64,000 nucleotides of DNA from Opitutia bacterium UBA3534. Lineage in GTDB: Bacteria; Verrucomicrobiota; Verrucomicrobiia; Opitutales; UBA3534. The notes below the pieces were generated by a model, which did not search any database, was not told the origin of the DNA, and saw only the letters and a program-made list of their open reading frames with translations. The position numbers were made by a program, and so were the translations under genes. Each line of letters starts with the position of its first letter. Position 1 is the stretch's first letter. The stretch is taken from assembly GCA_002376875.1 (NCBI GenBank), contig DFOT01000003.1, positions 37,191 to 101,190 on the forward strand, read 5' to 3'. Shown in pieces: positions 1 through 64,000 of the stretch.

Positions 1-1005
1 GATGCCTACTTGTACCAACATCTCACTCATTACGGGGTTTACTTTCCCAGGCATGATTGAAGAGCCAGGTTGAGTCGCTGGGAGGATAATTTCTGAGATG
101 CCAGAGCGTGGGCCTGATCCTAGTAGTCGTATGTCATTTGCGATTTTTATGAGGCTTGTCGCTACTGTCGTGAGGTGTCCGGCAACTTCAACACAGTCGT
201 CTCGTCCTGCTTGCGCCTCAAAATGATTATCTGCCTCTCTGAAGGCAATCCCTGTCTTTTCACAAAGGACTTGGATGACTTTTTGAGGGAATTCTGGGTG
301 GCAATTGATGCCAGTGCCTACGGCTGTTCCGCCTATGGCAAGCTCTTGTAGAGCTTGGATAGATTGGTTGAGACGCTGGATACTTTTGCGTACTTGGGCT
401 GCATAGCCGGAAAATTCTTGCCCTAGGGTCAATGGTGTTGCGTCCATGAGGTGGGTGCGGCCAATTTTAACAATATCTTTCCAAGCATGTGCCTTGGTCT
501 CAAGTGCTTGGGCAAGGCCTTCACATGCAGGGATGAGTTGGTCTTTGAGTGCTTGAGCTACTGAGAGGTGAAGCACTGTGGGCATTGTGTCATTAGAGGA
601 CTGTCCTTGATTTACGTCATCATTAGGGTGGATAGGGTCCTTACTCCCAATCGGCTTACCTAGCATTTGCGAGACACGATTGGCAATGACCTCATTGACA
701 TTCATATTTGATGAGGTGCCGGATCCTGTCTGGAATACATCAACAGGGAAGTGCTCATCTAGCTTTCCTTCATAAACCTCGAGTGCTGCCTTTTGAATCT
801 GCTGAGCCTTTTCCTTGGGGAGTGTTTCGAGGGCTTCGTTTGCGCATGCGCAGGCATATTTCAGAAGTCCCATACTTTTAATGAACCCTGGAGGCATTGT
901 ATGTCCACTGATCGGAAAGTTTAGCACAGCACGTTGAGTGGAGGCTCCGTATAAGGCTTCTTCTGGAACCTCGAGGGTGCCCATCGAGTCTTTTTCTTTT
1001 CTCAT
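1..1005 (-). CDS. fumC: Class II fumarate hydratase / aspartase-family lyase. N-terminal ~334 aa only; the 3' end runs off the window
   Basis: Own translation of the minus strand from ATG 1005..1003: MRKEKDSMGTLEVPEEALYGASTQRA... Family motifs QTGSGTSSNMNVNEV, HPNDDVNQGQSSND and GSSIMPGKVNP are present. The ATG overlaps the upstream stop (TAATG). FumC versus AspA is not fully resolved by eye. Confidence 0.8.
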   Translation of the reverse strand, partial: MRKEKDSMGTLEVPEEALYGASTQRAVLNFPISGHTMPPGFIKSMGLLKYACACANEALETLPKEKAQQIQKAALEVYEGKLDEHFPVDVFQTGSGTSSNMNVNEVIANRVSQMLGKPIGSKDPIHPNDDVNQGQSSNDTMPTVLHLSVAQALKDQLIPACEGLAQALETKAHAWKDIVKIGRTHLMDATPLTLGQEFSGYAAQVRKSIQRLNQSIQALQELAIGGTAVGTGINCHPEFPQKVIQVLCEKTGIAFREADNHFEAQAGRDDCVEVAGHLTTVATSLIKIANDIRLLGSGPRSGISEIILPATQPGSSIMPGKVNPVMSEMLVQVGI

Positions 1006-1835
1006 TATTTTTCCCCTAAACGGATTGAGAGTTGTAGGTCTTTTTTCCCCCTACGGACTCGAATCGGCAAAAGCTGTCCTGGGCGTGCAAAAAAGGTAAT
1101 ATTACGTAAATCTGCCAGGCTTTGGGTGGGTTTGCCGTCTAAGGATAAGATTACATCTCCAAATTCTAGATTTGCCTCATCTGCAGGTGAGTCCGGTATG
1201 ATTCGTGAAATCACAATAGGTTGCCCACTTAAGCGAACTGCGCCCTGGTCGACTTCTAAGCCTAAGTAGCTATAAGACACCTTTCCGGAAAAGATAATAT
1301 CATCTCTGACACGCTTGGCAGCTAGGGCAGGAAGTAGGAAAGAAGAGCGAATTTCAGGTAATGAGACGACCATCATGCCTATAAAGCGGCCATTAAGGTC
1401 AAAAACAGGAGAGCCTCCTTCTGCACCATCATGAGGGATATCGCAGCGAATATAGGTAGTAGGCCACATTTGGTCAGCATAATACGTATTATGCCCGGTC
1501 ACGAGGCCTATGGAGGGTCCCGGGTCCATTCCTAGTTTACAGGTTACACTGACTAAGAGTATTCCTGGCTCAGGAAGGGTATTGGTGTCTGTGAGAGATA
1601 CAGGATCAATCTCAGGTGGGTTGGTTACTCGGAGGATAGATAGATTTGTTTGAGCATCATACCCCAAGACTTGGGCTTCATAGGGGGTGCCTTGGTGTTC
1701 AATCCAGACATGAGAGGCCGCATGAGTAATGGTCGCATTCGTCATTACATGCCCTTCATTGCTAATAAAGAAGCCTGTTCCGATTTTTAAAATACCGGCA
1801 GTTTCCCCATCATCGATATCAATGGTAGCCAGCAC
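1005..1835 (-). CDS. HtrA/DegP-like trypsin-fold protein with a C-terminal PDZ domain; the 5' end appears disrupted by a frameshift
   Basis: The track ORF is 276 aa with a GTG start. It has a trypsin-2-like core (GTGFFISNEGHVMTN..., GGSPVFDLNGRFIGM) followed by a PDZ-like segment (IVISRIIPDSPADEANLEFGDVILSLDGKP). Sense-looking in-frame sequence continues upstream to 2003 with no start codon. Confidence 0.75.
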   Translation of the reverse strand: MLATIDIDDGETAGILKIGTGFFISNEGHVMTNATITHAASHVWIEHQGTPYEAQVLGYDAQTNLSILRVTNPPEIDPVSLTDTNTLPEPGILLVSVTCKLGMDPGPSIGLVTGHNTYYADQMWPTTYIRCDIPHDGAEGGSPVFDLNGRFIGMMVVSLPEIRSSFLLPALAAKRVRDDIIFSGKVSYSYLGLEVDQGAVRLSGQPIVISRIIPDSPADEANLEFGDVILSLDGKPTQSLADLRNITFFARPGQLLPIRVRRGKKDLQLSIRLGEK

Positions 1836-1930
1836 ACGGACGATAGCACCTTGGGTTTGCTGGTAGACGTCAAGCAGACGCTGCTGGAAGCTTAGGTATC
1901 CAGGTTCTTCAGCAAGAACGGGTAAAGTAC

Positions 1931-1996
1931 TTAAAAAAAAACCGCTACTAAAGTGAGTAGCCTTTTTCCTGGCTTTAAACGTGGGACAAGCAGCAT
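1931..1996 (-). other. 22-codon ORF encoding a signal-peptide-like N-terminus, stopped inside a T9 run; probably the detached 5' end of the protease gene
   Basis: Own translation from ATG 1996..1994 gives MLLVPRLKPGKRLLTLVAVFF, then TAA formed by the last T of the run (A9 on the plus strand, 1933..1941). One extra T would fuse it in frame to ...LSTLPVLAEEPGYLSFQQRLLDVYQQTQGAIVRVLATI. Confidence 0.6.
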
Positions 1997-2003
1997 GGGA
2001 GGG

Positions 2004-2468
2004 TTAGTAGACAGAGCTCATGTATCCTGAGAGAGCATTCGCGCCTATAGGGACAGCAGGGCTCACCACATAATAAGTGTTCTCTCCAGGGTTAATGTGT
2101 GAAGCATTTTGGGCAAGTACTTGTGTGTAAGTATCCTTAGAGGCAAGTACTGCCTGAAAAGAAGGAGTGCCTATAGCTTCAGGTTGTTGTGACGCCATTT
2201 GGGTAGAGGTATGGGCACCAAAAGAAATCATAGTCAGTACGAGTAGTGCGGCGATTGGGGCAGGGACCCATTTGATGCCTGACTTGAAGTAAGCTTGCCA
2301 GGCGCCGCGCCATGAAGGGCCTTGTTGAACAAAGGTTTGGAGTGTTTTCTTGTGCAGATCACGGTCAAATTGTTGCCAAAACTCTGGAGTGGGCTTTTCG
2401 TGGCGCTTAAGCTTTAGAAGGTCCTCTAGGGTAACTTGGTTAGAAAGACTGGGTTTCTTTTTAGGCAT
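2004..2468 (-). CDS. Putative anti-sigma factor (single-pass membrane protein) cognate to the upstream ECF sigma
   Basis: ATG 2468 lies 8 nt after the sigma stop (MPKKKPSLSNQVTLEDLLKLKRHEKPTPEFWQQF...). There is one TM helix (WVPAPIAALLVLTMISFGA). The track start at 2564 overlaps the sigma gene and is not favoured. Confidence 0.6.
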   Translation of the reverse strand: MPKKKPSLSNQVTLEDLLKLKRHEKPTPEFWQQFDRDLHKKTLQTFVQQGPSWRGAWQAYFKSGIKWVPAPIAALLVLTMISFGAHTSTQMASQQPEAIGTPSFQAVLASKDTYTQVLAQNASHINPGENTYYVVSPAVPIGANALSGYMSSVY

Positions 2469-2476
2469 AACAGGGT

Positions 2477-3115
2477 TTAGGGGTGTTGTATGTAATCCTT
2501 GAGATAAGCTTGGAGTTGCTGTTTGGCGTAAAAGAGCCGGGAGCGCACGGTAGCTTCTCTGCACTTCATGATTTTAGCTATTTCTTGATGAGTAAGTCCT
2601 TCAATTTCAAAAAGAACAACGACTGTTCTATGTTTTAAAGACAACATTTGCAGCCCTTCGTTCAATTTTTCTTGAAGTTCTTTCATAAAAGTAGGCTTAT
2701 CAGTTTTACTTTTTGATGAAAGATTCTCAATTATCTCACTTTGGGACACTTCATCAGGAAGCGCATCAAAATTAAAGAAGCGTCGACGGCGTCTTTTCTT
2801 GAGGTAGGTAAGGGTTGTATTCACACCTATTCTATAGAGCCAGGTGAAGAAAGAGGCGTTGCCTTTAAAGCGTTGGATGGACTGAAACGCTTTGATAAAA
2901 GTCTCTTGGGTTAGATCTGCAGCGTCTTCTCTGTTTGATGTTAGATTGTAGATCGTAGAGTACAAGCGCTCTCGGTACTTGGTCACTAATTGGTCAAAAG
3001 CGCTTACTTCGCCGGCTTGAACTTTTTGAACAAGAGCCCAGTCAGGATTATTTTCCTGGCTGATTGCTGGACTTGGTTTTGCCAGCACTTCGGTTCCTGC
3101 TTTGATGAAGTTCAT
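2477..3115 (-). CDS. ECF-type sigma-70 family RNA polymerase sigma factor
   Basis: 212 aa. Region 2 (DAADLTQETFIKAFQSIQRF...FFTWLYRIGVNT) and the region 4 HTH (RTVVVLFEIEGLTHQEIAKIMKCREATVRSRLFYAKQQL) are both present. Confidence 0.9.
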   Translation of the reverse strand: MNFIKAGTEVLAKPSPAISQENNPDWALVQKVQAGEVSAFDQLVTKYRERLYSTIYNLTSNREDAADLTQETFIKAFQSIQRFKGNASFFTWLYRIGVNTTLTYLKKRRRRRFFNFDALPDEVSQSEIIENLSSKSKTDKPTFMKELQEKLNEGLQMLSLKHRTVVVLFEIEGLTHQEIAKIMKCREATVRSRLFYAKQQLQAYLKDYIQHP

Positions 3116-3217
3116 AGACTAAACTTATATAGAAACACTTTACCATCCCTGTTGTTTTGGAGCAATCTTTAAAGAAATGTCGCACTAAAAAGACTTATAT
3201 TTGATTTTAGATTATTT

Positions 3218-4075
3218 TTATCTAAAAAGGAGTGTAGGTACACGGCAGCACCTTAGGAGTAGTGTTGTAGTACTTCCGATAAGGAGGTGTCGTATTTGGC
3301 TGTGCCCGTAGGCTCCCATAACCAGTAAATTGATATTCTGTTCTTCAATGTATCGGACGATGCTGTCCTCGACCTCGCCACTTAACATTTGAGTGCTCAG
3401 TGAGTAGCCTGCTTTTTTAAGAGTACTTTCGGCTTTTTGGAGCCGCTTTAACGAGAGCTCTGTATCTGCATTATCATCTACAGTGATAAGGTGTAGCTTG
3501 AATTTTTTGAAGGCCTTACTCTCATTTACAAAGAACTCCAGTGCTTTATTGGTGCTTGGGCTGTCATCATAGGCCAAGAGTATCTTTTTGATCGGGGTAA
3601 ATTTCCTGGAAGTAATGAGGCAGGGTTTCGTGCTAACGCGTATCACACGTTCTAGTGAAGAGCCCAAGTGCTCTGTAGCTAGGTTCGCATTTTCCCCGCG
3701 CTTACCTAAACAGATAAGATCAGGAGCATGATCGCTGACTTCTATATCTTCGATGTATTCGACTAGTGTGCCTGCATGATTGTGAAACGAAGGGGCCTTT
3801 TTGATGCCTGCCTCTTTGAAAAGTGTTTTGCAGCGTTGTTCAATGACTTTGACCTTTTCTTTTTCAATCTCTTGCATTTGTCCAAGGATATCTTGATAGG
3901 GTTGGATCCCTAGGCTGCCACATAGATCCGTAATCATAGAAGCCTGAAAGGGGCCTAGTTCAGAGATATAAGAGACACTCATAGTGGCTTTCATGCATTG
4001 AGCTAGCCAGGAAGCATATTCGCAGCAAACCTCTGAGTAGGGAGAGCCATCTGTGCAAACAAGAAAGTTCTTCAT
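3218..4075 (-). CDS. Tandem universal stress protein (two UspA-like domains)
   Basis: 285 aa with two Usp-like halves. The C-terminal half ends LVMGAYGHSQIRHLLIGSTT, and the first half contains LICLGKRGEN...HLGSSLERV. Confidence 0.8.
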   Translation of the reverse strand: MKNFLVCTDGSPYSEVCCEYASWLAQCMKATMSVSYISELGPFQASMITDLCGSLGIQPYQDILGQMQEIEKEKVKVIEQRCKTLFKEAGIKKAPSFHNHAGTLVEYIEDIEVSDHAPDLICLGKRGENANLATEHLGSSLERVIRVSTKPCLITSRKFTPIKKILLAYDDSPSTNKALEFFVNESKAFKKFKLHLITVDDNADTELSLKRLQKAESTLKKAGYSLSTQMLSGEVEDSIVRYIEEQNINLLVMGAYGHSQIRHLLIGSTTTLLLRCCRVPTLLFR

Positions 4076-4114
4076 CCCTTAGACTATAGTCTGTAGATGA
4101 AGTAGGCTCAAGGT

Positions 4115-6178
4115 TTAATCGCTTGAGTTAAAGACGAGCTCGCGATTAGCTTCGTTGAAGCGGCGGTACCCTTGACGAGGGAGGACATCTAAAAAGTATT
4201 TGCCGTAGCTTTTGCGAAACAGGCGCCCATCGAGGAGTGTGATGATCCCGGTGTCTGCCTTATTGCGGACGAGGCGGCCAAGCCCTTGGCGGAACTTAAT
4301 AAGAGCTTCCGGTAGGGTTATATCCATAAATGGGTTTCCTCCTTTGAGGCGCAGCCATTCATGAAAAGCTTGCTTGATAGGGTGGGAAGGGTTCTCGAAT
4401 GGAAGGCGGGTGATGATTACTTGAGATAGGGCAGCTCCGGGGATATCGATCCCTGTCCAAAAGCTATCTGTTCCAAGGAGGACTGCATTTCCTGCTTTTT
4501 TGAATTCTTGGATAAGCTCGTGCCGAGAATATCTTTTGCCCTGGATAAAAACAGGACGAGGGCTTGATACGAGGCGCTCTTCGAGTAACGGGCCGATTCG
4601 ATACATATCAGCATAGCTTGTGAAAAGGATAAGGGTTCCTCCAGAAACTTGTTCGATACAGAATGAGAGCGTATCTAGTAGATAGTCTGTATCGAGTCTT
4701 GACTCTCGGGGGCTTGGGTCGGGCGCATCGGTTGCAATATAAATTTGGGTGTTTCGCTCGAAATCAAAAGGAGATTTCTCGATAAAATGAGAAAACCCTT
4801 GAGCACCTACTTGCTCACAAAAGTGAGTCATGCTATTTCCTTGAGCTAAAGTTGCGCTCGTTAGGAGTACGGAAGTGTGGCGTGCGAATAGGACTTTCTC
4901 AAGATATGAAGCCACATCAATAGGGGCTGAGCGTAATGTAGGAATGTTGGTATTCTTACCAGAAGTCTCGGCCCAAAAGACCGAATCGGATTCTTCCAAG
5001 GTAATACAACGGAGTAGTCCGCTATGATAGCCTTGTAAACGTTTGCACTGGTTTTGGATTTCTTCAGCAAGAGCCTCATTGCTTGTTCTTTGGGTGAGGC
5101 TTGCAAGGCGTTGAATTAAGTTCTTGAGCGTGTTGCAGAAGCGGGTATCAATCCAGTCTGGTTCTGAAATGCGACTGATTTTCTTTTTTTCGAGGAAACG
5201 TTCGTGTACCGCATCAAAAAAAGCTTCAGCCTCAGAGAGCGCCATAGTGACAGCTGCTAGATCATCAGTGGATCCGCAGTTCGTTAGGATTCCCTTGTTG
5301 CGCTTTGGGTTGAAGAGCATTTTGAGGGTAAGAAAAATACCTGCAGCGCTGATACGTACGCCAAAGTGATCTCTGGCAATATCAGGAACTGTGTGAGCTT
5401 CGTCTAAGACAAGGAAATCTTCTGGGTACAAAATACCTGGGGTGCTGCCTTCTGGGTTTTGTCCTGCGCTAATGAGTGAAAACAGAAGGCTGTGGTTGAG
5501 TATGATGACGTGAGCCTTGCGTTGCTTGATGCGTGCTTTTTGATAAAAGCAAGTTTTAGGGCTGCAGCGCTTAGGGTTACAGGTAGTAGAATCTGCGTGC
5601 ACCCAATTCCAGACGTTGAAAGAGGGTTGAGGCATGAGTTCCTCTATAAGTCCTGTCTCGGTTGTTTCAGCCCATTGAGCAATGCGTTCTAGCTCTTGTT
5701 GGTCTGCAGAAGGGAATAAATCAATATGTGATTGCAGCGCTTGGGCGAGTCGTGTGGTACATAGGTAGTTGCCCCGTCCCACGAGGAGTGCGGCTTTAAA
5801 GTCTTGAAAAGGTTCAAGTTCAGGAGTGCTTTGGAAGAGTTTACGGCAAAGCTCCAGATCTTGAGTCAGGATTTGTTCTTGTAGGGATTTTGTATGCGTG
5901 GAGACAACAAAAGGACGTTCTTCTTGGACAGCTTTGAGAATGCCAGGGATTAGGTAGGCTAAGCTTTTCCCTACACCTGTACCGGCTTCAAAAAGTAAGG
6001 GGGTTTCTTCTGTAAAGCCTTGAGCAACGGAGCAAGCCATAGTGCTTTGCTCGGGCCTAAACTCTAGATTTAGAGCATTGTGTAGTAGGCCTTTGGGTTT
6101 GAAAATCTCTTCGGTTAGTGTTTGGAGATCAGGCGTGTCTGGGCATGCGGAAGGATGTGTTGCTGTACAGGCTTGCAT
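4115..6178 (-). CDS. dinG: DinG/Rad3-family ATP-dependent DNA helicase
   Basis: 687 aa. It has Walker A GTGVGKS, a DEAH box (VLDEAHTV), a Cys cluster (TTCNPKRCSPKTCF) typical of Fe-S XPD/DinG helicases, and C-terminal helicase motifs (TDSFWTGIDIPG). Confidence 0.85.
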   Translation of the reverse strand: MQACTATHPSACPDTPDLQTLTEEIFKPKGLLHNALNLEFRPEQSTMACSVAQGFTEETPLLFEAGTGVGKSLAYLIPGILKAVQEERPFVVSTHTKSLQEQILTQDLELCRKLFQSTPELEPFQDFKAALLVGRGNYLCTTRLAQALQSHIDLFPSADQQELERIAQWAETTETGLIEELMPQPSFNVWNWVHADSTTCNPKRCSPKTCFYQKARIKQRKAHVIILNHSLLFSLISAGQNPEGSTPGILYPEDFLVLDEAHTVPDIARDHFGVRISAAGIFLTLKMLFNPKRNKGILTNCGSTDDLAAVTMALSEAEAFFDAVHERFLEKKKISRISEPDWIDTRFCNTLKNLIQRLASLTQRTSNEALAEEIQNQCKRLQGYHSGLLRCITLEESDSVFWAETSGKNTNIPTLRSAPIDVASYLEKVLFARHTSVLLTSATLAQGNSMTHFCEQVGAQGFSHFIEKSPFDFERNTQIYIATDAPDPSPRESRLDTDYLLDTLSFCIEQVSGGTLILFTSYADMYRIGPLLEERLVSSPRPVFIQGKRYSRHELIQEFKKAGNAVLLGTDSFWTGIDIPGAALSQVIITRLPFENPSHPIKQAFHEWLRLKGGNPFMDITLPEALIKFRQGLGRLVRNKADTGIITLLDGRLFRKSYGKYFLDVLPRQGYRRFNEANRELVFNSSD

Positions 6179-6180
6179 GG

Positions 6181-7197
6181 CTATTTGAGGATTTGTTGTT
6201 TGCTGTGGAGTGTCTCAGCGATTTGAAGTGCATTCAGGGCAGCCCCTTTCCAGAGTTGATCACCTACAACCCAGAAGGCCAAGCCGTTGTCCAGGGCGGT
6301 GTCTTTGCGTAAGCGCCCGATCCCGCAATGAATGTTTTGTGTTTGGTTAAGAGGCATCGGGTAAGGAGGGGTAGCTTGGGTATCGTAATAATCAATGCCT
6401 GAGAACTCTTTTAGGGCAGCTTGGGCTTCACTTAAGTTAATAGGCTTTTGGAATTCTGCATTAATGGCAATCGCATGAGCCCGCATTGTAGGTACGCGTA
6501 CGCAAGTGGTCGAGACGTGTAGCTCGGGGAGTTCTAGGATTTTACGGCTCTCCTCGAGCATTTTGTGCTCCTCTTTAGTGTAGCCACTTTCTAGGAAACT
6601 ATCGACCTGAGGGATCAGGTTAAAGGCGATTGGGTGTGGGTATATTTTTGGTTGGGCAGGTTCATCTTTTTGCCAAGCGTTTATTTGGGTGCTTAGCTCA
6701 TTGATCCCTGCAACGCCATTCCCAGAGACGGCCTGGTAGGTGCTGGCAATAAAGCGTGTCAGGCCGAATTGTTGGTGTAAGGGGTAAAGCCCCATTAGGG
6801 CAATGGCTGTGGAGCAGTTAGGGTTTGCGATGAGCTGAGGTGCTTCATCGAGTGCTGAGGCATTAATTTCTGGGATAATTAGAGGGACCTCTGGGTCTTG
6901 TCGGAAGGCTGCGCTATTATCTATGATAATGCAGTCTTTGTTTTTTGCTTTAGGAATTAAGTCTCGAGCAACAGCATTGCTTGTACAGAAGAATGCGAGA
7001 TCAATTTCCTTAAAGGTATCTTCAGTGGCTTCCTGGGTAGATATTTGCGAGCCTCGGAAGGTGACGGAGGTTCCTGCGGAGCGGGCAGACGCTAGAGGTA
7101 GAAGTGTTTCGCAGGGGAAATTCCTTTCTTCTATGAGTTTAATGAGCTCTTGGCCTACGGCACCTAAGGCTCCTATGACGCCTATTTTATAATTCAT
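6181..7197 (-). CDS. asd: Aspartate-semialdehyde dehydrogenase
   Basis: 338 aa. N-terminal Rossmann motif IGVIGALGAVGQE, active-site region IANPNCSTAIAL, and overall Asd-like length and layout. Confidence 0.9.
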   Translation of the reverse strand: MNYKIGVIGALGAVGQELIKLIEERNFPCETLLPLASARSAGTSVTFRGSQISTQEATEDTFKEIDLAFFCTSNAVARDLIPKAKNKDCIIIDNSAAFRQDPEVPLIIPEINASALDEAPQLIANPNCSTAIALMGLYPLHQQFGLTRFIASTYQAVSGNGVAGINELSTQINAWQKDEPAQPKIYPHPIAFNLIPQVDSFLESGYTKEEHKMLEESRKILELPELHVSTTCVRVPTMRAHAIAINAEFQKPINLSEAQAALKEFSGIDYYDTQATPPYPMPLNQTQNIHCGIGRLRKDTALDNGLAFWVVGDQLWKGAALNALQIAETLHSKQQILK

Positions 7198-7232
7198 TTT
7201 CTGTAGTATTATTGATAGTCTTGGTCTTAGTT

Positions 7233-7724
7233 ATGTTAAAGCAAGCTATTAAAGAGGGTATAGTCGTTTCTATCGCACAGCAGTCTTTATCTTTTTATGC
7301 TGAAGGTAAGCTTTTGAAATCTTACCCTGTATCAACTTCCTTAAAGCCGCCTTCTTGTGAGCAGGATTCTTGGGGTACTCCTTGGGGAGAGCATATAATC
7401 ATAGACAAAATAGGAGCCCAAGCGCCTTTAGGGATGGTCTTTAAAGGCCGCAAGCCTACAGGTAAACTTTATACGGAGTATTCTGTTGAAGATCAGGCTG
7501 GAGACTTGATTACAAGCCGTATTTTGAGGCTTCGTGGGGAAGAAGAAGGGATTAATAGTGGTGGCAGTTGTGATACCTATAAGCGCATGATTTATATTCA
7601 TGGGACCAATCATGAGTCTAAGATTGGACAACCTCTTAGTAAGGGATGTATTCGAATGTGTAATAATGCCATTGCTGAGCTTTTTGATCTGGTTGAAGTG
7701 GGTACGCGCGTATGGATTAGTTGA
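7233..7724 (+). CDS. L,D-transpeptidase (YkuD) domain protein
   Basis: YkuD catalytic motif IHGTNHESKIGQPLSKGCIRM. ATG 7233 is preferred over TTG 7212 from the track. No obvious signal peptide. Confidence 0.75.
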   Translation: MLKQAIKEGIVVSIAQQSLSFYAEGKLLKSYPVSTSLKPPSCEQDSWGTPWGEHIIIDKIGAQAPLGMVFKGRKPTGKLYTEYSVEDQAGDLITSRILRLRGEEEGINSGGSCDTYKRMIYIHGTNHESKIGQPLSKGCIRMCNNAIAELFDLVEVGTRVWIS

Positions 7725-7764
7725 AGAACTCGCTAGCCCTTTTGGGTAGCGGATTTAAAAGCAG

Positions 7765-7792
7765 TTGACATTTCTCAAAAGGATTGCATACT
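7765..7792 (+). promoter_or_regulatory. Candidate sigma-70-type promoter for the flp/tad operon
   Basis: TTGACA (7765..7770), 16-nt spacer, CATACT (7787..7792), about 145 nt upstream of the flp ATG. Pattern match only. Confidence 0.3.
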
Positions 7793-7936
7793 CTTGATTT
7801 AGCTTTCACTTACTCTTAAGTGCGAGCAACTTAAACAAAAACGTCAATAAATATACCCCTGCTTCCGTTTAAGGCTATTTTTAACCCCTAAACCCTGGCG
7901 TGGGTGAACATTAAAAAACTCTAAAAACAAAGAACT

Positions 7937-8113
7937 ATGTCTCACAAAAAACAAGGACAAGGATTAGTTGAATACATCATTCTCGTAGGTTTGATTGCGC
8001 TACTCGTTTTCGGATTAGTAAAAGCCTTTGGTGATGAAGTAGGAGATACTATCGAAGAAATGACTGATTCCACCGAAGATGTCGGTAAGGAAATCAAAAA
8101 AGGCCGGAAGTAA
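7937..8113 (+). CDS. flp: Flp-family type IVb pilin (58 aa), absent from the supplied ORF track (<60 aa)
   Basis: Own translation: MSHKKQGQGLVEYIILVGLIALLVFGLVKAFGDEVGDTIEEMTDSTEDVGKEIKKGRK*. It has the Flp motif G/QGLVEY followed by a hydrophobic helix, and sits directly upstream of the secretin and ATPase genes. Confidence 0.8.
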   Translation: MSHKKQGQGLVEYIILVGLIALLVFGLVKAFGDEVGDTIEEMTDSTEDVGKEIKKGRK

Positions 8114-8264
8114 TTAGCCATTAGAATCGCTGAGACCTATCAGTCCTGATGGGTTCTTAGTGTTTCTAGTCGAATAATAATTTCCTTTTTTGTAGGGGCT
8201 CTCTTTTTTGAAAAAGAGCAGCTGTCTCCCTATATCTTTGAATAACGATTATATTAGTATCTTA

Positions 8265-9860
8265 ATGAATATGCTATATGACCCCAGAGAGTCTTTCCAA
8301 AGGCTGCGTGTTACCTTTTTAACCCTAGCAATAGCAGCGGCCTTCGGCGTGACGCCAAGGATAGCACTTGCTGATATCGATGAAGATTTCTTGTTTACTA
8401 ACGGAAATACCTCCTCGAGTCGTTCTCAAATGAATGGAAGACAGCAAGGAATGCAATCCACCACTAGAAACGGACGTGCACTCTATAAGATGCGTGTCGG
8501 AGAAACTAAAAACTTCTCCCTTAAAGGAACAGCGGAAACGATTAATGTCGAAACCCCTGATGTTGTAGAGCTCTTTTTACCAGAGCCTGGAACGTTATCC
8601 ATAACAGGAGTAGACAAAGGTGTAACTACCTTAGCTATTCGTTATGAGGATGGCTCCATCAACATGCTAGGTGTCATTGTTTCCGAAGAAGGCGAAATCC
8701 CTGCTGACATTTTGTTAACCCGGCTCGAGACAGCTTTGGGCAGTGTGGATGGATTGAGCCTCGAAGTTCGTGAAGGTAAAGTTCTTATTACAGGAACTGC
8801 AGATACTCGTAACAAAAACTACTATAAACAAGTAGTAGGTTTGTTTAGAGATGAAGTGATCAGTCGTGTTCGGTTTACGGACGAGATGATTTCACCTGCG
8901 GCTTCTGACATGATGGTTGCCTCAAACATCGCTCAGCCAGATGACATGACTCCTTCAACAGGGATTGTCCAAGTTGATGTGAAGATTGTTGATGTTAACC
9001 TCGATAGAGCAAAGCACATTGGTGTTTCTTGGTTTAATACAGGAACAGGTGCTGCCTTCAACGGAGATTATGGCGTTCAGTCTGGTGATGGAGCAACAAG
9101 CCCTGGTGGAGGCGGTAGCCGCCTTTCAGTAGGAGGCTTGCTTTCTGTTGAAGACCTTGATGCTAAACTTCGTTTCTTGGTGAATCGTAGTGCAGCCCGT
9201 TTGCTTGCAACACCTAAGCTTGTTGTTGCCAGTGGCGAGACTGCTAGCTTCAATGTAGGTGGAGAGATCCCTATTGTTCGTGAGACTAACGAAAACTTCT
9301 CTGTAGAATATAAGAAGTTTGGTACCTTACTTGAAGTGACTCCTGTGATTATGGGTACTCACTATGTCGATGTGCACGTGAAGTCTACCCTAAGTTCTAT
9401 TGATGAAAACTTAGTTGTAGGAAGCTCGAACATGCCTGCTTTCAAAAACAAAGATGCAGACACCCGTTTGACAGTGAAAAGTGGAACCACTTTTGCCCTT
9501 GCAGGCCTTATTCAGCAAGAAGAGTCAAACAGTCATTCAAAGCTCCCTGTTTTGGGTGATGTGCCAGGACTTAGCCTTGTCTTTAAGAATAAGTCTCGCT
9601 CTTTTACAACTACGGAAACCTTGGTTTTGATGACACCCTACCTCGTTACCGATGTTGATAATCGTTTGACTCATGATAAGAAGCCAATGTTAGGCAGTGA
9701 ATCTATCATTGATGTTTTGAATGCAATGGACGGCAACTTAGTGCCTGAAGATTACAGCAGAACTCAAGACATTAGTGACTCAGGTGCCTACGAATTTGAC
9801 GAGCATGAGCATTTCACTATGCGTCAACACCGTCGCAGGAACCGTGTACGAGGTCGATAA
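8265..9860 (+). CDS. cpaC: Tad pilus secretin (CpaC/RcpA family)
   Basis: Secretin C-domain (LLATPKLVVASGETASFNVGGEIPI...KLPVLGDVPGLSLVFKNK...TLVLMTPYLV). A signal-peptide-like segment LTLAIAAAFGVTPRIALA follows ATG 8265. The track alternative start is TTG 8208. Confidence 0.85.
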   Translation: MNMLYDPRESFQRLRVTFLTLAIAAAFGVTPRIALADIDEDFLFTNGNTSSSRSQMNGRQQGMQSTTRNGRALYKMRVGETKNFSLKGTAETINVETPDVVELFLPEPGTLSITGVDKGVTTLAIRYEDGSINMLGVIVSEEGEIPADILLTRLETALGSVDGLSLEVREGKVLITGTADTRNKNYYKQVVGLFRDEVISRVRFTDEMISPAASDMMVASNIAQPDDMTPSTGIVQVDVKIVDVNLDRAKHIGVSWFNTGTGAAFNGDYGVQSGDGATSPGGGGSRLSVGGLLSVEDLDAKLRFLVNRSAARLLATPKLVVASGETASFNVGGEIPIVRETNENFSVEYKKFGTLLEVTPVIMGTHYVDVHVKSTLSSIDENLVVGSSNMPAFKNKDADTRLTVKSGTTFALAGLIQQEESNSHSKLPVLGDVPGLSLVFKNKSRSFTTTETLVLMTPYLVTDVDNRLTHDKKPMLGSESIIDVLNAMDGNLVPEDYSRTQDISDSGAYEFDEHEHFTMRQHRRRNRVRGR

Positions 9861-9914
9861 GTCTAACCTTTTATACGTATAGCCCTATTACCTCCTTAAG
9901 AATACCCCTCATAA

Positions 9915-11522
9915 ATGTCCTATTTGGTAGAAGCCATACTCGATGATTTACCTGTTCAGGGTCTCCCCTTTCAAGATGGGGAGATCGTGTTCGGGTCCAA
10001 GTCAACTTGCAGTATGGTGCTTGAGGGAGACGGCGTAGAGTCCGAGCATGCTAGGTTAGTTATTGCTGGGGATTCTATGCGTTTATGGAGGTTGTCTAAA
10101 AAAGAACCTCTTTATGTAAATCGTAATAGCGTCAACTCGACGATTATTACACGTGATGATGTTCTTCATATAGGTCCTTACCTGATTAAGTTCATTGACT
10201 CTGGTTTTGATGAGTCTGGCGGGGCCTATGATACAACTGGTCTAAAGATGAGTATCCACCAGTCTTTAGTGGTGGAGCTCGATTTAGGCAAGTTAGATCT
10301 CAAAGAGTTAAGTGACCATGACCTTTGGGTAAAGTGTGATCGCCTTATTGATCGGATCATTAAGGATGCGTATATCCCTTCAGGGGTTGATGTTAAGAAG
10401 CTCAAGCTTGACGTCTTGCGTGAAGCTTTAGCCTTGGGCCCCTTAGAAGAACTCCTTGAGGATGAAGCAGTCACTGAAATTATGGTGAATGCTAAAGATG
10501 AGATCTTCATTGAAAAAGGAGGTAATCTGACAAAGACGGAACTCGCGTTCACTTCAGATGCGCAGGTAGTTAACGTGATTAGTCGTATCGTTAATCCTTT
10601 AGGAAGACGTATTGATGAAAGCAGTCCTTTGGTAGATGCTCGTCTAAAAGATGGCTCTCGCGTTAATGCGATTATTCCTCCTCTAGCCCTTAAAGGCCCT
10701 AGTATTAGCATTCGTAAGTTTGCTAAGGAAAAATTTAAAGCTGAGGACTTAATTGGGTTCGGAAGTATTACCGCTGAAATTGTTGAATTCCTTAAGTTTT
10801 CAGTTTCTTTTGGGAAGCGTAACGTAGTTATTTCTGGAGGTACAGGGTCGGGTAAGACGACCTTGCTTAACCTTTTATCTAACTTTATTCCTGATAAAGA
10901 ACGTATTGTAAGTATCGAAGACTCTGCCGAGCTTCAACTTAATCAGCCTAATTTAGTTTCTTTAGAAGCTCGTCCCCCTAATATTGAAGGGAAGGGCGCT
11001 ATTACTATCCGTGATTTGGTGAAAAATTCACTTCGGATGCGCCCTGACCGTGTGGTTGTGGGTGAGTGTCGTGGTGCTGAGACATTAGATATGTTGCAGG
11101 CGATGAACACCGGTCACGATGGTTCGTTAACAACTTTGCACGCTAATGATGCTGCAGAGGCTGTTTTACGTATTGAGACCATGGTTATGATGGCTGGGTT
11201 TGATTTGCCTGTAGCAGTGATTCGTCGTCAGATTTGCTCAGCGGTTAATATCATTGTTCAGCAAAATCGTCTGACGGATGGTTCACGACGCATTACTCGT
11301 GTGTGTGAGGTTGTAGGGATCGATGGGCTGGATGTATTGATGGAAGATATTTTCCTTTTTAAGCGTACGGGATTCAACGATGAAGGCCGTATTACAGGGT
11401 ACTTTACGGCGACAGGTTATGTACCTCAATTCGTAAAAGATGCCGAAAAAGTCGGAATGAAATTAGATAGTAAGATTTTTGAACCTACACCTCCTCCAGG
11501 AGGTCAAGAGCCTAGCATGTAG
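9915..11522 (+). CDS. cpaF: CpaF/TadA-family secretion ATPase with an N-terminal FHA-like domain
   Basis: 535 aa. The N-terminal ~95 aa are FHA-like (IVFGSKSTCSMVLEGDGVESEHARLVI...VLHIGPYLIKF). The T2SSE core has Walker A GGTGSGKTT and the motifs ECRGAE and MNTGHDGS. Confidence 0.9.
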   Translation: MSYLVEAILDDLPVQGLPFQDGEIVFGSKSTCSMVLEGDGVESEHARLVIAGDSMRLWRLSKKEPLYVNRNSVNSTIITRDDVLHIGPYLIKFIDSGFDESGGAYDTTGLKMSIHQSLVVELDLGKLDLKELSDHDLWVKCDRLIDRIIKDAYIPSGVDVKKLKLDVLREALALGPLEELLEDEAVTEIMVNAKDEIFIEKGGNLTKTELAFTSDAQVVNVISRIVNPLGRRIDESSPLVDARLKDGSRVNAIIPPLALKGPSISIRKFAKEKFKAEDLIGFGSITAEIVEFLKFSVSFGKRNVVISGGTGSGKTTLLNLLSNFIPDKERIVSIEDSAELQLNQPNLVSLEARPPNIEGKGAITIRDLVKNSLRMRPDRVVVGECRGAETLDMLQAMNTGHDGSLTTLHANDAAEAVLRIETMVMMAGFDLPVAVIRRQICSAVNIIVQQNRLTDGSRRITRVCEVVGIDGLDVLMEDIFLFKRTGFNDEGRITGYFTATGYVPQFVKDAEKVGMKLDSKIFEPTPPPGGQEPSM

Positions 11523-11527
11523 AGCTT

Positions 11528-12373
11528 ATGATTAACTTAGCATATATTCTTATTTTTACTTCTATCACACTTTTCTTTTTTGTGATCGAGGATATTGTTC
11601 ATTATAACTATGCTGCGATGCAGGATCACCTGCATACAACACGCGCAGAGCGTCAGAATGGTTTAGATTCTTTGCTAAGCTCTGAAGAGAACCAACTTTG
11701 GATTGCCTTAGGCATTGGCGCTTTATGTGCTTTAGTTGGGTTTTATCTTTTAGGCACTATTGGGTCAATTGGCTTTGGTCTACTTGGTGCTTGGGCGCCT
11801 TTGCTTTTAGCTCGTTTGCGTGAAGCCCGTCGGATTAAGACTATAGAGCTTCAGCTCGTGCCCACCTTGAATCTTCTTTCAAACTCTGTACAATCTGGGA
11901 AGACTCTCCAGCAGGGGCTAGAGGAAGTTTCCTTAACCGCTGACTATCCTATTTCTTCAGAGCTTTCTTTAGTGGCCCGTCAAGTTCGAGTGGGGCTTTC
12001 TCAAGAGGATGCATTAAACTCTTTTGCAGATCGTGTGCCTTTACCTGATGTTAACCTGACTGTTCAGGCAATGATCGTCTCTTTACGTACAGGTGCTAAT
12101 TTGCCTCGAGCCATTAAGCTGATTGCGGATTCTGTTATGAATCGTATGCATGTAGAGGCTAAAATCCGCGTGTTAACCGCGCAAGGGAAGGCTCAGGGAG
12201 TTGTGCTTGGTTTAGCGCCTTGGGCAATTCTAGGTGTATTCTATTTAATGAGTCCTGAGTATGCTTCTGTGATGTTTACTACAGGTTTAGGGAATTTTAT
12301 TCTTATAACAGTTCTTATCCTGGACCTTTTAGCGATGTTTTGGATTAACAAAATTATTAGTATCGACGTCTAA
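11528..12373 (+). CDS. tadB: Tad inner-membrane platform protein TadB (T2SSF domain)
   Basis: 281 aa polytopic protein. T2SSF-like segment LNLLSNSVQSGKTLQQGLEEVS...LSQEDALNSFADRVPLPDV. Positioned directly after the ATPase gene. Confidence 0.8.
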   Translation: MINLAYILIFTSITLFFFVIEDIVHYNYAAMQDHLHTTRAERQNGLDSLLSSEENQLWIALGIGALCALVGFYLLGTIGSIGFGLLGAWAPLLLARLREARRIKTIELQLVPTLNLLSNSVQSGKTLQQGLEEVSLTADYPISSELSLVARQVRVGLSQEDALNSFADRVPLPDVNLTVQAMIVSLRTGANLPRAIKLIADSVMNRMHVEAKIRVLTAQGKAQGVVLGLAPWAILGVFYLMSPEYASVMFTTGLGNFILITVLILDLLAMFWINKIISIDV

Positions 12374-12384
12374 TCACCAAAAAA

Positions 12385-13290
12385 TTGGCAATCATGAGTC
12401 TCCAAGCTTTTTCAGTATATCAATTTGTTCTTTTCCTCGCATTCTTTCTCTTGTTTGCGACGGTTCTAAACCTTTACTACGACTATCAAAGACGACTGAA
12501 GCTTATGCGTCGTGTTCATACAGAATACGAGCAAGAGAAGCTCAAGGGTATTTTTGGTATTCTAAAGCCATTTTTACAAGACGTTGTAGAGATGATGCAT
12601 GGATTCCCTCGTGGGCGTGAAATGTTGCGTGGCAAGAATAAGCAATACCTTAAGATGCTAGCGCGTGCAGGAAACCCAGGTATGCTCACAGGTGAAGAGC
12701 TCTACATGCTCAAATTTGTGGCTCCTTTAGTTTCCTTAGTGCTTATGGCCATTGTTTTGCAAGGAGATTGGGTTATTATTGTGGGTGTTATGGGCTTCTT
12801 TTATATTGCTCCAGAGATGTGGATTGGGGGTATGGTTGCTCGTCGTATGGCACTCATGAAGCGAGTCCTCCCTGATGCGATGGATAGTATTGCCTTAATT
12901 ATGCGTGCGGGTCTAGACCTCAGTCAGGCCATTGAAGTTTACGTGAATGGGAAAGACCAAAATATTTTAAAGACAGAGTTTGGAGTGCTTCAGTCAGAAA
13001 TGCGTGTAGGTAAAACACGAATGGAAGCTTTAGAAGATATGGCCAATCGAATTGGTCTTCCTGAATTAATTAATTTATCTACAGCGGTAACTCAGGCGGA
13101 AAAGTCTGGTATCTCTGTAACTGACTATTTAGCCCAACAGGCGGACGAATTACGCATGGATCGTTTCCGCCGGGCTGAAGAAGCAGGGCAAAAAGCCCCG
13201 CTTAAAATGTTAATGCCTCTGATGTTGTTTATTATGCCTGGGGTATTTGCTGTTATTTTTGGTCCCATGTTAATTTCATTCTTTAAATAA
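12385..13290 (+). CDS. tadC: Tad inner-membrane platform protein TadC (T2SSF domain)
   Basis: 301 aa. T2SSF-like segment LPDAMDSIALIMRAGLDLSQAIEVY...TRMEALEDMANRIGLPEL with a C-terminal TM pair. Confidence 0.8.
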   Translation: MAIMSLQAFSVYQFVLFLAFFLLFATVLNLYYDYQRRLKLMRRVHTEYEQEKLKGIFGILKPFLQDVVEMMHGFPRGREMLRGKNKQYLKMLARAGNPGMLTGEELYMLKFVAPLVSLVLMAIVLQGDWVIIVGVMGFFYIAPEMWIGGMVARRMALMKRVLPDAMDSIALIMRAGLDLSQAIEVYVNGKDQNILKTEFGVLQSEMRVGKTRMEALEDMANRIGLPELINLSTAVTQAEKSGISVTDYLAQQADELRMDRFRRAEEAGQKAPLKMLMPLMLFIMPGVFAVIFGPMLISFFK

Positions 13291-13301
13291 AAGTTAAGAT
13301 T

Positions 13302-14189
13302 ATGAGCGAATTCGAAACATCCCCCTCGCTTGAAGCCACCGAGCACTTGGTTCTCGTCGTGACAGAAGGCCATGACCAAGGAGAAGCCTACCCCTTAGGA
13401 TCCGAAGAGGTTGTCATAGACGATCGATTCTCCATCTCTTTCAAAAATGGCGTTTACTTGATGCGCTCTTTGACAGAGCGAGAAGTTATGGTCAGTGACG
13501 TGCTTGCCATGGAATCGATTGTTTCTAAGGGTGATACCTTGGTGACAGAATCGTCTGAATATGAACTGCGCGCAGCAGGCGAAGAAGAAGAGAGTGGTAG
13601 CAAAAGCATCATCTATCTGTTCTTGATTATTGCAGCTGCAGCCATGGGTGTCATTTTATTGTTCCCTAATTATGTTCCTAAGATTGTAGATCTTGAAGGT
13701 ATCCAGGGTGCGCCAGAAACAATGATGCCGATGGGCGAGGATGAATGGGATCGCTTCGAAAGTGATGACATGGATGAAGGGCCTCGTGAATACTCTTTGG
13801 CAGAGCGCAATCAGATTTTAGCTAGAGCTCGTCTGAACGTGTTACTCGCAGACCGTCAGGTTAAGGAGAGTACAACGCGTCATGGTAACGTTTTTTGGGC
13901 AATTAAAAGACTTGAAGAAGCTGAGGTAGAGCTTAATAAGTTAGATCCTGTCCCTGATTTATTCGATGAAGTCCAAGAAAAGAAAGTAGCTTACCAAGAA
14001 AAGCTTAATCTTATGAAAGAAGATCTTATGAATAATGCTAAGATTGCTTTAGAGGCTGGAAATACAGACAGTGCTAGACATGCCTTTACAAAGCTTTTAA
14101 GTATTACTCAAGACCCCAGAGATCCTACTTATATTGAAGCCCTCGAATACCTCCGTCTTTTAGGAAATCAAAAGAAAACCTCCGAATAA
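13302..14189 (+). CDS. Tad-locus membrane protein: FHA-like N-terminus, one TM helix, helical/TPR-like C-terminus
   Basis: 295 aa. N-terminus LVLVVTEGHDQGEAYPLGSEEVVIDDRFSISF...GDTLVTESSEYELR is a degenerate FHA-like pattern. TM helix IIYLFLIIAAAAMGVILLF. The C-terminus (ALEAGNTDSARHAFTKLL...YIEALEYLRLLG) looks TPR-like. Confidence 0.5.
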   Translation: MSEFETSPSLEATEHLVLVVTEGHDQGEAYPLGSEEVVIDDRFSISFKNGVYLMRSLTEREVMVSDVLAMESIVSKGDTLVTESSEYELRAAGEEEESGSKSIIYLFLIIAAAAMGVILLFPNYVPKIVDLEGIQGAPETMMPMGEDEWDRFESDDMDEGPREYSLAERNQILARARLNVLLADRQVKESTTRHGNVFWAIKRLEEAEVELNKLDPVPDLFDEVQEKKVAYQEKLNLMKEDLMNNAKIALEAGNTDSARHAFTKLLSITQDPRDPTYIEALEYLRLLGNQKKTSE

Positions 14190-14208
14190 CCCTTTAACTT
14201 AAAAACCT

Positions 14209-15171
14209 ATGAAAACAAGTGCTAGTTTATTAAACATTCGCAGGATAGGACTCTTGATTGCTGCAGCCATCTTAGGATTGGCCGCAACAGTCTTAGTTAA
14301 AGCCTACGTGAATAAGACAATTGAAAAAGTTTCCGGAGGTGAGCTAAAGGCTCGCTTATTCGCTCGGAAAACAATGGAAGAAGGGTCTGTTATTAAACAG
14401 TCCGACTTGATCTCTGTAGATGTACCTAAACGTTATGTACACTTCAGGGCAGTTCCTTCTGAAGACAAGGGTCTTATCCTAGGCCAGAAAATTGCGGCTA
14501 CGGTTCGCCAGGGAGAAGCTATTCTCTGGGAAGATGTTGCTCTAGAAGAGAGCTACAGTTTATCTGATTATGTAGACGTGACTGAGCGTGGTCTTACCAT
14601 TCGTGTTGACCAGACCAGCAGTTTCAATGGAATGATTGAGCCTGGAGACCGTGTTGATGTGATGGGTGTTCTTTCTGAGCAAAATGTTTCAGGAGGAGAG
14701 GCTACTCTGCAAGTCTTACTTCAAAACGCTTTTGTCTTAGCAGTGAATGATCGTATCGATCGCCAGACATTACTTTCTGTCGGTGGAAGTGCCCAGTCTT
14801 CTGAGGATCGACGTGATGTGAGCTCTGTAACACTGAAGGTTTCTCCAGAAGATGCAGCGATGGTTCTTTTTGCTCAAAACCAAGGCCAGCTCTTCCTCTC
14901 CTTGCGTAATCGCAGTGACATCTTTATCTCCAATATTCCTCCTATTAATACAAGAATGTTTGTAGACATGCTTGCTGCTAAGGAAGATTCTATTGGTGAA
15001 GGACTCCCTCAAGAAGTAGACAACTACCCTGTTATTCGTAGAAATGCGGGTACAGAAAGTAGTGGATACTACCCTGGTGACAAGAATATCCAGCGTGAGC
15101 TCAAAGGAATGGACCCTTATGAGTTCCAGGATAAGGCTATCAACGTAAAGCGCCAGGAAAGAAACCGTTAA
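14209..15171 (+). CDS. cpaB: Flp pilus assembly protein CpaB/RcpC (SAF domain)
   Basis: 320 aa. N-terminal TM/signal anchor (IGLLIAAAILGLAATVLV), SAF-like segment (ARKTMEEGSVIKQSDLISVDVP), and CpaB-like context. Confidence 0.8.
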   Translation: MKTSASLLNIRRIGLLIAAAILGLAATVLVKAYVNKTIEKVSGGELKARLFARKTMEEGSVIKQSDLISVDVPKRYVHFRAVPSEDKGLILGQKIAATVRQGEAILWEDVALEESYSLSDYVDVTERGLTIRVDQTSSFNGMIEPGDRVDVMGVLSEQNVSGGEATLQVLLQNAFVLAVNDRIDRQTLLSVGGSAQSSEDRRDVSSVTLKVSPEDAAMVLFAQNQGQLFLSLRNRSDIFISNIPPINTRMFVDMLAAKEDSIGEGLPQEVDNYPVIRRNAGTESSGYYPGDKNIQRELKGMDPYEFQDKAINVKRQERNR

Positions 15172-15218
15172 GCAAATAACGTAACGCTTGCGTTGCGTGC
15201 CCTAACTAATCAAGTTCC

Positions 15219-15605
15219 GTGGTTTTTAAAAATAGCACTAGCGGCAAAAAGGCCTTTAGGAGATCTAAAGGCCAAGCCGTTGTGGAATACGTCATCTTAA
15301 CGGCCTTCGTGGGTATTGCCTTTGTATGGGCTATAGCACCAATGCTCACTGAAGATTACCGCATGTCGTGGTATGCCTATTATAGTATTCCGTTAAGTAT
15401 TCCTGTTGAATTAGCAGTCTATGATGGCAGGCCTGATGAGCCGCTGTCTTTCACGGACATGAGTAATTGGCTTGGCACTAACGAAGCAGGTTATGACCGC
15501 TGGGCAGGGAATAGAGGTGGAGGCCGTCACGGCACTCATACTCCAGGCGGCGGTGGTCACAACGATGGCGGCGGTGGAGGAAAAAAACCCCGACGTAGGA
15601 GATAA
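15219..15605 (+). CDS. Flp/TadE-like pseudopilin with a Gly/His-rich basic C-terminal tail
   Basis: 128 aa with a GTG start. Prepilin-like motif RSKGQAVVEYVILTAFVGIAFV. The tail is GNRGGGRHGTHTPGGGGHNDGGGGGKKPRRRR. Confidence 0.5.
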   Translation: MVFKNSTSGKKAFRRSKGQAVVEYVILTAFVGIAFVWAIAPMLTEDYRMSWYAYYSIPLSIPVELAVYDGRPDEPLSFTDMSNWLGTNEAGYDRWAGNRGGGRHGTHTPGGGGHNDGGGGGKKPRRRR

Positions 15606-15610
15606 ATTAG

Positions 15611-16015
15611 GTGAATATGCGTAAACATAGAAGAGGTAGAAGTGGGCAGGCTCTAATTGAGTTTGTTATGATTGGTTCTGTTTTTTTTACTGTAGTCTTC
15701 TTTGGTGTCTTCTATGGCCATTATATTAACGTTAAATCTTTATTAAATGTCGCTTCTTATAGCGCAGCCCGTAAGTTTGCAATCACTCAGAATATAGATC
15801 TAGCCACTCAAGCGGCTAATCTCTATGTAGCTCGGGTTGCCTTGCCTGATTCTGTAGTAGTTGAAGTAGACAACGATAACCCTGATTTTGGTGAAGGATT
15901 TATGACTACAGTTTATATGGATATTCCCGTTCCTATGTTTGCCCCTCTTATGGCAATTTTAGGAGGGGGCCCCGGCTATACCATAAGTTCTTCAACACCG
16001 ATGAGTGCGGAGTAA
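15611..16015 (+). CDS. TadE-like pseudopilin
   Basis: 134 aa. TadE N-terminal motif RGRSGQALIEFVMIGSVFFTVVFF. Confidence 0.7.
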   Translation: MNMRKHRRGRSGQALIEFVMIGSVFFTVVFFGVFYGHYINVKSLLNVASYSAARKFAITQNIDLATQAANLYVARVALPDSVVVEVDNDNPDFGEGFMTTVYMDIPVPMFAPLMAILGGGPGYTISSSTPMSAE

Positions 16016-16021
16016 TAATAT

Positions 16022-17077
16022 ATGTTAACTGAAAATTCAGAGCCCCCTTTGCGTAATAGAAAACGATCCAGGAAAGGACAGTTGCTTGTCATTTTTCCTT
16101 TTGTGATCCTTTTTTTCGCAAGTATGCTTTTGATCTCAGTCAATATAGCAGAGCTTTCTACACAACGTATCCGGATCCAAACAGCGACAGACGCTTGTGC
16201 TCTATCGGCAGCACGGATGCAGTCTATGGGGTTCGGGATTGAAGCCCAGCTCAATTACGTGGTTATCGGCCTTATAGTTGCGATGGTAGTCCATATTGTT
16301 CTGCTTGATGGTGGAGGATTCGTCCAACGGATTAAGAATATACGAGATGTTAATAAATATCAGGAGGACGTACGCGATATTTTGGTTCCGTTAGCGATGC
16401 ATTCGGCCGTCATACAGGCGGCGTTGTCTAATGACATTTTCGGGATGTGTACCTACCTCCCGCTTGTGGGAGGACTCCTAAATAGTACTACTATTGCCGT
16501 AGATTTCTGGGGCCTTGGAGATATTTTTACTACCATTATGGGTATGTTTGACATATTTACCGAGAATCAGATGCTGATGTTATCGTTAGGTTTGTCTTTG
16601 ACACTAATTTATCCACCTGGCCCTTGGACTAAGCTTGGGTATGACATTATGCGGATGTCGGATAAGATGGATCAAATTACTACCCTTAATATACCGCCTT
16701 TCATGATGAAAATGGGTGTAGGTTTCGGGGACCGCTTGTATCCCGAGATTGTGACAGTGCTTGGGGCCGCAGGGCTTACTAACCTTGTTTCAGGGAACCC
16801 GCGCATGATCGCAATGTCTTCAGCCCGTCCTTACTTCAATTTATTAGGAGCTGGAGCAGGCCCTCGTGAGCCTGAAATGGATATTGTTACTTTTAGTACC
16901 TGTATGGTGATTCTTGGTCCTTTCTGGCATGAGAAACTTATCGAAACAGGTATGATGGGCTACCTTAATCCGCTGGAATGGCGCTATATGTTAACAGATA
17001 CAGTTATGGCAATTGCTTCAGGTGGTGGGGGTATTATCTCTAAGGACGGCAAGAAAGCCAAGAAAGGCAAAAAATAA
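16022..17077 (+). CDS. TadG-like (Tad/PF13400-type) pilus assembly protein
   Basis: 351 aa. N-terminus SRKGQLLVIFPFVILFFASMLLISVNIAELSTQRIRIQTATDACALSAARMQ resembles the TadE/G-like N-terminal domain. Basic tail GGGGIISKDGKKAKKGKK. Confidence 0.55.
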   Translation: MLTENSEPPLRNRKRSRKGQLLVIFPFVILFFASMLLISVNIAELSTQRIRIQTATDACALSAARMQSMGFGIEAQLNYVVIGLIVAMVVHIVLLDGGGFVQRIKNIRDVNKYQEDVRDILVPLAMHSAVIQAALSNDIFGMCTYLPLVGGLLNSTTIAVDFWGLGDIFTTIMGMFDIFTENQMLMLSLGLSLTLIYPPGPWTKLGYDIMRMSDKMDQITTLNIPPFMMKMGVGFGDRLYPEIVTVLGAAGLTNLVSGNPRMIAMSSARPYFNLLGAGAGPREPEMDIVTFSTCMVILGPFWHEKLIETGMMGYLNPLEWRYMLTDTVMAIASGGGGIISKDGKKAKKGKK

Positions 17078-17088
17078 CGCTTTAAACT

Positions 17089-17976
17089 ATGGAGCCTATA
17101 AAACACAGATCACATAAGAGAAGACGCTCAGGTCAGGCTATGGTTGAGTTCATTCTTGTTATGCCTCTTATTTTGGGGATGATCTTTTTGATGGCCCATG
17201 TGCATCAAATTCAATGGTCCTCTCAGAAGCTGGCTTCTTGTTTATGGTATGCGATCCGCGGAAATTCTTATCCTGCCTGGGCTGGGCCCGAGAATGATAT
17301 CCAAAAAGATGTAGAAGCCGTTTTCCCAGATAACTATGACGTAGAAGTAAGCTACGGGCTAGGCTTTGACATGATTGCTGCTGCGGCTCTTGGGGCCAGT
17401 ATCATGAACCCAGTGAATCCTTCTGTTCCTATTTATGGACGCGTCAGTATCGAATTTGAGAGCCCTTATGCGACTTTCCCTTTTGGTTTATCGGGCAAGA
17501 GCGTAGGGGATGTTGCCTTCGGGGATAAAATCGCCCTTTCTGATGATGGTGTTTTTGTTTCTACGATTATTTCTCGCTCTTTGGCAGCCACAAGCTTCCA
17601 GGAAACTTTTGCGGATCAGTTCTTAGGGTTCTTTGCTGAGATCCCGCAGCATTTTGCTAGCTTCTTTACTGGAGGTGGACAAGTAGAGGTAGATGCAGGT
17701 ATGGCTGCTGACAAGGAAGAAGCCTTCCAGAACTCTCAAGAAGAGAATAAGGAAGATGAAGATAAAGATTCTGATAAGGAAGAAGAGGAGGCTGAAGAGG
17801 CCAGAGAGCAAGCTGAGCAGACTACAGAAGATTTCGAACAAGGTTTAGACGAGGGTAGAGAGGCAAATCAAGATGCTGGAGATGAAGAAAATCAGCAGTT
17901 CGAAGATATTCAAGGCCAGTCTACCGATGCTCAAGGCGATGCTGAAAGCTCAGTAAACCAGATGCTTAATTCTTAA
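17089..17976 (+). CDS. TadE-like pseudopilin with a long acidic C-terminal tail
   Basis: 295 aa. TadE motif RRRSGQAMVEFILVMPLILGMIF. The last ~95 aa are D/E/Q-rich (NKEDEDKDSDKEEEEAEEAREQAEQTTEDFEQ...). Confidence 0.6.
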   Translation: MEPIKHRSHKRRRSGQAMVEFILVMPLILGMIFLMAHVHQIQWSSQKLASCLWYAIRGNSYPAWAGPENDIQKDVEAVFPDNYDVEVSYGLGFDMIAAAALGASIMNPVNPSVPIYGRVSIEFESPYATFPFGLSGKSVGDVAFGDKIALSDDGVFVSTIISRSLAATSFQETFADQFLGFFAEIPQHFASFFTGGGQVEVDAGMAADKEEAFQNSQEENKEDEDKDSDKEEEEAEEAREQAEQTTEDFEQGLDEGREANQDAGDEENQQFEDIQGQSTDAQGDAESSVNQMLNS

Positions 17977-27199: not shown

Positions 27200-27216
27200 T
27201 TGAGACTCAGTTTCAA
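27200..27216. promoter_or_regulatory. 17-bp imperfect palindrome (candidate metalloregulator operator) upstream of feoA
   Basis: On the feoA sense strand it reads TTGAAACTGAGTCTCAA, ending 21 nt before the feoA ATG. A near-identical copy lies upstream of fur (60607..60623). Confidence 0.4.
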
Positions 27217-27217
27217 T

Positions 27218-27249
27218 AAAAAACCCCGCTCATTTTAGAACGGGGTTTT
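27218..27249. terminator. Rho-independent terminator downstream of hpf (A/T-flanked, potentially bidirectional)
   Basis: AAAAAA-CCCCG (27218..27228), 12-nt loop, CGGGG-TTTT (27241..27249). It starts 22 nt beyond the hpf stop on the minus strand. Confidence 0.7.
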
Positions 27250-27270
27250 GGTTAAGTAAAATAGAAGCTT

Positions 27271-27633
27271 TTAAGCGCTTTTAGGGAGGTTAGCCGGAAT
27301 TTCTACGGCGTGGGTTGTCTTACGTTTTACCCGGTTGAGTCGTGAGCGCTTACGTAGTTGACGATCAAGCTTTTGAGTTAGATCATCAATTGCTTTGTAC
27401 AGGCTGTCATCGCTAGCACTCACTACAATACTAGGCCCACGAATTTCAATGTGGCCTTTTGCAGTAAATTCTGCTTGATGAGTCTTAGCGTGGGAATAGA
27501 TCAGCTCCACTTTTATCCCTATGATACGTTCCTCATGATCAATCAGTTTTTGCATCTTTTCTCTAACGATTTCCTTCAGAGCATCAGTTAGTTCCATATG
27601 AATGCCAGAGATAACTATTTCTTGATTATTCAT
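27271..27633 (-). CDS. hpf: Ribosome hibernation-promoting factor (HPF/RaiA, short form)
   Basis: ATG 27633 is preceded by AAAAAGGAGA. Sequence MNNQEIVISGIHMELTDALKEIVREKMQKL... is RaiA/HPF-like, about 120 aa. The track start at 27687 is not favoured. Confidence 0.85.
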   Translation of the reverse strand: MNNQEIVISGIHMELTDALKEIVREKMQKLIDHEERIIGIKVELIYSHAKTHQAEFTAKGHIEIRGPSIVVSASDDSLYKAIDDLTQKLDRQLRKRSRLNRVKRKTTHAVEIPANLPKSA

Positions 27634-27680
27634 TATTATTTCTCCTTTTTGAGGTTTGAGGGAAAAGGGGGGAAGTTGTA

Positions 27681-28493
27681 ATGTCAAAAGAGCTCCAAAA
27701 ATTCACCACATTGGTCATTACTGGAGGGTCTTCTGGTATTGGTGACAACTTCATCTCTACATTCATTACTATAAACAAGAATGCCCTTGTTTGCAATCTT
27801 TCTCGTACAAAGCCTTCAGAAAAATTCCCCTCGGATCGGGTGTGTCATTTTCCTTGTGATCTCTCTGATAGTCAACAGCTTAAGGATTCATCAGGTGCAA
27901 TTATTGAGCTCCTAGCCCAACAGCCCTCAGGAGGGCCTGTATTGCTCGTAAATAACTCAGGGTTCGGGAGTTATGGTTTTTTTAAGGATTTACCCCGAGA
28001 GAATGAGCTTTCGATGCTAGACCTTAATATTCGAGCTATGGTGGATTTGACGAGTCGCTTGCTTCCTCTTTTGCTCGAACGAGGGGGAACTATTGTAAAT
28101 ATTGCCTCTACAGCAGCATTTCAGCCAACGCCAACAATGGCGACTTATGGGGCAACGAAATCCTTTGTCTTGGATTGGAGTCTTTCCCTAGCGGATGAAT
28201 TAAGGGGGAGTAATGTGCGCTGCCTGGTTGTTTGCCCAGGGCCAACAGGGACTGCTTTTTTTAAGCGAGCAGGGTTTGAGGGGCCGCCCTTGCCTTCAGG
28301 GGTTGGGCATACGGCATCTTTTGTCACTCAAGAAATTGTTACTGCCTTAGAGGCTAAGAAGCATTTGGTTGTTTGTGGATATGGAAATGCTCTACTGGCT
28401 TGTTTGTCATCCAAATTACCAAAACGTTGGGTGGCGTATCTTTCGGGCTGGATTCTAAGGAAGGTTCGTCTCAAGTTATTAAAGCGAAGTTGA
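27681..28493 (+). CDS. Short-chain dehydrogenase/reductase (SDR) family oxidoreductase
   Basis: 270 aa. Cofactor motif TGGSSGIG, NNSG, and catalytic Y-x3-K (YGATK). Confidence 0.85.
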   Translation: MSKELQKFTTLVITGGSSGIGDNFISTFITINKNALVCNLSRTKPSEKFPSDRVCHFPCDLSDSQQLKDSSGAIIELLAQQPSGGPVLLVNNSGFGSYGFFKDLPRENELSMLDLNIRAMVDLTSRLLPLLLERGGTIVNIASTAAFQPTPTMATYGATKSFVLDWSLSLADELRGSNVRCLVVCPGPTGTAFFKRAGFEGPPLPSGVGHTASFVTQEIVTALEAKKHLVVCGYGNALLACLSSKLPKRWVAYLSGWILRKVRLKLLKRS

Positions 28494-28602
28494 ATAACGC
28501 CTTGAGTAAGGGAGGTTTGGCTGATTTTACTCTTGCCATTAGGGGTTGCTTAAAGATAGTTTTGATGGGTCGAATTCTTTTTAAACCCCAAGCAATTAAT
28601 CA

Positions 28603-29613
28603 ATGCCCCAACCTAAGTCAGCCGGACTTTTTCTCGGAATTTGCGAAACGATTACCCCGTATTCCAGCTTGATTGTCAGCCCCCTGGCAAAGGGTTATTT
28701 TTTTAATATTGGAGAGGGGTCTATCCTCGCAGCGAGGACTTCACGCATGGGAGGGGCTATGACGATTGAGGCGTTAGAGTCTGCCCAGTACAATAATGCA
28801 CAAGAGCTCAAAGCAGCCATTCGTAAGATTACCGGAAATAGAACCACAGCCCTCACACGTTCCTATTGCGCAATCCAGCTTGATGGTCAGTTCTTTCACC
28901 ATGCAACCTTCGAGAATCCTGATAAATCTCGAGATGTAGAGTTCTTGCAGAAATATCTCAAGACAGACCTCAGGGTTGATGTAGATACTAATACTGTTGC
29001 TGCTATGAATGCTATGGATGGATCTCCATTGGGCGCCATGGGGACTACAGAATTACTCTTTCTGGGGGCTCCGTCTGAAGCGTTTGGTCAGATGCAAGAT
29101 GACTTGATTGATGCAGGCCTTTATACAGAAGAGTTAGAAATGAGTATCGTCAGTACGCTCGGTGGTATTTTAAATTATGCTGCTTTTGCGGAGATGGAGC
29201 GCCCCATCCTCGTTTTGGCTATGCACAGCAAGCAGACAGAATTCTTCATTTGTCACGAAGGGCGCCTAGATTTAAGTAAGCAGATTAATTTTGGATTTGA
29301 CCAAATCCCTCAAGGAGACGTTTCCCAGGAAGATGCGATCGCTGCCCTAGAGCCTTTGCTTAAAGATCTTCAGTCTTCTACAAGCTTTTATGAACTTAAG
29401 CAGGGAGATATGCTTCGGAAGCTGTTTTTTATTAACTTCCCCAAGCAATTAGAGTTTGTAGAGCAGCACTTGTCTGATGCTTTAGGTCTAGAGCTTATTA
29501 AGCCTAATTATGAAGAATGGTTAGCTACCTGCGAGATTACACCAGGTAAAGGTGTTGATATGGCAGGGCTTGGAAGCCGTTGGTTAAGTCTTTTCAGTTT
29601 AATGTGTGACTAA
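28603..29613 (+). CDS. pilM: Type IV pilus assembly protein PilM-like (actin-like ATPase fold)
   Basis: 336 aa. PilM-like layout (LLFLGAPSEAFGQMQDDLIDAGLYTEELEMSIVSTLGG...ILVLAMHSKQTEFFICHEG), followed by PilN/O/P/Q-like genes. Confidence 0.65.
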   Translation: MPQPKSAGLFLGICETITPYSSLIVSPLAKGYFFNIGEGSILAARTSRMGGAMTIEALESAQYNNAQELKAAIRKITGNRTTALTRSYCAIQLDGQFFHHATFENPDKSRDVEFLQKYLKTDLRVDVDTNTVAAMNAMDGSPLGAMGTTELLFLGAPSEAFGQMQDDLIDAGLYTEELEMSIVSTLGGILNYAAFAEMERPILVLAMHSKQTEFFICHEGRLDLSKQINFGFDQIPQGDVSQEDAIAALEPLLKDLQSSTSFYELKQGDMLRKLFFINFPKQLEFVEQHLSDALGLELIKPNYEEWLATCEITPGKGVDMAGLGSRWLSLFSLMCD

Positions 29614-29633
29614 GGTCCTTAATAGAAAATAGT

Positions 29634-30254
29634 GTGAGCAGATCAGGAAATCGCCGTTGGCATACAAATTTTAGAGATGTGAGCAAACTTCCTAACCTAG
29701 AGGAAGTGAAGCAGCAGTTCATGGTTTCTGCTATAGTCCTAGGGCTTGCGTTAGTTTTGATGGGCTTTTACATCATGGGTAAGACCGAGCGCATCATTGT
29801 AGATGAGCAAATCCATTCCCTCGAGCAGACATTTGCCGAAAAGGAAGCGAATAACATTGCTAATATTGCTGCGGATGCTGCTTTCCAAGAAAAGTCAGCA
29901 TTCATCCAGGAAATTGATGACTTTTATCGCTCTGGGGTGGACCCTGTAGCTCTATTCCTGGCGATATCAAGTAAGCGGCCCAAGGATCTAGTGTTCGAAA
30001 GTTTTCGTTTAGAAAATGTTTCGGATGCTACGCTTAATGAAGAAGGTGAACTTTACGAAGTTTCTTTAGACGGCTTCATTCGCTCAGGGTATGATGAGGC
30101 TTTTCAGGCGGTTAAGGTTTTTGGGCGTCAGCTAGAGAAGGACCCTTATTTAGAGCCTATTTTTCGTGATTTAGAAGTTGAAAAACTGACACGTGGGGCA
30201 GGGATGTCAAAAATGATGACTTTCACTATAGTTATAAAACTGGAGATTTCTTAG
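29634..30254 (+). CDS. pilN: PilN-like pilus alignment protein
   Basis: 206 aa with a GTG start. Short cytoplasmic N-terminus, one TM helix (FMVSAIVLGLALVLMGFYIMG), a coiled-coil-like segment, and synteny after pilM. Confidence 0.5.
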   Translation: MSRSGNRRWHTNFRDVSKLPNLEEVKQQFMVSAIVLGLALVLMGFYIMGKTERIIVDEQIHSLEQTFAEKEANNIANIAADAAFQEKSAFIQEIDDFYRSGVDPVALFLAISSKRPKDLVFESFRLENVSDATLNEEGELYEVSLDGFIRSGYDEAFQAVKVFGRQLEKDPYLEPIFRDLEVEKLTRGAGMSKMMTFTIVIKLEIS

Positions 30255-30857
30255 ATGGCTTCTGAAGATGCAGTAGATACTTTAAGTAAATACCCTTATG
30301 CTGTTGCTGGGGTTGCCATTATTATTGCTGTTATTTTTCTTTGGTTTACGGCCGAAGACAGTATGCAGAAAGATAATCGATTGATGGATCTAGAGCAGGC
30401 AGTGCGGATTGTGGAGCATAATGAACGCTCTTCTGAAGGCTTAGATAGAGATTTAAAGAACCTCGAGAAGTTTCATGAAAGTATTGTCGAGCGCTTAGTA
30501 GAGGTTGATAATGCTACTGAGATTCTTGCCTTTTTCTTACGTGCTGAAGAAGAGTCCGGTGTCAAAATGAAAGACCCCAAGGAAGATGATATTACGCCTC
30601 TGAAAACGATTGATGAAGAAGACTACGATGATGAAGACTTCGAGTTATCGCCAGACGACCGGATGATTGCTCAGTACCAATTGACTATTGGAGGAACATT
30701 TCCTCAGGTCCTAACTTTTGTTGATAAAATATATAACGGTCCTTACTTCGTAAACGTATCGAGCTTTGAAATGGGCCGTGAAACTAAATTTAGCCCAAAA
30801 CATGTTCAGATGGCTCTCAAAGTTAATATTTTAGGAAGGAGAGGTGACAGTGAATAA
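30255..30857 (+). CDS. pilO: PilO-like pilus alignment protein
   Basis: 200 aa. One TM helix (YAVAGVAIIIAVIFLWF), then a coiled-coil and a C-terminal domain. The start abuts the pilN stop. The call rests mainly on synteny. Confidence 0.45.
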   Translation: MASEDAVDTLSKYPYAVAGVAIIIAVIFLWFTAEDSMQKDNRLMDLEQAVRIVEHNERSSEGLDRDLKNLEKFHESIVERLVEVDNATEILAFFLRAEEESGVKMKDPKEDDITPLKTIDEEDYDDEDFELSPDDRMIAQYQLTIGGTFPQVLTFVDKIYNGPYFVNVSSFEMGRETKFSPKHVQMALKVNILGRRGDSE

Positions 30858-31353
30858 ATCAAGCGTTACTATTCTCTTTACTGTAATAGCAGTCATGTGG
30901 GGAGCGACTACGGGCTTGGCGCAAGAGGAAAATACTCGAATCTTGTCTCAAACAAGTCGTAGCAAAATACTCAAGCATGCACGGATTTACTCAAAGCCTA
31001 TAGCAGGTGAAAAGAACTTCGATAATGTGCGCATCCCTTTTGTTTATGTTGAAGGTAATGCCGGTGAAGAGGCTGTTTCTCTAGAAGATATTACAGATGC
31101 TGATATTTTACGCTATATCGCCAAGGTACGTAAACCCAATGGGCGCGTAAAACGGCGTGACAAATATTACCTCATTTTCAGCTTCGGGGTCCGTAAGGCA
31201 GGGGATACTATCACAGCCCCTTACGGAGGAAATATCCATGAAGTACTCATCGAGGAAGTGAATCAACAATTTTACAAACTTCGGTTCAACGAAGAAACAA
31301 TAACCATACCTTTTTCAAAAGTTGATAAAAAACGTCTAAGAAAAGACACCTAG
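30844..31353 (+). CDS. PilP-like periplasmic protein (assignment by position)
   Basis: 169 aa. Signal peptide (VTILFTVIAVMWGATTGLAQE). It overlaps pilO by 14 nt and lies immediately upstream of the secretin gene. Confidence 0.35.
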   Translation: MTVNKSSVTILFTVIAVMWGATTGLAQEENTRILSQTSRSKILKHARIYSKPIAGEKNFDNVRIPFVYVEGNAGEEAVSLEDITDADILRYIAKVRKPNGRVKRRDKYYLIFSFGVRKAGDTITAPYGGNIHEVLIEEVNQQFYKLRFNEETITIPFSKVDKKRLRKDT

Positions 31354-31368
31354 GACTTTAACCTTAAA

Positions 31369-33492
31369 ATGAAAAACACCATGTCTGTTAACAAAAATAC
31401 CCTTTTGGTGATCCTGTTGTGTGCAGCTCCCTTAACTGTTGCCTGGGGTGCCGATCGTTTGGGCTTTTTAGATGAGCCTATGGAGCCTCGCTTCCAGCAA
31501 TCCTTCGATGATCAGTACGATGACGAGGATGATGACTGGCTCTTTGATGACAGCTATGGCTTCAGTGAAGAAGAGGGCGGCTACCAAGAGCCTGCCACAC
31601 CAGAGCAGCCTACAGCAGTCATGACACAAGAGGACTTGGACGACATGGACTTCATGGATGATGAGGATGAAGAAGAAATGTACTTCGAAGACTCCGATGA
31701 GATGATGGCTTTCGAAGAGATGCCTGCTGAAGAAGAGGATATGCTCGAGGAGGACACCATGTTTGAAGACGACGACATGGCTGATTCAGAGGACATGATG
31801 TTCATGGATGATATGGACGATGACGAAGAGATGTTCATGGATGATGAAGAGTTCTTTATGGACGATGAGGACGAATTCTTCATGGATGATATGGCTGATA
31901 TGGATGACGATGCTCTATATTCCGATGAGCCTATCATGCCCGCTACTACTCCTATGGCTCAAGCTGCAGAGCCTAAGCCCTCCACAGAGCAAATTATTGA
32001 AGAGACCTCACCTAAGCTTGAAACGTTCTCCATTGATTTTCCTGAAGAAGAAATCCGCAATATTATTCGTAATGTAGCGGATCTTTACGGGCTGAATGTT
32101 GTTATCCCTGATACCTTAATCGGGATGACTTCTATTACTCTTAATAACGTAAGTTGGCAGCAAGTTTACCGTGCTGTGCTAGAGCCAGTAGGGTTTACTT
32201 ACGTGATGGATGGTAACATTATTAAAATTGTATCCTCTGCAGAGCTTGAGACAGAGCAGATGGAGACTGAGATTTTCCCCCTTCGTTTTGCAGTGTCTAC
32301 AGAAGCAGCTACAGCACTTGGAGGTATGCTTGATGTAACAAGTGGAGCAAAAGTCGCTGCGGATGCACGTACAAATTCTTTGATTGTAACCGAGCGTCCT
32401 TCACGTATGGCTAAGATTGAAGAAATTGTGAAGCGCCTAGACCGTGAAGAAACTCAGATCATGATCGAGTCTAAGTTTGTTGAGATCAAAAACAAAGACA
32501 CCAAGACCCTTGGTATTGACTGGAATAGTCTTGGTGCGAGTGGGTCTACGTTCCAGCTTGCTAATAGTTTAACTACCGCGGGAGCAGCCCAGGGTGTACC
32601 TGCTAGATCATTTATAAAGCAAGAGGGAGGAGATACTACAGTTGGCCAGGTTGCTAGTAAGCGTACCGACAATGTTGTTTTTGCTGCTCCTGACTTTCAG
32701 TTGGTTTTACATGCTTTAGAGCAAGACAATGACACTCGCCTCATTGCTAACCCAACAGTGGTGACGATGAATAATACGCCTGCAGTTGTTGCTATTGCAG
32801 ATCAGCGGCCTATTCCTGAGTACCAATATAATGGAGAAACAGGAGTTTATGAAATCTCAGGGTTCGAGTACAAAGATATTGGAATTATCCTGAATGTAAC
32901 ACCTAACGCAAAGCAGGATCTTATCACACTTAATATCAAGCCAGAGATTAGTTCTAGTAATAGTAATACACGATTTGGGGCAGCCACCAGTAGTTCTACT
33001 ATCGAGATTCCTAACATTACTTCACGCCGCACAGAGAGTGTTGTTACCATTAAGAGTGGTTACACCTTAGCCATTGGTGGCTTGGTTCGCTCTGAGTACA
33101 CAAATAATGACAACCGTGTTCCCTTCCTAGGGTACATTCCTGTTATTAAGCGCCTCTTTAGTTACGATAATCGTATTCTTGAAAATAAGAACATCATCGC
33201 TTTTGTAACAGCAACTCAGATCGGTTATGATGGTTCTATGCCTGAGCCTATCACGACTCCTGTCAAAAACGTTGATGAGCGTCAAGTTTATGAAATGGGC
33301 TTGTCTGAGCTCGAGATGTACATTAAGCGCCCTGATGCCAATATGGAAGGCCAGATGCAGCGCATTCGCCAGATACGTAATGCAACTTATGGCTCAGAAT
33401 ATTCAGAGGCATTCTCTTCAGACTTAGATGAAACAAAGCCTGATGTTAAGAGAAGACGCAGTCGCCGGAATCGAGTAGGGCGCCAGCACTAA
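31369..33492 (+). CDS. pilQ: Type IV pilus secretin PilQ-like with a long acidic N-terminal insert
   Basis: 707 aa with a signal peptide. Secretin_N-like region (IRNIIRNVADLYGLNVVIPD...) and secretin C-domain (LIANPTVVTMNNTPAVVAIADQRPIP...VPFLGYIPVIKRLF). Confidence 0.85.
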   Translation: MKNTMSVNKNTLLVILLCAAPLTVAWGADRLGFLDEPMEPRFQQSFDDQYDDEDDDWLFDDSYGFSEEEGGYQEPATPEQPTAVMTQEDLDDMDFMDDEDEEEMYFEDSDEMMAFEEMPAEEEDMLEEDTMFEDDDMADSEDMMFMDDMDDDEEMFMDDEEFFMDDEDEFFMDDMADMDDDALYSDEPIMPATTPMAQAAEPKPSTEQIIEETSPKLETFSIDFPEEEIRNIIRNVADLYGLNVVIPDTLIGMTSITLNNVSWQQVYRAVLEPVGFTYVMDGNIIKIVSSAELETEQMETEIFPLRFAVSTEAATALGGMLDVTSGAKVAADARTNSLIVTERPSRMAKIEEIVKRLDREETQIMIESKFVEIKNKDTKTLGIDWNSLGASGSTFQLANSLTTAGAAQGVPARSFIKQEGGDTTVGQVASKRTDNVVFAAPDFQLVLHALEQDNDTRLIANPTVVTMNNTPAVVAIADQRPIPEYQYNGETGVYEISGFEYKDIGIILNVTPNAKQDLITLNIKPEISSSNSNTRFGAATSSSTIEIPNITSRRTESVVTIKSGYTLAIGGLVRSEYTNNDNRVPFLGYIPVIKRLFSYDNRILENKNIIAFVTATQIGYDGSMPEPITTPVKNVDERQVYEMGLSELEMYIKRPDANMEGQMQRIRQIRNATYGSEYSEAFSSDLDETKPDVKRRRSRRNRVGRQH
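31504..31930 (+). repeat. Low-complexity D/E/M/F-rich coding region inside pilQ
   Basis: About 140 aa dominated by Asp, Glu, Met and Phe (…MDFMDDEDEEEMYFEDSDEMMAFEEM…MFMDDEEFFMDDEDEFFMDDMADMDDD…). At the DNA level TTCATGGATGAT recurs three times. Confidence 0.85.
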
Positions 33493-33517
33493 GCCTTCAA
33501 TTAAAAAGTTTTAAACT

Positions 33518-33553
33518 AAAAGAACCCAGTTACTTACAACTGGGTTCTTTTTT
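33518..33553. terminator. Bidirectional rho-independent terminator between pilQ and the convergent glycosyltransferase gene
   Basis: AAAA-GAACCCAGTT (33518..33531), 6-nt loop, AACTGGGTTC (33538..33547), then T6 (33548..33553). Confidence 0.8.
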
Positions 33554-33571
33554 ATAAAGTTATCGTCTCGT

Positions 33572-34399
33572 TTACCTAAGGGCGCTTTGTTTGACCTTAA
33601 GCGCAGGCTTTTCTATATAGGCTTGCTCGCAGTGGCCATCCTTAAAGTATTCATAGTTTACGGGGCTAGAACGATATCCGCCTGCAAGCCATTTCTTGAA
33701 TCGATACACATGCTTGGCCCACTTTAGTCTGAAGCTTGCTCGGTTAATATCAGACAAAGCATTTTCTCCTGAGCTAACACCTGTGGTATTACTGATATTG
33801 TCAGCATGCCAGGTGAAGATTCCGATAGGTTCAGGAATGAGTCCGATGTTTATCCCTAGCTCCATTTGCTTGCGGAACCATACGTGATCTGCCACAGCGT
33901 GGTAGTTTGTGTCATAGGAAGCACGCTCCCAAAGCGCTTTTTTATAAAGGAATGAGCAAGATTGTATGGGCATACACCAAAGCGCATCTACGGGCTTTGG
34001 GATGATGACTTGCTTGAACAGTTGTAAGAAATCGAGCTGCCCGTTGAGCATGACCGTAGGGCTCATGATTGCATCGAGTGTTGTTTGATTGGCAATCTTT
34101 GCAAGGGCCATCTGTAAGCCCTTTTTATTGTATTGCTCGTCTGAGTTTAGGTGGCCAATCCAAGTGCCTTTTGCTCGTGTAATGGCCTTGTTGAGCGCAT
34201 CATACATCCCCTGGTCAGGCTCTGAGACTACAGATACCTCAGGGTATTCTTTGAGGATCTCTAGCGTCTTATCCGTGCTCCCGCCATCAGCAATCAGGTG
34301 TTCGTAGTCAGTGCCTGCGCATGCATGGCGGACCGAGTCTACGCAGTTGCGTATGTATTTCTCGGAGTTGAAAGAGGGTGTAACAATAGAGAGCATCAC
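33572..34399 (-). CDS. Family 2 glycosyltransferase
   Basis: 275 aa. GT2 N-terminal signature LSIVTPSFNSEKYIRNCVDSV...ADGGSTDKTLEIL. Confidence 0.85.
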   Translation of the reverse strand: MMLSIVTPSFNSEKYIRNCVDSVRHACAGTDYEHLIADGGSTDKTLEILKEYPEVSVVSEPDQGMYDALNKAITRAKGTWIGHLNSDEQYNKKGLQMALAKIANQTTLDAIMSPTVMLNGQLDFLQLFKQVIIPKPVDALWCMPIQSCSFLYKKALWERASYDTNYHAVADHVWFRKQMELGINIGLIPEPIGIFTWHADNISNTTGVSSGENALSDINRASFRLKWAKHVYRFKKWLAGGYRSSPVNYEYFKDGHCEQAYIEKPALKVKQSALR

Positions 34400-34400
34400 T

Positions 34401-35405
34401 TTATACCGGTAATTCTTTAAGTTTGGAATGAATTAGGGTATGAAGTTGTAAAAGAGGGGCTGTTGCAGGGAGTGTGTGCCAGGCCTGTAAGGATTTTTCG
34501 GCATCCTCCAGGACTTGCTCACACAGCAGCTGTGTTTGCATGAAAATACCATGCGTATGCATGAGCTCGCATAGTTCTGTAATATTAGCTGTTTTTGCCT
34601 TAATAGACTGTACCCAACGCTGTGCATCTGTCTCGCTTAGGGTTTGTAGCAACAAGAGCAAGGGGAGGGTGTATTTCCCTTCGGTCAAATCAGTCCCTAG
34701 TGTTTTGCCGATGTCCTTTTCTTGTGAGACAAAGTCTGTTAAGTCATCGTAAATCTGATAGGCAGTACCCAGTTTGCGTCCGAATTCAGCGGAGGCGATC
34801 ATGAAGCTCTCTTCGTAGCCAGCCAGGCTAGCCCCTAAAAGGCAGCTAGCCGAGAATAACTCGGCGGTCTTAAGATCTATAATCCGGAAATAACGTTGCA
34901 GGGAAAGGTCAGGCTCGTGGGTGCCTAATGTTTGCACGATTTCTCCGGAGCATACATTGCGTGTAGCTTGGGATGCAATCTGGCAAACATGGGTTGTAGG
35001 GAATTCTGTTGCGAGTTTTAAGGCGTGAGAAAACAAAGCATCCCCAAAGAGCACTGCTAGGTTTGGCCCATACTCTTGGCTGAGTGAAGCACACCCATGT
35101 CGCAGTTGAGCGTTATCTAATATGTCATCATGGATTAAAGAGGCTAGATGAATCATCTCAACGATAGCTGCAGCTTTGATGATGTCTTCAGACACTACAT
35201 CGGCACGTGTTTGGCCGCTAAAGAATACAAGCAAGGGGCGTAAGCGCTTCCCCTGATGGCTGAAAGAGTATCGTGCGATTTCCTGGACCTCGGGTTCAAA
35301 TTCTTGGATTTGATCCTGGATAAAGTGATCCAGGGCAATCATAGAAGGTTTAATGGGGGCAACAATATCCTCTAGGGTGGGCTGTGTAGTGACGATCGAA
35401 GACAT
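34401..35405 (-). CDS. Polyprenyl diphosphate synthase (trans-isoprenyl, IspB-like)
   Basis: 334 aa. First and second Asp-rich motifs LIHDDILDN and QIYDDLTD. Confidence 0.9.
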   Translation of the reverse strand: MSSIVTTQPTLEDIVAPIKPSMIALDHFIQDQIQEFEPEVQEIARYSFSHQGKRLRPLLVFFSGQTRADVVSEDIIKAAAIVEMIHLASLIHDDILDNAQLRHGCASLSQEYGPNLAVLFGDALFSHALKLATEFPTTHVCQIASQATRNVCSGEIVQTLGTHEPDLSLQRYFRIIDLKTAELFSASCLLGASLAGYEESFMIASAEFGRKLGTAYQIYDDLTDFVSQEKDIGKTLGTDLTEGKYTLPLLLLLQTLSETDAQRWVQSIKAKTANITELCELMHTHGIFMQTQLLCEQVLEDAEKSLQAWHTLPATAPLLQLHTLIHSKLKELPV

Positions 35406-35446
35406 ATTCAGGCGAATCTAAACGGTTATTCTCTAAACATCAAGAC

Positions 35447-36304
35447 TTAGGCTCTTGCTAGAATGCTTTCTACCCAGCCCCGATCCTCTGCGTAAGTGAC
35501 CCCACACCAGGCATCTGTTGAAGTTAAGGCGTGAACTGTGGTTTGCTTTTGAGCAATCAGAGTGCTTACTGCATGGGGTAAGTAGAATTCTGCTTTAGGA
35601 TCCTTCCCGTGTTGCTCTAAGAATACTTGGAACTGTTCTTTGAGCGTAGAGAAAATACTAGACTGGAAGGCCCAAAAATTAAGTGATACAGGCTCATGGC
35701 CGCTTAAAGGCTCTAGAGTACTTTCAGAAACGAGTCCACTTTCAGTACGCTCGATACAAGGATGTTCTGTTACTGATAAAAGATGACTATTTTGGTCTGT
35801 CTCGCAGATACCTCGGGATACGCTTCCGTTGGGCGATAGGGTATTTGCCAAAGAGTAGGTCACGAGCGCATGATCTTGTGTATTATCTTTAAGGAATTGA
35901 GCTGCCTTTTGAAATGCTTGAGGGCCGTAATAATCATCTGCATTAATCGCTACAAAGGGGCCTTGGATAAGCTTTTTGGCACAAAGGACTGCATGCCCAG
36001 TTCCCCAGGGCTTCGTACGCTCTTCAGACAGGGCAAACCCTTCAGGTAGGAAGCTATCGAGTGTTTGGTGTGCGTAAGCTACAGCCAAGCCTTTAGGCAG
36101 TCGGCTCTCGATTTTTTCACGAAAGAGCACTTCCATCTCTGGCTTAATCACAAAGACTATGCGCTGAAAGCCCGCTCGTATTGCGTCAAGTACGGCATAT
36201 TCAAGCAGGGTGTGCCCTTCAGGACCGAAAGTCTCGAGCTGCTTAAGCCCGCCATAACGGCTACCAAGACCTGCGGCCATAATTAACAAACTTAATTGTT
36301 TCAT
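35447..36304 (-). CDS. Sugar-phosphate nucleotidyltransferase family protein
   Basis: 285 aa. N-terminal NTP-transferase motif LIMAAGLGSRYGGLKQ. Substrate specificity is not determinable by eye. Confidence 0.7.
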   Translation of the reverse strand: MKQLSLLIMAAGLGSRYGGLKQLETFGPEGHTLLEYAVLDAIRAGFQRIVFVIKPEMEVLFREKIESRLPKGLAVAYAHQTLDSFLPEGFALSEERTKPWGTGHAVLCAKKLIQGPFVAINADDYYGPQAFQKAAQFLKDNTQDHALVTYSLANTLSPNGSVSRGICETDQNSHLLSVTEHPCIERTESGLVSESTLEPLSGHEPVSLNFWAFQSSIFSTLKEQFQVFLEQHGKDPKAEFYLPHAVSTLIAQKQTTVHALTSTDAWCGVTYAEDRGWVESILARA

Positions 36305-36367
36305 AGATAGTGTGTATTAAAGTATTTCCAGGGGCTTTAAGGCAATGGTGTAATCCTGTAATTGACG

Positions 36368-38125
36368 ATGCGGTCTATTTTTGAGAAGCTAGACTTAATG
36401 GATAAGCGTGAAATCGCAGCTATTTTGGATGAAATCGGTGTCTTCTTAGAGCTGAAGGGAGAAAACCCCTTTAAAGTACGGGCCTACCAATCAGCCGCAC
36501 GTATACTCGATCGCCTAGAAGATGATTTAGGGGAGCTTATTAAAGCCAAGCAATTACGCTCTATCAAAGGTATAGGCGCAGCTTTAGCGGATAATATAGA
36601 AACACTTCATCAAGAGGGGAGTCTTCCTTTTTATGAAGAGCTTAAGGCCTCGATTGAGCCTGGTCTGATCGAGATGCTGACGATCCCTGGCTTAGGGCCG
36701 AAAAAAGTAAAAGCTGTTTATGGCAAGCTTGGGCTGACGAGTATTGATCAATTACGTCTTGCTTGTGAAGAAGGGAAAGTAGCAGCCTTACCAGGCTTTG
36801 GGAAGCAATCCCAAGCAAAAATTTTAAGTGGCATAGAACACCGCGAGCTTTATAACCAGAGGCATCTTTGGTGGAATGCCTTTGCTATAGCTGAGCCTAT
36901 TCTGGAAGGCTTGCGTAAGCTTAAGCAAACTGAAAAAGCAGAACACGCCGGGAGTTTAAGGCGCTGCCTAGAAACAGTAGGGGACCTAGACTTTTTAGTA
37001 GCCTCAGAAGATCCGGACCCAATCATGCATTGGTTCACTCACCAAGAGGGCGTGGCAGAAGTGACTGCTTTAGGGCAGACAAAATCAAGCATCCGCCTAG
37101 AAAGCGGCTTACAAGCAGACTTACGCGTAGTTCCGCTTAAGCAATTCTACTTTGCTTTACACCATTTTACGGGCTCTAAGGATCATAATGTGATGATGCG
37201 CCAGCGTGCTTTATCGATGGGATATAGTTTAAGTGAGTGGGGGCTGACCCCCGAGGAAGGAGGCCGCAAGGTAACTACCATTAAGAGTGAAGCAGCCCTG
37301 TTTAAAAAATTAGGGCTAAACTACATCCCTCCTGAGCTGCGTGAGGGTACCGCAGAGATTGCTGCTGCAGAAAAAGGAACTTTGCCTGAATTAGTTCAAG
37401 AAGAAGATATCCGTGGTGTGTTTCATAATCACACTACCGCTTCAGATGGCCGTCATACATTAGAAGAGATGGTTGCTGCGGCCCAGGATTTAGGCTGGGA
37501 GTACCTTGGTATATCAGATCATTCTAAAAGCAGCGTGCAAGCTAATGGCTTAAATGAAGAGCGTGTCCTCAGGCAAATTGAAGCTATCGAGAAACTCAAT
37601 CAATCTAAGCAGTTTAAAACCTATGTATTCTCTGGGATAGAGTGCGATATTCTTAAGGATGGAGATTTAGATTTGGATCAATCAGTTCTAGAAGCGCTGG
37701 ATTACGTTGTGATTTCGATCCACTCTGGGTTTACCCAGGATGAGGAGGCGATGACCCGCCGGATTATCAAGGCGATTGAGCACCCTTGCTCAACGATGCT
37801 TGGTCACCCTACGGGACGCTTACTCTTGGAGCGGGAACCCTATGCTGTTAATATGCAAAAAGTTATTGATGCAGCCATTGCTAACAAAGTGATGATTGAG
37901 ATTAATGCAAACCCACGGCGCTTAGATATGGATTGGCGTTTGTGGCATAAAGCGGCTGAAAAAGGCCTGATGACTTGTATTAACCCAGATGCTCATGCTG
38001 CTGAACGACTTATATATTATAAGGCAGGGGTTCAGGTCGCGCGGAAAGGGTGGTTGACAAAGGAGTCTGTATTTAATACTAATAACTTGAAATCTGTTAA
38101 AAACTATTTATTGTCTACTTCCTAA
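36368..38125 (+). CDS. polX: Family X DNA polymerase with a C-terminal PHP domain (PolX)
   Basis: N-terminal HhH/Pol-beta-like region ([15 protein letters not shown]...[16 protein letters not shown]) and PHP region ([13 protein letters not shown]...GISDHS). Alternative starts are at 36362 and 36398. Confidence 0.85.
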
Positions 38126-38148
38126 TCTTTTCTTAGCGTTGTAGCCCT

Positions 38149-39540
38149 ATGTCTATGAATATCTGTTGTATAGGGGCCGGTTATGTTGGTGGGCCCACCA
38201 TGGCGATGATCGCTTTCAAAAATCCAGACGTGCGTGTCACGGTTGTGGATATTAATGAAGAGCGCATAAACCAATGGAACTCAGACACTTTACCTATTTT
38301 TGAGCCAGGCTTGGACGAGATTGTTAAGGAAGTTCGCGGAAAGAATCTCTTCTTTAGCACAGAGGTTGATGAGAGAATTCAAGACTCTGATATTATCTTT
38401 GTTTCTGTGAATACCCCAACAAAAACATATGGGGTAGGTCATGGGTTTGCTGCTGACCTTCAATATGTAGAGCGTTGTGCACGCCGTATTGGGGAGTTGG
38501 CAACAGGAGATACTGTTGTGGTGGAGAAGTCTACCGTGCCTGTTTGTACGGCTGAATCTGTGCGGAAGATTTTAGAAAGCTATCCGCATAAGGCAAACTT
38601 CCAGGTGCTTTCTAATCCAGAATTTTTGGCAGAGGGGACTGCGGTACAAGATTTATTAAACCCTGATCGAGTCCTCATTGGTGGAGAGCCTAGCCCAGAA
38701 GGCGATAAAGCCGTTCAGAAACTAGCCGATGTTTATGCCTCTTGGGTGCCTAAAGAAAAAATCATCACAACGAACCTGTGGTCTTCAGAGCTTTCTAAAT
38801 TAGCGGCTAATGCCTTTTTGGCCCAACGTATTTCCTCAATCAATACGATTTCAGCACTATGTGAACAAACAGGGGCTGATGTGGATGAAGTGGCTGAAGC
38901 CATTGGTCTCGATACACGTATTGGTCCTAAGTTCCTTAAAAGTTCTGTAGGATTCGGGGGGTCTTGCTTCCAAAAAGATATCCTTAACTTGGTCTATTTG
39001 TGCGAGAGCTTTGGTTTGCATGAAGTTGCTCAGTACTGGCATCAGGTCGTTATTATGAATGACTACCAAAAAGAGCGCTTCGGTCAACGCATTGTGAAAG
39101 CGCTCTTTGATACCGTCTCAGACAAGAAGATTGCAGTGCTTGGGTTTGCCTTTAAGAAGGATACTAACGATACCCGTGAGTCTCCTGCAATCGATATTTG
39201 TAAGGACTTGCTTGCTGAACATGCAAGCTTAGCAATTCATGACCCGCGTGTGTCTCAAGAGCAGCTGCTTAAAGATCTTGAGATGGAGAACGGTACAGCT
39301 GACCAAATCTCTTTACATGATGATCCTTATGAAGCAGCGAAGGGTGCTCATGCTATTGCTTTGCTGACTGATTGGGATTCCTTTAAAGACCTAGACTACT
39401 CTAAGATTTATGAGTCTATGGCTAAACCTGCGTTTTTCTTTGATGGTCGTAATCTTTTGGATCTCGAAGAATTGCGTAAAATTGGATTCGAGGCCTTTGG
39501 TATCGGGAAAGGCACAAAAAAGAAAGTGGCAGTATCGTGA
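38149..39540 (+). CDS. ugd: UDP-glucose 6-dehydrogenase
   Basis: 463 aa. N-terminal Rossmann motif [13 protein letters not shown] and catalytic-Cys region [10 protein letters not shown]. Confidence 0.9.
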
Positions 39541-40286
39541 AGTGTTCTGTAGTCATTCCTGCCCGTTTGGGCTCAACACGTTTACCACGTAAAGTCTTAG
39601 CTGACTTAGGGGGTAAGCCCGTTCTTTGGCATACTTGGAATCAAGTGATGGCAATGGATAAGCTTGATGAGGTTGTTGTGGCTACAGATGATGCAGAGAT
39701 TTTAGAAGTTGCCCAAGCTTGGGGGGCTAAGGTTGTCATGACAGACCCTGCCTGTACTTGTGGGACTGAGCGCATTGCTTCTATCCTAGATACTTTGCAA
39801 GGGGACTTGATTTTAAACGTTCAGGCAGACGAGGTGTTCATCAACCCTAAGCTTCTGGACGCTTTAGTTGAAGAAGGAAGCCTTGGGAAGGCGGATATCG
39901 TAACGCCTGTATTCCAGATCGAGAGGACCGAAGAGCTCTTTAATCCTAATTTAGTTAAGGCAGTGCTTAATAAGCAAGGTCAGGCGCTTTACTTCTCGCG
40001 CAGTACGGTTCCTCATGTGCGTGGTGAAGCTCCAGAAAGCTGGATCTCCCAGCATTGTTTCTATGGCCATGTAGGTGTTTATGCTTATCAGCGCAAAGTT
40101 TTAAAGGATTACGCAAAACTGCCTTCGAGTGTTCTAGAATCTATGGAGCGTTTAGAACAGCTCCGTTTTTTAGAGTCGGGCTACCGTATCCAAACCATTC
40201 CTACTGACTACCATTCTATTGCAATAGATACTCAGCAAGATCTAGAGCAAGCAAGCCGTTTAATCACTCCTTCTGTTGTCTCATGA
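39537..40286 (+). CDS. kdsB: 3-deoxy-manno-octulosonate cytidylyltransferase (CMP-Kdo synthetase)
   Basis: 249 aa with a GTG start overlapping the ugd stop by 4 nt. KdsB-like sequence [23 protein letters not shown]...NVQADE. Confidence 0.9.
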
Positions 40287-41272
40287 CTATTCAAGAAACT
40301 GCCACAAGCGAAAGTATAGAAACTGCACGTAAAGTGCTAACGACCGCATCTAGCGCTCTAGAGGCTGCGAGCTATCGTCTTGATGAAAACATAGAGAAGG
40401 CAGTGTCGCTTATATTGAATCATAAAGGTAAGGTGTTGATTACAGGTGTAGGAAAGTCAGGCCATATCGGGCAAAAGATAGCCTCTACTTTATGTAGTAC
40501 AGGAACACCTGCCGTGTTCCTGCACGCAACCGAAGCAGTGCATGGTGATCTCGGGGTTTATCACCCAGGGGACCCTACTATCCTTATTTCGAATAGTGGG
40601 GCTACTTCTGAGCTAGTTCGCTTGATTCCTACACTTCGCCAATTTGACTCTCCACTCATTGCTTTAGTAGGCCGTACGGATTCTCCGATCGCACAACGTT
40701 CTGATGTTGTTCTAGATGCTTCTATTTCAAAAGAGGCAGATCCTTTAGGCATTGTTCCAACAACAAGTGCTTTAGTGGCTCTAGCCTTTGGGGATGCCCT
40801 GGCTTGTGCTTTAATGCAACAGCGCCGGTTTAATGCAAATGACTTTGCTTCGTTCCATCCTGCAGGCCAATTAGGGCGTAACTTACTCTACACTGTAGGG
40901 GATGTTATGCATAAGCGAGACTCAGTCGCTTGTGTCTCTTTAGAGACCTCTATGCGTGATGCAGTCATTGCTATGACAGAACGTCCTCAAGGTGCTGCCT
41001 GTGTTGTAGATGCAGATGGAGGGCTCCTCGGGATCGTAACAGATGGAGACGTAAGGCGTACCCTTCAACATCATGATGAAATTAAGCCGCTTACGGTTGC
41101 AGACATTATGACGAAAGACCCTATTTCGGTGGATCCTAGTCTTTCTTTGGGAGATGCTCTCAGTGTAATGGAGGAGCGTTCTTCACAGATTAGCGTACTC
41201 CCTGTGGTGGATGCTAGCTCTAAGAACTTCTTAGGGTTGATTCGAATACACGATATACACCAGCCTCACTAA
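40283..41272 (+). CDS. kdsD: Arabinose-5-phosphate isomerase (KdsD/KpsF; SIS domain plus tandem CBS)
   Basis: 329 aa. SIS motif GVGKSGHIGQKIASTL plus a C-terminal CBS pair. 4-nt overlap with kdsB. Confidence 0.9.
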   Translation: MTIQETATSESIETARKVLTTASSALEAASYRLDENIEKAVSLILNHKGKVLITGVGKSGHIGQKIASTLCSTGTPAVFLHATEAVHGDLGVYHPGDPTILISNSGATSELVRLIPTLRQFDSPLIALVGRTDSPIAQRSDVVLDASISKEADPLGIVPTTSALVALAFGDALACALMQQRRFNANDFASFHPAGQLGRNLLYTVGDVMHKRDSVACVSLETSMRDAVIAMTERPQGAACVVDADGGLLGIVTDGDVRRTLQHHDEIKPLTVADIMTKDPISVDPSLSLGDALSVMEERSSQISVLPVVDASSKNFLGLIRIHDIHQPH

Positions 41273-41314
41273 GGGCCAGGATCTTCAACAAGACCTAATA
41301 AAACACCAACCACC

Positions 41315-42076
41315 ATGCGCTTTAAAATTCTAGGGAGCAGTAGCTCCGGAAATGCAGCTTTACTCTGTACAGATGAATGCAAGGTCCTGATTGATGCAGG
41401 CTTTTCAGCACGTAAGCTTAAACAATTATTAGAGCGTGAAGGAGAGTCTTTAGATTCCATTGATGCTGTCTTTTTAACGCATGAACATTCAGACCATACA
41501 ACTGGGCTGACAGGCTTATCTAAGTACGAGCACCTGACTTTTTTTGCTAATGAAGATACCGCCTCGGTACTGCAAGAGCGTTTGAAGCGGCCTATGAATT
41601 GGAAGCTTTTTGAAACAGGGAGTACCTTTGCTTTTCGTGATTTGAATATTCATAGTTTTTCAATCCCTCATGATGCCCATGACCCTGTGGGTTATATTTT
41701 TGAGGGGACAGGAACAAGTAAGAGGCGTGTGGCCTGGGTGACCGATTTGGGTTATATCCCTCAGTACATTCACGCTAAAATTCGAGATGTCGAAATTTTG
41801 GTGATTGAGTGTAATTATGATAATGAATTACTTGAGAATGATGAGCGACGCCCGTGGTCTGTAAAGCAGCGTATTCGTGGGCGGCACGGGCATTTACCTA
41901 ACGAGGCTGTTTGGGAGTTTATCAGCCAGATGGAGAACCCAGCCTGGGAGGAGGTCTATTTAGCTCATTTGAGTGCTCATTGTAATCGGGTAGAGCTTGT
42001 AGAGTCTCTTTTTGCTCCATTAAGAGAAAAGGATATCAAGTTTACGATTAAAGTTGTGGATCCTGCTTTAGTCTAA
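41315..42076 (+). CDS. MBL-fold metallo-hydrolase
   Basis: 253 aa. Metallo-beta-lactamase motif LTHEHSDH, with downstream His/Asp ligand candidates. Confidence 0.8.
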   Translation: MRFKILGSSSSGNAALLCTDECKVLIDAGFSARKLKQLLEREGESLDSIDAVFLTHEHSDHTTGLTGLSKYEHLTFFANEDTASVLQERLKRPMNWKLFETGSTFAFRDLNIHSFSIPHDAHDPVGYIFEGTGTSKRRVAWVTDLGYIPQYIHAKIRDVEILVIECNYDNELLENDERRPWSVKQRIRGRHGHLPNEAVWEFISQMENPAWEEVYLAHLSAHCNRVELVESLFAPLREKDIKFTIKVVDPALV

Positions 42077-42183
42077 AATACCTTTATCAATTCTTGCAAT
42101 TATCTGAGAGTCCTAGCACAATTCCTGCTCTTTATTTGATGTCTTTTGAGTGAATTTCTCTTCTCAAAATAAAGACGAGAATT

Positions 42184-43623
42184 ATGTCTTACGAATATAG
42201 CCAAACAAAAATCGTTTTTACTTTGGGTCCGGCAACGGATAGCGAAGAGATGATGGAGCAGCTCGTGCGTCGTGGTGTCGATGTATGCCGCCTAAATATG
42301 GCTCATGGTACTCATGAGTGGGTGCGTGAGAGCATCAGCCGTTTGCGGTCTGTGTGCGATCGTTTAGGGCGCCAGGTAGCCATCATGATGGACGTCAAAG
42401 GCCCCGAGATTCGTACGGGTGCGGTAGACGAGCCGTTCATGTTAACTAAAGGCGAGCGGATTGACCTTGTCATTAGTGAAGAGGTTTTGCAAAAACGTAC
42501 TACAGATGTGCGCGCAGTGACGGTTAATTACCCTGGCTTAGTGAATGATATTCATGAAGGGGACACCGTTTTGGTGGACAGTGGGCTTATTCGTTTTAAA
42601 GTCCTCGCCGTAACAGAAGACACGATCGAATGTGAAGTGTTAATCCCCGGGGAACTAGGGAGCCGCCGTCACATTAACCTTCCAGGAGTTACGGTTAATC
42701 TTCCAGCACTCACCGAGAAGGATAAAAAAGATATTTTAGTAGGCGTTGAAGGCGGCATTGTTTACTTTGCGCTTTCTTTTGTGCGTCAAGGCAAAGATAT
42801 CCAAGAGATGCGCGAGTATCTAAGAGTTAATGGATCTGATGCCAAAATTATCGCAAAGATTGAGGACCAGTCAGGGATTTATAATTTAAATGAAATCATT
42901 GAAGAGTCTGATGGACTCATGGTTGCACGCGGTGACTTAGGGATTGAGTGCCCTTATCAAACCTTGCCTCTGATTCAACGCCAAATGATCAAGATGTGTA
43001 TCCGTCATGCAAAGCCAGTGATTGTGGCCACACACATGTTAGAGTCGATGATCTCTGCACCTGTTCCGACACGTGCTGAGGTGAGCGATATTGCCACAGC
43101 TATTTTTGATAAGACCGATGCTGTCATGCTCTCCGGAGAGACCACCGTAGGGAAGTATCCTTTGGAATGTGTCGATGTAATGCGTAACATTGCTTTGGAG
43201 GTAGAGAGTAATGCAGCACCTGGTTACGACCATAGTATTCCCTTGCTCGATCTTAAGTCTAAGCTTTTGCGCTCCGCGGTTGTTCTTGCTCAGGAGTTAG
43301 ACAATTCGGCTATCCTTCTTTTTACTCGTCACGGGTCTTCCGCACAGATTATTGCAAGTCTGCGGCCTTCGCATTGCCCGATCTATGCCTTTACCGATCG
43401 TGAGGATACTTTTAGGCGCTTGCTCCTTTCTTGGGGGATAGCGCCCTTTATGCTCAGAGACTTGAATGCCTCCCCCGAGGAAACCATGGAGGCTGCGATG
43501 AAAAGCCTAAGGCGTACTGCTTGGGTTAAGCCTGGCGATAATGTAGTGGCTATCACCCACCTGTCACACGAAGCAGGTATTATCGACTCTATTCAAGTGC
43601 GCGAGGTTCCTGAAACGGTTTAG
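42184..43623 (+). CDS. pyk: Pyruvate kinase
   Basis: 479 aa. Motifs MDVKGPEIRTG, MVARGDLGIE and MLSGETTVGKYP. Confidence 0.95.
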   Translation: MSYEYSQTKIVFTLGPATDSEEMMEQLVRRGVDVCRLNMAHGTHEWVRESISRLRSVCDRLGRQVAIMMDVKGPEIRTGAVDEPFMLTKGERIDLVISEEVLQKRTTDVRAVTVNYPGLVNDIHEGDTVLVDSGLIRFKVLAVTEDTIECEVLIPGELGSRRHINLPGVTVNLPALTEKDKKDILVGVEGGIVYFALSFVRQGKDIQEMREYLRVNGSDAKIIAKIEDQSGIYNLNEIIEESDGLMVARGDLGIECPYQTLPLIQRQMIKMCIRHAKPVIVATHMLESMISAPVPTRAEVSDIATAIFDKTDAVMLSGETTVGKYPLECVDVMRNIALEVESNAAPGYDHSIPLLDLKSKLLRSAVVLAQELDNSAILLFTRHGSSAQIIASLRPSHCPIYAFTDREDTFRRLLLSWGIAPFMLRDLNASPEETMEAAMKSLRRTAWVKPGDNVVAITHLSHEAGIIDSIQVREVPETV

Positions 43624-43631
43624 GGGGACGG

Positions 43632-44720
43632 CTACCCAAGGCACTGTATTGCCATCTCACGTAGGACAGCTTCTTGCTCTGTAGGGCGTTTGAGTACTGT
43701 TTCAAAGGCTTGAACAAAAGCCATTTGGAAGCTGATTAACTTGCGCAAAGATAGAGACTCTGCCGCTTTGCCTAGCTTTCCTAGGTACCACAAGTTTTGA
43801 GTGAAGATATTGAAAGTACTTTTAGCATCAAGGCCTCCAAAGTGGTCTTGGTAAGTGCCAGCAGCCATTTCAAATGAGGATTTATCAATCCCACGGAAGC
43901 CTAGCTGGATCGCTCGGGCATCTAGCAAAACCCGTAGTTGTAGCATAAGACGGTTTCGGTTTTGTAAGCTTGCAAGGAGTGGGCGGCTCTCTTTTTGAGA
44001 GAAAAAGTGTTTTTTAAGCGCGGTGAGTGTCCAGTTTAAGTCGAGGCTGTAGAAGGCTTCAACAGCTTCAAAAAAGTCATTATCTCCAAAATCAGGTACT
44101 AGTTCATAGACGAGCTCTTCGGTGATTTCTCCACCTTCAGGGCCTAAGTAGGTAGCTAGTTTTTTAAGTTCCTCTAAAACAAGTCGTGTATGATTGCCCA
44201 CTTTTGCTTTTAAGGTTTCAAGGGTGCTATCACTGATGCGGATTTTGTGTTCCTTGCAGATTTCTCTAGCCAAGGCGTTGAGTTCGCTTTGGTCTCCCGT
44301 GTTTTCAATGAAGGTGTAGTCGCTATTCTTTTGGAGCCATTTGAAGCTCTTAGTTCTACGGTCTATAGGGGAGGCTGTTAGGATGACTTCTACGGAACTA
44401 GGATCAACGCTCTCCAATATCGCTTGGAGGCTTTCAACTTTTTCTTTCGTTCCAGCCGAACGCCCTGTCACGCTATCGCTCAAAAAGGTAATGCCTTTAA
44501 GCCAAACTACTTTCTTCTCGGCAAATAAAGAGAGGGTTTGTACAGCGCTTTGGAACTGGTTGATGATCTTTTCAACTTCACTGGTGTTTTGAGCCGCACC
44601 ACTGATGACTTCTTTGGAAAGGTCATCCTGCAGGGCCTCACTTTTTTGATCAAAAAGGGTCTTTCCTTTTTTATTTACAAGAAAGTCGTCACTTCCACAG
44701 ATGAAGGTGAAATTTGCCAT
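43632..44720 (-). CDS. holA: DNA polymerase III delta subunit (HolA-like)
   Basis: 362 aa. The length and helical clamp-loader-delta-like layout fit (FICGSDDFLVNKKGKTLF..., C-terminal helical domain). Motif support is modest. Confidence 0.6.
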   Translation of the reverse strand: MANFTFICGSDDFLVNKKGKTLFDQKSEALQDDLSKEVISGAAQNTSEVEKIINQFQSAVQTLSLFAEKKVVWLKGITFLSDSVTGRSAGTKEKVESLQAILESVDPSSVEVILTASPIDRRTKSFKWLQKNSDYTFIENTGDQSELNALAREICKEHKIRISDSTLETLKAKVGNHTRLVLEELKKLATYLGPEGGEITEELVYELVPDFGDNDFFEAVEAFYSLDLNWTLTALKKHFFSQKESRPLLASLQNRNRLMLQLRVLLDARAIQLGFRGIDKSSFEMAAGTYQDHFGGLDAKSTFNIFTQNLWYLGKLGKAAESLSLRKLISFQMAFVQAFETVLKRPTEQEAVLREMAIQCLG

Positions 44721-44725
44721 AATAA

Positions 44726-46015
44726 TTAAGCTCCGGGTATACTCGTTGAAATATCAGCGCTTTTATAGTGTTTAAGCTTTCGGCGTATCCAGTCTAAGGC
44801 GGTATAGACAGCACGTTCTTTGACGATTAGGCGATCTCCAGGGAAGACTACTTTGCGTGAGTATGCTCCTTCAGGAGAATGGAAGCCAAGGTAGACGGTT
44901 CCCACAGGGTCTTTTTCTGTGCCTCCCTCCGGGCCCGCAAAGCCAGTAGAGCTTAGAGCGTAATCAGCCGAGAAGCATTCAGCTACTCCTGTAGCCATAG
45001 CTAAAGCAGTTTCTTCGCTTACGGCGCCATGTTGCTCTAGAATAGCTTCAGGGATATGTAGCAGTTCTACTTTAGCGTCGTTACTGTAGGCAATGATGCT
45101 GCCTGAGAATACTTGAGAGGCTCCTGGTAGATCTGTAAACTCGTTAGAGAGGAGTCCTCCGGTGCAAGACTCTGCAATCGCGAGGGTTTTTCCTGCTGCT
45201 TTGAGGTCGTCCAGTACCACTTTAGCTAGGGAGTCGTTACCAAAGGTAAAGAAGTCTTCACCTAAAGCTTCCCGGCAAGCTTCGCCGGCTTCTAGTAAGG
45301 TCTTCTGGGGTACACTTGCATGCTTTAAGCTCAAACGTACATCCACAATTCCTAAATGCGCGCAAAAGGCTAGATCGATGTCGGGGAACTGTTCAAGTGC
45401 GGGCTTCACGCGCTCTTCAATGCGGGTTTCTCCTACGCCGGTAGTCCGTAATTGCAGGACCATTTCTTCGGGCTCTAAAACCCCTTCTGCTTTTAGTCGG
45501 GGTAAAACTTCTTGCTCAAACATAGGGCGTAGTTCAGACGTAGGCCCAGGGAGCATGATCAAGATCTTATCCTGGTGTTTCAGGAAAATTCCAGGTGCGG
45601 TTCCAAAATTCGAGCGATTAGGCAGTGTTTCTGAGCCTTCGAGCTTGTAGCACTGCTTGACGAGGCTCTCGGGTATAGGAGAGCGTACCTTTTCAAAAAG
45701 TTTGGTAATCGCTTTTTCTGCCTCAGGGTCAAAGATAAGTTTTAGCCCAAGTGCTTCGGCAAGCGCTTCCCGGGTATTGTCATCTACTGTAGAGCCGAGG
45801 CCTCCTGTTGTGATTACAATGTCGGCACGCTCCCAGCTTTGCTGGAAGCTGCGTTGGATTTCTTCAATATTATCGCGGATGATCTCATTATGGATGAGGG
45901 TTAGGCCATGGCGCTTAAGCATCCGCCCCAAGTAGACAAGGTGTTCGTTTGATTTTAGCCCTAGGAGCAGTTCGTCTCCTAAATTTAAAAGCTCAACTTT
46001 TTTATGAGAAATCAT
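44726..46015 (-). CDS. cinA: CinA family protein (MoCF-binding domain plus PncC-like nicotinamide-nucleotide amidase)
   Basis: 429 aa. N-terminus ELLNLGDELLLG...ADIVITTGGLGSTVDDNT and C-terminus TLAIAESCTGGLL...GTVYLG. Confidence 0.85.
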   Translation of the reverse strand: MISHKKVELLNLGDELLLGLKSNEHLVYLGRMLKRHGLTLIHNEIIRDNIEEIQRSFQQSWERADIVITTGGLGSTVDDNTREALAEALGLKLIFDPEAEKAITKLFEKVRSPIPESLVKQCYKLEGSETLPNRSNFGTAPGIFLKHQDKILIMLPGPTSELRPMFEQEVLPRLKAEGVLEPEEMVLQLRTTGVGETRIEERVKPALEQFPDIDLAFCAHLGIVDVRLSLKHASVPQKTLLEAGEACREALGEDFFTFGNDSLAKVVLDDLKAAGKTLAIAESCTGGLLSNEFTDLPGASQVFSGSIIAYSNDAKVELLHIPEAILEQHGAVSEETALAMATGVAECFSADYALSSTGFAGPEGGTEKDPVGTVYLGFHSPEGAYSRKVVFPGDRLIVKERAVYTALDWIRRKLKHYKSADISTSIPGA

Positions 46016-46074
46016 TGTTTTTTAACCGCTAGATAATTATTATACTAACCTACAGTAAATCTGAAATACCAGAA

Positions 46075-47553
46075 ATGCCAATACCGCATCCAGCAAAACT
46101 CAAAGAAAAATTGAGAAGGATTCCTCATAAGCCTGGGGTTTACTTGATGCGTGATCGCTTAGGTAATGTCTTATATATCGGTAAGGCTAAGGATCTTAAG
46201 AAGCGAGTGGGTAATTATTTCCAGGCGGGCCGGAAGCGCCAGCTACAACAGCCTAAGGTCTTGGCCATGTTAGACCTTATCGAGGATGTTGAGGTGATTG
46301 AAGTGAAATCAGAGGCTGAAGCTCTTATTCTGGAAGATCGCCTTATCAAAGAGTGGAAGCCCAAATACAATACCTTGCTTGTTGATGATAAGCGCTTTCT
46401 TCTTGTCCGGGTAGATTATGGGAAAGAATTTCCTACATTTCGCTTAGTCCGTACCCGCTCAGATGCTCAATCACACTATTATGGGCCTTTTGTCCAAGGG
46501 GGGACTTTGCGTAAAACCCTCCAGCAGATGCGCTTGAAGTTTGGCATTCTTCTGGGTAATGTGCGCCCTAAAGAGATAGGTAAAGGTCGCTTCCGTTTAT
46601 ATGAAGATGCACGTGCAGAGATTTATGGTCATGCCAATGAACTATCTGCAGCTCAATACCACAAGCGTGTAGAGAGGGCATGTGCCTTCCTTGAGGGAAA
46701 AGCCCAAGAGTGGCTAGACGAGCTCAAAGAGCAAATGCAGGCAGCTTCTAAGGCGCATGAGTACGAGAAGGCAGGCCAACTCAGAGACCTTATAGCTGCC
46801 CTAGAGCGTACGGTAGAGCCCGATCGTAAATTTAAGCATGACCCACGTATTCTTAAGCCAGAGGTTATCAAGCAAGCTTTGAATGAGCTCAAGGCAGCTT
46901 TGGCCTTAAAGAAGCTCCCTCAACAGATAGAGTGTTTCGATATTTCTCATATCTCGGGGACGTTTGTGGTGGCTTCTATGGTTCATTTTAGTGGGGGTAA
47001 ACCCGATCGCTCTAAATACCGTCGTTATAAAATAAGAAGTTTTATTGGTAATGATGATTATCGAGCCATGGAAGAGGTTGTGGGTCGGCGTTACCGGCGA
47101 TTGCACCGGGAAGGGAAGCCATTTCCGGATGTAGTCCTAATTGATGGTGGGCAGGGGCAGGTTAACTCAGCCCTGAAGGCATTTTTAATCCTGGATCTAG
47201 AGCCCCCTGTTTTAGTGGGGCTTGCAAAAAAGGCCGAGACCTTGGTCTTTCCTGACAAACGCCCTGACCTTAATTTACCGGAGGATAGTCTAGCGCTTCA
47301 GTTATTGCAGCGTTTGCGGGACGAGGCCCATCGCTTCTCTAATACGTTTAATGCAGATTTACGAAGCAAACGAATCCGAGAATCTATCTTGGATGAGTGC
47401 CCCGGGCTGGGCCCCAAGCGTAAAGCCCTTGTATTAGCACATTTTAAGGATTTTAAGCATCTCAAGAAGGCAAGTTTGCCAGATTTAGAGGCTGTCCCTG
47501 GTATTGGCCCTAGTTTTGCCAAACAGTTACATGATTTTCTAAGGTCTTGTTAG
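46075..47553 (+). CDS. uvrC: Excinuclease ABC subunit C (compact form)
   Basis: 492 aa. GIY-YIG domain (PGVYLMRDRLGNVLYIGKAKDLKKRV), UVR-like helix (EYEKAGQLRDLIAAL), endonuclease domain (IECFDISHISG) and C-terminal HhH pair. Confidence 0.85.
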   Translation: MPIPHPAKLKEKLRRIPHKPGVYLMRDRLGNVLYIGKAKDLKKRVGNYFQAGRKRQLQQPKVLAMLDLIEDVEVIEVKSEAEALILEDRLIKEWKPKYNTLLVDDKRFLLVRVDYGKEFPTFRLVRTRSDAQSHYYGPFVQGGTLRKTLQQMRLKFGILLGNVRPKEIGKGRFRLYEDARAEIYGHANELSAAQYHKRVERACAFLEGKAQEWLDELKEQMQAASKAHEYEKAGQLRDLIAALERTVEPDRKFKHDPRILKPEVIKQALNELKAALALKKLPQQIECFDISHISGTFVVASMVHFSGGKPDRSKYRRYKIRSFIGNDDYRAMEEVVGRRYRRLHREGKPFPDVVLIDGGQGQVNSALKAFLILDLEPPVLVGLAKKAETLVFPDKRPDLNLPEDSLALQLLQRLRDEAHRFSNTFNADLRSKRIRESILDECPGLGPKRKALVLAHFKDFKHLKKASLPDLEAVPGIGPSFAKQLHDFLRSC

Positions 47554-47610
47554 GTAATTGGTTTGTGAAAATCCTGTATTAAACTCTTGCCTGGGTAGGG
47601 CTAGGGAGGC

Positions 47611-48942
47611 ATGCTGTCTGGCATGCTTAATAAATGGTTTAAACTGGATGCTCATGGAACAACGCTTTCGCGTGAATTTATAGCAGGTCTTACTACATTT
47701 GCTGCAATGGCCTATATTTTGGCAGTGAATCCAGAAATCCTCTCTCAGGCAGGGATGGATCGTTCAGGGCTTATTACCGTTACTGCATTGGCGGCAGCTT
47801 TGGGGTGCTTTTTAATGGCTGGGTTTGCGAATATGCCTATAGCGCTTGCTCCAGGTATGGGGACTAACAGTTATTTTGCTTTTATTATTTGCTTAGGCAT
47901 GGGGGCGACTTGGCAACAAGCCCTAGCCATGGTCTTTTGGAACGGGATTTTATTTCTCATTCTATCCGTAACGGGCGCGCGCTCTAAGGTTATTGATGGT
48001 ATCCCAAATGCGATTAAAATTGGAGTGCAGTGTGGTTTAGGCCTGTTTATTGCCTTTATTGGGCTGCAAAAAACGCATTTGGTTGTGGGTAACCCGCACA
48101 CGCTGCTTGCCGTTGGGGATGTAACCTCAGCTTCTGCAGTTATGGCTCTAGGGGGCCTAGCCCTAATGGTTTTACTCACCTTGCGTGGCATTTCTGGGGC
48201 TATTATTATCTCAATCCTTTTGCTAACTGCAGTAGGTTCTTGCGTCACTTTTGGGGGCAGCTTCATTACCGTTTTGCCCAAAAGCTACGTTTCTTTGCCA
48301 GCGCCTATCGATCAGACTTTCTTTGCTTTAGATATTTGGTACCCCATCACTCATTTTAAGGAAGCTTACGCAACGGTCTTTACCTTATTTATCCTCGATT
48401 TATTCGATTCTATTGGGACTATTGTTGGGCTGTCACAGCGCGCAGGGCTTGCTGACAAGCAAGGCCGCATCCCTAAGTTAGGGGCTGCTCTAACTGCCGA
48501 TGCTACTGCAACTATTACGGGGGCTCTTTTAGGCACCTCTACCACCACAGCTTATATCGAATCTGCTACTGGTGTGGAATCTGGAGGGCGCACAGGCCTT
48601 ACTTCTGTGTTTGTTGGGCTTTTCTTTCTGGTGGCACTTTTCTTCACGCCTTTGATTTCCGTGATACCAAGCCAGGCCACAGCACCTGCATTGATGATGG
48701 TAGGTATTTTTATGATGCAAGGGGTGCGGCAGCTCAATTTTGATGACTTGGCCGAAACAGCGCCTGCATTCCTTACTTTGTTGATGATCCCTTTGACCTT
48801 CAGTATTACTCAAGGTATTAGTCTGGGGCTTTTGTTCTATATCGTTTTGGCTTTGCTTTCAGGACGTAAAGGCTGGGAAAAACTCTCCGGTACAACGCTC
48901 TTTTTGGGGGCACTCTTTGTATTGCACTACATTTTATTGTAG
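47611..48942 (+). CDS. NCS2/AzgA-family purine (adenine/guanine/hypoxanthine) permease
   Basis: 443 aa polytopic protein. N-terminus FKLDAHGTTLSREFIAGLTTFAAMAYILAVNP is typical of the AzgA/PurP subgroup. Confidence 0.85.
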   Translation: MLSGMLNKWFKLDAHGTTLSREFIAGLTTFAAMAYILAVNPEILSQAGMDRSGLITVTALAAALGCFLMAGFANMPIALAPGMGTNSYFAFIICLGMGATWQQALAMVFWNGILFLILSVTGARSKVIDGIPNAIKIGVQCGLGLFIAFIGLQKTHLVVGNPHTLLAVGDVTSASAVMALGGLALMVLLTLRGISGAIIISILLLTAVGSCVTFGGSFITVLPKSYVSLPAPIDQTFFALDIWYPITHFKEAYATVFTLFILDLFDSIGTIVGLSQRAGLADKQGRIPKLGAALTADATATITGALLGTSTTTAYIESATGVESGGRTGLTSVFVGLFFLVALFFTPLISVIPSQATAPALMMVGIFMMQGVRQLNFDDLAETAPAFLTLLMIPLTFSITQGISLGLLFYIVLALLSGRKGWEKLSGTTLFLGALFVLHYILL

Positions 48943-49314
48943 CCTTAGGCACTCTACGAGTGCAAATACCCAGAGTACACCGCTAAAGATTAAACTCAGG
49001 CATACAGCTGCACTGCCCATATCTTTAATCTTCTTGGCTGTTGGGTGCTTCTTCGAGGAGATGTAGTCTACTGCTAGCTCTAGGCTGCAGTTGATAAGCT
49101 CTACGATGAGCACCAAGAAAAAGCTGCTAATTAGCAAAAGCTTTAAGTAAAGGGCTATGGGTAGAAGGCTGGCTATAGGGGTAAGGATAATCGCTAAGAT
49201 TACCTCTTGGCGGAAGGCAGTTTCATTGCGCAAGGCATGTATAATGCCATCCCAGGAATAGCCAGCTGCTTTAATAATGCGGGCTATTCCTGTGGGTTTA
49301 GGCGGTTTCTTCAT
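48934..49314 (-). CDS. dgkA: Diacylglycerol kinase (DgkA family)
   Basis: 126 aa with three TM helices. DgkA-like sequence AAGYSWDGIIHALRNETAFRQE...ELINCSLELAVD. Confidence 0.85.
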   Translation of the reverse strand: MKKPPKPTGIARIIKAAGYSWDGIIHALRNETAFRQEVILAIILTPIASLLPIALYLKLLLISSFFLVLIVELINCSLELAVDYISSKKHPTAKKIKDMGSAAVCLSLIFSGVLWVFALVECLRLQ

Positions 49315-49323
49315 TGTAGAAGT

Positions 49324-51090
49324 TTAGTTCATTTCTTCCCCCGTGAGGGCGTTAAAGACCTTAAAGTTTTCGATATGGAAATTAGGATCTGCCCGGAAGG
49401 AAAGCTTGATGTTGAACAGTTGTTCTAGGTCAAGAAGGAGGTTTTCATCCTCATTGCGCAAACGTTCTAGAACGCTCGGGTTGAGGAAGACACGCATTGC
49501 GATAAGTTCGTTATCCCCCTGGCGCTTCCTGAGGTAGCGTACCACGCTATTAATCTTACGTTGGATTTCTACACTCATGCTCCGTGGGGATTTTACAGTC
49601 CCGCGGCCTGCGCAGTAAGGGCAAGTTTCATAAATGCCCCGGGCCGTACTTTCTTGATGGCGCTGGCGGGTCATCTGCATGATTCCTAGTTGTGAGATCG
49701 GCAGAACATGACTTTTAGCCTTATCAGCAGCCATTTCATCACGCATGCATTTCAGGACTGCATTACGGTCCCGTTTGCTCTTCATGTCAATGAAGTCTAC
49801 AATGATGAGCCCTCCGATATTACGGAGCCGGATTTGTCGGGCGGCCTCCCGGGCGGCTTCTAGGTTAGCTTGGAGGATATAATCCTTACCGTCTTTACTA
49901 GATCCTCTGTGGGAGCCCGTATTTACGTCAATCGCTGTGAGTGCTTCGGTCTCTTCGATGACAATTTCACCCCCTGAAGGTAGCGAAACATTGCGCATGA
50001 AGGTTTGTTCGATTTGGCGCTCGATATTAAAACGCTCGAAGATGGGGATACTTTCCCCGAAAAGATTAATCTTAGATTTTGATCGTGGGGAAATCTCCGA
50101 GATGTTGTCACACATGCGTGCGTGGTCATCTTCCGTATCAATGAGCACTCGGTCGATCTCTTCTGTTAAGAAATCGCGAACTGTTCTTTCCACAAGATCA
50201 GGCTCTTGGTAAACAAGTCCGCAGGGCTCATCAGAGTCAATGGCCTCTTGGATCTTTTCCCATTTTTTGAGCAAAATGTGTAAATCACGTATAAAGAAGC
50301 GCAATTGCTTGCCTTCACCCGCTGTGCGAACAATCACCCCCATGCCTTCAGGGATGGTCAGCTTGCCGAGTACTTTCTTGAGGCGGTTGCGCTCGCGTGG
50401 GTCTTCAATCTTACGAGAAATCCCGCATTGGCCAGAGTAGGGCATCAAGACCATGTAACGACCAGGGATTGCGAGGTTAGTCGTGGTACGTGGTCCTTTG
50501 TCACCGATTTGAGCCTTAGTGATTTGCACCACAATATCCGTCCCTATTGGATAGATCTTAGGGATGTCCTTAAGTGAGACCTTGTCTTTGCGGCGTTTTT
50601 GTTCTTCGGTTCGGTTTTCACGGACAATCTCAACCGCAGAGTCATTGTTGGTAGGGATAATGTCCCAATAGTGAAGGAAGGCATTTTTCTCTTGGCCAAT
50701 ATCCACAAAAGCAGCCTTTAGGCCTGGCTCTAGGTTTTGGATTTGTCCCTTAAAGATAGCACCGACCATGCGGTTTTCCCCGACCCGCTCAATTTCAAAC
50801 TTCTCAAGAACACCATCCTCTAGAAGGGCAACCCGCTTTTCGAGTGGCTCCGAGTTGATGATAAGCTCCCGGAAGGTGTTGTCCTCACGCTTAATCGCCT
50901 TAACGATTTTCTGGAGCATAGGCTGCTTTTTAGCACGTTTGCGAGCAGCTTTCTTGAGTACGCCTTGGGCAGGCGCCTCTACTTTTTTCTCTTTAGGTTT
51001 AGATTTAAGATCTTCTAGTACTTCGGGGCTAGGCTCTTTAGGGGCTCTAGGCTTTTTCCTACGATTACGTTTGTTAGTTTCTTGCGACAT
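49324..51090 (-). CDS. rng: Rne/Rng-family endoribonuclease (RNase G/E-like) with a basic N-terminal extension
   Basis: 588 aa. S1-like segment ([23 protein letters not shown]), catalytic core ([17 protein letters not shown]...[11 protein letters not shown]) and Zn-link CPYCAGRG. Confidence 0.85.
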
Positions 51091-51151
51091 ATGACGATTT
51101 CTTTATCGGGGCCATTCGCAAGCTGTATATTTCTTATAAAAGACAAAATGT

Positions 51152-52384
51152 TCATGCAAAGTCCTTCCTAAAGCGATAAACGCTTTGTATCAGTCCTTGA
51201 AGGATGCAACAGCTTAATACGAAAGAGCCACCGTAACTTAAAAATGGAAGTGGAAGTCCGGTGATTGGCATGAGCCCAATGGTCATCCCAATATTGACAA
51301 AAATGTGAACCATGAAAATAGCACTGATGCCCACAGCCAGATAAAGGCCAAAGCGATCACGTGCTAACCCTGCAATGCGGATACCGTTAAGTACCAGCAA
51401 AGAGTAAAGTCCAATGACGAAGAGCCCTCCTATAAATCCTTTCTCTTCGGCGAATACAGAAAAAATAAAGTCGTTGGATGCCACAGATTGCGGCAGATAC
51501 CCCAACTTTGATTGTGTACTCTTGTTGTGTCCTTTTCCTACAAGCCCTCCAGACCCGACTGAAATGAGTGATTGGCGTAAGTTCCAGCTTATGCCAATAC
51601 CTCTAGGGTCGATAACCTCAGGCGCTGCAAAGGAGAGTATGCGGTTGCGCTGATAGTCTTTGAGGGGGACCCAGGAATGCTTTTCATAAGCACCCTGATC
51701 TCTTATAGGTGATAGATTATTCTCTTTTAAGAATTTGTTGTAGCCATGGATGTCTAGGCCTACCACCGCTACCCCTATTAAGAATATAGCAAAAAAGGTG
51801 ATAAAGAAGCGCTCAGACAAATTAGAGACATACAACATCGAGAAAACCATCGGAGGAAATACAAGGGATGATCCTAGGTCTGGCTGTAGAAAAATCAATA
51901 AAATAGGGAGAGAAAAGACAGCCGCTGTTTTAAAGAGGATCGCGTATGATTCTCGGACAGTTTTAATCTCAGAGCGTGCTAAAACACTAGCTATTAATAT
52001 TGCTGTACCAATTTTTGCCGTATCTGAGGGTTGGATATGGAATACTTTGAGGTCTAGCCACCGTAATGCTCCAAAGGCCTGCTTCCCTAAAGGGGTCCAA
52101 AGGGCTAATAACAGTAGAATACAAACGCCATAGATCCAGTGGGCATTCCTGAGGTAGAGCTTGTAGTCGATAAGCGAGGTCAGCATGTAGAGGCCTGCCC
52201 CTGCTAAAAGCCATACAATCTGGCTTTTCCATTGAGTGCCCCCGCTATAACTCTGGGCCGAATAGATGAAAAACACCCCAATAATACCCAGGATTAGCAT
52301 GCACATGGGTGTGATCGGGTCAGAGCGGTACCTCTCAGTCTTATTGAGGACGCGGCCTATTTCTCTGTTTAACTTACTTATCAT
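51152..52384 (-). CDS. FtsW/RodA/SpoVE-family (SEDS) peptidoglycan polymerase
   Basis: Polytopic protein with the C-terminal SEDS motif GLMPITGLPLPFLSYGGS. ATG 52384 is preferred over the track TTG at 52426. Confidence 0.85.
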   Translation of the reverse strand: MISKLNREIGRVLNKTERYRSDPITPMCMLILGIIGVFFIYSAQSYSGGTQWKSQIVWLLAGAGLYMLTSLIDYKLYLRNAHWIYGVCILLLLALWTPLGKQAFGALRWLDLKVFHIQPSDTAKIGTAILIASVLARSEIKTVRESYAILFKTAAVFSLPILLIFLQPDLGSSLVFPPMVFSMLYVSNLSERFFITFFAIFLIGVAVVGLDIHGYNKFLKENNLSPIRDQGAYEKHSWVPLKDYQRNRILSFAAPEVIDPRGIGISWNLRQSLISVGSGGLVGKGHNKSTQSKLGYLPQSVASNDFIFSVFAEEKGFIGGLFVIGLYSLLVLNGIRIAGLARDRFGLYLAVGISAIFMVHIFVNIGMTIGLMPITGLPLPFLSYGGSFVLSCCILQGLIQSVYRFRKDFA

Positions 52385-52454
52385 CAATGGCTTAAGCCAT
52401 AATAAGGAATCAGCCCTTAAAGGCAAGCCGGAAAGAGGCTAGAGCACTCTCACT

Positions 52455-52877
52455 TTAGGCTTCAGAGCAGATTTTTTGGCTCGTGGGGGTTTGGTCCTTA
52501 TACGCACTTTGGACACCCTTGATTTGTTTACGAGCTTGGTAACATTCTGCAAGTTCTGCTTGGGTGTGGCTCATCATGTCTCGCAGTAAGACATTGTTTT
52601 CCTCTTGGTTTTTGAAGAGGAGCTTTATGCGCTGGTCGAGCTCCTGGTTCTTTTGAGGGCCTAGGCCTGCGGCTTCTTTAGCCTCAATAAGGCCCTTCAG
52701 GAGAGTATCCTTTTGGTTCAAGAGCTTCCCGATATAGTCAAAATTGTGTTCTTTGAGCGCGAAGTTTTCCTCTTCGACTAGGCTTTCAAAATTAGAGAGG
52801 AGGCGAAAGAATCTTTGGGCAGCTTTTGACTGCTTAGCAGTGTGTGTTTTATGTGCGATTTCTTCAAACTCAGGCAT
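52455..52877 (-). CDS. Flagellar export chaperone, FlgN/FliT-like
   Basis: 140 aa, helical. FlgN-like pattern LLSNFESLVEEENFALKEHNFDYIGKLLNQKDTLLKGL. It overlaps the fliS stop by 8 nt. Confidence 0.45.
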   Translation of the reverse strand: MPEFEEIAHKTHTAKQSKAAQRFFRLLSNFESLVEEENFALKEHNFDYIGKLLNQKDTLLKGLIEAKEAAGLGPQKNQELDQRIKLLFKNQEENNVLLRDMMSHTQAELAECYQARKQIKGVQSAYKDQTPTSQKICSEA

Positions 52878-53301
52878 TGCTCGAGAAGGATGCGCGGTTT
52901 GCTTTGTGTTGTGTTTGAGTGTTGCCTAGCATTTCTTCCCAGGCGTTACGAATTTCATTAAGGTGGCTCACCACATTTTCAATGGGGGCCTTGTCTTTCT
53001 TAACATTAGCCTGGCTAAGCTCCTGGTGCATGTAGCCGTAAAGGCCGTACATGGTTTTAGCAAAGTCTCCGCCTTTTTCTAGGTCCAGGCTAGTTTGCAA
53101 CTCGAGGATAATGTTCTGAGCCTTGGTTAAATTATTATGGATAGCTTCATTGCGCTTCACGATATCTTCTTCGTCAAAGCCTTTTTGGGCAGCTTCCATG
53201 AAGCGTAGGGCGCCATCGAATAGCATGAGGATGACTTTCCCTGGAGAGGATGTTTCTACAGATGCAGACTGGTAGGATTTAGCAAACTTATTTTGGGGCA
53301 T
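52870..53301 (-). CDS. fliS: Flagellin-specific chaperone FliS
   Basis: 143 aa. FliS-like sequence YQSASVETSSPGKVILMLFDGALRFMEAAQ...LYGYMHQEL. Confidence 0.85.
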   Translation of the reverse strand: MPQNKFAKSYQSASVETSSPGKVILMLFDGALRFMEAAQKGFDEEDIVKRNEAIHNNLTKAQNIILELQTSLDLEKGGDFAKTMYGLYGYMHQELSQANVKKDKAPIENVVSHLNEIRNAWEEMLGNTQTQHKANRASFSSNA

Positions 53302-53327
53302 GGGGTGTTGTTGCGGGGGTAAAAAGA

Positions 53328-53681
53328 TCAGGTCTGGGCGGAGGCCTCATCTTGCGTGTCAGTACTTAAAATGGTTTTTGCTAAATCAGGCGTAGAGATG
53401 AGCGCATCAAGATCCGCATCAGAAGGCCAGTTGGCGTCTTCGCCCCAGCCTTCCTTCTTTGCCTGTTCGATTACCTCAGGCCGGACATTGTTGTTTAGTT
53501 CTTCCATAATCTTGTTACGGTGCTCTAAGGAAGCGCTAGAAAGTTGGTCAATTGTTCCTGTGTCTTGAGCAGTCGTGCTTGTACTCGATTTTTCGGCCCC
53601 TTGGGTTGAGGGTTTAGAGACAAGCTTATTGGTCACTCCTGGTTGAGGAGCTTGTGGGCTTAATTCGTTGATTTCAGACAT
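53328..53681 (-). CDS. Putative anti-sigma-28 factor FlgM-like protein
   Basis: 117 aa. The N-terminal half is S/T/Q-rich and disordered; the C-terminus (IDQLSSASLE...NNVRPEVIEQAKKEG...) loosely follows the FlgM pattern. It is preceded by a sigma-28-like promoter. Weak call. Confidence 0.4.
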   Translation of the reverse strand: MSEINELSPQAPQPGVTNKLVSKPSTQGAEKSSTSTTAQDTGTIDQLSSASLEHRNKIMEELNNNVRPEVIEQAKKEGWGEDANWPSDADLDALISTPDLAKTILSTDTQDEASAQT

Positions 53682-53720
53682 GGAGATAAGTTGCTAATTG
53701 TACTCCAATCCTAACATATA

Positions 53721-53747
53721 GTGTCGGACTGAGGAAGAAAAACTTCA
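53721..53747 (-). promoter_or_regulatory. Candidate sigma-28-type promoter for the FlgM-like/fliS operon
   Basis: The minus strand reads TGAAGTTT-N11-TCCGACAC. The -10 element ends 39 nt upstream of ATG 53681. Confidence 0.35.
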
Positions 53748-54437
53748 CTATTCATTTGATAATATGGTACTAAAAGCAGCGTTGGCTGCGTATCTTGAAA
53801 ATCGGGTAGGGCTTTGGAGGATATTGGCTGAATTGTCCAGAGGGTAGGGGTTTCGGATATAGGAGCGTTGGAAGCGACGGGCCGCAGCTGCTACGCGAGG
53901 ATTTCCAGCATCGAAGATATCATCAAAAGCCCATAGGGTTTGGTTGCTTTTCAGGGAAATCAGCTGGGTACGTAGGCCAATGGCCAAGGGTTTATAGGGG
54001 GCATAGTAGGTTAGCTCAGTAATAAGGACCCCATCGGCAGCGTATTTTTCTTTGAGTGTTTTAAGAAAATTAGCCGGTAAGGGGGCTGCCGCGCTGAGCT
54101 GGTTTATGCTGAATAGCTCCATAAGGTCATGTCGGCTTAGGGGGATGACCTCAAACAGATTCCTTTTGGCAAATTCAGATTTTATAGAGTGGTCGATGCG
54201 ATCTAGGAAGGGGCCTGAATCAGGGCCATAGTACAGAGGTAAGGCAACTACCCGTACAATATTCTCCTTAGGCGTAGGAGAGAGCTCGTCTACTGGGGGG
54301 TTGTAAACATTCTGAGGCTTATAAGAGGGAACGAGTAGGCCTGCTGCTGCAACTCGCTCACTGTGGGTGCAGCCAGTCAGTAGGCCTAAGGCCATTAAGC
54401 AAAAAAGAAAAGTGGGGTAGTATTTTGGGCGCTTCAT
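53748..54437 (-). CDS. Lipoprotein of unknown function embedded in the flagellar cluster
   Basis: 229 aa. Lipobox LGLLTGC. The ATG overlaps the fliD stop (TAATG). By eye it has an LpoB/LPP20/DUF799-like pattern (VVALPLYYG...EVIPLSRHDL...ADGVLITELTYY). Confidence 0.6.
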   Translation of the reverse strand: MKRPKYYPTFLFCLMALGLLTGCTHSERVAAAGLLVPSYKPQNVYNPPVDELSPTPKENIVRVVALPLYYGPDSGPFLDRIDHSIKSEFAKRNLFEVIPLSRHDLMELFSINQLSAAAPLPANFLKTLKEKYAADGVLITELTYYAPYKPLAIGLRTQLISLKSNQTLWAFDDIFDAGNPRVAAAARRFQRSYIRNPYPLDNSANILQSPTRFSRYAANAAFSTILSNE

Positions 54438-56824
54438 TAGAGTCCAAGTCGGGCACTTAAAACTTGTGATTGGGTGTTAATTTTTTGCTGCGCTAGTTCC
54501 ATTTTTAGAAAGCTTGCTTTAAGACGTTTTTCTTCTGATTTAATATGACGCTCTAAAGAGGCAATTTGATCATCAAGACGTTTGTTCGTGGCTGTTATAA
54601 TATCAGTTTGTTTCTTAAAGAGTCCATCATAACTGACATAAGCTTCAATTATTTTGTCAATTGAGGCATAGAGCCCTCGTTCACTTTCGGCCTGATCTGC
54701 GTCTGCACTCTCATCTGTAGTGGCGACTTGGGTAAACAAGGTAGCCACTGAGCTCCCTTCATTTTTCAAGGCCTTAGTGAGTAGGGCTTCATCTTTTACC
54801 TCTAGCTCATTGCTTCCTTTTACAAAGTCAATACCCATATCTGCCAAACGTTTCACATCTCCTGCAAGGCCATCGACTGTTTTAAAAGCTTTGGTCCTTA
54901 GGTTCCGTGCAATGCTAGTGGCTTCTCCATAATCGCTTAAGTCCTCTTTCTTGATGACGGTCTTTCCATCTTTGTCAGTCTCTATAGTCGTCTTTGTCTT
55001 CATAGCGATGTAGGACTGGGCAATATTGTATTTTTCAATGAAAGCATCGATTTTTTCTCGGGTTTTTGCAGGGTCTGTGGTGACTTCCACCGTTTCAGTC
55101 ACGCCTGTCTTTTTTGCGGTAACTGTTAGGCCTGTAATCCCGTGTGAGGTAGAATCAAAATCGTTACTCGTACTGGTGAGGGTGCCTCCTCCATTAACCG
55201 TGTATTGAGCATTCACCCCTTTTGATAAGCTACTTGTTCCCAATAACCCCATGGCTTCCATCAACATCCCGCTGTCATCCTCGATGCTCACATCGAAGGA
55301 TCCTGTTTTATTATTAGTCATCACAAAACGGTCATTAAGCGCATCATAGGTCATATTGGCATTTGCTTCAGAGCTATTGATACGGGTAATAATCGCAGAA
55401 AGACTATCGACAGTACTGTCATAAGTGATGGTCTTGCCATTAACCTTAAAACTTCCTCCAGTGACTGTTAGGCTTTCAATAGCTGTTACGGTATCAATAT
55501 TGCCTAATTTCCCGCCACTGGCTAGGGAAGTTGCAGCATTATCAGGATCATGAGAAAGCTGTGCGACGGTGAGGAAATTGCTGGTATCTGCCCCATTGCC
55601 TACAGTAATGGTGGAGGCACTACTCAGGCCGATCTTTTGAGAGGTTGAATCATAGGTAGCGGTTACATCCCCACTTGTTGCTGTAGAGATTGAAGAGAAT
55701 ATGTCTGCCAGTGTATCTCCTGCATTAACGGTGACAGTGCTGCCATTAACGGTGAATGTCCCGGCCGAAAAAGTCTGTCCAAAGGGTGGTGTTAAATGAT
55801 AGGTATTAATAGCACTGCTGAGTGTAATCGGGCCTACAGCTGCAGAGCTATTAACAGTACCTGTTCCATTTGCAGTGAGTTTTGTTGCTGCGAGGAAGTT
55901 ACTGGTATCTCCAGAGTCACCCAAGGTAATTGCAGATCCGCTTGAGAGCGTTATTTTCTCGGTTCCGCTGTTGTAAGAGGCCGTGACGCTTCCACTGGTT
56001 GCCGTAGAAATCGCATCAAAAATATCTTGCATGCTATCTGTTGCGTTGACCGTAACAGTGTTACCATTAACGGTGAACGTCCCTGCGCTAACAGCGACTC
56101 CAAGCTTTGCTTTATCGACCGCAGAGTTTATGCCTGCAGCCCCTAGGCTTGTTTGGCTAGCAACCGTGCCGGTTCCGTTACTGTAAAGTTTTGTGGCGGC
56201 TAAAAAGTTACTAGAGTCTGCTGGGGTCCCTAAAACAATTTCAGAAGCACTACTGAGGGTAATCTTATCCGTAGTTGCATCATATGCTCCGGTAACATCT
56301 CCTCCTGTAGCAGTAGAGATTGCATCAAAAACGTCTTGGAGTGAGTCTGTAGTTTTGAGGCTGACCGTCTTCCCATTAACCGTGAAGCTCCCTTCTGTAA
56401 TAGCCGTATTGGTATTCATGAGTTCAACGGTTAGTCCACTCACATCGTTTGTTGTATTTAAACGTGCTCCTATGTTACTTGCTCCAGTGCGAGCACTTTT
56501 TGTGGCTAATTGAGTTACGTTAAAGTCGTAGTTTCCTGTTAAGGCTCCATTGTCTGCTTTTGCGCTGAATGCTAAATTGTTAGCATCATTGCCAATGACA
56601 GACGTGCTACGTCCATGGAAAGTCTTACTTTCTTTGAGGGCCTCAAGTGCTTTTTGGACGTCTTCGAGCCTACTTTTTAAATCACCAATCGCCGTTTGCT
56701 CTTTGAGGTTAACGGTCTTCTTACTTTGAATCTTAGTTTGGGGGATTCGCTCTATTTGTATTAATTGAGCGACAACAGGTTTCCAGTCGAAACCCCCTCC
56801 GAGTCCTGAAAGTTCAAGTGGCAT
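54437..56824 (-). CDS. fliD: Flagellar filament capping protein FliD (long form with internal repeats)
   Basis: 795 aa. FliD N-terminus (GLGGGFDWKPVVAQLIQIERIPQTKIQSKK), C-terminal FliD-like coiled region, and four central repeats. Confidence 0.85.
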   Translation of the reverse strand: MPLELSGLGGGFDWKPVVAQLIQIERIPQTKIQSKKTVNLKEQTAIGDLKSRLEDVQKALEALKESKTFHGRSTSVIGNDANNLAFSAKADNGALTGNYDFNVTQLATKSARTGASNIGARLNTTNDVSGLTVELMNTNTAITEGSFTVNGKTVSLKTTDSLQDVFDAISTATGGDVTGAYDATTDKITLSSASEIVLGTPADSSNFLAATKLYSNGTGTVASQTSLGAAGINSAVDKAKLGVAVSAGTFTVNGNTVTVNATDSMQDIFDAISTATSGSVTASYNSGTEKITLSSGSAITLGDSGDTSNFLAATKLTANGTGTVNSSAAVGPITLSSAINTYHLTPPFGQTFSAGTFTVNGSTVTVNAGDTLADIFSSISTATSGDVTATYDSTSQKIGLSSASTITVGNGADTSNFLTVAQLSHDPDNAATSLASGGKLGNIDTVTAIESLTVTGGSFKVNGKTITYDSTVDSLSAIITRINSSEANANMTYDALNDRFVMTNNKTGSFDVSIEDDSGMLMEAMGLLGTSSLSKGVNAQYTVNGGGTLTSTSNDFDSTSHGITGLTVTAKKTGVTETVEVTTDPAKTREKIDAFIEKYNIAQSYIAMKTKTTIETDKDGKTVIKKEDLSDYGEATSIARNLRTKAFKTVDGLAGDVKRLADMGIDFVKGSNELEVKDEALLTKALKNEGSSVATLFTQVATTDESADADQAESERGLYASIDKIIEAYVSYDGLFKKQTDIITATNKRLDDQIASLERHIKSEEKRLKASFLKMELAQQKINTQSQVLSARLGL
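55310..56395 (-). repeat. Four tandem ~100-107-aa repeats (flagellin 'IN'-type motif) inside fliD
   Basis: The repeat core G(S/T)F(T/K)VNG.TV...D(S/T)(L/M).D(I/V)F..ISTAT.G.VT..Y.....KI.LSS.S.I..G...D.SNFL starts near aa 146, 248, 355 and 457. The fourth copy is more diverged. Confidence 0.8.
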
Positions 56825-56866
56825 AGGGCGTTGTTGTGTGTTTGTGTGAAAAGAGTCCTTTAGATA

Positions 56867-56893
56867 GATCGTTGTGTTTAAAGGGTATCTTTA
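56867..56893 (-). promoter_or_regulatory. Weak candidate sigma-28-type promoter for fliD
   Basis: The minus strand reads TAAAGATA-N11-CAACGATC, with a CGAT core and one mismatch in CCGA. It lies 43 nt upstream of ATG 56824. Confidence 0.25.
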
Positions 56894-56941
56894 GGGCTAC
56901 CTAAGCAGAAGGTATGCCTATGTAGAAATAATACATTACCA

Positions 56942-64000: not shown

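What the first reader, a model, noticed from the sequence alone, without database searches (positions are those of the whole stretch)
27200..27216. A 17-bp palindrome is shared upstream of feoA and of fur-sufCBD, a candidate iron-regulon operator
Seen in sequence: read in the direction of the downstream gene, the feoA leader has TTATTGAAACTGAGTCTCAATAAT. The fur leader (60604..60627) has TTAATGAAACTAAGTCTCAACAAA. These are 20/24 identical. The core is TTGAAACT-N-AGTCTCAA, an imperfect 8-1-8 palindrome that also fits TGA-N9-TCA. At feoA it lies between a weak -35 and an AATAAT -10-like hexamer, squeezed between the hpf terminator (27218..27249) and the ATG. At fur it ends 40 nt before the ATG. 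Both downstream units are classic iron-responsive targets (Fe(II) uptake and Fe-S assembly), and a Fur-family regulator is encoded right behind one copy. The motif does not resemble the classical GATAATGATAATCATTATC Fur box. It may therefore be a lineage-specific Fur-family operator or the site of another regulator (Rrf2/IscR/RirA-like).
Basis: partly seen in the sequence, partly recalled or inferred. Interest (0 to 1): 0.55.

Follow-up and report, generated by a model that had tools for sequence, protein, structure and literature searches.

The report
Conserved Fur-type operator before feoA

Summary
TTGAAACTGAGTCTCAA (feoA leader, 27216..27200, minus strand) and ATGAAACTAAGTCTCAA (60607..60623) are the best-matching pair of intergenic 24-mers in the window: 21/24, against at most 19 in shuffles.

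It lies upstream of feoA in 23 of 29 distant Opitutales feo loci (FeoB 41-50% identical), including cultured Horticoccus luteus. It lies upstream of the Fur-family-suf operon in about 17 of 80 genomes. There are no strong matches elsewhere in 428 kb of feo loci.

M1 is a Fur-type 7-1-7 inverted repeat, TGAAACT-N-AGTCTCA, matching the Bacillus Fur box at 10 of 14 positions. At feoA it overlaps the predicted -35 and spacer.

The adjacent regulator is PerR/Irr-like. All 81 orthologs have Asn where Fur has the Arg that reads the G of TGA. A second palindrome, M2 (TTAGAATTATTCTAA, 60637..60651), is a better candidate for its operator. M2 is Per-box/ICE-like, present in 78 of 79 genomes and found nowhere else. 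M1 sits 29 bp upstream of M2, in the slot that a second M2 copy holds in other lineages.

Best reading: M1 is the box of a separate iron-sensing Fur paralogue. The regulator's identity is inferred, not shown. I rate this a new member of a known kind, of moderate interest.

The parts
27200..27216 (-). M1 copy 1. TTGAAACTGAGTCTCAA; the 7-1-7 core TGAAACT-G-AGTCTCA is at 27215..27201. Candidate iron-regulator operator in the feoAB promoter.
   Evidence: An orthologous motif lies upstream of feoA in 23/29 Opitutales loci and in Horticoccus luteus.
60607..60623 (+). M1 copy 2. ATGAAACTAAGTCTCAA; core at 60608..60622. Distal operator of the perR/irr-like-sufCBD promoter.
   Evidence: Conserved at the same place and in the same orientation in about 17 of 80 genomes. 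Its centre is 28-29 bp upstream of the M2 centre in 15 loci, including the window.
60637..60651 (.). M2. The perfect palindrome TTAGAAT-T-ATTCTAA, Per-box/ICE-like. Candidate autoregulatory operator of the adjacent PerR/Irr-like protein. It lies in the spacer of the predicted promoter.
   Evidence: Present in 78/79 orthologous upstream regions, and all 120 sites in 777 kb lie there. Matches the ICE consensus TTTRGAAYNRTTCYAAA at 15/16 positions.
27211..27216 (-). Predicted -35 hexamer TTGAAA of feoA; it is the left half of M1.
   Evidence: Read from the sequence. The hpf terminator's U-tract abuts M1, so there is no room for another -35. Relatives show the same TTGAAA-17 nt-TACATT/TATATA geometry. 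Inferred; no TSS data.
27188..27193 (-). Predicted weak -10 CACAGT of feoA, 17 nt after TTGAAA and 9 nt before the ATG.
   Evidence: by geometry shared with relatives. Inferred.
27218..27249 (-). hpf intrinsic terminator, immediately upstream of M1.
   Evidence: -19.5 kcal/mol, z = -5.0, followed by a U-run.
24785..27178 (-). feoA (26942-27178) and feoB (24785-26929), the regulated Fe(II) uptake operon.
   Evidence: FeoB is 100% identical to P0121 from a TARA Oceans contig.
60630..60658 (+). Predicted promoter of the perR/irr-like-suf operon: -35 TTGTTT (60630-60635), a 17-nt spacer holding M2, and -10 TACATT (60653-60658). The ATG is 5 nt downstream, so the mRNA may be leaderless.
   Evidence: Relatives show the same layout, TTGA/TTGC followed by M2. 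Inferred.
60664..61098 (+). Fur-family regulator, PerR/Irr-like: ATVYN recognition helix, PerR-type Asp, no CxxC zinc site, invariant Y-C-P-N.
61095..64000 (+). sufC (61095-61853), sufB (61866-63281) and sufD (from 63288, running off the window).
   Evidence: The fur-sufC-sufB order is conserved in 74-80 of 80 loci.

Best explanation
M1 (consensus TTGAAACT-S-AGTCTCA) is the operator of an iron-responsive repressor of the Fur family. It is specific to the order Opitutales.

At feoAB the site covers the predicted -35 hexamer (TTGAAA, its own left half) and most of the spacer. A bound dimer would therefore exclude RNA polymerase when iron is sufficient and release the promoter when iron is scarce.

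In the window's marine lineage the same box also sits just upstream of the -35 of the perR/irr-like-sufCBD promoter, centred about -49 and 29 bp from M2. This adds iron control to a promoter whose primary operator is M2.

The binder is most likely a classical Fur paralogue with Arg in the recognition helix, encoded outside the 82 kb I could see. It is probably not the adjacent PerR/Irr-like protein, which is predicted to use M2.

Shown: the motif, its conservation, its specificity for feoA and perR-suf upstream regions, its 7-1-7 form, the 29-bp slot equivalence, and the Asn in the neighbouring protein. Inferred: the promoter positions, repression, the iron signal and the identity of the protein.
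For: (1) Conservation. In the metagenome feo loci, which did not contribute to the M1 PWM, M1 scored at least 14 within 900 nt upstream of feoB in 23/29 loci with FeoB at least 41% identical, against 2/18 below that. A degenerate pattern derived from the sites seen so far, TGMAAYYNAGTCTCA, gives exactly one hit in each of 26 loci, always upstream of feoA or of the Fur-family gene. Twelve distinct feoA sites keep TG..A..T.AGTCTCA invariant while the flanks vary. Named organisms at about 50% FeoB identity are Opitutaceae, and M1 is present in Horticoccus luteus CP080507.1.

(2) Position. M1 ends 18-29 nt before the first feoA start codon. Either TTGACA abuts it or its own TTGAAA sits 17 nt before TACATT or TATATA. 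In the window the terminator leaves no other place for a -35.

(3) Family resemblance. M1 is a 15-bp 7-1-7 inverted repeat with TGA...TCA ends, matching TGATAAT-N-ATTATCA at 10/14. A single Fur dimer binds a 7-1-7 feoAB1 operator in Magnetospirillum, and its Arg57 reads the G of TG (PMC4506495; PMC11353095).

(4) The neighbour is not the likely binder. Asn replaces that Arg in all 81 orthologs. M2, which has T at that position, co-occurs with the gene in 78/79 genomes and nowhere else. Opitutaceae combine M1 at feoA with M2-M2 at perR-suf, so the two motifs coexist as separate, target-specific classes.

(5) M1 and M2 differ consistently at only two positions per half-site: G versus T at position 2, and C versus A at position 6. 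This parallels the Fur-box versus Per-box difference in Bacillus, which is established knowledge (Fuangthong and Helmann 2003); PMC3293774 notes 6 of 7 shared bases per heptamer.
Against: No Arg-type Fur gene was found. None lies in the window, in the 18 kb beyond its ends, or next to any of about 80 feo loci, and I could not scan whole genomes.

The only Verrucomicrobia iron study I found (Akkermansia, PMC12552655) names one Fur and one DtxR and defines no box.

The exact 28-29 bp spacing between M1 and M2 equals the M2-M2 spacing. That could mean the same protein binds both sites cooperatively.

The -10 predicted at the window's feoA (CACAGT) is weak, and no transcription start is known.

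The regulon evidence rests on only two target operons.
Confidence: 0.55

Rival explanations
1. The adjacent PerR/Irr-like protein binds both M1 and M2. It would be the single global Fur-family regulator of these bacteria, with two classes of site.
For: It is encoded directly behind one M1 copy. M1 occupies exactly the slot of the distal M2 copy: M1-M2 centres are 28-29 bp apart in 15 loci, and M2-M2 centres are 29 bp apart in 27 loci. That fits cooperative binding of one protein. Intermediate sites exist, such as L016 TGAAAATAATTCTCA. No second Fur gene was seen.
Against: M1 accompanies the gene in only about 17/80 genomes, against 78/79 for M2. Asn at the base-reading position is invariant, whereas the G at position 2 of M1 is invariant in both half-sites, and Arg is what reads that G in Fur. 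The proximal M2 is kept unchanged in lineages that have M1, so the protein's specificity has not shifted. feoA sites never drift towards M2 across the order.
Confidence: 0.2
2. M1 is the site of a regulator outside the Fur family, for example an Rrf2 protein (RirA/IscR-like, box TGA-N9-TCA) or another dimeric helix-turn-helix (HTH) protein.
For: M1 fits TGA-N9-TCA, the RirA-box consensus. In Rhizobiales the suf operon is controlled jointly by RirA and Irr, which would parallel M1 plus an ICE-like M2 here (PMC1698941).
Against: tblastn with IscR and NsrR probes found no Rrf2 homolog in the window or in any of the roughly 1.2 Mb of loci held at that point. This is a limited test, because whole genomes were not seen. 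Conservation is confined to 15-17 bp, as for a 7-1-7 site, and not the 19-25 bp typical of Rrf2 sites. M1 differs from M2 at just two positions per half-site, which suggests paralogous readers. DtxR-linked feo loci carry a different box, AGTTAG-N6-CTAACT.
Confidence: 0.15
3. M1 is only a promoter element (a -35 TTGAAA plus conserved spacer) or a transcript feature, and not a regulator binding site.
For: The left half supplies a good -35 at feoA. The left/right asymmetry (TGAAACT versus TGAGACT) is conserved.
Against: At perR-suf the left half is ATGAAA, and a separate -35 (TTGTTT or TTGATT) follows 7-8 bp downstream. Some feo loci have their own TTGACA abutting M1. The dyad symmetry and the invariant right half AGTCTCA are not explained by a promoter. 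As RNA, the stem would have a 1-nt loop. There are no Rfam hits.
Confidence: 0.07
4. Chance similarity or a recent local duplication.
For: There are only two copies in the window, and the search pattern was derived from them.
Against: It is the best intergenic 24-mer pair, beyond all shuffles. It is independently conserved at both loci in many distant genomes.
Confidence: 0.01

Closest known systems
Fur box as a 7-1-7 inverted repeat: B. subtilis TGATAAT-N-ATTATCA, and the Magnetospirillum Fur-feoAB1 operator TGCAAAT-C-ATTTGCA (PMC4506495)
   Same: A 15-bp 7-1-7 dyad with TG...CA ends. It lies over the promoter of feoAB. One site per promoter is compatible with one dimer. It matches the Bacillus core at 10/14 positions.
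   Different: Positions 4 and 6 of each half-site differ (TGAAACT/TGAGACT against TGATAAT). There is no overlapping second 7-1-7 or GATAAT hexamer array. The cognate Fur has not been identified, and binding and the metal signal are untested.
Per box (TTATAAT-N-ATTATAA) and PerR autoregulation; Irr ICE box TTTRGAAYNRTTCYAAA (PMC1698941)
   Same: These resemble M2, not M1. M2 matches the Per box at 12/14 and the ICE at 15/16. The adjacent protein is closest to PerR structures and to the NCBIfam Irr/IrrA models, though below their cutoffs. M1 relates to M2 as a Fur box relates to a Per box, with G versus T at position 2.
   Different: M1 itself matches the ICE at only 11/16 and the Per box at 8/14. 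Irr and ICE were reported only in alpha-proteobacteria. Membership of the protein in Irr or PerR is not established.
Dual RirA (TGA-N9-TCA) plus Irr (ICE) control of suf in Rhizobiales; Fur plus Irr control of the Bradyrhizobium irr promoter (the latter from memory: Hohle and O'Brian 2010)
   Same: Two different iron-related operators sit on one suf or irr promoter. One is ICE-like and the other fits TGA-N9-TCA.
   Different: The phylum is different. No Rrf2 gene was found. M1 has Fur-type 7-1-7 dimensions. The parallel is an analogy only.
DtxR/IdeR/MntR iron boxes
   Same: Palindromic operators over the promoters of feo or other metal-uptake genes. A DtxR gene neighbours feo in Akkermansia (PMC12552655) and in loci L117, L120 and L160.
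   Different: Those DtxR-linked loci carry AGTTAG-N6-CTAACT, which is unrelated to M1. M1-bearing loci have no DtxR neighbour.

Membership tests
Fur-family 7-1-7 operator (Fur box) | 15-bp inverted repeat, 7-1-7, with TGA...TCA ends | tested here: met
   The cores are TGAAACT-G-AGTCTCA and TGAAACT-A-AGTCTCA. In 12 distinct feoA sites the G at position 2 and the C at position 14 are invariant.
Fur-family 7-1-7 operator (Fur box) | Sequence match to the classical consensus (TGATAAT-N-ATTATCA / GATAATGATAATCATTATC) | tested here: inconclusive
   10/14 core positions match. Positions 4 and 6 of each half-site differ, and there is no hexamer array. A classical Fur-box scan would probably miss it.
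Fur-family 7-1-7 operator (Fur box) | Recurs upstream of iron-acquisition genes in related genomes | tested here: met
   Upstream of feoA in 23/29 Opitutales feo loci and in Horticoccus luteus, and upstream of the suf operon in about 17/80 genomes. There were no strong hits elsewhere in the feo loci. Only two target operons could be examined.
Fur-family 7-1-7 operator (Fur box) | Overlaps the core promoter (-35/-10) | tested here: inconclusive
   The geometry is consistent: TTGAAA or TTGACA, a 17-18 nt spacer, then TACATT, TATATA or TAAATT, 9-12 nt before the ATG. The promoters are predicted only; there are no TSS data.
Fur-family 7-1-7 operator (Fur box) | Cognate Fur with the base-reading Arg (VYR) encoded in the genome | not testable with these tools
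   Only 82 kb of the source genome and flanks of 10 kb or less of relatives could be read, and none holds such a gene.
Fur-family 7-1-7 operator (Fur box) | Fe(II)-dependent protein binding and iron-dependent repression | not testable with these tools
   Needs EMSA, DAP-seq or RNA-seq.
Autoregulatory operator of the adjacent PerR/Irr-like protein | Co-occurs with the regulator gene across genomes | tested here: not met
   M1 is present in about 17/80 genomes. The other palindrome, M2, is present in 78/79 and only there.
Autoregulatory operator of the adjacent PerR/Irr-like protein | Bases compatible with the protein's recognition helix | tested here: inconclusive
   The helix is ATVYN in 81/81 orthologs. 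Arg at this position reads the G of TG in Fur. Asn-type PerR uses TTA...TAA boxes (established knowledge). This argues against M1 by inference only.
Rrf2 (RirA/IscR) box | TGA-N9-TCA pattern | tested here: met
   The pattern fits trivially (consensus from PMC1698941).
Rrf2 (RirA/IscR) box | Rrf2 regulator present, and a site of about 19-25 bp | tested here: inconclusive
   tblastn with IscR and NsrR probes found nothing in the window or the loci held at that point, but whole genomes were not seen. Conservation is limited to 15-17 bp.
DtxR/IdeR iron box | TTAGG...CCTAA-type palindrome with a DtxR-family gene nearby | tested here: not met
   DtxR-linked feo loci carry AGTTAG-N6-CTAACT. M1 loci have no DtxR gene within 3-10 kb.
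Irr ICE box | TTTRGAAYNRTTCYAAA | tested here: not met
   M1 matches at 11/16. The neighbouring M2 matches at 15/16.

The most novel reading that the evidence does not exclude
Opitutales may run a two-paralogue Fur-family circuit. A classical Fur would read M1. A PerR/Irr-like protein, possibly sensing peroxide or haem (invariant Cys-Pro, no zinc site), would read an ICE-like box, M2, and act as a dedicated regulator of the suf operon.

In the marine lineages, the distal M2 operator of the perR-suf promoter would have been converted in place, by a few point mutations (T to G at position 2, A to C at position 6), into an M1 site. That would hand half of the promoter's control from one paralogue to the other while keeping the 29-bp spacing.

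This would be a traceable natural case of operator rewiring between paralogous regulators. It would also be an Irr/ICE-like system outside the alpha-proteobacteria.
Probability: 0.3. Interest if true: 0.6.

Novelty: new member of a known kind. Interest (0 to 1): 0.38.

Why it matters
Iron regulation in Verrucomicrobia is essentially uncharted. I found no paper on Fur in Opitutales. The one Akkermansia study names the regulators but defines no operator.

A well-defined, order-wide box gives a handle for reconstructing the iron regulon of abundant marine and soil polysaccharide degraders from genomes alone. M1 scores only 10/14 against the core Fur consensus, so a classical Fur-box scan would probably miss it.

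The pairing of M1 with the PerR/ICE-like M2 at one promoter offers a clean system for studying how closely related Fur-family proteins keep their operators apart, and how operators switch owners. None of this changes the general picture of bacterial iron control.

Tried and rejected
- blastn of the fur-suf region against plasmids returned only distant sufB hits and was uninformative.
- I looked for the regulator next to its sites. Probes for Fur, PerR, IscR, NsrR, DtxR and MntR, run against the window and the loci held at the time, found only the suf-linked protein and DtxR genes in three distant loci that lack M1.
- Pfam on window genes around feoAB and upstream of fur, and on neighbours of M1-bearing feo loci, found no transcription factor.
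- An extra M1-like site in L037, 1 kb upstream of fur, lies between convergent genes and is probably chance.
- The Fur-like hit next to feoA in L117 is part of a long DtxR-containing ORF in a distant organism without M1.
- The closest non-identical ortholog, P0002 (84% identical), had no retrievable DNA.
- Extending about 9 kb beyond each window end on the TARA contig gave no new M1 or M2 site and no regulator.
- Literature searches for the motif string and for Fur in Opitutales or Verrucomicrobia found nothing relevant.
- Rfam found no RNA family anywhere in the window.
- I could not devise a query that would pull an Opitutales Arg-type Fur into the top 120 hits of the protein search, so the third search was left unused.
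- I considered an ECF-sigma promoter (TGAAAC...CGTC) and an FNR box (TTGAT-N4-ATCAA) and rejected both because the spacing does not fit.

Full report
**1. The observation**

In gene direction the feoA leader reads TTATTGAAACTGAGTCTCAATAAT (27220..27197, minus strand). The leader of the Fur-family gene reads TTAATGAAACTAAGTCTCAACAAA (60604..60627). The shared core, called M1 here, is TGAAACT-N-AGTCTCA.

With up to 3 mismatches no other credible copy exists in the 64 kb. Among all 28 intergenic segments this pair is the best 24-mer match, 21/24. Twenty shuffles never exceeded 19/24.

NCBIfam confirms feoA, feoB, hpf, a Fur-family protein, sufC and sufB. sufD, an FeS_assembly_P gene and a small ORF follow beyond the window. 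The hpf terminator is real (-19.5 kcal/mol, z = -5), and its U-tract abuts M1. No Rfam family matches anywhere in the window.

The window comes from a marine Verrucomicrobium of the order Opitutales. It lies on a TARA Oceans contig whose FeoB is 100% identical.

**2.

A genome scan with the Fur-family protein returned 80 Verrucomicrobiota loci at 53-65% identity. The fur-sufC-sufB order is kept in 74-80 of them.

A metagenome scan with FeoB returned 80 loci at 32-53% identity. Named homologs at about 50% identity are Opitutaceae.

I built a weight matrix for M1 from the two window sites and the fur-linked sites. In the feo loci, which contributed nothing to that matrix, M1 scored at least 14 upstream of feoB in 23 of 29 loci with FeoB at least 41% identical and enough upstream sequence. 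It did so in only 2 of 18 loci below 41%. No strong hit (score 17 or more) lay anywhere else in those 428 kb.

A degenerate pattern derived from the sites seen so far, TGMAAYYNAGTCTCA, gives exactly one hit in each of 26 loci. Every hit is upstream of feoA or of the Fur-family gene.

Twelve distinct feoA sites keep TTG.A..T.AGTCTCA while the flanking bases vary. The cultured Horticoccus luteus has TTGCAACCGAGTCTCAA 24 nt before its first feoA.

Upstream of the Fur-family gene, M1 is present in about 17 of 80 genomes, always in the same orientation. These are Puniceicoccaceae-like, Cerasicoccus, Ruficoccus, Lentimonas and Coraliomargarita-type lineages. Opitutaceae lack it there.

M1 is therefore a selected element, specific to the order and tied first of all to feoAB.

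**3.

Reading the 80 upstream regions shows a different motif, M2: TTRGAAT-N-ATTCYAA.

- In the window it is the perfect palindrome TTAGAATTATTCTAA at 60637..60651, and it occurs nowhere else in the 64 kb.
- It lies within 160 nt upstream of the Fur-family gene in 78 of 79 loci.
- All 120 sites with at most one mismatch in 777 kb are there.
- It usually occurs twice, with centres 29 bp apart (27 loci), flanking a TTGA or TTGC -35-like element.

In the window and 14 other loci the distal copy is replaced by M1, with centres 28-29 bp apart (60615 to 60644 is 29 bp). Intermediate sites exist, such as L016 TGAAAATAATTCTCA.

M1 and M2 differ consistently at two positions per half-site: position 2 (G versus T) and position 6 (C versus A).

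**4. Which protein reads which box**

The adjacent protein is PerR/Irr-like.

- Its best NCBIfam hits are IrrA, Irr and PerR, all below their cutoffs.
- The closest solved structures are B. subtilis and Leptospira PerR.
- JGI names its orthologs peroxide-stress regulators.
- In all 81 orthologs the recognition helix is ATVYN.
- The PerR ligands His37, His91 and His93 are kept.
- Asp, not Fur's Glu, occupies the Asp104 position.
- The CxxC zinc site is absent.
- The PerR Asp85 position is an invariant Cys inside Y-C-P-N.

In the Magnetospirillum Fur-DNA structures, Arg57 makes bidentate hydrogen bonds to the conserved G of TG in a 7-1-7 feoAB1 operator, and Tyr56 contacts thymines (PMC4506495). 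The window protein has Asn at that position. Asn-type PerR uses TTATAAT-N-ATTATAA, and Fur does not bind Per boxes even though 6 of 7 bases per heptamer are shared (PMC3293774; the Bacillus box consensuses themselves are established knowledge).

M2 matches the Per box at 12/14. It matches the Irr ICE consensus TTTRGAAYNRTTCYAAA at 15/16 (PMC1698941). M1 matches the Fur 7-1-7 core at 10/14, including the TG and CA ends.

Three further points separate the two motifs:

- The two motifs coexist with different targets in the same genomes.
- M2 is strictly linked to the regulator gene.
- The proximal M2 is unchanged where M1 appears.

My conclusion is that M2 is the neighbour's own operator and that M1 belongs to a paralogous, Arg-type, iron-sensing Fur encoded elsewhere. 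This step is an inference. I could not find that gene in the 82 kb accessible from this genome or next to any feo locus.

**5. Mechanism**

At feoA, M1 ends 18-29 nt before the start codon in all lineages. Either a TTGACA abuts it, or its own left half TTGAAA lies 17 nt before TACATT or TATATA, and the -10 ends 9-12 nt before the ATG. In the window the layout is TTGAAA (27216-27211), 17 nt, CACAGT (27193-27188), 9 nt, then ATG. The terminator leaves no other place for a -35. A dimer bound to M1 would therefore occlude the -35 and spacer, which is classical Fur repression.

At the Fur-family-suf promoter the predicted layout is TTGTTT (60630-60635), a 17-nt spacer filled by M2, TACATT (60653-60658), then the ATG 5 nt later. 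M1 is centred near -49. There it could repress together with the M2-bound protein, or add an iron input. Which of these applies is unknown.

Both mRNAs would be leaderless or nearly so. All promoter positions are predictions.

**6. Rivals**

- The neighbour binds both motifs. This is supported by the identical spacing and by the failure to find a second Fur. It is weakened by the co-occurrence figures and by the invariant Asn opposite the invariant G.
- An Rrf2 (RirA/IscR-like) protein binds M1. M1 fits TGA-N9-TCA, and the pairing with an ICE-like box parallels RirA plus Irr control of suf in Rhizobiales. However, no Rrf2 gene was seen, and the conserved span has the size of a 7-1-7 site.
- DtxR. 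Loci with a DtxR gene next to feo carry an unrelated box, AGTTAG-N6-CTAACT.
- A bare promoter element. The separate -35 at the suf promoter and the invariant right half-site argue against this.
- Chance. This is excluded by the conservation data.

**7. Verdict**

M1 is an iron-gene operator of Fur-family type, but probably not that of the regulator encoded beside it.

It is a new, lineage-specific member of a known kind of operator. The searchable literature does not describe it. Interest is moderate.

The more unusual material lies alongside it: the PerR/Irr-like regulator with an ICE-like box dedicated to suf throughout the Verrucomicrobiota sampled, and the apparent in-place conversion of one operator type into the other.

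Noticed in passing
window 60637-60651; loci L001-L080 upstream of the Fur-family gene: A second, perfect palindrome, TTAGAATTATTCTAA (M2), lies between the predicted -35 and -10 of the Fur-family-suf promoter. It is present in 78/79 orthologous regions, usually as two copies 29 bp apart, and nowhere else in 777 kb. It matches the Irr ICE consensus at 15/16 and the Per box at 12/14, although ICE and Irr were reported only from alpha-proteobacteria.
   Followed up: yes
window 60664-61098 and its 80 orthologs: The suf-linked Fur-family protein has an invariant ATVYN helix, a PerR-type Asp at the D104 position and no CxxC zinc site. It also has an invariant Cys-Pro (Y-C-P-N) at the position of the PerR metal ligand Asp85, next to an invariant H-A-H. 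This is reminiscent of haem-regulatory motifs such as the one in Bradyrhizobium Irr. What it senses (peroxide, iron or haem) is open.
   Followed up: partly
window 27179-27216 and 60630-60666; feo loci L081-L113: The predicted -10 hexamers end only 5-12 nt before the start codons of feoA and of the Fur-family gene, and no Shine-Dalgarno sequence is evident. These transcripts may be leaderless or nearly so in this lineage.
   Followed up: no
L117 1351-2703, L120 1087-1560, L160 1158-1661: More distant feo loci (FeoB 36-38% identical) have a DtxR-family gene directly upstream of feoA-feoB. They carry a different operator-like palindrome, AGTTAG-N6-CTAACT, between TTGCAA or TTGACA and TATAAT. In L117 the ORF appears to join DtxR-like and Fur-like segments.
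   Followed up: partly
window 52870-60475: A flagellar gene cluster lies directly upstream of the Fur-family-suf operon in this marine Verrucomicrobium: FliS, FliD, an MptE-like protein, two proteins with no family hit and flagellin.
   Followed up: no
window 28603-33492: Four consecutive ORFs (336, 206, 200 and 169 aa) with no Pfam hit precede a secretin gene (31369-33492). This may be an unannotated pilus or secretion assembly operon. ORFs 19147-20589 and 23612-24616 also have no family hit.
   Followed up: no
L161 (Horticoccus luteus CP080507.1) 1-12313, and L085, L093, L096: In Opitutaceae the feo operon is feoA-feoA-feoB plus a small FeoB_associated gene. It lies just downstream of the ATP synthase operon; in Horticoccus luteus a 1129-aa Ig-domain gene sits between them. 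The window's lineage has a single feoA placed after hpf.
   Followed up: partly
window 24240-24256 (minus strand): An M1-like sequence, TTGATCTTCATTCTCAA (matrix score 17.4), lies inside the unannotated ORF 23612-24616, about 530 bp beyond the 3' end of feoB. It is probably chance, and I did not check whether it is conserved in other lineages.
   Followed up: no
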